A stretch of 64,000 nt of DNA, taken from contig NW_024704742.1 in assembly GCF_018977255.1 (NCBI RefSeq), forward strand, positions 103,728,001 through 103,792,000. The letters run 5' to 3'. Below the pieces are notes generated by a model. It worked only from the letters and a program-made list of their open reading frames with translations, did no database searches and was not told the origin of the DNA. The position numbers and the translations under genes are program-made. Each line of letters opens with the position of its first letter. Position 1 is the stretch's first letter. The DNA comes from Callorhinchus milii. Its lineage: Eukaryota. Below are positions 1 through 64,000 of this stretch, piece by piece.

Positions 1-375
1 ACAACTTTGATTTATATAGCGTCCTCCACGCCAGATGGTGTCTCAGCACTTCACAGTAACGGATCCCAGGGCCGAGCCAGGGGGAGAGGTAGGAAGGTGA
101 CCAAAGGCGCAGTCGAAGAGAAAAGTCTTCAGCAGAGACCTGAAAATAGGAAGAGAGGGAGCAAGTCGATGTGAGTGAGGAAGCGAATTCCAGAGCCTCG
201 GGGCATAGTGGCTGAAGGCATGGCCGCCGGGGGTGGAGTGGAGGACTCGGGGGACGAGGAGGAGGCCAGACCCGGAGGAACAAAGGCATCGGGCACTGTT
301 TTGAACAGAGAGGAGGTCAGAGAGGTAGGGGTGTGCAGAGGAGTGGAAGGATTTGAAAACAATGGTGAGGATCTA
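1..375 (-). mobile_element. Old L2 3' fragment
   Basis: Degenerate 3' tail, and VFKSLH.L.P.YLSDLL-like coding remnant on the minus strand. Confidence 0.7.
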
Positions 376-775
376 CCGCATTACCCTTGTCTACTTTTTC
401 TGTTACTCCTTCAAAGAATTCAATGAGGTTGGTCGAGCATGACCTTCCTTTTTGAAATCCGTGGACTATTCTTTATTACTTGGTAACTTAAAGTTTGCAA
501 CTGTGCTGAAATTTGCCCCTGGCAAATTGTAAATCCCAACTCAACAAGCTCCAAGAAAAAAACATGGAAATTTCGGTACGAGTTTTGCAAACCAGAAGTT
601 GCAAAACGTAAATTACAATTAACATAACAAATACAAGTTATAGTGCACCTCAGTTTACTGTGGAATAATATAAAAATATAGCAACACAGAAGGAAAGCAC
701 AATGAACATGAAAACTGGAGGATGAATTAACCTGTTAACCACTTTTAACAACCTTTAAACCACCTTTATTTGAGT

Positions 776-1558
776 TAGAATCATAGTATCATAGAATATT
801 AAAACACAGAAGGAGGCCATTCGGCCCATCGTGCCTCTGCCAGCTCTTTGAAAGAGCTACCCATCAATCTAAATCCCCCGCCCTTTCTCCATATCCTTGC
901 AATGTTTCCTTTTCAAGTACCTATCCAATTCCCTTTTGAAAGTTATTATTGAATCTGTTTCCACCACCTATTCAGGCCATGCATTCCAAACCATAACAAC
1001 TCTCTGTGTAAAAAAAATGTCTCCTCATCTCCCCTCTGGTTCTTTTGCCAATTATCTTAGATCTCTGTACCCTGGCTACTGACTCACCCGCCAGTGAAAA
1101 ACTTTTGATATCCTTCCTAAAGTGTGGTGCCCAGAATTGAACACAATCATCCAGCTGAGGCCTAACCAGTGACTCCTAAAGGTTTAGCTGAATTTTCTTG
1201 CTTTTGTACTCTATGCCTCTATTTATAAAGCCAAGGATCCCATATAATTTTTAACAGCTCTATCAACCTGTCGTGTCATCTTCAAAGACCTGTGTATGTG
1301 AACCCCAAGGTCTCTCTGCTCTTGAACCCCCTTTAAAATTGTGCCATTTAGTATATATTGCTTCTCCTCATTCTCCCTCCCAAAATGCATCACCTCACAA
1401 TTCTCTGGATTAAACTTCATCTGCCATGTGTCTGCCCATTTCACCAGTCTGTCTATGTCCTCCTGCAGTCTGCTACCATCCTCCTGACTGTTTACTACAT
1501 TCCCAAGTTTTGTGTCATCTGCAAACTTTAAAATTTTGCTCTTTATACCCAAGCCCAA
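776..1558 (-). mobile_element. CR1-clade LINE 3' fragment with internal deletion
   Basis: KFADDTKLG...RLQEDIDRL..WA..WQMKFN..C.VMHFG...RDLGV; tandem TTCTATGA-like tail at about 776-800. Confidence 0.85.
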
Positions 1559-2000
1559 GACAATTAAAGTGGCAGCAAGAACAATCTATTACCATTTGCT
1601 GACCATCCTTCACCTGAGTATTTATTAAACATGGCACAGGGAGACCCAAAGGAGTTTAAATTATTAAATTAAAACAGTCTTTGTTACAGTTGTCTCCAGC
1701 TGCACTTTACATCTGCCGTATAATAAAAAGAAAAGAGACCTAGAGACCTATCTATATTGGCAGAGGGAAACTGTTTAATTAGGAACCTTTTGTCTAAAAT
1801 GGTTTGCCACGCTTGCCAGTCTCCCAAAGACAACATGTTAAAGTTAACCTAAAACAAATGTAACATGGGCCATTGCAGAGCCTCACCTTGTGGTGAGAAA
1901 AATTTACTAGCCAGGTATTTTTGTTCAAATGTTTTCTTTCATTTAAGACTGAAGATGAGTTAAACAGCGCATTCACTTAAGGGTGTACCTACTACTACGA

Positions 2001-2510
2001 CTACAACTACAACTTGCATTTATACAGAGCCCTTCATACAGGTAGTGAAATTTAGCAATGGCCTGGCTTGACACTGAGCCAGAAAGGGAGGGGAGATGAC
2101 CGAAGGCACGGTCGAAGAGGAAAGTCTTCAGGTGTGATTTGAAGACGAGCGGAGGGGTGAGGGGTCAGGGGGTGCGCAAGATGGAGGGATTAAGGTAAGG
2201 AGTTCCAGAGATTTGGGCTGTTGTCGCTGAAAGCACAGCCACCAATTGTGAAGCAGCAGAGGGGATGAGGAACATGCAGCAGAGCCTAGCCAGCTGAGCG
2301 AAGGTAGCGAGTAGAGGAGTGGAGTGTGAGCAGATAGGAAAGGTGCCAGGATATGAAATGTTTTGAAAGCTAGAATGTTGAAATTGATCCATTCTGCAAA
2401 AGGGAGCCAGTGTAGCCTGGCAACAACTGAGGTGATGTATGACTGATATGGGTGAGGACATAAGCAGCAGAGTTTTTAATGATTTGGACCTTGTTAATAG
2501 TGGAGCTGTT
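2001..2510 (-). mobile_element. Old L2 3' fragment
   Basis: Degenerate (TTG/TAG)n tail and similarity to the other L2 3' ends. Confidence 0.65.
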
Positions 2511-3169
2511 AAAAAAAAGGCAAAAAGCTATAACTAGAAAGAACAAAATAGGCCAGTATATTGACTTCTCTTAATTGCACTTTTCTGCTGTAATCTATTA
2601 TAAATATGGAATATTTGCATTATTGATCCATATGGAGTTGAAGCATTGCATTAGTTATCCAACTATGTTTTTCCTTAACTTTAATAAACAGACGGTGTAA
2701 ATCAAGTGTACTGCAGCACCTACATTTCTCACAATTGGTCAAAGATTGGTTTGGGGAGCTATTGTTTACTGAATGGCTGCACATTGACAAGAGCTCAGTT
2801 CACATGGGGATTTATAGGACATAAAGGGAAGAGATTCCACCCTTTCATGTTCAGAATCATATAAGAGGATCTTTGGATCACAAGGGGATCATAATCCTGC
2901 AAACAGTTCCTGCTGGTTTCCAAGCCTTCTGTAAAATTTGCTTTCAAATTGAAATGAATGCCTGCTTCAACCTCACTTCATAACATACAGAATTGTTATT
3001 AGTTTGTTCAAATTAACCAGTGTGAGTCTTTCATTCACTATCGTGTTAATTTGTCCTGCATATTATGTCCTGATCACAATCCCGTGGCCAGGGCTCAAAT
3101 TTAGTTGGCTCAATTACAGCAGAGAATCAGCTTCACTCAAGTGAATGCCAGTAAATCTTATATAAATCG

Positions 3170-3497
3170 TGGAGTCCTGTAGCTCAGTGGTTAGAGCACT
3201 CGCTTTACAAGCGAGAGACCTGAGTTCAATTCCAGGCAGAGGGCGAAACCTTGGGCAAGTTTCCTTACTCCACACCCCTAATAATAATCCCTCCAAAAAA
3301 ACAAAACAATAATAAATTGGTCATTTTCAATCCATGACTGTTTGTGGGACATTGCTGTGCGCAATTGGCTGCCGCGTTCGCCCACAAATATACAGTCAAT
3401 TCACTTTACAGTGTGTTCTGTGAAGCGCTTTGGGACGTCCTCCCGACGTGAAAAGCGCTATATCAAATGCAAGGATTATTATTATTATTATTATTAT
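3170..3497 (+). mobile_element. Young tRNA-derived SINE with L2-like 3' end
   Basis: A box TAGCTCAGTGG at 3180, B box GTTCAATTCC at 3224, 3' stem-loop shared with L2, (TTA)n tail. Confidence 0.9.
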
Positions 3498-3552
3498 ATT
3501 GAGAATATAGAGAATAGAATAGATTGGAACTGGTGTTTATGCAAATATAACC

Positions 3553-4001
3553 AACAACAGCTTGTGTTTCTATAGTGCCCTTCATGTAGGGTAGCATCTT
3601 GGAGCACTTAAAAGTGGCTGGGCCTGACGCCAGGATAGGGGGAGGGGGGAGGTGACCATAAAGCATAGTGAAAGAGAAAGGTATTCATGTGCGATCTGAA
3701 AATGAGGAAGGAGGGAGCAAGGAGGAGGGATCAAGGGAGAGAGTTCCAAAGTTCCGGGGCATAGTGGTTGAAAGCATGGCCGCAGTTGCTGGAGCGGAGG
3801 GGACGAGGAACAAGCAGGAAGCTGGAGCCAGTAAAGCGAGCCAGCAGGAAGTGAATGGGGAGTAAATAGATTGGAGAGGTAGGGAGGGGCTACATGAAGG
3901 GATTTGAAAATGAGTGTGAGGATCTTGAAGTCGATCTGTTCTGAAATGGGGAGCCAGTGGGACCTGGCAAACACTGATGTGATGAGACTACAGAGTCTCT
4001 A
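3553..4001 (-). mobile_element. Older L2 3' fragment, interrupted by the young L2
   Basis: Encodes HWLPISEQIDFKILTLIFKSLH; homology resumes at 7688 (AAGTGGGTGAGTAT). Confidence 0.8.
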
Positions 4002-7000
4002 GTCGGGGAGCGGCGGCAGGACAGCGCGGGGAGGAGCCTGGGCCTACTGACCCAGGTACTTAAACTCGACGCCGGAGCGAGTTCAGCCAGGGAGGGGAGG
4101 GAGGTGTGGGGGCGGAGCGGGGGAACTGCGATGTCATAGATTAGTTTTCAGGTGCGTGCGCGCGCACAAAAAAAATAAATAAATAAAAACAAACCTCCGC
4201 GCTCCCCCCCCCCAACCCCCCAGGGCTCACATCAGAGCCCACTATGGTCCTGTTGGGTTCGCTGCCCCAATCTACGGGATAATGCCATCCACCTGACCGC
4301 TCGCTCCCGGTCCCCGTGTGCGCACTATGGCTGCTGCTTTGACCCGAGCCCACTCACCCCCTCCCTCCCTCCCCCCTCCTCTCTCCCCCCAAACCCTCCC
4401 CCCTCTGCATCTCTCCCGCTCTCTCCTCCTCTCTCTCCGTCCCTCTCGTCTTCTATCCCCACTTGACCCTCCCACAACCTCCCTCTGTTCCAGCCTGGGA
4501 ATCCTCCGCCGGGCTCACCGCGGCACTCGGCGTTGGCTGTCCAGCAGCAGCCACACCGACTGCCCCATTCCCCACCACACTCGCCAGCCACCCCGGACAC
4601 AGACCCGGGGAGTCAACCTCTCCTCCCTCATCCCCATTCCCCCCACCCCTGCCTCACAACCTGGACCCCCTCCCCTCCCACACACCCTTCTGTCAACCGC
4701 TCCCTCCACATCGGACTGCAAAATGTCCGCTCCCTCTGCAACAAGGCCCTGGTCATCAACGATCTCATCCTTGATGAGAACGTTGATATCATGGCCTTAA
4801 CAGAAACCTGGCTCACCCCAGGCGACACCTTCCCCCTCACGGAGGCCACGCCACCCGGCTACACCTCCCACCACATCCCCCGCCCCAACCGCCGTGGCGG
4901 TGGTGTTGCCCTTATCTCAAGGACACCACTTGCCCTATCCCCCTACTCCACTGGCTCTTTCCCCTCCTTTGAGCACCTCACCCTCTCCCACCCCTCATTC
5001 CTCTCCCTTAAAATCCTCCTCCTCTACCGGCCCCCTAAAACCTCTCCCACCTTCATCTCTGACATTTCAACACTCCTCACATCTCTTTGCCTCTGCTCCG
5101 ATCGCCTCATCATCCTGGGCGACTTTAACCTACACTTCACCCCCTCCTGCTCCATCTCCACAGACTTCTCTTCCCTGCTCTCCTCACTCAACCTCTCCTT
5201 ACACATAAACTCCCCCACTCACAGTCACGGCCACCCACTCGATTTGGTGATCACCCGGGGCCTCAGTGTCTCGGATGTCACTATTACCGACAAGGCCATC
5301 TCTGACCACTACTTCATCTCCTTCACCACCTCCACCCCCCTCCCCACCTCCACCAGACCCACCACCATCTTCTACCGCCCTTGGAAGAAGTTACCCCCAC
5401 AATCCCTAACCGATGCCTTGGAGTCCTCTGAACTCCTCTCCCTCTGGCCTTCAACCCTCACCGACCCCTCTTCTCCTCTCTCCCTCCTCCACAATACCCT
5501 CTCCTCCACACTCGATACTCTTGCCCCCATCACTTCCCGCACTGTCTCCTACTCCCGCTCCTCCCCCTGGTACACCACCCACCTCCGCTCACTGAAAGCC
5601 AGGTGCGGGCTGCTGAACGCACCTGTGTCAAATCTGGCCTAACGGTCCACCGACAAATCTGGCTGGACCTCCTCAAAATTTACCGCTCCACTCTAGCCTC
5701 GGCCAAGTCGTCCTTCTACTCCAGGATAATCCTGGAGGCGAAGAACAACCCCAGGCTACTGTTTTCCACCACAACCCGACTCCTCCGTCCCCCCCGCCAC
5801 CCCGCGCAGGTCATCTCCTCCAACCTTCACTGCGAGGAGATGCTGGATTTCCTTGAATCCAAGATCAAGGGAATCCGCTCCGCGGTCACTTCCCCTCCAA
5901 CTTCCACCCACCACCCACCCCTTCCCTCCCACACTCCGACTCCTACCCATCCTCCCCTACACACCTTCGTACCCGTTTCCCCACCCTCTGTCACTGAACT
6001 CATCCTATCCCTAAAACCAACCACCTGCTCCCTTGACCCCATCCCCACTCCACTCCTTATCTCCCAGCTCCACTTTCTTGCCCCACATATCACTGACATC
6101 ATCAACCTGTCCCTCTCCTCTGGCTCTGTCCCCATTCCATTAAAAACTGCCATCATCACGCCCACCCTGAAAAAACCCTCCCTTGATGCGTCGCAGCTAT
6201 CAAGCTACCGGCCCATCTCCAACCTCCCCTTTCTCTCCAAGGTCTTGGAAAGAGTTGTCGCCTCCCAACTGCGCTCTTTCCTTTCCACCCATTCTCTTTT
6301 CGAACCCCTTCAGTCAGGTTTCCGTGCTGCCCATAGCACAGAAACTGCCCTGGTCAAGGTCACCAATGATATCCTGACCATCTGTGACCAGGGCTCCCTC
6401 TGTCTCCTCGTCCTCCTCGACCTATCGGCAGCATTCGATACGGTCGACCACGCTATCCTACTCCACCGCTTGTCCTCCCACCTCAACCTTCAAGGCACTG
6501 TCCTTGAATGGTTTAGGTCGTACCTTTCTCACCGTCTTCACTTTGTCTCGACGAATGGCTTCTCCTCCACCCCCCGTACTGTCTCATGTGGTGTCCCTCA
6601 GGGCTCTGTCCTCGGTCCCCTCCTCTTCACCCTCTATATGCTCCCCCTTGGTGACATCATCCGCAGACATGGGTTAACTTCCACATGTATGCGGATGACA
6701 CCCAACTCTACCTTTCCTCCTCTACTCTCAACTCCACGACCACCGATGTCCTGACAGCTGCCTGTCCGACATCGAGTCCTGGACGAGAGACAACTTTCTT
6801 CAGCTCAACGTGCGAAAAACCGAGGCCCTCCTGATTGGCTCACGTCAGCGCCTCCGCACCTCAGGCGCTGACACCATCAGCATCCAAGGCTGCACTCTCC
6901 ACCTCTCAAAGCCAGTCAGGAACCTCGGCGTTTTGTTCGACCCTGAGCTGTCCTTTCTCCCTCACATCCGCACCACAACTGGCACCGCCTTCCATCACCT

Positions 7001-7687
7001 CCGGAACATCGCCAGACTACGGCATTACCTCACCCCTCACGCTGCTGAAACCCTGGTTCACGCCTTTGTCACCTCAAGGCTGGACTATGGGAACTCTCTC
7101 CTCGCCGGCCTTCCCGCCACCTCCCTCCACAAGCTGCAGGTCATTCAGAACTCTGCAGCTCGTGTACTGTCCCGCACCAGGCTTCGGGACCACATCACTC
7201 CCACCCTCGCTCGCCTCCACTGGCTCCCCATCCCCCAGAGGATTGATTTCAAGATCCTCATCCTCACCTACAAGGCCATTCACGGCCTTGCTCCCTCCTA
7301 CCTCTCCAACCTACTATCCCCCTACCTACCTGCCCGTACCCTCCGTTCCTCTGGCTCCGGTCTGCTCCACGTCCCCCGCCCCAACCGCCCTACCATCGGT
7401 GGTCGGGCCTTCAGCCTCTCAGCCCCAGGCTCTGGAACTCCATCCCCCAGTGCCTTCGCCGCCTCCTCCCTTTCCTCCTTCAAGGCCGGTCTCAAAACCT
7501 TTCTCTTTGACCGAGCCTTCAGCTCCCCTCTCGACTCTCTTCCCCCTCCTCGCTCCCTCCCTTCCCTCCCCTCACCCTGACCATTTCCCCCCTGCTCGGG
7601 TCATGACCCAACTGTGCAGCGCCTTGGGACGTCCTCCTGACGTGAAAGGCGCTTTATAAATGGAATCTTGTTGTTGTTGTTGTTGTT
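4002..7687 (+). mobile_element. Young, near full-length L2-clade LINE, single APE+RT ORF with several 1-nt frameshifts
   Basis: APE motifs (LQNVRSL, LTETWL, LGDFN, HPLDLV, SDH); RT motifs ([42 protein letters not shown] across a frameshift); L2-type C-terminus ([13 protein letters not shown]); 3' stem-loop and (TTG)n tail. Confidence 0.93.
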
Positions 7688-7835
7688 AAAGTGGGTGAGT
7701 ATATAGGCAAAGTAGCACTAGCAATAGAACTCATAGTGCTGCGGATATGCTGGCTACAGCTAAACTATTTTATTTTCTGGCTCTAGCACATATCCTATAT
7801 ATTTACTACTGGCTCTATCACATGTCCTATATATT

Positions 7836-8155
7836 TAATAATAATAATCTTTGCATTTGATATAGCGCTTTTCACGTCGGGAGGACGTCCCAAAGCGCTT
7901 CACAGAATATACTGTAAAGTGAATTGACTCTATCTTTGTGGGCGAACGCGGCAGCCAATTGCGCACAGCAATGTCCCACAAACAGTCGTAGATTGAAAAT
8001 GACCAATTTATTATTGTTTTGGGTTTTTGGAGGGATTATTATTAGGCTCTGTGTGGAGTAAGGAAACTTGCCCAAGGTTTCGCCCTGCCTGGAATTGAAC
8101 CCAGGTGTCTTGCTTGCAAAGCAAGTGCTCTAACCACTGAGCTACAGGACTCCAC
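7836..8155 (-). mobile_element. Young tRNA-derived SINE
   Basis: Close copy of 3170-3497; 8-bp TSD TATTTAAT (7832-7839 and 8156-8163). Confidence 0.9.
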
Positions 8156-8671
8156 TATTTAATTTGTTCATATAAAACATACGCATTTATCCTCTTTTTC
8201 CCAATCCTTTTGTGAACATTTTGGTCATTTGTTTCATGGTTGTTTATGGAACATTGCTGTGTGAAATGACTGCCCTGTTTGCCAACAAAATACACAGTTC
8301 TTTCACTTTATGGTATATCCTTTGAGTTGCCCTCCTGACATGAAAGGCGCTATAATATGAAATGTACTTACGATTATTATAATATATGCTCATCAAAGTG
8401 AGAGTCAATGTTGTGGAATGACCCTTTTGAAATCCTGAGCTAAGCAGACATTTGGACAGGCCTTTTATACAACATAAAGTTCAATTGAAGGCCATTGGAA
8501 GAATCAAGAGTATTCACTTTCAATGGTACATTTTTTAACCCACATTTTTGTTTGAATCTGCTGTAATTGAGCCAATTCAGTTTGAGTGCTGGTGTATAGG
8601 ATTGTGATCAATACATACTACACAGCAAATAGATAAGGCAGTGAATGAAAGATACGCTGTCTCTATGTCAG

Positions 8672-9046
8672 TCTGGTTCAGTTGGTAGCACTCTTGCCTC
8701 TTGAGTCTGAAGGTTATGGGTTCGAGCCCCATGTTGGGATTTGGAACTCATATAGTCGAAGCTAACCCTTCAATGCAGTGCTGCAGGTGTGCTGTATTGC
8801 CTGGAGGTGCTGTCCTTTGGATGAGATGTTGAACCAGGGCCCCGTCTCCCTGTTCAAGTGGACATTAAAGATCCTATGACACTATTTGAAAAAAGGGAGT
8901 TTATCCCTGTGTCCTGGCTAACAATCCGCCAAATAAAATTGGTCACTCACTCCATGACTGCTTGCAGGACATTGCTGTGCACAAATTGGCTGTCGTGTTC
9001 ACCCACAAAAGCACACAGTCACTACACTTTACAGTATATCCTGTGA
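8672..9046 (+). mobile_element. Older tRNA-derived SINE with Deu-domain-like core
   Basis: tRNA head, then GGAGGTGCTGTCCTTTGGATGAGATGTTGAACC...GTGGACATTAAAGATCCTATGACACTATT, matching the recalled DeuSINE/SacSINE1 core. Confidence 0.75.
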
Positions 9047-10780
9047 AGGATGACCACATATTACCCCATCTATAACAGCACTGTCCAACCCAGTAGCCAA
9101 TTTGCTTTTCAAATATGGCAACTTTCACTTTGATGAATCAACTTATGTTTCACATAAAAAAACTGCAAAATCACTCTTCGTGTGATCCGACATGCCTGTC
9201 TCCTGACATGTTATAATGCAGCTTTATTATCATATCGTGCATGTGTCACATCAGCAGCCCTAACTATGCTTGGTCGTTGCTTGTTCCTGATTAGCTGGAT
9301 GCACCTTGAAGCATAACAGTTTTGTTCCCTCCTGTGTTGGCAGGCAATCGCTGGTATCATAGTTCTGACAGGCAATCGCTGTTCTCACACCCCCATTAGA
9401 TCTCTGGTCAGACAAGGAGTGCCAGGATAACCACAGCGTGAAGCAATATTCTGTGTCCTTTGCTGTGATTTGAGTTTCAGTTTATACTATGCCATTACGT
9501 ACATAGACATATAGTACAGTATTACCGTTTCAGTTGTTTGATGGAAGTAGAATTTTGTGGCTGAAAATGTATTGTTGCATAGAAATAATGCTGCTAAATT
9601 ATAATGCTAAAAGAGCATATGGAGTAGACAAAAATGTGTAAAACACTATATATGTATATATGTACGATATTCAGTATGTATTGTAACTACGCCAAGTCCT
9701 TTATAATAATGGCCAATTCTCTCCGTGGTGGACACACCTGTAACCAATTGTCAATTTAGGTGGACAGTACTGTTCTATAACAGTGATATTTTGAGAGTCT
9801 TCTCATTCTTCTGTAAAAGTATTGAATTGGAATAGTAGCATTCAAGTGATATTGTGTAAGTGTGTAAAAAAATTACTGTGTGGATGCGATTTACAATGGT
9901 GATCCCATTTACAACACTGACCTCTTATGGATAAAGTCAATAATTGCAGAGAGACAACAAAAGCTGCTTGTCAATGGGAAAAATTATACAACTTTCATTT
10001 ACAGTGGAGCCCCTTATAACACCATGGTTGCAGGTCCTCAAAATCCAAACAAGTCTTTTAATGAGGCTACAATAGATTGTTTTACTATGTTTGGCCACAG
10101 ACAAATTCTTTGACTTCTGGGTCATCAGGTCTCTGCCATTGACACTTCCTACGCACTGTGCATTCACAAGTGATGTCAGCAACAACCCAGTGACCTGTAA
10201 GTCAGCCATTTTTTGGTACAGGAACTGATCCCCACAGGAAAGGGAGCTGGCATGCCCAGTGAATTAGCTTTATGTCTCGACAACGTGATAAGGCACTACA
10301 TCAAATGCAAGGATTATTGAGGGTTCAAAAAAAAGCAACAAAGGTGATATTTTGGAGTAGGGCTTTGAAGTTACAAGAAACACGTCGGAGAAAATGAGCA
10401 AAGGCTGGATACAAAATGCTGACCTAAATAGCGAAGTAATGCAAAAGCTATTTAAATTTGATTCCGAACACTGAACTAGAGAAAACAAAACTCAAATTAA
10501 AAAGCCTCAAGCAAGACTGTTTTCCCCCTAAATAATAATAATGGATTGCCAGCTAAAGCAGCTAATGCTGTGTTGATTAATATCTTTTTAAAATATCCTA
10601 TTAAGTAAAAATTGGTAAATAGTTTTTTAATGTTTGCGCCAGTAGCTAAATATGTATGAAATATGAAATTCTTTCAACCATAATATTATCATTTGTAATT
10701 ATGTGTTGTTACTCCAATTTTTTTGTGAATGTTTCAATTGTATGAATAGAGTATGTGGTTAGGAATAATATTGAAAGTTA

Positions 10781-11747
10781 TAACAACAACGTGCATTTCT
10801 ATAGCAACCCTCACACAGGGCAGCATCCCAGAGCACTTGACACTGGCAGAGCACGACTCCAAGCCGAGAACAACAACAACAACAACAAGATTCCATTTAT
10901 AAAGCGCCTTTCACGTCAGGAGGACGTCCCAAGGCGCTGCACAGTTGGGTCATGACCCGAGCAGGGGGGAAATGGTCAGGGTGAGGGGAGGGATGGGAGG
11001 GAGCGAGAAGGGGGAAGAAAGTCGAGAGTGGAGCTGAAGGCTCGGTCAAAGAGAAGAGGGGGAGGTGACTCTAGGCACGGTCGAAGATAAAGGTCTTCAG
11101 TTGCGACCTGAAGTTGGGGGAAGGAAGGGGCAAGGAGGAGGGATAGAGGAAGAGTGTTGCAGAGTTTTGGGGCATAGTGGCTGAAAGTGCGGCCACCAAT
11201 GGTGGAACGGAGGAACACAAAGAGGGCCGGAGCCACTCAAACGGAGGCAGCGGGTTGTTGTTTGGAGGATAAGTAGGTTGGAGAGGCATGAAGGGATTTG
11301 AAAACAATTATGAGGATCTTCAAATTGATCTGTCAGCAGTAGGGAGACAGTGGAGATTGGCTAGAACTGGTGTGATGGGGGTATGGAGTTTGGTGCGGGT
11401 GAGTATGAGAGTGGCACAGTTGGATCCTGTGCCTGGTGGAGCTGGGGAGATTGGCAAAGAGGGCATTTGAGAAGTCAAGTAAGGAGATGGCGAACGTATG
11501 GACGAGTGTTTTGGCTGTGTCTGGGGTAAGGTACAGTCAGAGGCGGGCAATGTAGCAGAGGTGGAGGAAGGCGGTCCTGATCAGGTACCAGATGTGGGGA
11601 AGAAAGGACAGCTGTGGGTTGAACATGATGTCTAGGTTCGGTGAGTCTGAGGAATAGGTTGGGGAGGTTGAGGGACCCAGAGCTGCAGGACAGAAGATGT
11701 TGATGGGAACCAAGGAGTATGGTTTCTGTCTTGTCAACATTTAGTTG
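10781..11747 (-). mobile_element. Older L2 3' fragment (host of 10869-11055)
   Basis: [26 protein letters not shown] and TIGGRTFS remnants. Confidence 0.8.
10869..11055 (-). mobile_element. Young L2 3' end, about 190 bp, inserted in an older L2
   Basis: Near-identical to 7500-7687 in reverse complement. Confidence 0.88.
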
Positions 11748-13448
11748 ACAATATGGAATAAGTACAGATAAAAGATCAGCAACTAAATTGTAGAAGATGC
11801 GAATTCCTGAGCTGATGGAACCATAAAAATATCAACATCAAAAGCTGGTAACCAGCTAATGAATATTGTACAGAGATCCATTAGGTATTCTGGAGTTCTG
11901 CTTTATTTTCCTTTGGAGGCAGGGAGGAACTTTACAGCATATGCACGTGTCTATCTCCTCAAGGAAAGGATCATCCAGGGACAGTGCTGAGTGAACTTTG
12001 GCCTATAGATCCCAAAGAATGGGTAAGAATGACAAAATCATTATTAAGATATCGGTAAAACCTTTGTGGCATATTCTTCTGCAAGTTAAGTCAACATACT
12101 AGAATTGAGAAACAGCCAAGCCACAAGCAAAAATGATCAAAGCTTCTGAGCAGAACCAGCCAGATGAAATTGAATCCACTGACGACAGCTTTCAGGGTGT
12201 CAATGATCCAGCTACTAAGTTCTGTGATTGAAAATCTTTTCACAACTCATCAGAATAACCCACCAACTTGGAAATGTGTCAATGGAGGATGAGGATTACA
12301 AATTAATCCTAGAGAATGCTGTTGAAATAAACACTGCAAATGAAATCTGGCGATGCACACTGTTTTTGCAGCCTTCATTTAAATTCAGCTCAAGGGAGAA
12401 AATAATTTCCCTACTCTGACTTGTTAAAGTCACAACTAAAATATGTTTTTATCAGTCTGGATTTTTCTCCCACTGCTCAAAATTTCCCTAGATTTGGTAC
12501 CAGTTGGAAAAAAGTTAACAATCATTCACCAACAAGCTTCAGACGAAATAATGCAAATAATACTAGTACTGTATATTAACAACAAAATCTTACATTTATA
12601 TAGTTGCCCTTCACGTGGAGTAGCATGTTGGAGTGCTGATAATACTGTCAGAATGACAACGTAAAGGTTGTTCTTTATAAACTTTGGGCTGGGCGGCAAT
12701 GGGGTGTCAAAAACTCAGCAGTTCATAATGGGATTCATTTATTAGCTACTCACAATCGGTCACAGTGAATCCTGATGGTAACTATCAGTATATCAAGGCC
12801 AACGTCTGGAATACCTGCTCCAAAGTATCGTGAGTAGATGGTAGGATTCCTGCAAATCAGCTGTAACTCACTGCCAATCACAGACAGGATTCCCATTAGT
12901 AATTTCAGGTCAGTACTGGTGACCCTGTTATGAACTGATGCATCCCACAGCTTCTCCAAATGACTGTCCAATTAGTCTGGTTGAGGCATTTGGTTCCCAA
13001 AACATTTAGAATTAAGATGACCTCATTTCATTTTCAATGTTTAGGACTTTTACCAACCAAAATAAAGACTATTTGGCCCAGGTTTTCTCCTCTGCAATTT
13101 TAATATTTTGCCTGGATCCCATTGAGAATTTCCTAATGTACTAGGCAGGTTATCTGGCCATGACTACAAGAACAGCATGAGTAGAACAAACCTGTTTTTC
13201 CTTCTCTCCCTTTGGTGAAGTATTTAACCTCAATTCAGCAGCTCCCCTGATGAGACGGGAACTTTTGGCAAAATTCTGGATGTGAACCAATTTCTTAAAA
13301 TTCTATAGTGCAGCATAACAAAAATATCAAAAAAAGTAATCTAAAAATTACTTAGATAGGGCTGCTCTCTGTGTGGTCTGGTGTCACCACTACAAAATGA
13401 TTACCTCCTATATGAAGAACGTTTAGCAATCCAGATGATATTCGCGGA

Positions 13449-14581
13449 GCTGCATTTGCCTGGTTCGATTCCTATCTCTCTCACCGTCTCCACTTTGTTG
13501 CTTCTAACGGTTTCTCCTCCAGTCTCCGCACTGTCACGTCTGGCGTCCCCCAGGGCTCTGTCCTTGGCCCTCTCCTCTTTAATATCTATATGCTCCCCCT
13601 TGGTGACATCATCCGCAGACATGGGGTCAACTTCCACATGTATGCGGATGACACCCAACACTATCTTTCTGCCTCCACCCTCAACTCCAGGACCACTGCT
13701 GTCCTGACAGACTCCCTGTCAGACATCAAGTCCTGGATGAGGGCAAACTTCCTACAGTTGAATGTGAACAAGACTGAGGCCCTCCTGATTGGCTCGCGCC
13801 AGCGCCTCAGCACCTCAGGCTCTGGCAGCATCAACCTCCATGGTTGCACACTACAACTCACCAGCCAGTCAGGAGCCTCGGTGTCTTGTTCGACCCTCAA
13901 CTGTCTTTTCTTCCCCACATCCGAGCCATGACCCGCTCTGCCTTCCCTCACCTCTATAACATCGCCCGACTCCGCCACTACCTCACCCCTCAGGCCCCTG
14001 AAACTCTTGTTCATGCCTTCATCACCTCCAGGGTCAACTATGCAAACTCCCTGCTTGTCGGCCTTCCCAACTCCTCCCTCCACAGGCTGCAGATAATCCA
14101 GAACTCTGCAGCCCGTGTCCTCTCCTGCAGCAAACTCCGTGACCCCATCTGCCCCGACTCCATTGACTCCCTATCCTTCAGAGGATCCAGTTCAAGATCG
14201 TGGTCCTCACCTACAAAGCCCACCATGGCCTTGCCCCACCCTACCTCTGCGACCTCCAAACCCCCGCTCCTTCCGCTCAGCTGGCTCCGGCCTGCTCCAC
14301 GTCACCCGACCCACCCGCCCCACCATTGGCGGGAGAGCCTTCAGCCACTCTGGCCCCAAAATCTGGAATTCCATCCCCCAATCACTCCGCCTCGACCCCT
14401 CCTTAGCCTCCTTCAAGTCCCGCCTCAAAACCCTCCTCTTCAACAATGCCATCGGTCACCCCCCTTCCCCTCCCTTCTCCCCTCCTCACCCCAACTCAGG
14501 TCTGACATGCTGTACACTGTCCAGCGCCTTGGGACCTCCTCCCGACGTGAAAGGCGCTATACAAATGTAATCTTGTTGTTA
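13449..14581 (+). mobile_element. L2 3' fragment from the RT onward
   Basis: [24 protein letters not shown], 3' stem-loop and TTG tail. Confidence 0.9.
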
Positions 14582-14682
14582 AGATAGGCCAGGGTGATCC
14601 AACCTTTTGGCTGCCGCTGGTCGAATTACCTATCTGAGAAAGGTCTGCGGGCTGCATAAGTAATATTTTGTGTTTTCGTTCC

Positions 14683-15045
14683 AACAACATTGCAACATTC
14701 ACAGCACCTTTTTCATGTTGGAAGGACATCTCAAAGTGCTCGACCCTGGTGGCTGGGCACCTGAGCTGGTGGTGGGAGTCGAGGGAGGTGGGGTGGGGAA
14801 AAGATGACCTAAAGTGTGGACAAAGAGTTAGGTCTTGGTGTGCCTTGAGAGAGGGGAGGGAGCGAGTCGGAGAGACTCCGGGATGGAACTCCAGAGAGTG
14901 AGGGATAAATGGTGTTGGTGGGGTAGATGGGTTGGGGAACAGGACATGAAACAAGCTGGTGTTTTCTCTGCAAAGGGAACAGCCGGATCGGGAGGTCGCA
15001 GAGGTGGGTGGGGGTGGGATGAAGGATGTAGAGGTTTTTCACTGG
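14683..15045 (-). mobile_element. Old L2 3' fragment
   Basis: Degenerate tail and TLWSSIPESLRLA remnant. Confidence 0.65.
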
Positions 15046-15179
15046 GAAAGTGAGCTTTCTGTGAAGAAACTGCACGTATCTCAGTGGTGTCTGTCCTTGC
15101 ACCCCCACCCACCCACCCCACCCCTACCCGCTGGGGTTCTGAACATATGTCCTGACAGTGAACCACGAAACACTGCCCT

Positions 15180-15380
15180 CACTTCTCCTTTCCTTATTTC
15201 TCTCTCCCCCTTTAATACTCTCTCTCTCAATCACTCTCATTGGCTCTGCTCACGCAGACACTCTCTCACCTTCTCTTTTCTCTCACACACTCTCTCTCTC
15301 CCCTGTCACCCACTCTCCTCCTTTTTCTCTCTCTCTCGATCACACACACCCTCTCCCTCCCTCAATTACTCTCTCTAAAT
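15180..15380. repeat. CT-rich low-complexity tract
   Basis: Imperfect (CT)n and (CA)n. Confidence 0.8.
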
Positions 15381-15419
15381 CACTCTGTTTGATCCTTTCC
15401 AATAGCTGTGTAGGCTGGA

Positions 15420-17234
15420 CAATGATAATTGACTTTTTATTAACAAGAGTCAAAATAATTTTAATAGAGATTTGACTTACATACATTTATCACATAGCAA
15501 GAAAACAGGCTGCTATCAATGTTGATATGTGAAGAACCATTCTACCCAACCTTGCTCCAAAACACACAGCATTGTACACAACATAATAAATAGCTTACAA
15601 TATAATAATTCTGAAGGTCTAGAACTACATCTCAAGTTCTGAACAGTTCACAGTGTAATAATGCTAACTTATTGAGGTTTAAAATTAGGTTAATAATTAA
15701 ACTAAATTACATTTATACTCAACAATGAACCTCAGTCTGAGACAACATAATAGATCCAACACTTATCTACTGCAATTTTTACAACATCTAAGTTTAATAA
15801 AGAATTTTGAGAGTCAATACAATGGATTACACGTTTATCTCTGTGCAAAATTTAAGTCATCAGGGATTAAACTGAACCCATTTAACAGCTAGAGGTTCCT
15901 TTGCAGCCTTCATTTTGACTAATAATACATTTACATGTTTGAACTAAAAGTTCACATCCTGTCACCAATGGCTCTGATAATAATCCTTGCATTTGATATA
16001 GCGCATTATCACATCTTTGAGACGTCTCAAAGCACTTCTCAGAATATACTGTAAAGTGAATTGACTGCATTCTTTGTGGGCAAAATGCAGCAGCTGTATC
16101 CCACAAAACAGTCATGGATTGAGTGACCAATTTATTATTATTTTTTTAAAGGAATTATTACCCCCGGAAAAGCCATCTGCCAATCGGCTAACAACCAGGT
16201 TCCTACTTACTGCTCGATATACAGTGGTATATGCCTTGGTTCAATACATTGTGTCCATTGTTGAGACAAATACTACCTGGCAAAATTAACTTGGTATCAA
16301 TTACTAATATTCAGAAATGTTATTATATCGTTGTAGTGTTTGACCAAGATAAGTAGCCTAAATAAAATGTATCATCAGTCAAAATGAACTAAAATGTTGC
16401 TTGGTGACCAATAGGTCAATAAGGAATGATTAGTTATTTTTAAAAAAATCAAGCTTCAACATAAATAATTAAATCATTTACTTACAAACACAATTTTGCA
16501 AATGTTCTGAACTGTATGCAGTTATGTTAAGATTTTGCTTTGAATTACTTCAGCTTAAAAATAGATCACTGGCTAGTATTTTCCAATCAAAACCTCTGGA
16601 TGATACAGTTGAAGTGCTACCATTTTTATTGAGAAACCTGTCCATAATAATCAGCCTGCAAATGGGAACAGGGCAAAGAGTCATTCATAAATGGTTCAAT
16701 GTTATAAGCCACAGCATAATTACAGACAGTTTACATTTGGCACTTAGTGCTTATGACTGCATATTAAATCGGTTGAACTCTTCTTTAAATGCAGAGTATT
16801 TAACAAAATATTATTTAAGTTTAAATTTGTAAGACCACTACATAAATCTTTTGTGAAATAAAGTTTAATTATTAATGCAATGAGTCCAGATAATCCAATG
16901 AAAACAACATTGTCTATTTTGTAACCTCTCATTTTTAAATCTAATTCAGTGACAACAGTAATTTCCTCCAATCAGAAACAGCAACAGAACAATAATCAGT
17001 TCAACAAAACAGCTTTTCTGGGTCAGGCCAAATTCCACAATATTAAACATTTAGTCTTTAAAGAAAACGTAGGCTTTCAGGCGTTCCAGTGGTTCTGTAG
17101 TTTTAAAGGGAGAAAATAGGCCTCTAGTGCATCTTCAGTTGCAACAAACCTTTTGGAAAGTTAAACTTCTTCACTGGGACAAATTGGAAAGTTTCTGGAG
17201 TTGTTGCAAAGCGTTGCTAAGGAGTTCATTACGA
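15420..17234 (-). other. YTHDC2: Probable YTHDC2 terminal exon: Ser codon plus stop (17234-17229), then AU-rich 3' UTR
   Basis: Polypyrimidine acceptor TTTTATTTTAG|TCG TAA; candidate AATAAA on the minus strand at 16630-16625 and 15441-15436; 3' end uncertain. Confidence 0.6.
15977..16225 (-). mobile_element. SINE fragment (subfamily with extra central segment) in the putative 3' UTR
   Basis: Matches 21590-21855 in reverse complement. Confidence 0.75.
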
Positions 17235-20200
17235 CTAAAATAAAAAGATTAGACAATGCAGTTTCATTCATAGAAACGTTCTGTTTTATCTGAAACAATC
17301 AATAAATAGTCTTGGTCAGACTCCATCTACCGGAGTGCTGCGTTCAGTTTTGGGCACCTCACCTCAAGAAGCATACATTGGCTCTGGAGAGGGTGCAGCA
17401 CTGATTCACCAGAATGATACCAGAGCTTCAGGGGTTAAATTATGAGAAGAGGTTGCAAACTTGGTCTGTATTCCCTTGAGTTTCGAAGGTTGAGGAGTAA
17501 ACCGACTGAAGTTTTTAAAGTAACAAAGGGATTCAACAGAGTGGATACAGAGAAACTATTTCCTCTGGGAGGGGAATTAAGAACATGGGGCATAAACTTA
17601 AAATTAGAGCTAGCTCAGGTAGAAGTGAAATCAGGACGACATTTTTCATCCAAAAGGTAGTGGAAATCTGGAACTCTCTCCTCCAAAAGGTTGTGGATGC
17701 ATTCACATTTTCCATATTGAGGTGGATAAGACATTTGTTAGGTCAGGGTATCAAGGGATAAGGGGCAAGGGCGAGTAATTGGAGTTGAGGTACAGATCAG
17801 GAATGATCTTATTGAATGGCGGAACGGGCTTGAGGGGCAGAAAGGCCCCTCGAGCCTCAAAAGTGTTTGGAAATATGGAAAAAAAAGGATAAACAGCTCA
17901 TCAGTTTCAAGAACACCAGCACAATATCTCAGTTTAGGAACAGATTTGCAGTGAGCTCATATTTCACAACCCTGCAATCGTTTTCATTTGTGTGAAAAAT
18001 TCCTACTGTGCCTATCAAAATATCCAGTTGTTATAAAATTCACCACCAATGATAAGATGAGAATACAAGCCTTTGGCAGTCCAACAAGCTTACCTCTCCA
18101 AAAATGCCCAGTCTGCTGTCTGTCTGTGATGGCTTCCCCCCCACAGGGAGCCGCTCCCAAAGCTGCACCAACTGTTCACCAACTTGTGGCTCCAGCTCCT
18201 GTACAAACAGGTTTTTAAACAAAGTTGCAAATGTTAGCAGGAATATCAGATAACAAACACAAGTGGGATGCATCAAGACACATCAATACAAACATTTTGA
18301 CCATTCACAAATTGTATGCGCTATGTATGCACACACTGTATAGGAAGGGCAGTTGATATATGCAAAGGAAGGGATTTAAGCAAAGCTTCCTTTTCTTAGC
18401 ACTATCGCTATTTCCTGCTCGTTGCATATGTTTGTCACTTCGCGAAGTATATTCTGTAAAGCGCTTTGAGACATCTTGAAGGCGCTATATCAAATGCAAG
18501 TATTATTATTCCTGCGCACAGCATGTAGGAAGTGATGTCAACTGCAACCTAACATCCTGAAAGTCGGCTATTTCTTACACACACACTGTGTTTTTTTCAC
18601 ATCGGGAGGACATGCAAAGGCGTTGGACAATCAAGAATTTACAACCGCATTGACAAGGTTTCTCTGTATTATACCCCACCTGGCCATCTCTGCTTATCTG
18701 TACTTTCTTGTTATCATTCCAAGGGTTGAGTAAATGGTGTGCATATTGGAAAGGGAGACTTTCCTTTCTAATCCATTCCACCCTGAAGACTCCTCCCAGT
18801 CCAGCAGAACCCCACTCTTGACTTCTCTCCCGTCCAATCTCTGAAATCATTCTGGCAAAACCCTAAGTGGAGAAAGAAACAGAAAATTCATAATTACAGG
18901 AAACACAGCAGTGAATTCAGTAAATATTTTGTTTGCTTTTTTGGAGGTAAAAACACTTCGTTTTTTAGTTCTCCTTTACAAGGCTTGTTATCTATAGAAT
19001 TTTGGCCAAGCATAATCTACGATGACTTGCCCTCTTTTATTGTGGTTAGCATCCAACGAGGGTGAAGTAAAGGCATATTGGCACATGAATGAATGTAGCA
19101 CAGAAATTCTGAAGTAAAGATTTATTAAAACTAATTACATGTCCAATAACTGAAACATTATTGAAAGAAACATTGAAGGCAAGTCAGACTTTAATCTACT
19201 AGCAACATAGGGACTGGATAAGGGTACATAACAATTAAATAGTTTTTCAGCGCCTTGGAATGTCCTCCCAACGCGAAAGGCGCTATACAAATGTAATTTT
19301 GTTGTTGTATTGTAAAGTTTACCTGGAAGTGCCCTGATCCTTGCACAGAAAACACCAGATACACAATGCTACTTTCCCAAAAAGCACGGTTTAGTTTACG
19401 CTCATTGCTGGGTGTAGTGGACCAGATTCCTTTTTGTTGAGAAATCTCAAGGTTACGAAGGTTGCTGCTCTTCAAAATGAAAAAGCGAACTGGTACATTT
19501 GGTCTCGGTGATGGAGACTTAGAGCCCTAAAGAAAAATTAGACGACACAATTACACAAAACATTTATAGAAATCTTTTATACATCAAACTTTTCACACAT
19601 TTCGAGTTGCTCATCACCATATGTTATCAGGCAGCTGTGAGCAGGTGGTGGGTAATAAATGTCTCCCTGGAAACCTGTTCCAGTCATTAATTACTCTTTG
19701 GGTAAAGAAATACTTCTCGCTGTCTGTTCTGAAATTGTCCTTTGCAACTCTTAACCTATGTCCTCTTGTTCTACTCTCCTTTTGCATTTGGAAGTACTGT
19801 TCTGGGTTTATCAATCCCATTTAAAATTTTATATACCTCTTTAAGGTTCCCTCTTGCAAGACTGAGATGCTTAATGGCATTAAGCTGAAAGGTTTCCTCA
19901 AATATTTCTTCATAAATCTGAGCAACAATAACTTGTATTTATATAGCATGCTTCATATGGATAGTCTCAAGAGCAAGCAAAGTAATTGTACAAAACATCT
20001 AAGACAAAGACAAGAAAAAAAGACATTTGATGTTTACCTTGCCTGAAGGTGGTGGAGATGGGCTGGCACAGGGACTGGGATAGTTGCTGCTGTCTGTGGA
20101 TTTTACAGAGGATTGATCTGACCTCTCATCAGAACTCCTCTTCGGGTGCAGGAAACCTCTGTCTTTGTACCTTTGCTGCTGCTGGGATTTCAACTGAACT

Positions 20201-23200
20201 CTGTGCAGAAATGAAAAAGTAAATCCTTCCTTTACATAATTTCCATAATCCATCCTTGAATATTACATTCAAATCCCTCTTGTTAGTATTATAGACTAGC
20301 TGTCCAATTTGTAAGTCAAACACATTAGGGGCAATTTTCCAAAGAAGTCCGTAATAGGAAAGTCCAATTATAAACTCACACAGCCAAGATTCATAAATAC
20401 TCATTCTTGCTTTTGATATTGTGCTTTATCACGTTGTAGGAACATCACAAAATCCTTTACTGGATTCTACTGTAACTTGTAGTGAATATATTTGTAGGCA
20501 ATGTTAGGAGATAGCTCTAAAAGAGGACAAAAGGATTGGGGGAAGACGAGGGGGACCAAAAGGGATGAAAAAATTTCACTAAGAAGTAACATTGGGCTAT
20601 TCCATTTTACTTGTACTTACTGTTAACTCATCTTGGGTTCTACCTCGTTATCTTATCAAAAAGCTCTCGTATTAGGATTCAGATGCAAATTGGAGCAGAT
20701 TAATTTAAGGGTTGCAAGAAAGTACCACTTTTCAAGCAGTTTTATGTAGTGAGTTTATGTCCACTGAAGAAGTGGACTAAAAATTCCCAGAGGGAAAAGA
20801 TATTTATAGCCAACATAGGATACTCATCTCTTCAGTCTAAGCAGGATTCGAGATCTCAGAGGTGAAAGGTGTCTAACCACAGCCAACTTCCAGATAACTT
20901 TTTTTTAACAATAGAAAACTGAAAGTTGAAGTGTCATTATTTTTTGAGGGGCGGATGGGGTAGGGGGTTTCTGCCATATGCAGAAACCCATCACCATGCT
21001 TAAGAGTATCCAAACCAAGTTGAGATTTCCATGGGTCCTACCTAAACATGGAAATCCCAGAGATAGACTGTTGGAATGGAATGTGCATTCTCTCCCTGTA
21101 GAGACGCATCCTGCTTACCTAATTCCAGAAAGTATTAGGCGCAGTTTGGCAAGAACCAAGGTTTGGGGACCCCAGAGTGTGCGTTGGGGGTACTGCTGGA
21201 GTCTAAGCAGCTAAATCCACATAGCTTGCCATTGATATTGCTGTCTGTCAAGCTTTCCCGCTGTTTGTGGACTTATGCTTGTGGACCACCCTTTGGTTTT
21301 CATGGTTAACGGGAGCTGAATGGGATGGTTCCCTGCCCCAAGTGTCTCGTCTGCTCTTCCAGGACCTGCCAATAAGCCAGGCTGGCTGTGCTGCCACCAG
21401 CAGTGCCCTAGAATTCTGCAGACCCACCTGGCTCAGGAACTGGTCTACCGAGACCGCCACAGAGGACCGGCTCAATTCCGACATTCCATTGCCAGGCATG
21501 CGGTTAGAGCACTCGCCTCGCAAGCGAGAGACCTGGGTTTGATTCCTGGGAGGGCAAAACGTTAGGCACGTTTCTTACTCCACACGCCTCTGTTTACTTA
21601 GCAGTAAGTAGGAACCCGGTTGTTAGTCGATTGGCGGATCGCTTTTCGGGAGATAATAATTCTTTCAAAAAAAATAATAATGAATTGGTCACTAAATCCA
21701 CAACTGTTTGTGGGACACTGCTGTGCGCAATTGGCTGTCACATTTGGCCCATAAAATATAGTCAATTCACTTTACAGTACATTGTGTGAAGCGCTTTGAG
21801 ACATCTCAAAGACTTGATAAAGCGCTATATCAAATGCAAGGATTATTATTATTATGTCACCTTGTTCAGCTCGAAGGAGACCCCACTTACCAATTAAGTG
21901 TCGTAGTCCAATGAACCAGTCATATTTAAAAGTTTAGAACCATTGGAACACAATGCTTACTTACCCACACTATGCAGGTAAACAGTATCCTGAGTAACCT
22001 CACAAGCATCTGCAGAACTTCTCACATGCACACAACTGAATTGTTTGCCAGTAGCACAATTTTGTGGGTAAAACGCAGCCGTCAATATTCGCACAGCAGT
22101 GTCCCAGAAAGTCGTGGATTGAGTGACCAATTCATTATTATTATTTTTTGAAGGAATTATTACCCCCGGAACAGCGATCTTCCAATCAACTAACAACCGG
22201 GTTCCTACTTACTGCTAGGTACACAGAGACGTCTTCATATTTTGTACAGTGTAAGGTTAATGTCAAAGATTTTTTTGGGGGGGAGGTCAGTCAGGTGTCT
22301 GACACATGCGTAAACCCATCACCACGCTTAAGATTATCCAAACCCAACTGAGAACTCCATGCAACCCACCTACACATGGAAATTCCTGAGAGTCAAAAAA
22401 GAGATAGGCATAGAGATGAAAAATCAGTGAGATTGATGAAAGAGTGGCAGAGAAAGACTGCCACGGTGTGGTATTATATTGACAATACAACTCCTGATAG
22501 TAGATCTTTTAAATTACCACTGTAGTCAATTTGTATTTTTTGTTATGTCCACAGTGTGTTTACCCAATTAGTGAGGATAATCAGCTGCTTATTGTATTAA
22601 TGTACATGCTCAGAGTGAAATCTAAGCCGAGATATAAAAAAATAAAGTTTCTTCAGGTTAAGACACTGATAATTAAGTATTACTACTGTAGCTCTACCTT
22701 TCTCTAAATTCCACGCTGGAAGAATCATCTGAAAATTCCGTCTCTGCTGAACTCTTCCTACTATTAGACCTCCAAGACGATGAAACAGGAGGTTCTTCTG
22801 AAGATATAGGCCTTGGTCTTTGCCCAATGCCAGAAGGTTGCTGGAGTCCTGCTGCTTGCTCCTCACTGCTGAGTACTCCAATGATTGCCCTGATAGTTGC
22901 CTCATCTACTTGAATCCAAGGTTTTGATGGAGCACGCATTCGCCTCAGGAACAGACCATGCCATTTTTGTCGTAACTGTAAGATCAGACGAGCTGTCTAA
23001 AACAAAGCAGAGTAAAATTTCATCTACTGTATTATTGTATATAGCCTGTTATAGAATCACACACATAAACACATCTAACTGGTATTGGGGAGATGAGCAG
23101 AAGGGAGAGAGAGTTTCTGTGTATGTATTTACTTCAGGTTGTCTAAACTTCAATGAGATTCACTCGATTGCCACCACCTCAATTGCCCACTGATCACTTA

Positions 23201-26200
23201 ACGGTTCTCGGTAACAGAGGAAGCCTGCAGCATAAGGTCTACGTATGCATGGTCTACATATGCATCAAAGGAAATAATCTGTCAATAATAAATAACGTCC
23301 AAACACTACAAATGAATTGGAACCACAGGGAAGGAGGATAGAATAACTACAACCAACAAATAAGGAAAATCACAAAGATGAGCAATCGTACCTCCATTCC
23401 TCATTTCATTCTATACATCACACAGGAATGCCTCAGGAACCAGACAACCTCTGTGAAAGGTTTCAATAGTTCAGATCCTAAGCCAGATGGATCCACAATT
23501 CCCTAAGCTACTGATGATAACAGAGCAGCCAGCCTGGCTCACCAGCAACACTTGGAGGGGCACACTGGTAACAAAGATACTTCCCACTCAGCTCTGCTAA
23601 CCCCGCAAGCCACAGTCCTAGTAGTTAGGGTTAGCTGGACAAACAGTGGGAAGCTTGCCACACAGGGCTCTCAATGGCAAGCGATGCAGTTATCGCTGGT
23701 TAAACTGCAGCAGCACATATTTTCAAGAGGTACATTCAGGCAATATTGTCTCTCATTTCTTCCCATTCCATCTTTGTGTAAAAAGTTACATTCTCCTTAT
23801 GCATATAAAGTCAATTTTCCTGAGCTTTATAAATCTAAATTAAAGCATCCAGAATTCTCATAAATCAATATGTACCTCTGGATCTATTCTGAAATTCAGC
23901 CAATCTCCAGTTTCAAAGTTGCCATCTTTGAAGTAGACTTGTCTTCCATTTCACTGTCGCTGCTGTCATTGGTGACACCATCTACTATACCCATCACAAG
24001 AAATATAGATCATAATAGGTATTCCTTTCATTTTGCAGAACATCACAATATTTTTCTAAGAAAAAGTTGACTGAAAGAACAATTTCACATATTTTCCACA
24101 TCATAAAAGTTTAGAGATTTGGTCAAATAAATCAATAGTTTTCTCTTTTAATTTCAAGACTCTAGATCTAATTTAGCATCTCCCAGTGTGCTCTAAATCA
24201 CATGTCAAGAAGCAGTCAAAATTACAATGAACGAAGCAAAAAGAATAGAGTCTTATTGCCAAATGAAAACAATTTGAATATGCAGGGGTCATGCTAAAGC
24301 TGTACAGTGCTTCTCTTTATTTGAATAGTGCCATGGGAATCTTTAACTTCCACCTGAACAGGCAGACGGAGCATTAGTTATCGTCTCATGCAAAGGACAG
24401 CACCTCTGAGATTAAAATATACCCCCAGCACAGCATTGGAGTGTCAGCTTAGACTATGTGATTCAAAGTCCCAACGTGGGGCTTGAACCCACAACTTCTG
24501 ATTCAGAGGTGACGGTGCTACCATTGAGCCTAGGCCAACACATAACCCTAAAGCTGAGTTGTACGAGTTATATTTTGGAACATCCTGATACAGGGAATGT
24601 GTTTTACTAAGCGTGAGAAACCATCTTCTCACTAGTTTCTCATTCTTTAAATTATAGTTAAGACACATCGGAGCACAAATGGAGCCTGGATGTATAACGA
24701 AAACTTCGCTATGTAACAGAAAGTATTGAGAGATGAGTAAAGTTTATTTAAATAATTTTGACTCACTGTATGTGTTACCTCGAGAAGATGGCTCTTGTAA
24801 AGCAGTACTGCACAACCTGGCTGGACCAGCAAATAATGCCACTGAGATTGGTGTCACAGCAGAACAACAACGGATATTAGCAATTCTGTGCGCTCTGGTC
24901 ATTTCATCATAAATAAGCCAGTCAGTGGGCAGTGCTTGAATAGCCATTGCTTGTCCATTTGCTGGGGGAAGCTGACACAGAATATAAATATTTATACATT
25001 ACTTAGTTAACAACAACTTGTATTGATGTAGCATGTGATAGTGTTTAGTAATCTTGAGATCTATTTGCACTTTCAAACTAATCATTGAGAAACAAAAAAC
25101 ATTTCAAATGTCCATAGATTTTTAAATCTTGTGATCAAAGAGAACAACATTTTTTGTATCAGCGATAAATCTTCCATATAGATTCAATTAATTTTTTTAA
25201 CAATATTAAAAGCTCCAAAGAAAAGCTTGCTCAGTGGCAACTCTGAAAAGTACAGCATACCTTCTTGTACTGTGGTTGACTAAGAACCGAATTTGGATGA
25301 AATCTGACTTTCTTCTCTCTGGAGCTAGTCAGCATTATATTCTCTCGGTCCACATGAATGAGGTTTGGGTACATGCCTGCTACTAATGCAGCCTTCACCA
25401 CAGCCCAATTCTCAGAGTTAGTGTTTACATCTCGAATGTCTCCACCTCCTCGTGCCCTCACAAAACCTGTAGGCAATATCAACCATGGTATTTTCTTACA
25501 ATTACAATCCTAAATTGATTTAGATACAGCCACATTAAATCATTTAGAAACAAAAAACATTTCAAATGGTCCATAGATATTTAAATCTTGTGATCAAAGA
25601 GAACACCTTTTTCGGTATCAGTGATAAATCTTCCATATAGATTCAATTAAATTTTTTAACAATATTAAAAGCTCCAAAGAAAAGCTTGCTCAGAGCTTTC
25701 CAGTGGAAACTCTGGAAGGATATTACCCTGAAGGATATTAAAATCAGTTGATTTTTGAAGAATACACACTGATTTCATTACCCTTGTTTTACTGATTTGT
25801 ATACATGACAACAAAATTATGCAATTCATTACAAACCATTTAATAACTAATTTGCAGTCTATAAACAAAGATTACAAAAACTGAACAGCAAGGAAACAGG
25901 CCATTCAGCCAACAAGTCTGTCTATACTTCTCACAAGCCTCCACCCACGTAACTCCCTCTCATACCCTTCTATTCCCCTCTTCCTCATGGGAAGATCAAG
26001 CTTCCCCTTGAATGTATCCATACCATCTGACTCCATTACCACTTCAGTCAGCGAGTTCTACAATCTCTTTTAGATCCCAGAGCCGCTATCTTGTATCTGT
26101 GTCCCTACATGTAGTAGTTGTGTCACATCATGAATTCTTGATTGAACCAACCAGAAAAATGTTAGCTAATGGAATTCTCTTCAAAGGCTTACAAAGACCT

Positions 26201-29200
26201 TGTCGTTATAATAATATTCTTAGTACTTGATGTAGCGCTTTCACGTCAGGACATCTCAAAATGCCTTCATAGAATTCACTGCAGTGATTGTGTACTTCGT
26301 AGGGAAACACACGTAACAATCGAAAACCTTTAGAACACAATGACTATTCAAAATAATTTAATTTAGGTATTACATCCACTACTCTTTTTGATATACATAA
26401 CTGACTTGGGTACAGAGAGCAACATTTTAAAGTTTGCAGATGACACAAATCTTGACAACATAGTAAACAGTGAGAAGGATAGTAGCAGACTACAGGAGGA
26501 CATAAACAAACAGGTGAAATGGGCAGCCACATGGCCGATGAAGTTTAATGCAGGGAAGTGTGAGGTGATATATTTGGGGAGGAAAAATGAGGAGAGGCAA
26601 TATACAACAAATGGTCATTTTAAAAGGGGCTACAGGAGCAGAGAAACTGGGAGTTCACATACTCAGGTCTTTGGATGTGGCAGGACAGGTTGATAAAGCT
26701 GTTAAAAAAAATGGGATCCTTGGCTTCATAAATAGAGGCAAAGGGTATAAAAGTACAAAACCAAGGAAGTTCTGCTAAACCACCTAACGTGGAAATGTCG
26801 ATGTATTGGAATGGAAGTTCTCCCTGCTTACATAATTCCAGAGAGTATATGGTGTAGGCTGTCAAGAGCCAAGGCTTGGGGACCCCAGAGTGTGCTTGGG
26901 ATCCTGTTGGAGTTTAACCAACTAAAATCACATTGTTTGGCATCGAAAGCACTGTCTTGCAAGCTTTCCCATTGCTTGTTGAGCTAGAACCATCCTACAC
27001 ATTGGGCTTCGGTTTGCCGGATCAAAGCTGTGAGCCAGAAAAGTGTGAACAGGGAGCTTCATATAGAACACAAGTCATTATGTTAGTCCTAACAGTACTT
27101 TTGCTATCTAAAGTACTGTGCCTGTGATTTCTCCATCTTGTCAGTTATTGTTACTAGAATTATTTAAATGTTAAACATGGTGAAGTAAGACGTGTACCAG
27201 TACACAAAAAACCTTGGTAGTGAAACAGTAAAACAGTAGTGTGTTTATATATATATACACACACCACTGCAAAAAATCTACATCTCTAACATTTTGAAAC
27301 AAATCTTTCTTGCAGGCTGCTTTCATCGAGGATGACTTTTTGTGACCGCAGAAGAAACTGTTTCCAGTAAATGGATATTACCAACATGGATCACCATAGA
27401 GGGAGTTTCTCTTGGAAAACAAATTATGAAGTGATTGAGAGCTTTGGTTCATTCTTGGAAAACAGTACTGGATGCGTTTTGGCTTGCTGTGAACATCCAA
27501 AGGATAATTATGTTGTTATGATTGGTGCCTACCTGTGGCTCTGAGCTGCCCCAGCAATTGCGTCCTCATGCCGATTATAATTTCCATTGTAGCTTGAGAG
27601 AGGAAATTTTTCTCGCAGAAAGCCCTTTCCCAACCATCACTTCGAGCCTTTTGCCAAGCCTAAAATGAATTATTGAAAAACTAAATACAAATAGAACTAT
27701 TATACTAACATCTATTTGTGGAGTTCTGTGGGTGGATTAAGTTTTTGCACATGAGCAGAACTCTCAAATCACGTGTTCAATACATAAATGGGACAGATCA
27801 AAGCAATGGACTCTTCAATTCTGCCCTTTCAACTCTGAAAGTGATGTTGCTTTCCTCAAAATATAAATGTAACACAAAATTCATACCAGCTTATAACAAT
27901 GAACTCCAAACATTCTGTTAATGCACAATCAGCAAATAGAATTTCAGGCTGCAAATAATGAATTATTCATCAATCATTCAAAAAAACTTGATCAGATTAT
28001 GACTAAATCTGTACAATCAGAATACTGTATATGTGAGGATTGTTTTAACATTTATAGAATTCAGTCAATTTTCTTTTCAGTTGCTACAACTGTAAAATTC
28101 AGTGTAAATTCATATTTTGGCATATAGTGGCCTTTTCAATAATTGCAGTTAAACATGCAAATTATATTTAAATTAAACGACATAGTTGCTACCTGTTAAA
28201 TGTTCGTTTTCTCAAATATACAAGAAATGAAAACAAGGAATGATGTGAAAAAAATGGTAATTTGATAGTTTTCAAGAATTAAGCCCTTGAGTATTTGAAC
28301 CCATTCCCAAATGGACACGTTACTGCATTAAAGAATTAAAAACTGACCTGGAAAGCTCTCAAAAGAGCCATGTGATCACTGAACGTCCCTGCAGCAAATC
28401 GCTTTCGACATAACATGGAAGCCCGCTTCTGTGAAGGTTGCATTGGTAGAACAAAGGGATCTCGATAGGCCAGAGTGCAGGCAATGGTGAGAATGGGATC
28501 AAGGCACTTCAAGACTACAGCACAAAGCACCATCTTGCCCAGGTGAGGTTCCACAGGAAGATCTGCTAAATGGTAGCCTAGTTCCGTTAGGTCTTCCCAG
28601 TTATCCATGGCATCTACAGTCTAGAACAACAGATTGTGCAAAAATTATGCATGATATTTTATTTTAAAACATTCCCATTTATAGGTGCTAAATGCTTCCT
28701 ACCTTGAGCATCGCAACGGCATTCCTAACAATAAGCGAAGGTGGGGGCTCCGGTGCTTTTGCAAGGAAATCTGCAATTGGACAATTGATTGGAGCCAGCA
28801 GTTTGGTATGCAAGCACAGTTCCTAGAAACACATGTATACACACACAGGTAAGTATATCAATAATCATTCACAATAGATTCAGAAAAGAAACTGCCTAAA
28901 CATATTTAACCACAACTCGCATTTATATATTGCCCCTCATGCAGGGTAGCGACAGAACGCTTAATATCCTATACTTCCTACAATCCTTACAATCATTGAG
29001 AGAAGCTTTCACTCCATTAATTTCAGGTGATGGAGCCAATCAATATGAAGTGCACAAGTTTTATACTTGCAGTATATATCTTGGACATTTTTGTTTTTAG
29101 TAATATCGTTCCGACAAAAATAATTGGGCAAAAATTAGGAACTGTGCAAGTTTCAAAGATGAGTCACAAGGACACTCAAAAATAAACAGCATCACTTCAT

Positions 29201-32200
29201 CATTTAGTCAGACATTATGGGTGGAGAATTAAAAACACTTGCAATAATCAATCACAAATCGGTATTAAGGGTGAGTGTTAATAAAGGAGGTCTGCACCTG
29301 CAGTGGCATCCGTAGTAACTCAGGAGTTTGGAACTCCAGCAGGTTTTGAAACCTTAATCTGCTAAACAGATGAAAACAGACTCCAGGTCGACAGCGTCCC
29401 GCTCTATTAAAACAAATAACCAAGAACATTACAAACACACACTCAACTTTGTTTTGGACAGAACAATTTGTTCTCAAAATTTGCCATTAGAGGGTATATT
29501 GGTAAAACAAACATTGTGTAAATCAATCAATATCAGTCAATTAATCAATTTAAGCACTTCGGGATGTCATGCTGACATGAAAGGTGGGAAATAGATGTTA
29601 ATTTATATTGTATATGACGAGAAGCAGATATTAATTTAACATTTGTAACTTTTCTGCATGAATTCAAAATGAATTTAAAATGTCAGTGTCCTACACATAT
29701 TTTTGACAGCAAAAAGACAATTGAAACAATTGCAAAATATTTTTCTTTCATTCATCTTATTAGATCCTTATTCCTAAGGAATGGTAACATGAACCATTCC
29801 TTAGGAGTAAGTGCAAACAAAATGTTCGCACGTAAGTCTGCCAAAAAAACTAACCCTAGAAACACAAGCAATAATTTAAAATGTTTCCTCCTTCTTGCAT
29901 GGTGAATTTGTATGCCTCTGCTCACCCACAGAATTTAGGCACCTCCAATTCATTCACAGGACAATTGAAATATGATGCTCATCATGTTGACTATTGTGAG
30001 TGAAAATCTACCCTCCAAAACAACATGAAGAGTCCATTAGTGTGCCAACAGGTTAGACTATCAGTTGGCTGACTCACTAATTCATCATTATTTTTCTGTG
30101 CTCATTCACCTCCACATTAGAAGGAGGAAGAGAAAGCTGGAAAATATATAATTGAGCAACATACCAAAACATAATCTTTATTCAAATCTTCAAGACTAAA
30201 ACATGACAAGTGTTACACATTCATTTTTAAAATAAAGATGTCATTCTGCAAATCAAAGCAGCTATCCAATAATTCAAGTCATTAATTAAAAAGTTTTTTT
30301 TAATTAAACAGTCATTCTTTTTTTTAACAACATCAATAAGAAATCAAATAGTGAGAGTCGAAAAAAAATTATGTATTATATGTAGAAAAGCTCAATTATT
30401 TCAGTATTAAAACATTCAAAGCCTATTTCTGGCTGCTGAGATGGATTTAAATGTTTCAAAAACACATCACAAAAATGGAGAAACCACTTTACCTTCCCTT
30501 CCTCTGGATAGCACTTGCTTTGGAAATCCACACCATTTTTAACATTGTGACATAATTCAGAGCATCAAACGACTTCTGCAAGATCAAAAACGACATTGAA
30601 ACATGTCAAATGATTCCAAGTTGATGCTTGTTTAAGGACTTTCTGAAATACACAGATTAAATTGGTCACTTCAATCCACGACTGTTAGTAGGACACTGCT
30701 GTACACAGTTTCGCCCACAAAATATACAGTCAATTCACTTTACAGTATATTCTGTGAAGAGCTTTGAGACATGTCAAAATACTTGATGAGGCGCTATATC
30801 AAATACAAGGATTATTATAAACGTTACCTCTTTCACTTTGCCAGAATCGATCACAAATACCACATCATTGACAGTAATACTAGTTTCTGCAATATTTGTG
30901 GAAAGAATCTGAAATAAAAGAAAAGAATCACCATTTCTGTATATATAAGAAAGATTAATATTACAATATTAATATTAGTTTCAAACTTACTATTTTACGA
31001 ATTCCACCTGGTAGAGTCTTTAACACTTTCTTTTGGTCAGATGTTTGCATGTTAGAATGAAGCATGAAAACCTGCAATCTAAAAGAAAAACAGATTATGC
31101 CTTTGCTTCAGATTTATAATAGTCATTGCATTTGTCACCTCTTTGAGATGTTTCGTCACACCGAAACATCTTAAAGAGCTTCACAGAGTTTTCTGTTAAG
31201 TGTAGTGACTGCGTATTTTACACTAATTCAGACTAAATCACACCTGCCACTTATCAATCAGCTACAACAATTTCAAATATTTTTTAAAATTCAATGGCAT
31301 TGTTTCTTATAATTGCTCAGATGTTTTAGTATCCAATTTTGTTGTGGACATGTCTGCAAAATCATTTATATGCAGTGTGTTTAAAATAGTAAAGATCACA
31401 GTGGAGACCCCTAGTTTCCAATGATTTCCTTACAATCGATGGTAAAACATACGTCCTAAGCATTTATTTTGACCTTTCAAAATAATAATCCTTGCATTTG
31501 ATATAGCGCTTTTCACATCTTCTCGACAAATCAAAGCGCTTCACAGAATAGACTGTAAAGTGAATTGACCGTATATTTGTGGGTGAAACGCGGCAGCCAA
31601 TTGCGCACAGCAGTGTCCCACAAACAGTCGTGGATTGAAAATGACCAATTTATTATTGGTTTTTTTTGGAGGGATTATTGTTAGGCGTGTGGAGTAAGGA
31701 AACTTGCCCAAGGTTTCACTCTGACTGGAATTGAACCCAGGTGTCTCGCTTGCAAGGCGAGTGCTCTAACCACTGAGCTACAGGACTCCATGTAATGGAG
31801 GACTCCAAAGTAATGGATAATGTTAGCTATCCAGTTAGTTATCCAACTTCTTTACTTTAATAACTGCTATCCTATCTAGAACTACTGTACATCTTCTATG
31901 GGCATTCTGTCCAATCCCAAATAAAGGTTAAAAAGAACAAATATACCTCTAATATATAACGTGAATACATCTTCAGCTTTCACATAAATTGTACAAATGA
32001 CACATTTTTGGAACTTACTTGTGAGAATTATCTGCAAATCTTTTGTCATCATAGAGAATACGATCACGGAGTCCTACAATTTCATCATAGCCAGGCAAAA
32101 AAATTAACACTGCACCTGCAAAAACAGGTTTAAAAAATGCACATCCATTTTAGAACACAATAATGTATTTTACAACTGAACTAGGTAACATTTAAATCCT

Positions 32201-35200
32201 ATATAAAGTAAATATACAACGTATAAGAGTACTGTTTAACAGCAGAGAGCTTTAAGATTGCTTTCACCATCCACTTTTTTCCCCAGTCACAAACCACCTC
32301 CCAGGCCTCTCTCTATCTATTGCGCTCAGGTCAATTTTAGGAGGTGCAATAGCGTAGCTCAGCAAACTAGATACTAATTTATTTTCAACACATCATTCAA
32401 GCCTTGTCTAATGTGCCTATATTTGGAACAAAATTTTATTGCCAACTTTCTTTAACTTATGTCTAAATAGATTTGAATAGACCATAATTAGACCACCTTT
32501 ATTCATTTATTGGGTGCAAGTTATTAACTGTAGTTAAAAAATATAATTTGGCATACTGAAGCATATAGATCAATAAGGTCTCAGATTTCATTCCTAGTTC
32601 TGCTGAGTTAGATGTTTCCAAAATAATGATAACCTTTACAAGTTTATTGCTATTCATTAAGACCCAATAATATTCAGGCTTGCTAGTTTCTAGACACATC
32701 TATACCTCCATATCTAATTGATGAGGCAGACAAGGTGGTCAATGGCCAATGTCTTAAAGTATTTCCTGAATTTAAGCCTTATCCATTGTATTACCTCAAC
32801 AGGTGTGTAGCAGCTTATCTTAACCACAAAGCCATCTAACTGATTTCAAAGTATCAGTAGCAGTGTTACAATAAGACTATAGCGATGCCCGCCTAAAAAA
32901 TGGCTAAAAAAAATTGTTTCCCCCAAGTGCTGTATACACTGACTGGGAAGGATAGTGGTACCCTCTAAACCAAGTAATAGAAGGTAAGGGGAGTGGCTGA
33001 AGATGGCCTTTTTTTAAAAAAAAAGGATTTAATGGAAAACTACATATTTTTAAAAGCAGAAGATTTTAAAACTGACATGGTTCCATTTGAACACAACAGA
33101 GCAGGCATATTCAGACATTTTTTTTTCCTGTTCATATGTATTCAGCCCAGAATAAATGGCTAAATGGACATTTATAGTTTAGATGCAGGAAATTCAGATC
33201 AGAAAGGTGAAATTGCATTGTATAAAGTTAAGCACAATGAATAATAAACTGAATTTTAAAATAGAGATTCAAAGACATTTTCAAATACAATATCTATTTA
33301 CCATCATCAGAGCTCTGAAAGATGTTATAAAGAAGATGCATTATTAGATCAAGGTCAACTTTCTCATCATCAAAGCTGTGGTGGTAAACACTTAGAATCT
33401 CTTTTTCTTCTTGACTCAGCTCTCCACCGTCTGATTGTACCAGAATGCTCTCATCCAAATTTCCTACTTCCACTGCAGAGCTTTTGCACAAAATGAGAAG
33501 AAAACATTATGAGCTGCTTAGTATTATAAACGTTAAATATTATTGAAACCACAGCATATTTCACATCTTGTACTTGTGTCAGTTGGAACTTGGTGGCATA
33601 GATCTTTTCACATTGTGTGTATCTGAAAGTATAATACAATAGAAAGCTGCAGAACTTTACACTAATTATCCATATGTCACATTATATGCACTGAGCTCTA
33701 AAGTAGAAGTGAGACCGACAAAACAAAATGTTAGTTGCCGCATGCAGCACAGGTCCCTTGATACACTCGCACTATCACTGCTCTTACTTGGACGCTGGCT
33801 GGCTTGAGTATAAGATGTTACACTGGAAGACAATTCTCTTTCAAGGTCGTAGCTAAAGCACATTATTGGGATGGATAGGGAAATGAGAGGAGTTTGTTGC
33901 TAATGCTATAGGTATGAAAGCAGGAAAGTGATCCATTTCCCAATACCAACATTCATTACTTTTTTTTAAAAAATTAATCCCCAAAAGGGAAGAAAAACCA
34001 TCTCAAAACAAAGATATTTTTGAATATATATTTATGTAGCAATGACTAATTTTCCTCAATTACTACTTCTGTACTTACTTGAAGGATTCTAGAAGATCTA
34101 CAATGTCAGACTGGCCAAAGCGTTTAGCCCAGTCCAAAGCTGTCCTAGAAATAGTCAATGAAAGATATGTAATTTACATAATTGAAATAATGAAACAAAG
34201 TTCTGTAGATTTAGCTTCATGTTTTTTTCTACCAAAGTATTTTAACTTTTTAAAAGTCAAAGCCTTTCAATGTACTTTCATTAAAGGACGCGCTGTTTCA
34301 AAATCGCAATGTAAGCAGCGATTCACAACAAAGTAAAAAGTCCAATTTGCACTCGATCTGTAATCAATTCAAATAAATATCATGGACTCTGGGTGTCTTG
34401 TCTAGCTGATTAAGACCTATAATACTCTTGCGCACCAGGCTCCATGACCCCATCACTCCCACCCTTGCCCGACTCCATCCTTCAAAGGATTGAATTCAAG
34501 ATCCTCGTCTTAACTTTCAAGGCCATCCATGGCCTTTGCCCCCTTCTACTCTCTGACCTGCTGACTCCCTACCAACCTACCCGCTCCCTCCATTCAGCGG
34601 GCTCCGGCCTGCTCCATATCTTCTACCCGACCCGCCCTCCCACGAAAGGCGCTCTATAAATGTAATTTGTTGTTGTTGTACTAGTAACAGGTTTTAAAAT
34701 GGTAAATTTACGCTAGATTACATAAAACATATTTAAGAGAATTTATTTTTAAGTAGAGTTCAAATTCATTTGTATCCACTGATGCACTGCCAAAATGACC
34801 AGCTCAGCGCGATCTCACCCACTGGCCTTAATCACACCTTTGTTTTTTGCATCACACTATTCAACTCCAATTAATATTTTGCTAATCAGAGTAATTCACA
34901 AGCAGCATGGTATAAGTAAATATTCTTACCAGCCATTTGAAGCCTTAACACTGACATTTGCTCCCATGCTGAGTAGCTGTTCTACTTGACTGAGGAAGCC
35001 TCTGCCCGCAGCTATCATCAGTGGAGCAGCACTGGTTTCACTGTGTCTATAATCAACTGAACACAAAAATACACTTTTGGCATAGTTATAGAATTGTGAA
35101 AGCACCCAGATTCCAGCTATGTTATGCATGTCATCAAAAATAAGTATAACAGTTAAACCTTCAATAAGGTACTCAATACATCAATTCTTCTTATTCACCA

Positions 35201-38200
35201 ATTTTAAAAGAACTATCAAATTAAAAATTATATTTTACCAAAAGAAATCATAGTATGCAGAGCTAACTCACCGCTGACATTTTCACTTAAAATAAGATGA
35301 AACAGTTGGGCAAAAGCATCAATATCTTTACGCAGCCAGATATCTGAGAGACAGGCATCCATTTCCTTTACAAGCCAAGGTTCAAGTGAGTTAACATCTT
35401 TTTCATTCTGTGAAGCAAACCAAAATAAATGAAGAAAACTCTTTTATGATTAAAAGTACAAGTGTGTGAACTAAAGGCAGAAACAAATTCACCGTGGCCA
35501 CTCTGTGATGCAGTTTTGAAAATTTAATACAAACTTATACATCCTAATGTATACATTCCAATGTATCGGGAAAGTAGAACAACAACAAATTACAATTGAT
35601 TAGAGGCCTTCACATCAGAAAGACGTCCCAGGGTGCTGGATAGTCAGGAGATTTTGGACCTGAGCTGGGATTTGGGGTCAGGAGGAGTGGACAGCAGGGA
35701 GGGTGGCCAAAGGTACCATCGAAGAGGAAGGTCTTTAACCGGGACTTGAAGAAAGCAAGAGAGGGGATGAGGCGGACGGATTCCGGGATAGAGTTCCAGA
35801 GTGTGGGGGCAGAGATGCTGAATGCCCAACCGTCAATGATGGGGCGGGAAGTGCAGGGGACCTGAAGCAGACCAGTGTCCGCCAAGTAAAGGGAGAGTAC
35901 AGGCTGATATGGCGTTAGGAGGTTGGAGAGGTAGGGGGAACCAAGACGGTGGAGCACTTTGAAGGTAAGATCAAGGGTTTTGCACTCAATTCTCTGAGGG
36001 ATGGGGAGCGGGTGAAGCCGGTAAGAACGGAGGCAACCGGTTCACGGTAAGTTGGATCTCCTTAGCGACAGGATGGCTCCAAGATGAGAAGCCTAACAAT
36101 AAGAGAGCATTGCTAAGTAATAGTGAACATGGCGATCAGTTTCCTGAGTTAAGCAGATTTGCATTACACATGGGCACTGTTGATGATCGAAGAGAACAGT
36201 TAAGACAAGAAATGACTGGAGAAGGGCAACCCAGAGCAGTCTCTGAAACATGGAATTCAGGGTTCAAAGTTAATATCTGCATTGTGTTGTTAAGTCAGGG
36301 AAGGCCTGAACATCTTTCAACAGAGCCACCACTAGATACAAGTCAAATAGAACCTTCAACTAGAAGATGTGAATGAATTCCAATCGTGACTGGTGTTTCT
36401 CGTGGATAAAAAAAAACTTCCACAGGACCTTTCATATAGCAGAAAGTACTTCACAGAAATGATAGGATCCACCAAGCAGGGAGGAGAGTTAGGAGAATTT
36501 ATTAGTGTTGACCGAATGTACACAAAAAGATTTTTTTTAAAGAGGATTTGAAGTCAGAGAGAAAAAGAAAGAAAATTTGGGGAAGAATTTTGGACTGCAG
36601 AGCTTTAGTGGCTAAAGACTCCATCATCAATGGTAAAGCAAAGGGAGTGCAGAACATGTAGGGATTGAGATGGAAAAGCAGAAAGCATAGGCAAGAAAAT
36701 AGGGCTGGAGAGATAAGTAGGGAGGCACCCTGACAAGGATGGTGTTATTGGGGGTACAGAGATTAGTATGGGAGAGAATACCTGCTGTAGTTTTCAACTA
36801 ATGTGGAGCTAGTGTGGGTGGGAGGAGGGGGTGGAGCTAGGAAGGCGAGTGAAGAGAGCATTGGAGAATGCAAGTACAATGGGTTTCAGCAACCAAAAGA
36901 GTGAAATTATGGACGCAAAAGGTGATGGAAGAAACTGTTTTTTGTCAATATCTGACATAGTGTTCTTTTTTTGGTCCACCGGGGGTCAACAACATGTGGA
37001 AAACCATCACCAAGCATAAAAGTCAACATTTTGGTCAAGGAGTAGATAAATGTCTCATCCTAGACATTTGCAGCTCATCTCTTCTCTAGCTGACCAAGAA
37101 TTAATAAAAATGTCTGCAAACTGATTTTTTTAAATGTGTATATAAGATGGTCAGTCTAAGCTCGCAAACAAAGTGTAGTAGGTCAAATTGGAAAATCACA
37201 GAACAGAAAATGACAAAACTACAAAAGGTATCACGATTTGAAAAGTTGAAAATGTAATTAGTTAAATTACCAGTTGACTGAATACACTGTCTCCACCATC
37301 ATCGAGCAAATCATTTTCTGCCATTAGGTTTGGAATAAATCTTTGCCTTTGGGACTCTGATCTGCTACTCTCCTTAGCTTTATACCACTCACTCAGGTTT
37401 GTTTGTTGCTTCTCCTCTGAGAAAATAAAGCATAATCAATTAATTATTCTTAACAAATAAACTACTTTTAACTTACAAAGGAAATATATTCTGGAAAACA
37501 ATTTTCCTTAAAGTTTAGTGAAATGCTAACTCCTACAAATGAGTGATTTTTTGGCAGTCATGCGTCCACATTTTAACTGGGGACATTTAACAATCGGAAG
37601 CGATCAGCTGAGCTCACATATTAAGCCTAAGTTTGTTGGCAATCAGCTTTTAAAAGCACGGACTTGCACTGATCGCACCATAAATACTGGCAATGTGAAC
37701 TCTATATTCTAGAATGGGTTATTTTTCACGTGTGTGCTAGTTATTTGCTATAATGCAGACTACCACTAGTTCTAGATACTCTAATAATTAGATCATGTAA
37801 AATTATTCTCACCTATCCCCCATTTTTAAAAGTTTAGTTGCTGAAGTGTTTAGATCATAATAATAATCCTTGCATTTAACGAATCGCCTTTCACATTGGA
37901 CAACGTCTCAAAGTGCTTCACTACTGTAAAGTTTAGTCATTGTGTATTTTGCAAGCAAACATGGCAGCCAATTTCCACACTTAATGTCCCACAAATAGCT
38001 ATGAGCTGACAACCAATTTTATCCCTGGGATCATTGGCCAGGACATTTCTCTTTAGAATAGTGCCATGGAATCTTTCATATCCACTTGAACTAGCAGAAC
38101 AGACCTCAGTTTATATCTCAGCCAAAGGTCGGCACCAACGATACAGTGCTTCCCCAGCACAGTATCAAGGGAGTATCAGTTTAGACTGAGTTCTAAGTCT

Positions 38201-41200
38201 CAACATGGGACCTGAACTCACAACTTTCTGATTGAGAGGCAAGAGTGCCACCAACAGAGCCAGGCAGATATCTAAAGTTCAGTCATTCCACATAACATGG
38301 GGTTTAATCAAAGGTATTACATTTTAAAATAAAGTGGCAACAAAGACTCTGTGATGCAAGGATGAGGGCTATTTGAACTCACCTCGTTGTTTCTCTTTTT
38401 TGTATTTGGACATTTCTTTGTTTGTGTATCCAGTAGAACGTAGGATGTCTTCTAAAAAGAGTTCCTTTACTTCAAATGGCCGTCCTTGAACTTATAAAAA
38501 AAAAAGCACCAAATATTAAAATACAAAGTTCAATCTATTATGCTCTAAAGTATTTGAGGTCCACTCTGTAAATTATACACACATTCTGTAAATACACATT
38601 TTTCCTTATCCCTTTATGATTTTTTCTAGGTCAGGCGAGTGGTTGACATGTGGAAACCCATCACCACGATGAAGAATATCCAAACCAGACAGAGTTCCAC
38701 GTGAGCGAGCCATCTACACTTTATTTCTGTGTCTGAAATGAAATGTGGACTCTCTCCCCAGACAGATGCACCCTGCTAACCTAATTACGGAAAGTATTTG
38801 GCACAGGTTGACAAGAGTTAAGTCTTAGAGTCCCCAAGTTCAACCAACTAAAACCACATTGCTTGCCAGTGAGAGCAGTCTGGCAAGCTTCCCACCACTT
38901 GTCCATCTAGTACAACACCCTACCAGTAAATATTTTAGCTTACAGGGTTAATAGGAGCCAAATGGGATGAATCTCTGTCCCTACCATGCTGGCTAGACTG
39001 GTAAGGCACTGCAGATCCCCTGGCTCTCGAACCAAATCGCTGAGACCATCACAGAGAGTCAACTCGGTTCCATTACATTCTGTTGCCATACAACACCCTA
39101 CCAGTAAATATTTTAGCTTACAGGGTTAATAGGAGCCAAATGGGATGAATCTCTGTCCCTACCATGCTGGCTAGACTGGTAAGGCACTGCAGATCCACTG
39201 GCTCTCGAACCAAATCGCTGAGACCATCACAGAGAGTCAACTCGGTTCCATTACATTCTGTTGCCATACAAGTCACTTGAAGCCAGTTCAGCTGCAAGGA
39301 GACCCCAATTACTAATATTTCCTCTCCTGGCAAGTATCTGGGGAGGGATTTTAATTTCTGTACACCTAACCCCCAAGTTAGCTCTCAATAGATGTTTTTA
39401 TTCTATGAAAATACTGCTTCACTGAAATGCTTGTGAAACAATTATATGTGATATAATTCATCTTTCTCCCTTGGCAAAGCAAATATCACAAAAGAAAACT
39501 TACCTAAAGGCAGACTGACAGTGAACAGATATTGAAGATCAGTTTTCACTTACTGTAAATGATCGGGCAGCCAGTAAAGTATCTGACAAAGAGATTAACA
39601 TCCAGAGCTGCACTAGAGAGAACAAGCCTAAGACATGGGTGTTTCTGGATCAGGTCCCTCAGCTTCGTCAATAAGAAATCACTAAAGCAGTCCCGCTCAT
39701 GCACTTCATCCTGTCACAAATGAAATAGGAGGAAAAAGGATGTTTTCTTAAGTGTTTTTACTGTATTTAATAAAATAAATATAATACAGTATCCAAGTCA
39801 GCTAGACAGTGTACAACCTGAATATTAATCACTACTATTAACTCTACTCATTTGATTCAGGAGGTGAATAAACTCAAAATCTCCCAGAAAGAGAAGGCTA
39901 CATTTTTAAATGAATTAAAGTACAGTAATGGAAGTAGGTTTCATCTTTTTGTTTCATACTATTTTGTTTCCTCAAATAAACAAAAAAACCCTGCTACTTT
40001 CTGATCAGTTCACGGACTTTCGATATTGCAACTACCTAAAGAAACCGCCTTCAGAATGTTCACCCACAAAATATAGTCACTCCACTCTCCAAAATATCCT
40101 GCAAAGCAGTTTGAGACATCCTCCTGATGTGAAAAGCACTATATCAAATGAAAGGTATTTTTTAAACCAATGAAATCAGTGATATTGTGTTTTGCTGTGA
40201 GTGATTATGCTAAGGAACCAAGTCAAAGAAATGACATTTGAGATGCCTAAGCCCAGGTATGGTCCCCCATACATGTGGAACTTCAGGAGACATCATCCGC
40301 AGACATGGGGTAAATTTCCACATGTATGCGGATGACACCCAACTCTATCTCTCTGCCTCCACCCTCAACTCCAGGATTACTGGCATCCTGACCGACTGCC
40401 TGTCTGACATCAAGTCCTGGATGAGAGACAACTTTCTCCAACTCAACGTCAGCAAGACCAAGGCCCTCCTGATTGGCTCACGCCAGCGCCTCTGCACCTC
40501 GGGTGCTGGCAGCATCAGCCTCCACGGCTGCACACTCAACCTCACTAAGTCAGTCAAGAACCTGGGTGTCTTGTTTGACCCTGAAGCGTCCTTTCTCCCC
40601 CACATCCGCGCCATGACTGGCACTGCCTACCACCACCGCCTACCACCACCTCCGCAACATTGCCAGACTCCGCCATTGCCTCACCCCTCAGGCTGCCGAA
40701 ACCCTCACCCACGCATTCGTCACCTCAAGGCTCGATTATAGGAACTCCCTCCTCATCGGCCTTCCCAACTCTTCCCTTCACAAGCTGCAGATCATCCAAA
40801 ACTCTGCAGCTCGTGTACTCTCGCACACCAGGCTCCACGACCCCATCACTCCCACCCTCGCCCGACTCCACTGGCTCCCCATCCCCCAGAGGATCGAGTT
40901 CAAGATCCTCGTCCTCACTTTCAAGGCTATCCATGACCTTGCCCCCTCCTACGTCTCTGAACTGCTGATTCCCTTCCAACCTGCCCGCTCCCTCCTTTCA
41001 GCGGGCTCCGGTCTGCTCCATGTCTCCCGCCCGACCCGCCTTACCATCGGTGGCCGGGCTTTCAGCCTCTCTGCCCCCACACTCTGGAACTCCATCCCAC
41101 AGTGCCTTTGCCTCGCTTCCTCCCTTGCCTCCTTCAAGGCCGGTCTCAAGACCCTGCCTTCCCTCACCCCTACACCACCCCACCCACATGCTCGGGCCCT

Positions 41201-44200
41201 GACACCTGACTGTTCAGCGCATTGGGACATCCTCCCGACGTGAAAGCCGCTCTATAAATGTAATTTTGTTGTTGTTGTTGTATGCTTGACTGGTTACAAG
41301 TGGATTTGATGGCAAATAAAACATCCAATGACTTTCTTGCTCCTGTGACTGAAATCATATTTAATCTGCATGTGATGCAGCCAATGATTTTCCTGTTTCT
41401 GATGTCATAAACAAGCTGCAGCCTTCTAATAACTCGTCCACAAAGCGACATCCAGTAAACTAACCGCAATGGGAATGGCAAGTGGCTTGAGTATTTGGGG
41501 TAAGTAAGTGATCGGAAACTGCTTCACATGGTGGATAATGACGAAGGTCATCTAAAAGAATCATTACATTAGAATATACAGCACAGAAACAGGCCATTCG
41601 GCCGAACTGGTCTTTGCCGGTGTTTATGCTCCACATGAGCCGCCTCCTGCCCTTCCTCAACTAAGCCTTCAAGCATAACCTTCTATTCTTTTCTCCCTCA
41701 TGTACCTATTTAGCTTTCCCTTAACTACATCTATGCTATTTGCCTCAACAACTCCTTGTGGTCGCATGTTCCACATTCCCACTACTCTCTGTGTGAAGAA
41801 ATTTCTTCTAACTTCCCTATTTGATTTATTTGTGACTATTTTGTATTGATGGCCCCTGGTTTTAGTCTTGAAATCATTTTTCTATTGTATCAAACTAGGT
41901 CAAAGGCAACAACTGATGAAAGATGCAGATTCATAAAGTTATGCACAGGGTAATGAGAATATATAGTTAGAACAGATTACCAGGAAGGATAGCTGATACC
42001 ATGTTATTAAGAAACAACTTGATGCTATATTTGGAAGAGGATAAGATTGGTATTCGAGGAGAATGAGATCCAGTTGACCAAAGTGACTTCATTTAAACCT
42101 CTTTCGCGATCTGAAGACTCTGGAGAAAGTGTGTTGCTGGGCTAGTATAACTGATGGAATATGTAAGGCAAATAGAAAGACTTAATTGCTCTGTCCAGCT
42201 AACAGAAGGTGGCATGACAGGAGGCGTGCACTATAGGACAATACTGTTACAATGAAATTGTCTGGTTCCATAAGATCAGACCCTCCACCTCCAGTTAAAA
42301 TGCAGCAGGAAAAGTGGCTTATTTTTGAGATATGAAGCAAGAGTCCAGTCATTGAGCCACCTGCTTGCTCTTTCATAACATTTCAGAATCGCCTGATATG
42401 GAAGTTCTACACAACGTGAAGCAGAACTGTTCTTAGCCCCTAGTAAAATCCTTGAGCACAGGTAATCTAAATCGAGTGACTCAGGCCTAATTCCTTTCCA
42501 ACTGGATACCACTGAGCAGAATTAACATGAGCTTTGAAGTCAATTTAGCCAGTAACAGCAATTCCACGATGTTACCAATGGAGGGGGCTACTATCCTTTG
42601 TATCACTTCTTCAGGACAGAAAAATCACTTTCATGTGCCTCGACAAATGCACAGCAGTATCATAGTGCAACATGGTTTCTTTTCAAAATTATAATGACAG
42701 CTTCTGAGCTTGGGAAAGTATAAGATCCAATTGAGTAGTCAACCACTCTCATATGTGCCAAGATAGATTAGAACACCAAAGCAGTGCATCACCAGGAAAC
42801 ATTGTAAACAACAACAAGATTACATTTGTATAGCATTCCAAAAGCAAATTTTCAAAATGCTTCTCCAAACATTAAAAATATATATCAATAAATTATGGCG
42901 GAAGAGGTTCAGATGATACAGTATTATTTGTAAAATCTTGAGAAGCAAAATTTTGAATTATTTTGCCTTGCAACTGTGTAATTGGCTGCCGTGTTTCGCC
43001 CACAAATATACTGTCAATTCACTTTACAGCATATTCTGTGAAGCGCTTTGAGAGGACAAGAAGACTTGAAAAGCACTATATCAAATGCAAGGATTATTAT
43101 TATTATTATATTTAACATTCAGGTACCCATTTATTTATGTTCAGGTACAAATGGATTTAAAGAAAATACTTCTGAGAAGCTAATAAACTTACCACTATTA
43201 CATGTGTCACAGCTGCTAAGGTACTGTCTCCAGCCATTAATGTTCGCAGTAGTACACCATTAGTACAGAATATCAGTGATGTCTTAGGAGAAACTCTAAA
43301 CAAAAAAAATCGTATTAGCATGGCTTGAATATCAAATGTACCTTTGTAGTAAGTGGATTTATTCATTTATACCTGCTCTCCAGTCGAATCTGATAACCAA
43401 TGGTCTGTCCAATCTTTTCGCCCCTCTCTGCAGCAACCCTTTCTGCCACAGCAATAGCAGCCAGTCGCCTTGGCTGAGTGCAAAATATACGGCAGGGTAT
43501 TCCATTCTTGTAGCAGTCATCCAAAAGAAATTGGGGGATCTGAAAATGCCAGGGTTAAATTAACAGATCTACTTTGATATTAGAAATAAACTCAAAACAA
43601 ATCTACATGCGCAAACTGCAGAACCATCAGATTGTGTGTTAATCACATTCTTATATGTATTTTTTCCATTTTGTAGATAAACTTTTGAACGTTAGCCCCA
43701 TTGTTGGCTGTAGCAAAATGAGCAAATAAGCAACCAAAGAGGGATACGGTACATGTTAAAAAAAATTGGTCAAACCCCATATGGAATGGGTGGAGTTCCC
43801 ATGATCTTATCACAAGAAGAATGTTTCTGCCCTTTAAAAAGTGAGTAATGAGTAACATTGGGTGCATGATCCTTTGTGCTGACAGGTATATACTGACTGG
43901 GTGCCAACGGATTATGTGACTGAAAAACGTACATGAAATAAACAACCACAGGAATAAAACTACTCAGAAATGAAGGGTTTTAATTATATTAACATTACAA
44001 TATAAAAAAATGAAATAAACGTTTTCAAGCCTTTAGCTATAAACAATCTATTCACTTCCCTGGCCTCTATACCTTTGGGATGCGGTTTACTATGTTTAAA
44101 ACTCTTCATGAACTTTTCTTTTTCTTCACAGCTTCTTTATTACATTCGGAAGGTGGAAGCAACTTTTTTTAACAAAATAAAATAATTTTCACAGCAAGTC

Positions 44201-47200
44201 TGGTAGATCAATTTTACTGCCAATCACATGATACAATCTAGAATATTGATTAATTCATATCATAGATGTGGTCTCATCAATCTCTAATTTGGAATTCCAG
44301 ATGAAAGTCCAGAATAGGGGCTGTGAATACCAATTAGTTTAAATCTCAGCTGGAGTGCCACAATTGGTCTTGGTACCCCTGGTGAGAAAGGTAAAATTAC
44401 TCATGGTTCCCACTGCTAAACGCTGTTCTGCTGGACATGAACAATAACTACTTGTATCCTCCTAGATGCCCATTTAAATGTTTTCCACCAGAATGAAAAG
44501 AAATAAAAATTCTTCAGTAGAAAAGGGAGAAAATTAGAGAAAATTTAGTAACTGGAGAAAATAAATTGGGAAGAAGCAAGAAACATAGTTATAAGGAGAA
44601 GTTGAATATAATACAGTAGAATCTAATTATAATGCAGTCCTCTGTGTCCAATAGGTCAGAAGCAACATTATAAACAAACCGCAAAGACTACCAAATTTCA
44701 GGCGATCAGATCGCGAATGATATCACTTCCTGCACTCTGCACAAGGGCACAATAAGCGCTACCAATGTCACTTCCTTCACAAACTTTCTGGGCACAGAAT
44801 GCATGTTCAATGTGCAGGATGAAACTTCAGCAACACTTTATGTGCTTATTGCACATCATTCAGGAAGTGATTTCAGGGGTAACCTTAAAGACTCAGAAAG
44901 CAGTATTTTTTTTAGCAAACTAGTCAACACTGGAAGACAGGTGAAATCCACTGAGCACAGATCCAGACAACACATGCGCAATAAGCGAGTCTGTACTATA
45001 TGGGGTCGTGGGGGGATGTATAATAACTATTTCCCCACTATGTTGAAGGCAAATTCAGTTTCATAAACAAACAGCATCCGCATAGAAAGAAAAAAAAATG
45101 AAAATACAGTAATTGCCGAACTGAACAATATGCTGAATGAAAATATGGCAGTGCACGGCAAACTGAATCATCTCTATGGTAAGACTCTTAGCGTTGCTAA
45201 AAAAAAAAATCCACCTCAGTCTAGTTTGAGTAGGATATGACAGATAATACTAATTCACTTTGAACGTAAAACAAATGCAGAATCAGTAATGAGAAAGCAA
45301 TCAGCCCCCTCCCTCCCTCTCTCTCCCTCCCTCCCTCCCTCCCTCCCTCTCTCCCCCCCCCCTTCCTCCCTCCCTCCCTCTCTCCCTCCCCCTTTTTTCA
45401 GTAATAGGAATCCATGACTTTAAATTTGGGAACTACAAACCCACATGAAGCACAACAATAGTGAGGTTTGCGGGACAAACAACTCGCGTTTTACACGATC
45501 GTCAGTCACGGCGGCTGTGATGTGACCGCATGACACGGCGCGCGCTGTTACTGCACCACATGGCCGCTTTGAGACCTGCACCAGCCATGGAGTTTGGACC
45601 TGAGTGAGTGAGTGAGTGAGTGAGTGAAGTTGCATTCAAAAAACCGCTTCTTCCCTCCTCGGCTCAAACCCCCGGGGGCTGATCGGAGCCCCGTGTTTGC
45701 GGGGAGAAACCTGCCCCTCGGCCCTGTTGGCAGTGCCCCCCCCCCCCCCCGGCCTGAGCCACGGGAGGGCTGTGAGATGTCAGAAGCCAACACCCTGCAG
45801 AAAGCCATTGAGATCGTGACTAAGGCCACGGAGGAGGACTATGCCCAGCACTACGAGGAGGCTTTGCGGCTGTACCTACACGCCGTCGAGTATTTCCTAC
45901 ATGTCATCAAGTACGAGGCTCCGGGCGGGAAAGCGAAGGACAGCATCCGCGTCAAATGCCAACAGTACATGGACCGCGCCGAGCAGCTCAAGGGCTACTT
46001 GAAACGCCGGGCCGGGCCGGGCCGGGCGGCGGGGAGAGAGGGGCCGCAGGCGGACGGCGGGAGCCACAGCGACGGCCACAGCGACAACGAGGAGAACTCG
46101 GAGAAGAAGAAGCTGCTGCAGCAGTTGGCGGACGTGATCCTGGTGGAGAAGCCCGACGTGCGGTGGGCCGATGTGGCGGGGCTGGAGTCGGCGAAGGAGG
46201 CGCTGAAAGAAGCTGCCATTTTACCCGTCAAGTTCCCTCACCTCTTCACGGGCAAGAGGACCCCTTGGCGTGGGATCCTGCTCTTTGGACCTTCCGGGAC
46301 CGGGAAGTCCTACCTGGCCAAGGCCGTGGCCACCGAGGCCAACAACTCCACCTTCTTCTCCGTCTCTTCGTCGGACCTCGTGTCCAAGTGGTTGGGGGAG
46401 AGCGAGAAGCTGGTGAAGAACTTGTTCGCGTTGGCGCGGCAGCACAAACCCTCCATCATATTTATCGACGAGGTGGACTCCCTGTGCGGATCCAGGAGCG
46501 AAAGGGAGAGCGAGTCTGCGAGGCGCATTAAGACGGAATTCCTGGTGCAGATGCAGGGCGTCGGGAACAGCAACGACGGCATCTTGGTTCTGGGGGCCAC
46601 AAACATCCCCTGGGTGTTGGATTCGGCTATTAGGAGGAGGTTTGAGAAGCGGATTTACATCGCATTGCCGGAAGAACTTGCCCGAATCCAAATGTTTAAG
46701 CTGAACATGGGAAGCACTGCTCACACGCTGACTCATCCGGACTTCCAAGAACTTGGGAGGAAAAGCGCTGGATATTCTGGGGCTGATATCACTATCATTG
46801 TACGTGAGGCTTTAATGGAGCCGGTCCGTAAGGTGCAAACCGCAACACATTTTAAACAGGTTTCTGGCCCATCCAGAACCAATCCTCATGACACAGTCCA
46901 TGATCTTCTAACCCCGTGTTCTCCCGGTGACCCAAATGCAATGGAGATGACGTGGATGGAAGTTCCCAGTGACAAACTTATAGAGCCGCCTGTTAAAATG
47001 TCTGACATGCTTTCTTCCCTATCGACCACAAGGCCCACTGTCAATGAAGAGGACCTTAAGAAATTAAAGAAATTCACAAAGGAGTTTGGTCAGGAAGGCT
47101 GAGGACCTGGCAAGGTTTATCACGATGGCTTGATGGGACTTCATTCAGCTGATTTCAAGTCATCTAACCAAACTAATACAGTCCCACAACCCAAACTGAG

Positions 47201-50200
47201 ACTGTCTGGAAATAGAGCAGACGTCCTCAAGATTCAATAAAGAAAGGCAGAATAGTAGAGTGCTGCTATTAGCTATGCTCATTATAAATAAAATCTGAAT
47301 TGTGTGCTTTGCTGAACATGTTTTTATTGTGATACCCATTAGCACAATCTTGCCAAACAGAGCAATTACAAGGGCAGAAATGTTACTGAATTAACTGGAA
47401 TTTTGCACAGGCTGTAAACTCCCAACAGGAGGTAAAATAAAGAATGGAATCAATCTGTTTCCATATTCCTATCAAGAGTTGCAGAGATTACGTGGTCGTC
47501 TTCTGCTTAATCAACAAATTAAATGAATGAAAATATTTTGATAATCGCAGGTTCACAATGAAAAGTGGTTTAACCACAATTGCACAGGGAAATTGAAACT
47601 TGGCACATGTTTGTTGCCCATGTGAATTTAAGAACAGCACTAATTTATCAAAACCAGTTAAAAAAAATATGCTTTTTTAAAAACGCGGCTGACATCACAC
47701 CAAAAAAAACCCAAAAGTACCATACAAACTTTATCTGAATATTTTCGTATAAACTATACAATAAAATTAGTAAATACAAATCAATAAATGTAATAAACCT
47801 AGAGTCACAAATACAGTGGAATCCACTTTAGCCGGATGTATCGGGGCAGGGAGTTTTGTCCGATTTACCTGGCATCCGCTAACCCAAGCGCTTACTTTTC
47901 ACTTCCCGCCATCTACTCTGCTGAGCGCCTCTTCCCTCCCGTTGCTGTTTACATTGGATGGGAAAGGGACCAATTAGCGTTGGTTCCAGAAGGTGTCAAC
48001 CACCTCGGAGCTGCCACTCGTCCCCGTCCACCAGATGAGGTCACTGCCCCCCACCTCCACCCCACCCATCCCCGAGCTGCTTGTGAATGGCTGTCAATCA
48101 CAATATGACTCCTCCCATTTCCATCCAGGTGCTGCTCATGGCTGAATGGAGCCGCGAGTGAAGACATTCAGCAGCGACCAGTGCGGCATTTTGCCCATAT
48201 TAACCGGATTTTCGCCTGAATTAACAGTCATATTCAAAACGGGTAAGAATACAAATGAATTGGGACCAGGCATTTCATCCAATTCACAGCAGGGTTTCAA
48301 GCAGATTCCACTAAAAATTCCAGTAAATCTCACATACGTCATATCAGTCAGGACCAAACATTTAATATGACTTACACAAAGTAAAAGCTTCAGGCAAACA
48401 TGCATAAATCGTATCATCCAGCCATTAAGTGTTCATGCAGCAACTGGCTAAAACTTATTTCTTGCGCTTGTTTAAAACGGAACACTGCTTATGCATACTT
48501 CAGTGCAGGCGGTAAGTCTGGTAGCTGCATTACGAGTTAGGAGATGATTTGCATTGGATGTAGGATTATTTGGGACCAAGAAACCTTTATGATTTAGCCA
48601 TTTATACACCTTATAAAATATAACTAGTGCAAAGAAATCCAAGCGTATTTTGGAAGGAACCTGAATGGGACTCGGGTGCATGTACAACTTAGGCAATTAC
48701 ACAATTCGTACAGAGACAATTTATGTGAGTTTTACTGTATACATTATTAATATAAGAGTAGAGATGGGTCAAACCTGTGTAGTTTTTCCAGATCCTGTTT
48801 CTCCAACTATTAAAACCACTCTGTTGTCTTTAATGATTTTTACTGTTTCATCTTGTTTTTCAAAGACGGGTAAAGACTGTCTAAAGGCATCCAATTCAGA
48901 TTCTCCTCGTTTGGGTGGAACTTGAGGAATGCCATTGTTGAGTCTACCACTTGTCCTATTCATTTCTCGGTTATTTTCTGTGGAATGCATAAAGCTTAAT
49001 CAAGGTACAAATTTGAAAGTCAACGCAATACCTATTTATGGCATATTTAACAGATGTGAAAATATGAAATAATTTATGTACTGAACCAGGAACATTGGTA
49101 CAACTAGCTATGACAAGTTTAAGCACAATTTCTCATCAGGAATTCAGACTCCAAACTCCAGCCTCCAGACTCATTAATGTAACCACATTTCTATGTTGAA
49201 AATAAGTCTTAAAAACAATCCATAAACAGCAAATAATAGTTATGTAGTAAAATCATTGCATTTTAATCCTAAGGCAAAACAGTGCATATTTTTGCCCCAA
49301 AGACAGCAACATTTAGTTCAGAAATGTAATATTATTTTTTATATTATTGTGTAAATTGCATGTCATTTTACATTTTACTTTTGCATAGCAGTTTGATTTG
49401 TGATAATTCTGCATCTGTTTGTAAACAGTACAATTTTGGACTAGACTATTGCACATAGTCAAAATGCAAGTTCGATACAGATCTTTTCATTTTTGGCTTG
49501 TGATGTGGAGGCATTAATTATTAAGATTTGTAATGATATTCATAAGCAATACATTTAAAAAATCAGAAATTCCAAGTCTTGATCCCATCTCATGCCTTAT
49601 TTGATTTTGGATTTGAGGACAACCCGCTGTAATGTGAGAAACATTTTGGAGGGATATTTCCACCATTAAAGATGTTTTAAAAAAGTACCAATATGTATTA
49701 AATCTACAAAAACTCAATACATTTTTTAAAAATGCCTACCTGGTTCAACAGTTAATGCATTCCCACGTTCAGTCTTAGGTAAAAGATCTGTGCGTTCCTT
49801 ATTGGTTACAGGAAACCTCTGAATTAGATTGTGTATGGCATGTTTCATACTGTGAGTTAAAGTGCAGGTCATGACAGTGTGGGCCATCTCAGAGCCATCT
49901 TTTTTCTTTATAGTGAGGAATCTATGTGCTCCTTTTCTGAAAAAAAAATCAGTGACTTTTCATTTCTTTGAAAATTTTACAAGACAAAAGGCTAGAGATA
50001 AAAGAGCAGTCTGGCTCAGTTTGTAGCACATCTATTAGAAGGTTGTGGGTTCAAGCTCTACGTTATGACTTGGAACTCACAGTCTAGCCTTGATACTCCA
50101 ATACAGTGCCGGAGGTGTCCTGCATCGTTTTAAGTACCACTAACCCAAGATCCCATCAGGCTGTTCAGGTGGACATTAAAGATCCTATAGTAGTACTACT

Positions 50201-53200
50201 CAAAACAAGAAGGAGAATCACGAGAATCCCTGTGTCTTGGCCAAGAATCCCCTAAATAAATTTGTTTGACAGCTGTGTGATATTAAGCTACCGCATTTTC
50301 TTACCGATACGGTAAAGCCTGTGAAGTGCTTTGAGACACCCTCCAAACTTGAAAAACACTAAGCTAAAGGCCATTATTATTATTAATAATGATAATAAAG
50401 ATTTTTTTATAAAGAAACTTTTAAAACAATTTCCAATCATTGCTCACAAATATTGAAAGTCACAAGTGTTCAAAAATTGTACTTCATGACTTTGAGCTGG
50501 CCATAGAGCAAAGAGGTTTCCTCCAGCCAATTTGTGAAGGCCCAGACCAGGCACTGAAGTGAATTTTTGGCAATGGGAGAAGTAGCTTCCGAGATAGAAA
50601 AATTGTTCTACTGAGCAAAGCAGATTCAAAGAAATGAAGGAAAATCACTTCTCCCAAACTATGTGTGCCTCAGCATTTGCACTAATGGAGAGAAAACTAA
50701 TGCACATAAACATCACCAGTTTGCAACTCACCCTTTGCTTTTCGAAATCAGGCCAAGGGACTGGGCAAGGCGATGAATAAAGGCTCTTTCCGTACTGGTG
50801 AGGGAAGATGGAAATTCCATTTCTAGGAAAAAGAAAATGGATGTTATCCCCAAAGATAATACTATCTTGAATGAATCTGATATAAATCAAATGTAGAATT
50901 ATGAGGCTTCACCTCAATTTACTTTCAAGTCATCAACCAACTTGGCAAATACCTAAACTAACCATAGGATTTGTACAATTTTCAATATACATCTTGTGAT
51001 CAATCCAGGTAGCTAATGTATGAAATTGGAAAAATAAAATGCTTTAACATCAAATGGAGCTTGAAAATAGTAAATTGTCCAACTTGAACTTGAATCAATA
51101 GAATCAGAATTGACTGGTGCACATAATCACAACATTCTTGTTTTCCTCGGTTGCCCAGTTTTCAACAAATAAATAGGGTAAAGTATTCAATAAAACCTTA
51201 ACTTAACAATTTGAACACATAAACATTTTCTGTCTCAGTCTTGAGCATCTTAGCTCTTAATACTCTAAAATAAATACACTCTAAAATAAATAGAATTGAA
51301 CCAGAATAAAGGGATGAATGGACACATACAGACAACGACCAGCAAAAGAAACAAAAAACACAATTCTGCCCCAGCAATATTAGGAATTATATAGTTTAAA
51401 AATAGACAATAGTTATTTCTTGGTAGGAATCTGCTCAGGATTCAAAGTTCTGGATGTCACTGCACAGATATCTCAAGTATAATAAGCGTTTCACAGGATA
51501 TATTGTAAAGTGGACTGACTATATTTTATAGGTGAAACTTAATGATGTACAAACACAGTTCCTCGTCACTGTCCAACTTTTTTGTGTTCCTTTCTTTGAA
51601 GTTTCTGAGCGATGTATCACATTGCAATTAACACACCGGGCAAAACAACCTACCCCAACAAAACTACGTTTCAATCTAGCAACAAGTAATAATTTTTCTT
51701 TGCTCCCTTTGGGAAGCAACTTGTCTTTTAATATCTAATCCTCTCAAACAACTTGGGCATGATCAGAAATCCTTCAAGGGAATCACAGTTCAAATTCATC
51801 TAAACCAATCTCCTTGTACTCTCACTCTTTGTAATCTCGTGTACTCTCACACACCAGGCTCCGCGACCCCATCACTCCCACACTCGCCCGACTCCACTGG
51901 CTCCCCATCCCCCAGAGGATTGAGTTCAAGATCCTCGTCCTCACCTTTAAGGCCATCCATGGCCTTGCCCCCTCCTACCTCTCTGACCTGCTGACTCCCT
52001 ACCAACCTGCCCGCTCCCTCCGCTCATCAGGCTCCAGCCTGCTCCATGATTCCTGCCCGACCCGCCCTACCATCGGTGGCCGGGCTTTCAGCCTCTCTGC
52101 CCCCACACTCTGGAACTCCATCCCACGGTCCCTTCGCTTCGCTTCCTCCTTTGCCTTCTTCAAGGCCGGACTCAAGACCTTTCTCTTCGATCGTGCCTTT
52201 GGTCTCCCTCCTACCTCTCTGCCTTCTCTCACCACGACACCACCCCTACCCCACGCTCGAGCCCCGACACCTGACTGTTCAGCGCTTTGGGACGTCCTCC
52301 CAACGTGAAAGGCACTCTATAAATGTAATTTTGTTGTTGTTGTTTGTTCTTTATATTTTTCAGCAATATTTACCGCTCTATAACAACAACAAAATTACAT
52401 TTGTATGGCGCCTTTCATGTTGAAAGGAAGTCCTAGTGAGTTGTATACTAATAGGAAATAATATTAGGAAAATGCATCCATGCCAGACAAAAGTTAAACT
52501 GGTATTAAAATTAGGGATAACTACAATTTTAACTTATTTCTCCACTAAGATGATTTTCAAAATAGCAGCCAAATCTTGTGGGAAAGATCAAAGTTGCCTC
52601 ACAATAAACCATGGCATACATCTATTAAAACATCTTTGCTTTCAATTGTGGTGAGTAAATGTACAAAATCTCACTTTATACGACTTCTAAACCAAATACA
52701 ACTATAGGTATAAGAACATAAGAATTAGGAGCAGGAGTAGGCCATTCGGCCCCTCGAGCCTGTGCCCCGCCATTCGATAAGATCATGGCTGATCTTCAGA
52801 CCTAACTCTAATTACCTGCCCTTTCCCCATATCCCTTAATCCCTCTATTTTTTAAAAATCTATCAGTCTCAGCCTTGAAGATGTTCAAGGACTGAGCATC
52901 TGCAGCCTTCTGGGGTAGTGAATTCCATAAATTCACTACCCTCTGAGTGAAGAAATGTTTCCTCAACTCTGTTCTAATTTTAAGACTGTGACCCCTGGTT
53001 ATAGATGCTCCTACCAGGGGAAACAGACCCTCAGTGTCTACTTTATCCAGCCCTTTAAGATTCTTATATGTTTCAATAATATCCCCCCCAATTCTTCTGT
53101 ACTGTAGAGAATATAGCCCTAGTTTATTCAGCCTATCCTCATAGGTCAGTCCCCTCATCCCAGGAACTAACCGAGTGAATCTACGCTGCACCCCCTCTAG

Positions 53201-55979
53201 GGCAAGTATGTCCTTTTTTAAATAAGGAGACCAAAACTGCACACAATACTCTAGGTGCGGTCTCACCAAGGCCCTATACAGTTGCAGCAAGACTTCCCTA
53301 CTCTTGTACTCTAAACCTTTTGCAATGAACGCTAACATGCCGTTCGCCTTCTTAGTTGCTTGCTGCACCTGCAAACTAACTTTTTGAGACTGGTGTACAA
53401 GGACACCCAAATCCCTCTGCACACTAACACTATCTAATCTCTCCCCCTCTAGAAAATAATCTATTTTTCTATTTTTTCTACCAAGGAGAATAACTTCACA
53501 CTTCCCCACATTAAATTCCATCTGCCACCTACTCGCCTACTCCCCTATCTATATGCCATTGCAATCTTTTTGCATCATCCTCAGAGCTTACTCTCCCACC
53601 TAGTTTAGTGTCATCTGCAAATTTAGATACATTACATTCAATGTCCTCGTCCAGATCATTGATGTAAATTGTAAATAGCTGAGGCCCAAGCACTGATCCT
53701 TGTGGCACTCCACTAGTCACATCCTGCCAATTCGAGAATGACCCGTTTATCCCTACTCTCTGTTTTCTACCCGTTAGCCACTCTTCAATCCACGCTAATA
53801 TGTTCCCATTAATCCCGTGGGCCTTAACCTTGTGAAACAACCTTTTGTGTGGCACTTTGTCAAATGCCTTTTTAAAATCAAATCTAAATATACTACATCT
53901 AGTGGTTACCCCTATCTAACCTGCTAGACACATCTTCAAAAAACCCTAAAAAATTAGTTAAGCATGACTTCCCTTTTGTAAAGCCATGTTGACTCTGCCT
54001 AATCTTGTTATGGTCTTCCAGAAATCCCATAACAACATCTTTAATTAAGCACTCAAGAATTTTCCCTACCACTGATGTCAGACTAACTGGTCTATAGTTC
54101 CCCATCTTTTCTCTCCCACCCTTCTGAAATAGTGGTATCACGTTTGCAATCTTCCAATCAATGCGAACCGTTCCGGAATCCAGAGAATTTTGGAAGATCA
54201 AAGACAAGCCATCCACCTCTTTTAAAACCCTAGGATATAGGCCATCAGATCCAGAAGATTTATCAGTTTTAAGACCTGACAGTTTACCTAAAACCATTTC
54301 TTTACTAATATTAATTCCCCCAAGTTGCTCGCTAACATTGTCTTCTTGGTTCCCCTCTATTCTTGGTAGGTTTTCAGTGTCTTCTAAGGTGAAGACAGTA
54401 GCAAACAACAACAACAACAACAACAAGATTCCATTTATTGAGCGCCTTTCACGTCGGGAGGACGTCCCAAGGCGCTATACAGTTGGGTCAGGACCCGAGC
54501 AGTGGAGAAATGGTCAGGGGGAGGGAAGGGAGGGAGCGAGAGGGGAGCTGAAGGCACGGTCAAAGAGAAAGGTCTTGAGACCAGCCTTGAAGGAGGAAAG
54601 GGAGGAGGCAAGGCGCAAAGTACTTGTTTAATGACTCTGCCATGACTTTGTCCCCTACTATAATTCCCCCCGTCTTTGCCTGTAGCGGACCCACATTTAC
54701 CTTTAACAGCCTCTTCCTCTTTATATATTTATAAAAACTCTTGCAGTCTGTCTTTATGTTCTTCGCTAGTTTGCCCTCATATTCCATTTTCTCCCTCTTA
54801 ATCACTTTTTTGGTTCTCCTTTGTTGATCCCTAAAGTTCTCCCAATCCTCGGGTTTACTACTCATCTTAGCTGTTTTATAGGCTTCTTCCTTTAACTTTA
54901 TACTTTCCCTAACTGCTCTAGTTAGCCACGGTTGGGCCACCTTCCCGTGGCATTCTTATTCCTCAAAGGAATATGTGCTCGCTGGGAATTTTCCACTATC
55001 TCCTTAAACGTCTGCCATTGCTGGTCTACCGTCAGATCCTTAAGTCTAATTTCCCAGTTTATTTTGGCTAAATCCTCTTTCATACCAGCAAAATTGGCTC
55101 TACTTAAATTTAAAACCTTTGCTTCGGATTTAACTACTTCTCCCTCTAACGTAATGCTAAATTCCATCATATTATGATCACTTTGCCCTAGAGGAGCCTT
55201 AATTTCCAGTTTGCTGATCAACCTTGCTTCATTGCACAAAACAAGGTCTAATATGGCCTGTTCTCTGGTTGGCTCCTCGGGATACTGATCAGGATAATTA
55301 TCCCTAATACATTCTATAAACTCTTCCTCTATCATACTTTTCCCAATTTGGTTGCCAATCTATGTGCAGATTAAAATCACCCACAATTAATGTTTTTCCT
55401 TGACTACATGCTCTGCTAATTTCCTGATTTATACCTTGAGATACTGTGACTGCTGTTCGGGAGTCTATAAACTACTCCCACTAGAGTTTTCTGCCCCTTG
55501 TTATTACGTAACTCTACCCATACTGACTCCACTTCCTGCTTTTCTGATTTAAAATCTTTCCTCTCTATTGTTTTTATCCCATCCTTTATTAGCAGGGCCT
55601 TATATTCATCCCATTTAGCTATGAATTTAAATCAATCCTAGGAGGATAAATTGTTTGAACAGTAACAAAAAAATAAAAGCTGAACTTTATCGAAACAGTA
55701 TTAGGAGATTCATTGTTGTTGAAACAATTTCACTTGAATAATGCAGAGCAAAACAGAACTGGTAAAAACAATTCACATCAGTAGTGAATAAACATACTTT
55801 ATAAAATTATTTAATTTACCTTTCTGATCACCATAACGAAATCTCTCAAGGGCAATATTAACAGCAATTTTTACTTCTTCATCAATCCGGATATCTTTAA
55901 ATCCTTTAGGTTTGGAGGCAGCAGCCTGACTTGACTGGGCGCTGCCAGGCCGTGGGGACGCACTGGTAGATCTTGACAT
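17229..55979 (-). CDS. YTHDC2: YTH domain-containing protein 2 (3'-5' DExH RNA helicase, m6A reader); whole spliced CDS span, 30 coding exons, about 1427 aa
   Basis: Exons are colinear with vertebrate YTHDC2: R3H ([16 protein letters not shown]...[14 protein letters not shown]), Walker [15 protein letters not shown] box, ankyrin insert, [20 protein letters not shown]2/OB region and YTH ([19 protein letters not shown]). All introns are GT-AG with consistent phases, except a 1-nt shortfall in exon 24. Confidence 0.97.
17310..17850 (+). mobile_element. CR1 3' fragment in the last YTHDC2 intron
   Basis: [13 protein letters not shown] and R(V)VEIWNSL remnants; CR1-type 3' UTR. Confidence 0.8.
18094..18198 (-). 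CDS. YTHDC2: YTHDC2 coding exon 29
   Basis: [40 protein letters not shown] acceptor, GAG|GTAAGC donor. Confidence 0.88.
18680..18862 (-). CDS. YTHDC2: YTHDC2 coding exon 28 (YTH domain)
   Basis: [30 protein letters not shown]...[21 protein letters not shown] / GTGGGG. Confidence 0.94.
19323..19526 (-). CDS. YTHDC2: YTHDC2 coding exon 27 (YTH domain)
   Basis: [42 protein letters not shown]...[13 protein letters not shown] / GTAAAC. Confidence 0.94.
19620..19860 (-). mobile_element. Old CR1 3' fragment
   Basis: SRTRGHRL...[14 protein letters not shown]. Confidence 0.75.
20038..20200 (-). CDS. YTHDC2: YTHDC2 coding exon 26
   Basis: [21 protein letters not shown]...[20 protein letters not shown] / GTAAAC. 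Confidence 0.9.
20965..21900. repeat. Unclassified dispersed repeat, interrupted by a SINE
   Basis: Homologous to 22285-22390, 26800-26980, 38630-39320 and 56745-57000 (reverse). Confidence 0.7.
21499..21855 (+). mobile_element. tRNA-derived SINE with extra central segment
   Basis: GGTTAGAGCACTCGC head, B-box-like GGTTTGATTCC, (TTA)n tail. Confidence 0.85.
22055..22230 (-). mobile_element. SINE internal fragment
   Basis: Reverse complement of 21586-21755. Confidence 0.75.
22698..22996 (-). CDS. YTHDC2: YTHDC2 coding exon 25
   Basis: [27 protein letters not shown]...GIGQRPRP...[13 protein letters not shown] / GTAGAG. Confidence 0.92.
23876..23984 (-). CDS. YTHDC2: YTHDC2 coding exon 24 (apparent 1-nt deletion frameshift at about 23905)
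   Basis: [25 protein letters not shown] then, in a shifted frame, [15 protein letters not shown] / GTACAT; 109 nt where the flanking phases require 110. Confidence 0.88.
24318..24533 (-). mobile_element. Deu-domain-like SINE fragment
   Basis: Homologous to 8672-8890. Confidence 0.7.
24779..24971 (-). CDS. YTHDC2: YTHDC2 coding exon 23 (OB-fold region)
   Basis: [41 protein letters not shown]...QEPSSR; GTCAG / GTAACA. Confidence 0.93.
25261..25466 (-). CDS. YTHDC2: YTHDC2 coding exon 22
   Basis: [34 protein letters not shown]...[21 protein letters not shown] / GTATGC. Confidence 0.93.
26370..26775 (+). mobile_element. CR1 RT fragment
   Basis: KFADDTNL...RLQEDI...[16 protein letters not shown]. 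Confidence 0.8.
27533..27659 (-). CDS. YTHDC2: YTHDC2 coding exon 21
   Basis: [47 protein letters not shown] / GTAGGC. Confidence 0.93.
28348..28620 (-). CDS. YTHDC2: YTHDC2 coding exon 20 (HA2)
   Basis: [30 protein letters not shown]...[16 protein letters not shown] / GTCAGT. Confidence 0.94.
28703..28822 (-). CDS. YTHDC2: YTHDC2 coding exon 19
   Basis: [45 protein letters not shown] / GTAGGA. Confidence 0.93.
29298..29403 (-). CDS. YTHDC2: YTHDC2 coding exon 18
   Basis: [40 protein letters not shown] / GTGCAG. Confidence 0.93.
30493..30575 (-). CDS. YTHDC2: YTHDC2 coding exon 17 (motif VI start)
   Basis: [32 protein letters not shown] / GTAAAG. Confidence 0.93.
30655..30818 (+). mobile_element. 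5'-truncated SINE abutting the exon 16 donor
   Basis: SINE 3' half with ATTATTA tail. Confidence 0.8.
30828..30908 (-). CDS. YTHDC2: YTHDC2 coding exon 16 (motif V)
   Basis: [32 protein letters not shown] / GTAACG. Confidence 0.94.
30991..31078 (-). CDS. YTHDC2: YTHDC2 coding exon 15
   Basis: [34 protein letters not shown] / GTAAGT. Confidence 0.93.
31481..31789 (-). mobile_element. Young tRNA-derived SINE
   Basis: Full head with CTCGC-CTTGCAA-GCGAG anticodon arm (TGC, Ala-like) and tail. Confidence 0.9.
32019..32115 (-). CDS. YTHDC2: YTHDC2 coding exon 14
   Basis: [36 protein letters not shown] / GTAAGT. Confidence 0.93.
33302..33480 (-). CDS. YTHDC2: YTHDC2 coding exon 13
   Basis: [15 protein letters not shown]...[25 protein letters not shown] acceptor, GTAAAT donor. 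Confidence 0.9.
34079..34144 (-). CDS. YTHDC2: YTHDC2 coding exon 12 (ankyrin repeat)
   Basis: [26 protein letters not shown] / GTAAGT. Confidence 0.9.
34430..34678 (+). mobile_element. L2 3' fragment with internal deletion
   Basis: [21 protein letters not shown] tail. Confidence 0.8.
34930..35056 (-). CDS. YTHDC2: YTHDC2 coding exon 11 (ankyrin repeat)
   Basis: [46 protein letters not shown] / GTAAGA. Confidence 0.93.
35272..35407 (-). CDS. YTHDC2: YTHDC2 coding exon 10
   Basis: [50 protein letters not shown] / GTGAGT. Confidence 0.92.
35577..36020 (-). mobile_element. L2 3' fragment
   Basis: [11 protein letters not shown]...TLWNSIP...[13 protein letters not shown]-repeat tail on the plus strand. 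Confidence 0.8.
37271..37416 (-). CDS. YTHDC2: YTHDC2 coding exon 9
   Basis: [12 protein letters not shown]...[19 protein letters not shown] / GTAATT. Confidence 0.9.
37858..38262 (-). mobile_element. Deu-domain-like SINE
   Basis: Homologous to 8672-9046 plus SINE tail. Confidence 0.7.
38383..38490 (-). CDS. YTHDC2: YTHDC2 coding exon 8
   Basis: [35 protein letters not shown]; poly-T then AAG acceptor, GTGAGT donor. Confidence 0.92.
38911..39271. repeat. 178-bp tandem duplication (two copies)
   Basis: Units start at 38911 and 39089; one mismatch seen; TACAA at both junctions. Confidence 0.92.
39554..39710 (-). CDS. YTHDC2: YTHDC2 coding exon 7 (DEVH box)
   Basis: [46 protein letters not shown] / GTAAGT. 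Confidence 0.93.
40287..41281 (+). mobile_element. L2 3' fragment, about 1 kb
   Basis: [17 protein letters not shown]...LGVLFDPE, 3' stem-loop and (TTG)n. Confidence 0.9.
41570..41870 (-). mobile_element. CR1 3' fragment
   Basis: CR1-type 3' UTR (GGCCATTCGGCC) and [15 protein letters not shown] remnant. Confidence 0.7.
42970..43110 (+). mobile_element. 5'-truncated SINE
   Basis: SINE 3' part with (TTA)n. Confidence 0.8.
43193..43295 (-). CDS. YTHDC2: YTHDC2 coding exon 6
   Basis: [39 protein letters not shown] / GTAAGT. Confidence 0.93.
43373..43539 (-). CDS. YTHDC2: YTHDC2 coding exon 5
   Basis: [60 protein letters not shown] / GTATAA. Confidence 0.93.
45305..45392. repeat. (CCCT)n polypyrimidine tract upstream of the VPS4-like gene
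   Basis: Direct sequence. Confidence 0.85.
45465..46620 (+). promoter_or_regulatory. CpG island over the promoter and 5' half of the VPS4-like gene
   Basis: Dense CpG and high GC in an otherwise AT-rich intron, starting about 300 bp upstream of the ATG. Confidence 0.7.
45601..45627. repeat. (TGAG)n microsatellite
   Basis: Six to seven units, direct sequence. Confidence 0.9.
45777..47102 (+). CDS. VPS4A: Intronless VPS4A-like AAA-ATPase (ESCRT-III disassembly), 441 aa, probable retrogene nested antisense in a YTHDC2 intron
   Basis: Uninterrupted ORF from ATG 45777. MIT domain ([16 protein letters not shown]...[16 protein letters not shown]), Walker A GPSGTGKS, pore loop [13 protein letters not shown], Walker [20 protein letters not shown], beta-domain LTPCSPGDP and C-terminal [13 protein letters not shown] and [14 protein letters not shown] favour VPS4A over VPS4B. 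Confidence 0.93.
47236..47292 (+). terminator. Candidate polyadenylation signals of the VPS4-like gene
   Basis: AATAAA at 47236 and 47287, 134-185 nt after the stop; more occur near 47437, 47760 and 47783. Confidence 0.45.
47814..48313. mobile_element. Probable Tigger/pogo-like non-autonomous DNA transposon (MITE)
   Basis: Imperfect terminal inverted repeats TA|CAGTGGAATCCACTT ... AAGCAGATTCCACTA; no transposase. Confidence 0.55.
48775..48977 (-). CDS. YTHDC2: YTHDC2 coding exon 4 (Walker A)
   Basis: [18 protein letters not shown]...[20 protein letters not shown] / GTTTGA. Confidence 0.93.
49740..49936 (-). CDS. YTHDC2: YTHDC2 coding exon 3
   Basis: [19 protein letters not shown]...[26 protein letters not shown] / GTAGGC. 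Confidence 0.92.
50011..50388 (+). mobile_element. Deu-domain-like SINE
   Basis: tRNA head, CAGGTGGACATTAAAGATCC core, ATT tail. Confidence 0.7.
50732..50822 (-). CDS. YTHDC2: YTHDC2 coding exon 2 (R3H)
   Basis: [35 protein letters not shown] acceptor, GTGAGT donor. Confidence 0.93.
51838..52345 (+). mobile_element. L2 3' fragment
   Basis: Close to the 3' half of 40287-41281; (TTG)n tail. Confidence 0.88.
52711..55600 (-). mobile_element. CR1-clade LINE, 5'-truncated, about 2.7 kb, frameshifted and interrupted by an L2
   Basis: APE end (EPTR..AILDLVL, SDHN), [50 protein letters not shown]; tandem TTCTTATG tail at 52711. Confidence 0.92.
54406..54614 (-). mobile_element. Young L2 3' end inserted into the CR1
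   Basis: (CAA)n tail on the plus strand; 5-bp TSD GCAAA at 54401-54405 and 54615-54619. Confidence 0.9.
55820..55979 (-). CDS. YTHDC2: YTHDC2 coding exon 1
   Basis: [10 protein letters not shown]...[26 protein letters not shown]; donor AG|GTAAAT; acceptor TTTCTTAG 7 nt upstream of the ATG. Confidence 0.93.
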
Positions 55980-56202
55980 ATTGGATCTAAGAAATCAATA
56001 TGTTGGGTTTTGCAGGTGTAAAACTTATTACCAATCAATTCTACCACATTCTGTTTCAACCACAAACCACTCATATACCCCTCCCCCTTTCATATGATCG
56101 GTTGCCGAGCCTTAAGCTATTCCAGGGCACTGCTGATGACAGTACAGCCAGACTAGCTGTGATAGTGGAGACTCGCAAAGACTGGTGGGATGGGGATACA
56201 GA

Positions 56203-56635
56203 CAACAACAACAACAACAAGACTTCATTTATAGAGCGCCTTTCACGTCGGGAGGACGTCCCAAGGCGCTGGACAGTTGGGTCAGGACCCGAGCAGGGGG
56301 GAAATGGTCAGGGTGAGGGGAGGGAAGGGAGGGAGCGAGGAGGGGGAAGAGAGTCGAGAGGGGAGCTGAAGGCACGGTCAAAGAGAAAGGTCTTGAGACC
56401 GGCCTTGAAGGAGGAAAGGGAGGAGGCGGCGAAGGCACTGGGGGATGGAGTTCCAGAGCCTCGGGGCTGAGAGGCTGAAGGCCCGACCACCGATGGTAGG
56501 GCGGTTGGGGCGGGGGATGTGGAGCAGACCGGAGCCAGAGGAACGGAGGGTACGGGCAGGTAAGTAGGGGGATAGTAGGTCAGAGAGGTAGGAGGGAGCA
56601 AGGCCGTGAATGGCCTTGTAGGTGAGGATGAGGAT
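56203..56635 (-). mobile_element. Young L2 3' fragment, about 430 bp
   Basis: Near-identical to 7255-7687; flanked by CAGA within an older L2 remnant. Confidence 0.9.
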
Positions 56636-57383
56636 TAGAGAGGGTGAGGATCAGAGTTCAGAGAGGGCGAGTGTACAGGTGGCAGAGTTTTGAATAGTTG
56701 GATATAGTGGAGTTGGGGAAACCGGTGAGGGCATTGATGTTTTAGCTGGTTAAACAGCAGTATCCCAACACACCCTCTGGGGTCCGCAAGCCTTGGCTCT
56801 TGCCAACCTGCACCTAATACTTTCTGGAATTAGGAAAGCAGGAGGCGTCCCTCCAGGGAGAGAGTGCACATTCTATTCCAATAAACTATGTCTGGGATTT
56901 CCATGTGAAGGTGGGATGCATAGAATTCTCAGCTTGGTTTGGATACTCAAGCATGATGATGGGTTTCTGCATGTGTCAGATACCTGGCTGACTTCTCCCC
57001 AAAAACCCTGCCTTAAAACCTACCTCTAACTGCACTTAAAGTACCCTTCCATTTTATAGTGACAAGGCCAGAAGTCAAACATGCCAAGACATTATCTTTG
57101 TTATTGGTCAGCAGTGGAACGAGGGAGTGCAGGAGAGCAGGATGATGGAAAGGGATTTGGAGGGTGATTGAGAACGGGGGAAGTGGAGGGTGAGAAGAGA
57201 GCTGAGAACACAAGGAGAATGAGAAAGCTGGGGGACTAGGGATAGTGAGAGTGGGGGAAGCAGGGGTAAGAAAGCAGGAGACTCAGTGAGGACAGCAGAT
57301 GAGGGGTTGCAGGGAGGATCGGAGTGGGGGTGTTCGAGAAGAGGACAAGGGGCACAAGGAAAGGGAAAGGTGGGAAATATAAT

Positions 57384-57710
57384 GGGGAGTATTGTAGCTC
57401 AGTGTAGCTCAGTGCTAAGAGCACTTGCGTCACAAGCAAGACACTTGGGTTTGAATCCCGGCAGGGCGAAACCTTGGGCAAGTTTCCTTACTCCACGTGC
57501 CTGATAATAATCCCTCAAGAAAAAAAATGAATAATAATAATTTGGTCACTCAATCCACGACTGTTTGTGGGACACTGCTGTGCGCAATTGGCTGCCGCGT
57601 TTCGCCCACAAATATACGGTCAATTCACTTTACAGTCTATTCTGTGAAGTGCTTTGCGATGTCTCGAAGACGTAAAATGCGCTATATCAAATGTAAGTAT
57701 TATTATTTAT
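57384..57710 (+). mobile_element. tRNA-derived SINE
   Basis: Head with duplicated A box (GTAGCTCAGT twice), tail. Confidence 0.85.
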
Positions 57711-58152
57711 TGATTAGCATAGGGGAAGAGGACACATAAAATCCTTGCGTAGGATAGTGCAGCTTATGACTCTTCAAGACACATTCGACAGGAATTTACT
57801 GTGAAGTGTAGTGACTGTGTATTGTGGGTGAAGCGGGAAGAAAACTTTGGTGCATGTAGGAAGTTTTGCAAAAGCCAGAATAATTCGAAGCCGAGCGAGC
57901 GGTCTGCATTGCAAACAAGGAATAATAATAATAGTAATCCAAACGATGTCACGTCGTTCAGACGTCTGAAAAGCACCTCAGAGTATATTGTAGATGCTAT
58001 GCCGCCTGACCTGCCGAGTGTGTGCCCAGTGATCGCTGTCTTTATTTCAGATTTCCACCACCTGCAGCATTTTGCGTATTATATGGAAAGGTGAATTGAC
58101 TGTGTAATTTGTGGGCAAAAGATGACTGTAAAGGGTGGGGGGGGGTTGACAG

Positions 58153-58365
58153 TAATAATAATAATAATCCTTGCATTTGATATAGCGCTTTTCACGTCGG
58201 GAGGACGTCCCAAAGCGCTTCACAGAACACACTGTAAAGTGAATTGACTGTATATTTGTGGGCGAACGCGGCAGCCAATTGTGCACAGCAATGTCCCACA
58301 AACAGTCGTAGATTGAAAATGACCAATTTATTATTGTTTTGGGTTTTGGAGGATTATTATTAGGC
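58153..58365 (-). mobile_element. Young SINE, 5'-truncated
   Basis: Near-identical to 7836-8046. Confidence 0.88.
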
Positions 58366-58499
58366 AGTGTATTTTATGGGCGAAAAGAAGGGCATAAAAG
58401 TCTGAATAGAGGTGGTTGTGGTTGTGGTGTTGGAGGGGGGGGAGGGAGGGGGGGGAGAGGTGACCTGAATCAGCTGCAAAACTGAAAGAATAAAGCGGT

Positions 58500-59230
58500 A
58501 ATAACGAGGGAGGAAACGGGGAAATGACATTGCGAGGGGAGGGCCGGTCCCGGGGCCGGTCCCGGGGGGGAGACCCCCCCCCACACACACACACACACCC
58601 CTCCCCTCTCCCCCGGTGTGTTCCCACGGCCTCCACTCGAAGACAATTTCAAATTAACGACCACCACAAGCCGCCGGGCCGAGCGAGCAGCCACGGCGCA
58701 GGCCACGGGGCGACGCTCCCTCCCTCCCTCTCTCCCTCTCTCCCAAACAAGTGCCACAGAACTTTTTCTTTCTTTAAGAAGCTCTGCCCCCTCTCTCCCT
58801 CCCTCCCCGCCCCCCCCGCCGCCGCCGCCGCCGCCGCCTCCTCCCCGGAGAAGCTACGAACCTCCGCGTCCTCCCCGCGGCTGCACGCTGCCACCCTGCC
58901 GTTAAGGAGCTGACAGCGGCTCCGCGTCTCCTCAGCGCAGCCCCCGGGTCTCGGCGTCGGGGATCACCGCCAACTGTCGGCGCTACGTGCCGCGCCGTGA
59001 CATCACCGCGCCGTGACATCACCGCGCACTCCCCCCACCACCCCGCAACGAAATCACGTGACTCGGAGCGCCCTGTTTCTAGCTCCTCCCCCTCCGCTCC
59101 CCCCCCCCCAACCCCGCGCGCGCGCGCGCGCGGTCGAGCGCGAGACCAGAAAGCTGAGGCGCGGCCGTTTGTTTCCACGTTGAAGGTGGGCGGAGCCAAC
59201 CGTCACCCGGGGGTTTGCGTGCAACGTCGG
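58500..59230. promoter_or_regulatory. CpG-island promoter of YTHDC2
   Basis: Very CpG-rich; (GCC)n tract; tandem GTGACATCAC motifs; TCACGTGAC E-box at 59054; GGGCGG box near 59188; about 2.5-3.2 kb upstream of the start codon. Confidence 0.8.
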
Positions 59231-59500
59231 CAGAGAGGGAGGGAGAGAGAGGGAGGAGGAGAGGAGAGGAAGATGGATAGAGAGGGAGGAGAGAGGGAGG
59301 GAGGAGAGGAGAGAGGGAGGGAGGAAGGGAGGGAGGAGAGAGAGAGAGGGAGGGAGGGAGGAGAGAGAGAGAGGGAGGGAGGGAGGGAGGGAAGATGGAT
59401 AGAGAGGGAGGAAGGAGAGAGAGAGAGGGAGGGAGGGAAGATGGATGGAGAGGGAGAGAGGGAATGGTCAAAAACCCAGAGGATAAAGAGAGAGGAGAAA
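59230..59500. repeat. GA-rich purine tract adjacent to the CpG island
   Basis: Imperfect GGGA/GAGA repeats with a recurring GAAGATGGAT unit. Confidence 0.85.
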
Positions 59501-59802
59501 GGTAATTGTGGAAGACACACACAGGGATTAATAATAGTCTTTGCATTTGACCTCAGAAGGACATCTCAAAGCCAATCGGAGATCACACACCTGTTACTCA
59601 GCAGTAGGTATTTGTTAGTGGATCGGAGATCGCTTTCCAGGGTAATAATCCCCCCAACACCCACAAAAAATTTTGGTCACTCAATCCATGACTTGTTTGT
59701 TGGACACTGTTGTGGGCAATTAGCTCCCAAGTTTCACCCACAAGTACACAGTCAATCCACTTTAATATATTCTGCGAAGCGCTTGGAGACATCTCAACAG
59801 AG

Positions 59803-60119
59803 ATAATAATAATAATCCTCGCATTTGATATAGCGCTTTTCACGTCGGGAGGACGTCCCAAAGCGCTTCACAGAACACACTGTAAAGTGAATTGACTGTA
59901 TATTTGTGGGCGAACGCGGCAGCCAATTGCGCACAGCAATGTCCCACAAACAGTCGTAGATTAAAAATGACCAATTTATTATTGTTTGGTTTTGGAGGGA
60001 TTATTATTAGGCTCTGTGTGGAGTAAGGAAACTTGCCCAAGGTTTCGCCCTCTGCCTGGAATTGAACTCAGGTCTCTCACTTGCAAAGCGAGTGCTCTAA
60101 CCCTGAACTACAGGACTCC
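59803..60119 (-). mobile_element. Young SINE inserted into the tail of an older, oppositely oriented SINE (about 59585-59802)
   Basis: Full head and tail; duplicated flanks of about 55-60 bp. Confidence 0.88.
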
Positions 60120-62139
60120 ACAAACACAGTCAATCAAATCCACTTTAATATATTCTGTGAAGCGCTTGGAGACGTCTCAACAGTGATCAGGATTGTAAAG
60201 TGTAGTTACTCTTTTTTGAAGTTGAATGAGGCAACCAATTTGCATATAGGAACACATTATTAATCCAATACCTAGTTTGATAGCAGTATCATTTTATTTT
60301 TGATGCAATTCATGGGAATTAAATTAGTGACACTGATAATGCTGTTTCAGATGCAATGTAACAACATTGTACTGCAAGTCTTAAAGCATCAGAAAGCATT
60401 GAACACACAAATAGGCCAATACAGACAATGTAATATCCACCAGCCCACCTATTTCATCTCCTAAAGAAATGATCCTCATAATTACTCCCTTGCCCTCAAA
60501 CATAATCAAACAGAACTCTAGAATATCCATGTATTTTTGCTTTTGACCCCTCTCCCAGCAGGAAATTCTGCATTGCAGAATATTTGATTGTCAGTCCATT
60601 CTTAATCCTATTATCCTCAATCTATTTCTCTTGGCACTCAACCAATTTGTTGGGAATTTATTCCAACACTTTAAGGAACAAATTCAGATCCCTCATCTAA
60701 CTTGCAGCTGATTTCATTTTAAACTTAAAAGCTGCCCTGGAGAGATGAAAAATCAAGAGAAGACATCAGGAAAATTGAGCCCTCGAGAAGCAGCAAAGTG
60801 GAGGGCAGGATAAGGAACGCAGCAACGACTGATCAGTTGTTCAGGACTTGCATATATATTTTTAAAAACTTGTTAATTTGTCCCTGTTGTTAAAGCTCAC
60901 AGGCAACATTAACTGTTGAATACAAAATGCGTTAAGTGATTTTTCTAGTCTTAAATGTACACAAGAATTCACACAGCTTTACTTTCAGATATGAAATTTC
61001 TGCTGATTTTTCTGTTTTACCAGTGCCAGCAGGTATTAAACACAATATTGTCCTCTGAAAATGGCTGCAACTATTTAGATAATTGTCCACCACAGTATTT
61101 AGTGGTCCTCTGCATTTCACAAGCAATAATACTGAACTAAAATTAATGACCAGTAGACTGAAACATTCAGTTCACAGATCAATTATGTTTTGCATATCTG
61201 CTGTCTTGGAGAGATGATGATTGCTCATAAAATACTTGTACCTTTTGTTGATTTCAAAGGACCAAATGTGGAATTACAACTAACCGCTCACAACGTTGTC
61301 AAACGTGCTGACCTTACAGTTTCTTGTTTATTTCATTTGTTCATTAGCATTTCATTCACTCTGGATTATACTTGCCTTCAATAAATTATTGAAAAGCTTC
61401 TGGAAAGAGGACATTAGTCAATTTAAATGTATTATTGCTGCAACAGACAGTGGCGCAGAGGACATATCCATATTGAATGAAGCAATGTCTGGAGGTTTTG
61501 TGGAAATATGGTCTATTTGGGAATTCATACCTTTCTGCATCTACCCCGCATTAATAACTCAGTAGTAATCCCACAATAGCATCCCCACAGTAGTTCTGAT
61601 GCCTGGGATTCTCAAGCTGATGACCACCAATAAGCTGTGAGGCTAGTTGCTGATTTATTAAGGATAAATTAAAATGTTATACTGCATATTATAGTAGCTT
61701 GTTCTATGACAACACAAGTGCCTTGGGTGTTTTAATTCATACATTCTATGTTGTGTTGAAAGTTCATAGATGATAATTGCGAACATTTTTTATTTTCTGT
61801 TTCAGGTTTTATGTTTTTTATTCAGCTGCTGAAATGTGACTTCAGAAGCCGTATGATTTGAATACGTTCTAGTCTGACTGTTGAAAGTTTAAATCAGGTG
61901 ACAAAATCAATACCTTCTTTAAAATATGTTCAAGATGTTAAGGAAAGGTTATCCTAAAAGATGAAGTTGTGGTGACATTATAGTACATCAGAATTATCAG
62001 TGTCATCTGGGGAAAATAGGCTAAGTACTATGCGGCCAATGGGTAAAAGCCTTAATTATAATCTTCCTATTTTCCTACACTTATTCAAACAAAGTTAGCT
62101 TTAAGTCTTGCTTATAATTAGACCTTGCTTTATGTCTTG

Positions 62140-62715
62140 CCAAAACCCTCATGCATGCGTTTGTCACCTCCCGCTTGGATTACTCAAACGCACTCCTCGC
62201 CGGTCTCCCCAGCTCTGCTATTCAAAAGATCCAGCTCATTCAGAACTCTGCCGCCCCATACTGACCCAGACCAAACTCCGTACCCACATCTCACCAGTTC
62301 TGGCCAGGCTCCACTGGCTCCCCATCACCAAATGGATCAACTTCAAGATCCTCACTCTCGTGTTCAAATCCCTTCACTCTCTGGCACCTCCCTACCTCTC
62401 CGACCTCCTCACTCCCCAATCCACCACCAGGCGCCTCCGCTGACTGGTACCGGCCTCCTGCTCGTCCCTCACACCCTCCGCCGCAGCATCGGAGGTCGCA
62501 CTTTCAGGCCACTACGCACCGAAACTCCGTAACACTCCCTTTCAATCCTTCTGCATTGCCCCCTCCCCTTTTTCAAGCCGCGTCTGAAAACCTTCCTCTT
62601 CGACTGTGCTTACAACCACCCCCACCACCCTGAGTCTGAATCAGGCTCTGCCAATGTTAAGTGCCCCGAGATGCTCCCCAGCAGGGAGGGCACTATATAA
62701 GTGCATGCTGTTGTA
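62140..62715 (+). mobile_element. Older L2 3' fragment
   Basis: [42 protein letters not shown]. Confidence 0.82.
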
Positions 62716-64000
62716 ATTAACAGCAGGCAGTCAGATGTAACACTTTTGTGACCTAATTTCTCAAATATTTTACTTTTTCACACTTCAAAAAAGCATTGGT
62801 GCTTCAAATATCCCCCGAATTCTATGAACATTAGAAAGTCTGATGTAAGCACTCATCTTTGTCAAAAAAAATCAGCAACTTCCTGGAAAGTAAAATAAAA
62901 CATATACTAGAAAAACATCAAGAAATCGGCTTTGTCAATAGAAAAACATTTATGATCCGTCAGCTGATTTCCTTAACATTTATTTTCTCTTCAGTCTCTG
63001 CACCCCATATAATAACATATTATTTGAAGTGATTTGAAGCCTTCTGCTTTCTCAAATGTTGCTCTGATCAACCTCAAAGAGGAGAGTTCCCATGAAGTAT
63101 TACAGATGAAATTATACCATGAGGCTAAACAGTGGGATTTAGCCCAGGGAATCAAGATTGTTTTTGTAACAATAATTGAAATAGATTTCCTAAATAAATA
63201 GTTGTAGGCTTACCCAACTGAGGCCAAAATTCAAACTATTTTTTAAAAAAAGAAACAAACTACTGTGCAAGTGGCATAGCTTTCATAAAAACCCATCTAA
63301 CCAATTTTTTTAATAATCTATATAATATTCGTTAAAAACAATACATCATTTTTATGTCTCCTGCAAAAGTTTTGCAAAGCCTTTTAATGAAGGATTAAGG
63401 TCTAGTTCTAATTGCTTTTAACACTTAGCCCTCAACTAAATGTAAACAGGGACATTAATCACCATTGATCTGTAACTGATGTCTATTAAATGCCAGCAGA
63501 ATTCTTAAGCCCTGTAGGCAATTGGAAAGCGTGAAATATATAGTAACTGTTTATCTTATATCTCATATCTCATCAATATTTGTTGAGATACTCCAACAAT
63601 ATTTTTTGCACCCAGAATTTTATGTATTCTAAATAATTGGTTGCATGAATAGTTCCACACATGGGGGAGGGGGGGGTGGTGGTCATATATTACAAAAGAA
63701 CAAACTTTAACTCAGCTGTCAGATTAAGTTAGTGAATTTAATTAGCTACAATCGCTCCGAAGTCTGTAGAATAAAATCCTACTCATTATGTTCAAATGTT
63801 TAGTGTTAAGAGAAAATGTTATCTAATATTTTGCTTTAAAAATGAGTATTTCTCAGCCAAACATCAGAACAAATGTTGATATTAGACATTCATTGGTTTC
63901 TGTAATATGCAACTTATGAAAGCACAAAACAAAAATGCTCATCACAAAACAGGACAGGATGAAAATAGTCTTAAAAGATCTTTTACTTTCTTCTCCCCTC

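Follow-up and report, generated by a model that had tools for sequence, protein, structure and literature searches.

The window, a 64,000-nucleotide stretch of the Callorhinchus milii genome, carries an intronless VPS4 open reading frame (441 codons plus a stop, 1326 nt) within an intron of YTHDC2, on the opposite strand. R3H, DEAH helicase, and YTH domains are encoded in that order on one strand (minus), which is the arrangement expected of YTHDC2, and because the flanking exon series maps as YTHDC2, the VPS4 frame lies antisense between its coding exons 4 and 5. Three RNA-type runs contain spliced YTHDC2 joints (X1 and X2 of study P1 and X4 of study P2) and are regarded as RNA derived because these joints are absent from the DNA-type run X7. 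The features, in window coordinates, are as follows.

55822..55977, minus strand: coding part of YTHDC2 exon 1, from the Met; the letters beyond 50824 match 55822-55851.
50732..50824, minus strand: YTHDC2 coding exon 2, R3H domain (Pfam R3H, 2.7e-07), with a splice joint at 50732.
49740..49936, minus strand: YTHDC2 coding exon 3, with joints 48977>49740 and 49936>50732.
48775..48977, minus strand: YTHDC2 coding exon 4, DEAH P-loop ([11 protein letters not shown]), with matches to DEAH helicases in the PDB.
43540..48774, minus strand: YTHDC2 host intron, exon 4 to exon 5, 5.2 kb, which holds the VPS4 gene.
47869..48032, minus strand: extra or alternative YTHDC2 exon, or an alternative 5' start, at which an 865-nt X4 contig begins.
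47103..47662, plus strand: likely VPS4 3' UTR, with a provisional 3' end, from X1 contigs 47071-47252 and 47235-47662 and X4 contig 47077-47243.
45777..47102, plus strand: VPS4 open reading frame, with no stops and no frameshifts.
45440..46700, no strand: CpG island spanning the putative promoter, the 5' UTR, and ~900 nt at the start of the VPS4 frame (GC 0.603, CpG observed/expected 0.85, 97 CpG).
45430..45776, plus strand: likely VPS4 5' UTR (minimum extent), with a poly-C run and, at 45595-45633, a (GTGA)n repeat, from an X1 contig at 45430-45594 and a 1379-nt contig at 45634-46973, both unstranded.
43373..43539, minus strand: YTHDC2 coding exon 5, with TQPRR as helicase motif Ia; 43539 is established as its start, and the low end is approximate, its donor being read from translation only, without a joint.
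19323-19487 and 18680-18871, minus strand: YTHDC2 YTH-domain exons (PF04146 at C1:103747323-103747487 and 103746680-103746871).

The host assignment draws on both joints and domains. The joint 48977>49740, with CT..AC ends, is present in X1, X2, and X4 and not in X7, and X1 and X2 contigs of the exon at 48775-48977 run on into an exact match of window positions 43510-43539. The 865-nt X4 contig joins the same exon 5 letters from a site between exon 4 and the VPS4 gene. Exon 1 translates as [10 protein letters not shown]...ERFRYGDQK, running into ...[26 protein letters not shown], and the YTH exon at 19323-19487 matches the human YTHDC2 YTH domain at 1.1e-31, compared with ~1e-13 for YTHDC1. 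The initial annotation, made from the sequence, had described an uninterrupted 1326-nt frame lying between YTHDC2 coding exons 4 and 5 in antisense orientation, and both the frame and the placement are confirmed here. It had also put a CpG island upstream of VPS4; the island does span the 5' flank, but it is not only upstream and continues into the coding sequence, where GC3 falls from 0.76-0.90 over codons 1-300 to 0.42-0.50 over codons 301-441. The AATAAA reported downstream is present in three copies (47236, 47287, and 47436).

The predicted protein is a full-length VPS4, as had been proposed. Pfam finds an MIT domain (residues 7-72, PF04212, 3.4e-23), a single AAA cassette (residues 167-296, PF00004, 5.2e-40), AAA_lid_3 (6.4e-10), and Vps4_C (residues 378-438, PF09336, 6.5e-31), and residues 5-441 align with the solved VPS4B structure (E 3e-215), with the gap-free alignment of residues 350-441 to VPS4B chains showing that the beta-domain and C-terminal helix are present. 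The protein has the same length and domain order (MIT, linker, AAA, beta-domain, small AAA, C-terminal helix) as vertebrate VPS4A and VPS4B, the AAA ATPases of the meiotic clade that disassemble ESCRT-III. With the VPS4 motif definitions (Walker A, GxxxxGK[ST]; Walker B, hhhhDE; pore loop 1, KW[LM]GE; arginine fingers, RRRF), Walker A reads GPSGTGKS at 171, pore loop 1 KWLGESEK at 204, Walker B IIFIDEVD at 227, the sensor-1 Asn lies in LGATN at 272, the arginine fingers are in RRRFEKR at 286, and GYSGADI is found at 332. The catalytic motifs are thus intact except for Walker A, in which GPPGTGKS has become GPSGTGKS.

Vertebrates are generally described with two VPS4 genes, and a search of the animal's own genome recovered both as multi-exon loci, VPS4A on contig C14 and VPS4B on contig C2, together with one intronless copy only, that of the window, on C1. 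Since spliced VPS4A and VPS4B are present in the same genome, the window gene is a third paralog and, as initially suggested, an addition rather than a replacement. The rebuilt VPS4A has 10 coding exons and a translation 100% identical to P0035, the rebuilt VPS4B has 10 exons with identical phases, and the window frame is colinear across all of their junctions. In contrast to these paralogs, which have at least 10 introns, the window copy is intronless and lies inside YTHDC2; it also differs in its GC-rich 5' two-thirds, in changes at ten invariant sites, and in having no supported place in either the A or the B clade. The absence of all 10 of the reconstructed intron positions makes retroposition the natural origin, in line with the mechanism first put forward. 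Neither a target-site duplication nor the remains of a poly(A) tail were found at the VPS4 flanks, again as first noted; the only direct repeats there are short, A-rich, and of low complexity, such as a 12-nt one at 45202 and 47702, and it is therefore intron absence that carries the case for retroposition; loss of both marks is expected at the age of the copy. Classical vertebrate retrogenes in host introns are intronless, with a spliced parent elsewhere, a CpG-rich 5' end, and purifying selection. The window gene has the same antisense intronic placement and CpG-rich 5' end, but its poly(A) and target-site duplication are erased and, unlike in the classical cases, its parent is not confidently assignable.

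The VPS4A lineage is weakly favored as that parent. Amino acid identity (77% to the animal's own VPS4A and 72% to its VPS4B), dN (0.147 and 0.199, respectively), and derived states (3/7 A-derived and 1/7 B-derived) all lean toward VPS4A, which agrees with the original proposal of a VPS4A mRNA, whereas the maximum-likelihood tree does not, placing the copy outside A+B at the base of vertebrate VPS4 (88/80, and 95/82 without linker columns) on a branch whose length, 0.45, exceeds the median of 0.063, with its row flagged as unsure. The vertebrate VPS4 clade holds the copy with support of 100/99, and the AU test rejects neither paralog clade (p 0.164 joining all A, 0.144 joining gnathostome A, and 0.163 joining B). 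A sister position to the animal's own VPS4A was also tried and is rejected (AU p 0.007). The orthologous copies in other species that the initial annotation had proposed looking for were not found; the best match reaches 77% along the whole protein and 74% across residues 296-441, and no relative closer than 77% is present among 5.8 billion proteins. A literature search found no published description of this VPS4 copy.

An old insertion under purifying selection had been suggested, and the divergence bears this out. Against the paralogs dS is at least 1.2 and dN/dS is about 0.05-0.15, far below the value near 1 that would count against function; against the animal's own VPS4A dS is at least 1.4, and for the AAA core dN is 0.053 and dS at least 1.5, although the ratios are rough because dS is saturated and GC3 is shifted (0.72 in the window copy and 0.48 in VPS4A). 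With no ortholog found elsewhere, selection on the branch of the copy alone is not measurable. Among 217 columns that are invariant in 35 other VPS4 rows, 207 are kept. Of the 99 differences from VPS4A, no more than 10 hit invariant columns, against an expectation of about half (binomial p 1.3e-17). When neutral substitutions were simulated from the VPS4A coding sequence, the frame remained open in 0.4% of 20,000 trials at 13.4% divergence and in none of 20,000 at the observed 26.8%. The gene is probably hundreds of millions of years old. The ten changed invariant residues, compared with 0-5 in six control rows, include Walker A P173S (unique among 36 rows), pore-loop-2 N243R, and MIT L65M, so the activity of the copy could be altered. 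Unique changes number 46, about twice the 20 in VPS4A (chi2 10.2) but without significant excess over the 36 in VPS4B (chi2 1.2).

The VPS4 copy appears to be transcribed. Unstranded contigs from the three RNA-type runs of the two studies, which were chosen since they contain the VPS4 stretch, cover 45430-45594, 45634-46973, 45880-46973, 46393-46973, and 47071-47662, the 45634-46973 span being covered by the 1379-nt contig; RNA libraries may carry DNA or pre-mRNA. In contigs of the mature host mRNA, YTHDC2 exon 4 is joined directly to exon 5, with the VPS4 stretch left out. The copy may be transcribed independently from its sense strand.

We conclude that the window VPS4 is probably a functional, ancient retrogene and a third VPS4 paralog. 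Its source would have been a spliced VPS4 mRNA, with VPS4A the likelier lineage, that was reverse transcribed and inserted antisense in YTHDC2 intron 4; the copy would have gained or created a CpG-island promoter, and purifying selection would then have kept it for hundreds of millions of years. The strandless contigs, the low-depth pieces also seen in the flanking intron (44632-45072), and the lack of an ortholog to prove conservation would suit a processed pseudogene that is open by chance, with its RNA contigs derived from YTHDC2 pre-mRNA or DNA carry-over. That reading is nonetheless very improbable and, on sequence grounds, close to refuted, as it has to accommodate a frame that neutral trials at this divergence never kept open, substitutions that avoid invariant columns, dN/dS far below 1, and intact catalytic motifs. 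We find it scarcely credible that the gene is an assembly artefact or foreign DNA: contigs bridge neither the low-complexity flanks (45295-45633) nor 47663-47868, but no N interrupts the window, 94-96% of sampled words are present in four DNA-type runs from a 2025 study (possibly the assembly's own source), the protein groups with vertebrate VPS4 and no foreign group, and X1 contigs pass from the 3' region of the frame into unique flank, to 47662. A DNA-level paralog from the early vertebrate genome duplications, its introns lost through conversion by its own cDNA, would account for the basal tree position, the missing poly(A) and target-site duplication, and 4-fold sites that differ from VPS4A (87/145) nearly as much as VPS4A and VPS4B differ from each other (88/153). 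It is quite improbable even so, as all 10 intron positions common to VPS4A and VPS4B would have vanished at once, antisense nesting in an intron of another gene is a typical insertion signature, and a basal long branch is an expected artefact for a row that is flagged as unsure.

Functional departure from VPS4A and VPS4B is the remaining alternative. Classic dominant-negative VPS4 proteins have lost the Walker A Lys or the Walker B Glu, and both residues are present here, which makes it unlikely that the copy is neofunctionalized or interfering, poisoning or retuning VPS4A/B hexamers or acting in particular tissues, despite the ten changes at sites invariant in 35 other rows and the long branch. 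Its rate is also not significantly different from that of VPS4B. There is a precedent for interference in the antiviral retroCHMP3 genes of mice and New World monkeys, which arose by retrocopying of the ESCRT-III gene CHMP3 and block the budding of viruses, according to two preprints (10.1101/2020.08.30.273656, 10.1101/2021.04.27.441704). RetroCHMP3 is likewise a retroposed, expressed ESCRT-pathway copy kept in a vertebrate lineage, but it arose recently and repeatedly and encodes a truncated ESCRT-III subunit that lacks the C-terminal regulatory region, whereas the window gene is ancient and encodes a full-length ATPase and no ESCRT-III subunit; neither truncation nor loss of catalytic residues was seen in it.

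As a retained retrogene, the window VPS4 would work much as its paralogs do. Judged from its domains and motifs, the MIT domain would bind ESCRT-III subunits through their MIM motifs, and the AAA cassette could form a hexamer that pulls these subunits through its pore, which is possible because the Walker A Lys, Walker B Asp-Glu, KWLGE, sensor-1 Asn, and arginine fingers are all kept. The beta-domain and C-terminal helix would serve oligomerization and binding of the cofactor Vta1/LIP5. With all VPS4 parts kept, the protein is presumably an active ATPase, and its role is most likely disassembly of ESCRT-III polymers, either alone or in mixed hexamers with VPS4A/B, with three lineage-specific substitutions (Pro to Ser in Walker A, Asn to Arg in pore loop 2, and Leu65 to Met in the MIT domain) perhaps tuning its kinetics or choice of partner. 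A bolder reading, which is conceivable although we consider it doubtful, is that the copy is the intronless, chimaera-only survivor of a third, very old VPS4 lineage that predates the holocephalan/elasmobranch split, possibly arising near the VPS4A/VPS4B divergence, and was retained for a specialized ESCRT role, for instance as an ATPase that is tuned or that modifies hexamers, whether in particular tissues or in defense against enveloped viruses.

The gene is one lineage-restricted paralog in a nonmodel species, known from its sequence. The partial redundancy of the two VPS4 genes is of current interest, and a third in a slowly evolving cartilaginous fish offers a natural experiment in which residues may change while the enzyme is kept, the Walker A Pro, pore loop 2, and MIT Leu65 being the informative positions. 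It adds to the single well-studied case of an ESCRT-pathway retrogene, retroCHMP3, and if it predates the chondrichthyan crown it would be among the oldest retained vertebrate retrogenes.

A single variant was found within the reading frame, 46379 C>G (runs X1 and X7), which is synonymous at Leu201.

The intronless VPS4 copy at 45777-47102 (+) is one uninterrupted reading frame (441 codons and a stop), in a window without any N, and codes for the complete VPS4 domain set by Pfam: MIT (3.4e-23), AAA (5.2e-40), AAA_lid_3 (6.4e-10), and Vps4_C (6.5e-31). Residues 5-441 match the solved VPS4B proteins of mouse (E 3e-215) and human (E 1.4e-213). The strings that we take to be Walker A, Walker B, pore-loop-1, sensor-1, arginine-finger, and sensor-2 are all present, with GPPGTGKS to GPSGTGKS as the sole change among these catalytic motifs. 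Judged by its sequence, the copy has every feature that identifies a VPS4. A gene model already exists, as the predicted sequence P0001 in the protein collection is identical to the encoded protein.

The host gene, YTHDC2, is read from the minus strand, and its exons place the copy as follows:

55822-55977, minus strand, YTHDC2 coding exon 1, carrying the start of the protein
50732-50824, minus strand, YTHDC2 coding exon 2 (R3H; Pfam R3H 2.7e-07)
49740-49936, minus strand, YTHDC2 coding exon 3, bounded by spliced joints
48775-48977, minus strand, YTHDC2 coding exon 4 (DEAH P-loop)
45777-47102, plus strand, the VPS4 copy
start 43539, minus strand, YTHDC2 coding exon 5 (IPQFLLDD...TQPRR)
19323-19487 and 18680-18871, minus strand, YTHDC2 YTH exons

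For the YTH exon at 19323-19487, the E-value is 1.1e-31 with the YTH domain of human YTHDC2, versus about 1e-13 with YTHDC1. The joints 48977>49740 and 49936>50732 are present in contigs of the sequencing runs X1, X2, and X4, with GT..AG ends read on the minus strand, and neither is found in the DNA-type run X7; X1, X2, and X4 are thus RNA derived. Exon 4 contigs run on into letters located at 43510-43539, which puts the copy antisense within the 5,235-bp YTHDC2 intron 4; spliced contigs and exon positions therefore agree with the initial annotation, which had placed it between coding exons 4 and 5. From 36 kb onward, the minus strand has 138 stop-to-stop frames of 45 aa or more; a Pfam scan of 127 of these (the other 11, antisense within 45639-47089, were excluded) gave only R3H, weak DEAD/P-loop, and LINE RT/endonuclease matches, the remaining YTHDC2 exons being too short to score. 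We note that an 865-nt X4 contig begins at the GC-rich segment 47869-48032 (minus strand) and is joined to exon 5 at 43539; this segment, just 3' of the VPS4 gene, is possibly an alternative first exon or an extra exon of YTHDC2. Two tandem copies of a 178-bp unit (99% identity; 38911-39271) lie within a YTHDC2 intron, and a ∼230-bp purine-rich (GAGG)n-like array (59233-59464) lies in the GC-rich block upstream of exon 1.

Searched in six frames, the assembly of the window itself (991.5 Mb) returns the copy locus as one single 441-residue match, together with two exon-by-exon VPS4 loci, at C14:57296-64793 and C2:49483299-49498532, and more distant AAA genes. The C14 gene, reconstructed with 10 coding exons counted from residues KAIDL on, has a translation identical to P0035 (a UniRef entry labelled Callorhinchus milii) and falls within VPS4A in the tree; the C2 gene, with 10 exons in the same phases, falls within VPS4B. 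The copy is colinear across 10/10 rebuilt junctions. The initial annotation had proposed an extra VPS4 paralog made by retroposition. The extra paralog is borne out, and retroposition would be its natural origin: multi-exon VPS4A and VPS4B coexist with the copy in the same genome, and the copy lacks all 10 rebuilt introns and sits apart from both. Intron loss, a separate locus, and constraint, as for a retrogene, are all found. A poly(A) remnant or TSD is not, in keeping with the earlier claim, as a search of the copy's flanks yielded low-complexity pairs only; such loss is expected at its age. Retroposition of a spliced VPS4 mRNA is the most likely history, in which the message would have entered YTHDC2 intron 4, gained a CpG-island promoter, and then been retained for a long time. 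Among the minor features of this search, exon 9 of the species' own VPS4B has the donor ATG|GCAAGT and a GC-AG intron (regions L014/L015, C2:49482500-49501000) where VPS4A has GT-AG, and two other matches to AAA ATPases occupy long uninterrupted frames, one of 733 aa with 47% identity to the query (C2:64853470-64854222) and one of 778 aa with 37% identity (C6:30041030-30041779).

The parent is harder to name. In a 36-row VPS4 tree (LG+C20+F+G4), the copy has a long end branch (0.45; median, 0.063) within the vertebrate clade (100/99), a grouping on which a foreign or viral origin is rejected. VPS4A was named as the parent at the outset, and identity, dN, and derived states favor it: the copy is 77.0% identical to its own VPS4A in amino acids (73.2% in nucleotides; dN 0.147, dS 1.4 to 2.7) and 72.3% to its own VPS4B (dN 0.19 to 0.20, dS saturated), VPS4A and VPS4B themselves being 79.5% identical (dN 0.13 to 0.145, dS saturated). 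Among the 14 columns that tell gnathostome A and B apart, the copy is A-like at 9, B-like at 4, and like neither at 1; polarized on invertebrate rows, it shares 3/7 A-derived and 1/7 B-derived states. The tree, however, places the copy outside VPS4A+VPS4B (88/80), a placement flagged as unsure by treekit, and AU tests do not reject grouping with gnathostome VPS4A (p 0.144), all VPS4A (p 0.164), or all VPS4B (p 0.163). A sister relationship to its own VPS4A is rejected (p 0.007), as is grouping with the two chondrichthyan VPS4A rows (p 0.028), although removal of the N-terminal and linker columns, with unchanged topology (95/82), weakens the latter to p 0.078, so the copy may yet be of chondrichthyan-specific origin. 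The evidence leans weakly towards the VPS4A lineage, and the age of the copy may fall anywhere between the holocephalan stem and the early divergence of vertebrate A and B. No protein more than 77% identical to the full-length copy is present among the best 120 of 7,939 matches in 5.8 billion clustered proteins, nor any above 74% for residues 296-441 among the best 120 of 1,434 matches in the same set. The search for orthologs covered clustered proteins, and unannotated ones may exist in other eukaryote genomes.

The first reading of the copy as old and under purifying selection is upheld by its dS from its own VPS4A, by a dN/dS of about 0.15 between the two in the C-terminal third, and by avoidance of invariant columns. 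YN00 and some NG86/LWL85 dS estimates have no defined value because of saturation; in the AAA core, dN is 0.053 and dS at least 1.5. Composition varies along the frame, with GC3 of 0.76 to 0.90 in codons 1 to 300 and 0.42 to 0.50 in codons 301 to 441 (0.72 overall, versus 0.48 in VPS4A and 0.38 in VPS4B), in agreement with a CpG island at 45440-46700 (GC 0.60, CpG o/e 0.85). Even in the C-terminal third, where composition has not shifted, the counts of differing 4-fold sites are 26/50 (copy/A), 29/48 (copy/B), and 33/53 (A/B). Of 217 alignment columns invariant among the other 35 rows, the copy alters 10 (L65M, P85A, Q114L, A120V, V147A, P173S, N243R, H310N, L311M, and D436E), compared to 0 to 5 in six control rows; these columns are half of the total and hold only 10 of the 99 differences from VPS4A (p 1.3e-17). 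When the VPS4A coding sequence is mutated at random, an open frame survives in 0.4% of 20,000 trials at 13.4% divergence and in 0/20,000 at 26.8%. With a beetle outgroup, the copy has 46 unique changes versus 20 for VPS4A (chi2 10.2) and 36 for VPS4B (chi2 1.2).

Contigs over the copy are present in X1 (45430-45594, 45634-46973 [1,379 nt], 47071-47252, and 47235-47662), X2 (45738-45898 and 45880-46973), and X4 (46393-46973 and 47077-47243), and mature YTHDC2 mRNA contigs skip the VPS4 stretch. X1 and X2 belong to study P1 and X4 to study P2. The contigs over the copy are unstranded, uninformative on tissue and transcript ends, and from runs picked for holding the VPS4 stretch, and they support transcription of the copy short of proof. 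No RNA-type contig covers 44000-44467, 45170-45403, or 47744-47977, X2 and X4 ending earlier. Depth is 5.9 to 12.9 on the ORF and 7 to 74 on host exons, although contig depths and holes carry no evidential weight, and the break at 46973 is uninformative as it is common to all runs, including X7. The one variant in the ORF, 46379 C>G (X1 and X7), is synonymous at Leu201. The putative promoter and 5'UTR contain or are bordered by a (CCCT)n tract (45295-45395), a (GTGA)n tract (45595-45633), and a poly-C run (45736-45751), the length of which differs by 3 and 4 bases between X7 and X1.

Judging from the conserved MIT domain, intact ATPase cassette, beta-domain, and C-terminal helix, the encoded protein most probably acts like VPS4. 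It would bind ESCRT-III tails, assemble a hexamer, perhaps one shared with VPS4A/B, and unfold subunits through the pore; its activity may be tuned by the substitutions in Walker A, pore loop 2, and MIT. A classic dominant-negative VPS4 is rejected, since the copy keeps both the Lys of Walker A and the Glu of Walker B. The copy also differs in type from retroCHMP3, the budding-inhibiting retrocopies of New World monkeys and mice, which are reported to be truncated ESCRT-III. The main texts of a full-text library hold no report of a VPS4 retrogene or intronless VPS4 and no paper that pairs VPS4 with elephant shark; PMC3747384, which matches Callorhinchus milii and retrogenes, has 0 occurrences of VPS4 in its text.

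Also in the window are several LINE-type copies, with frames for endonuclease and reverse transcriptase, at 4297-7659 (+), 13360-14587 (+), 1223-1585 (-), and 52811-55631 (-). That at 4.3 to 7.7 kb is nearly full length and frameshifted and explains the GC-rich, C-skewed block at 4 to 8 kb, and an RVT_1 match (4e-19) at 53532-53915 lies in YTHDC2 intron 1.
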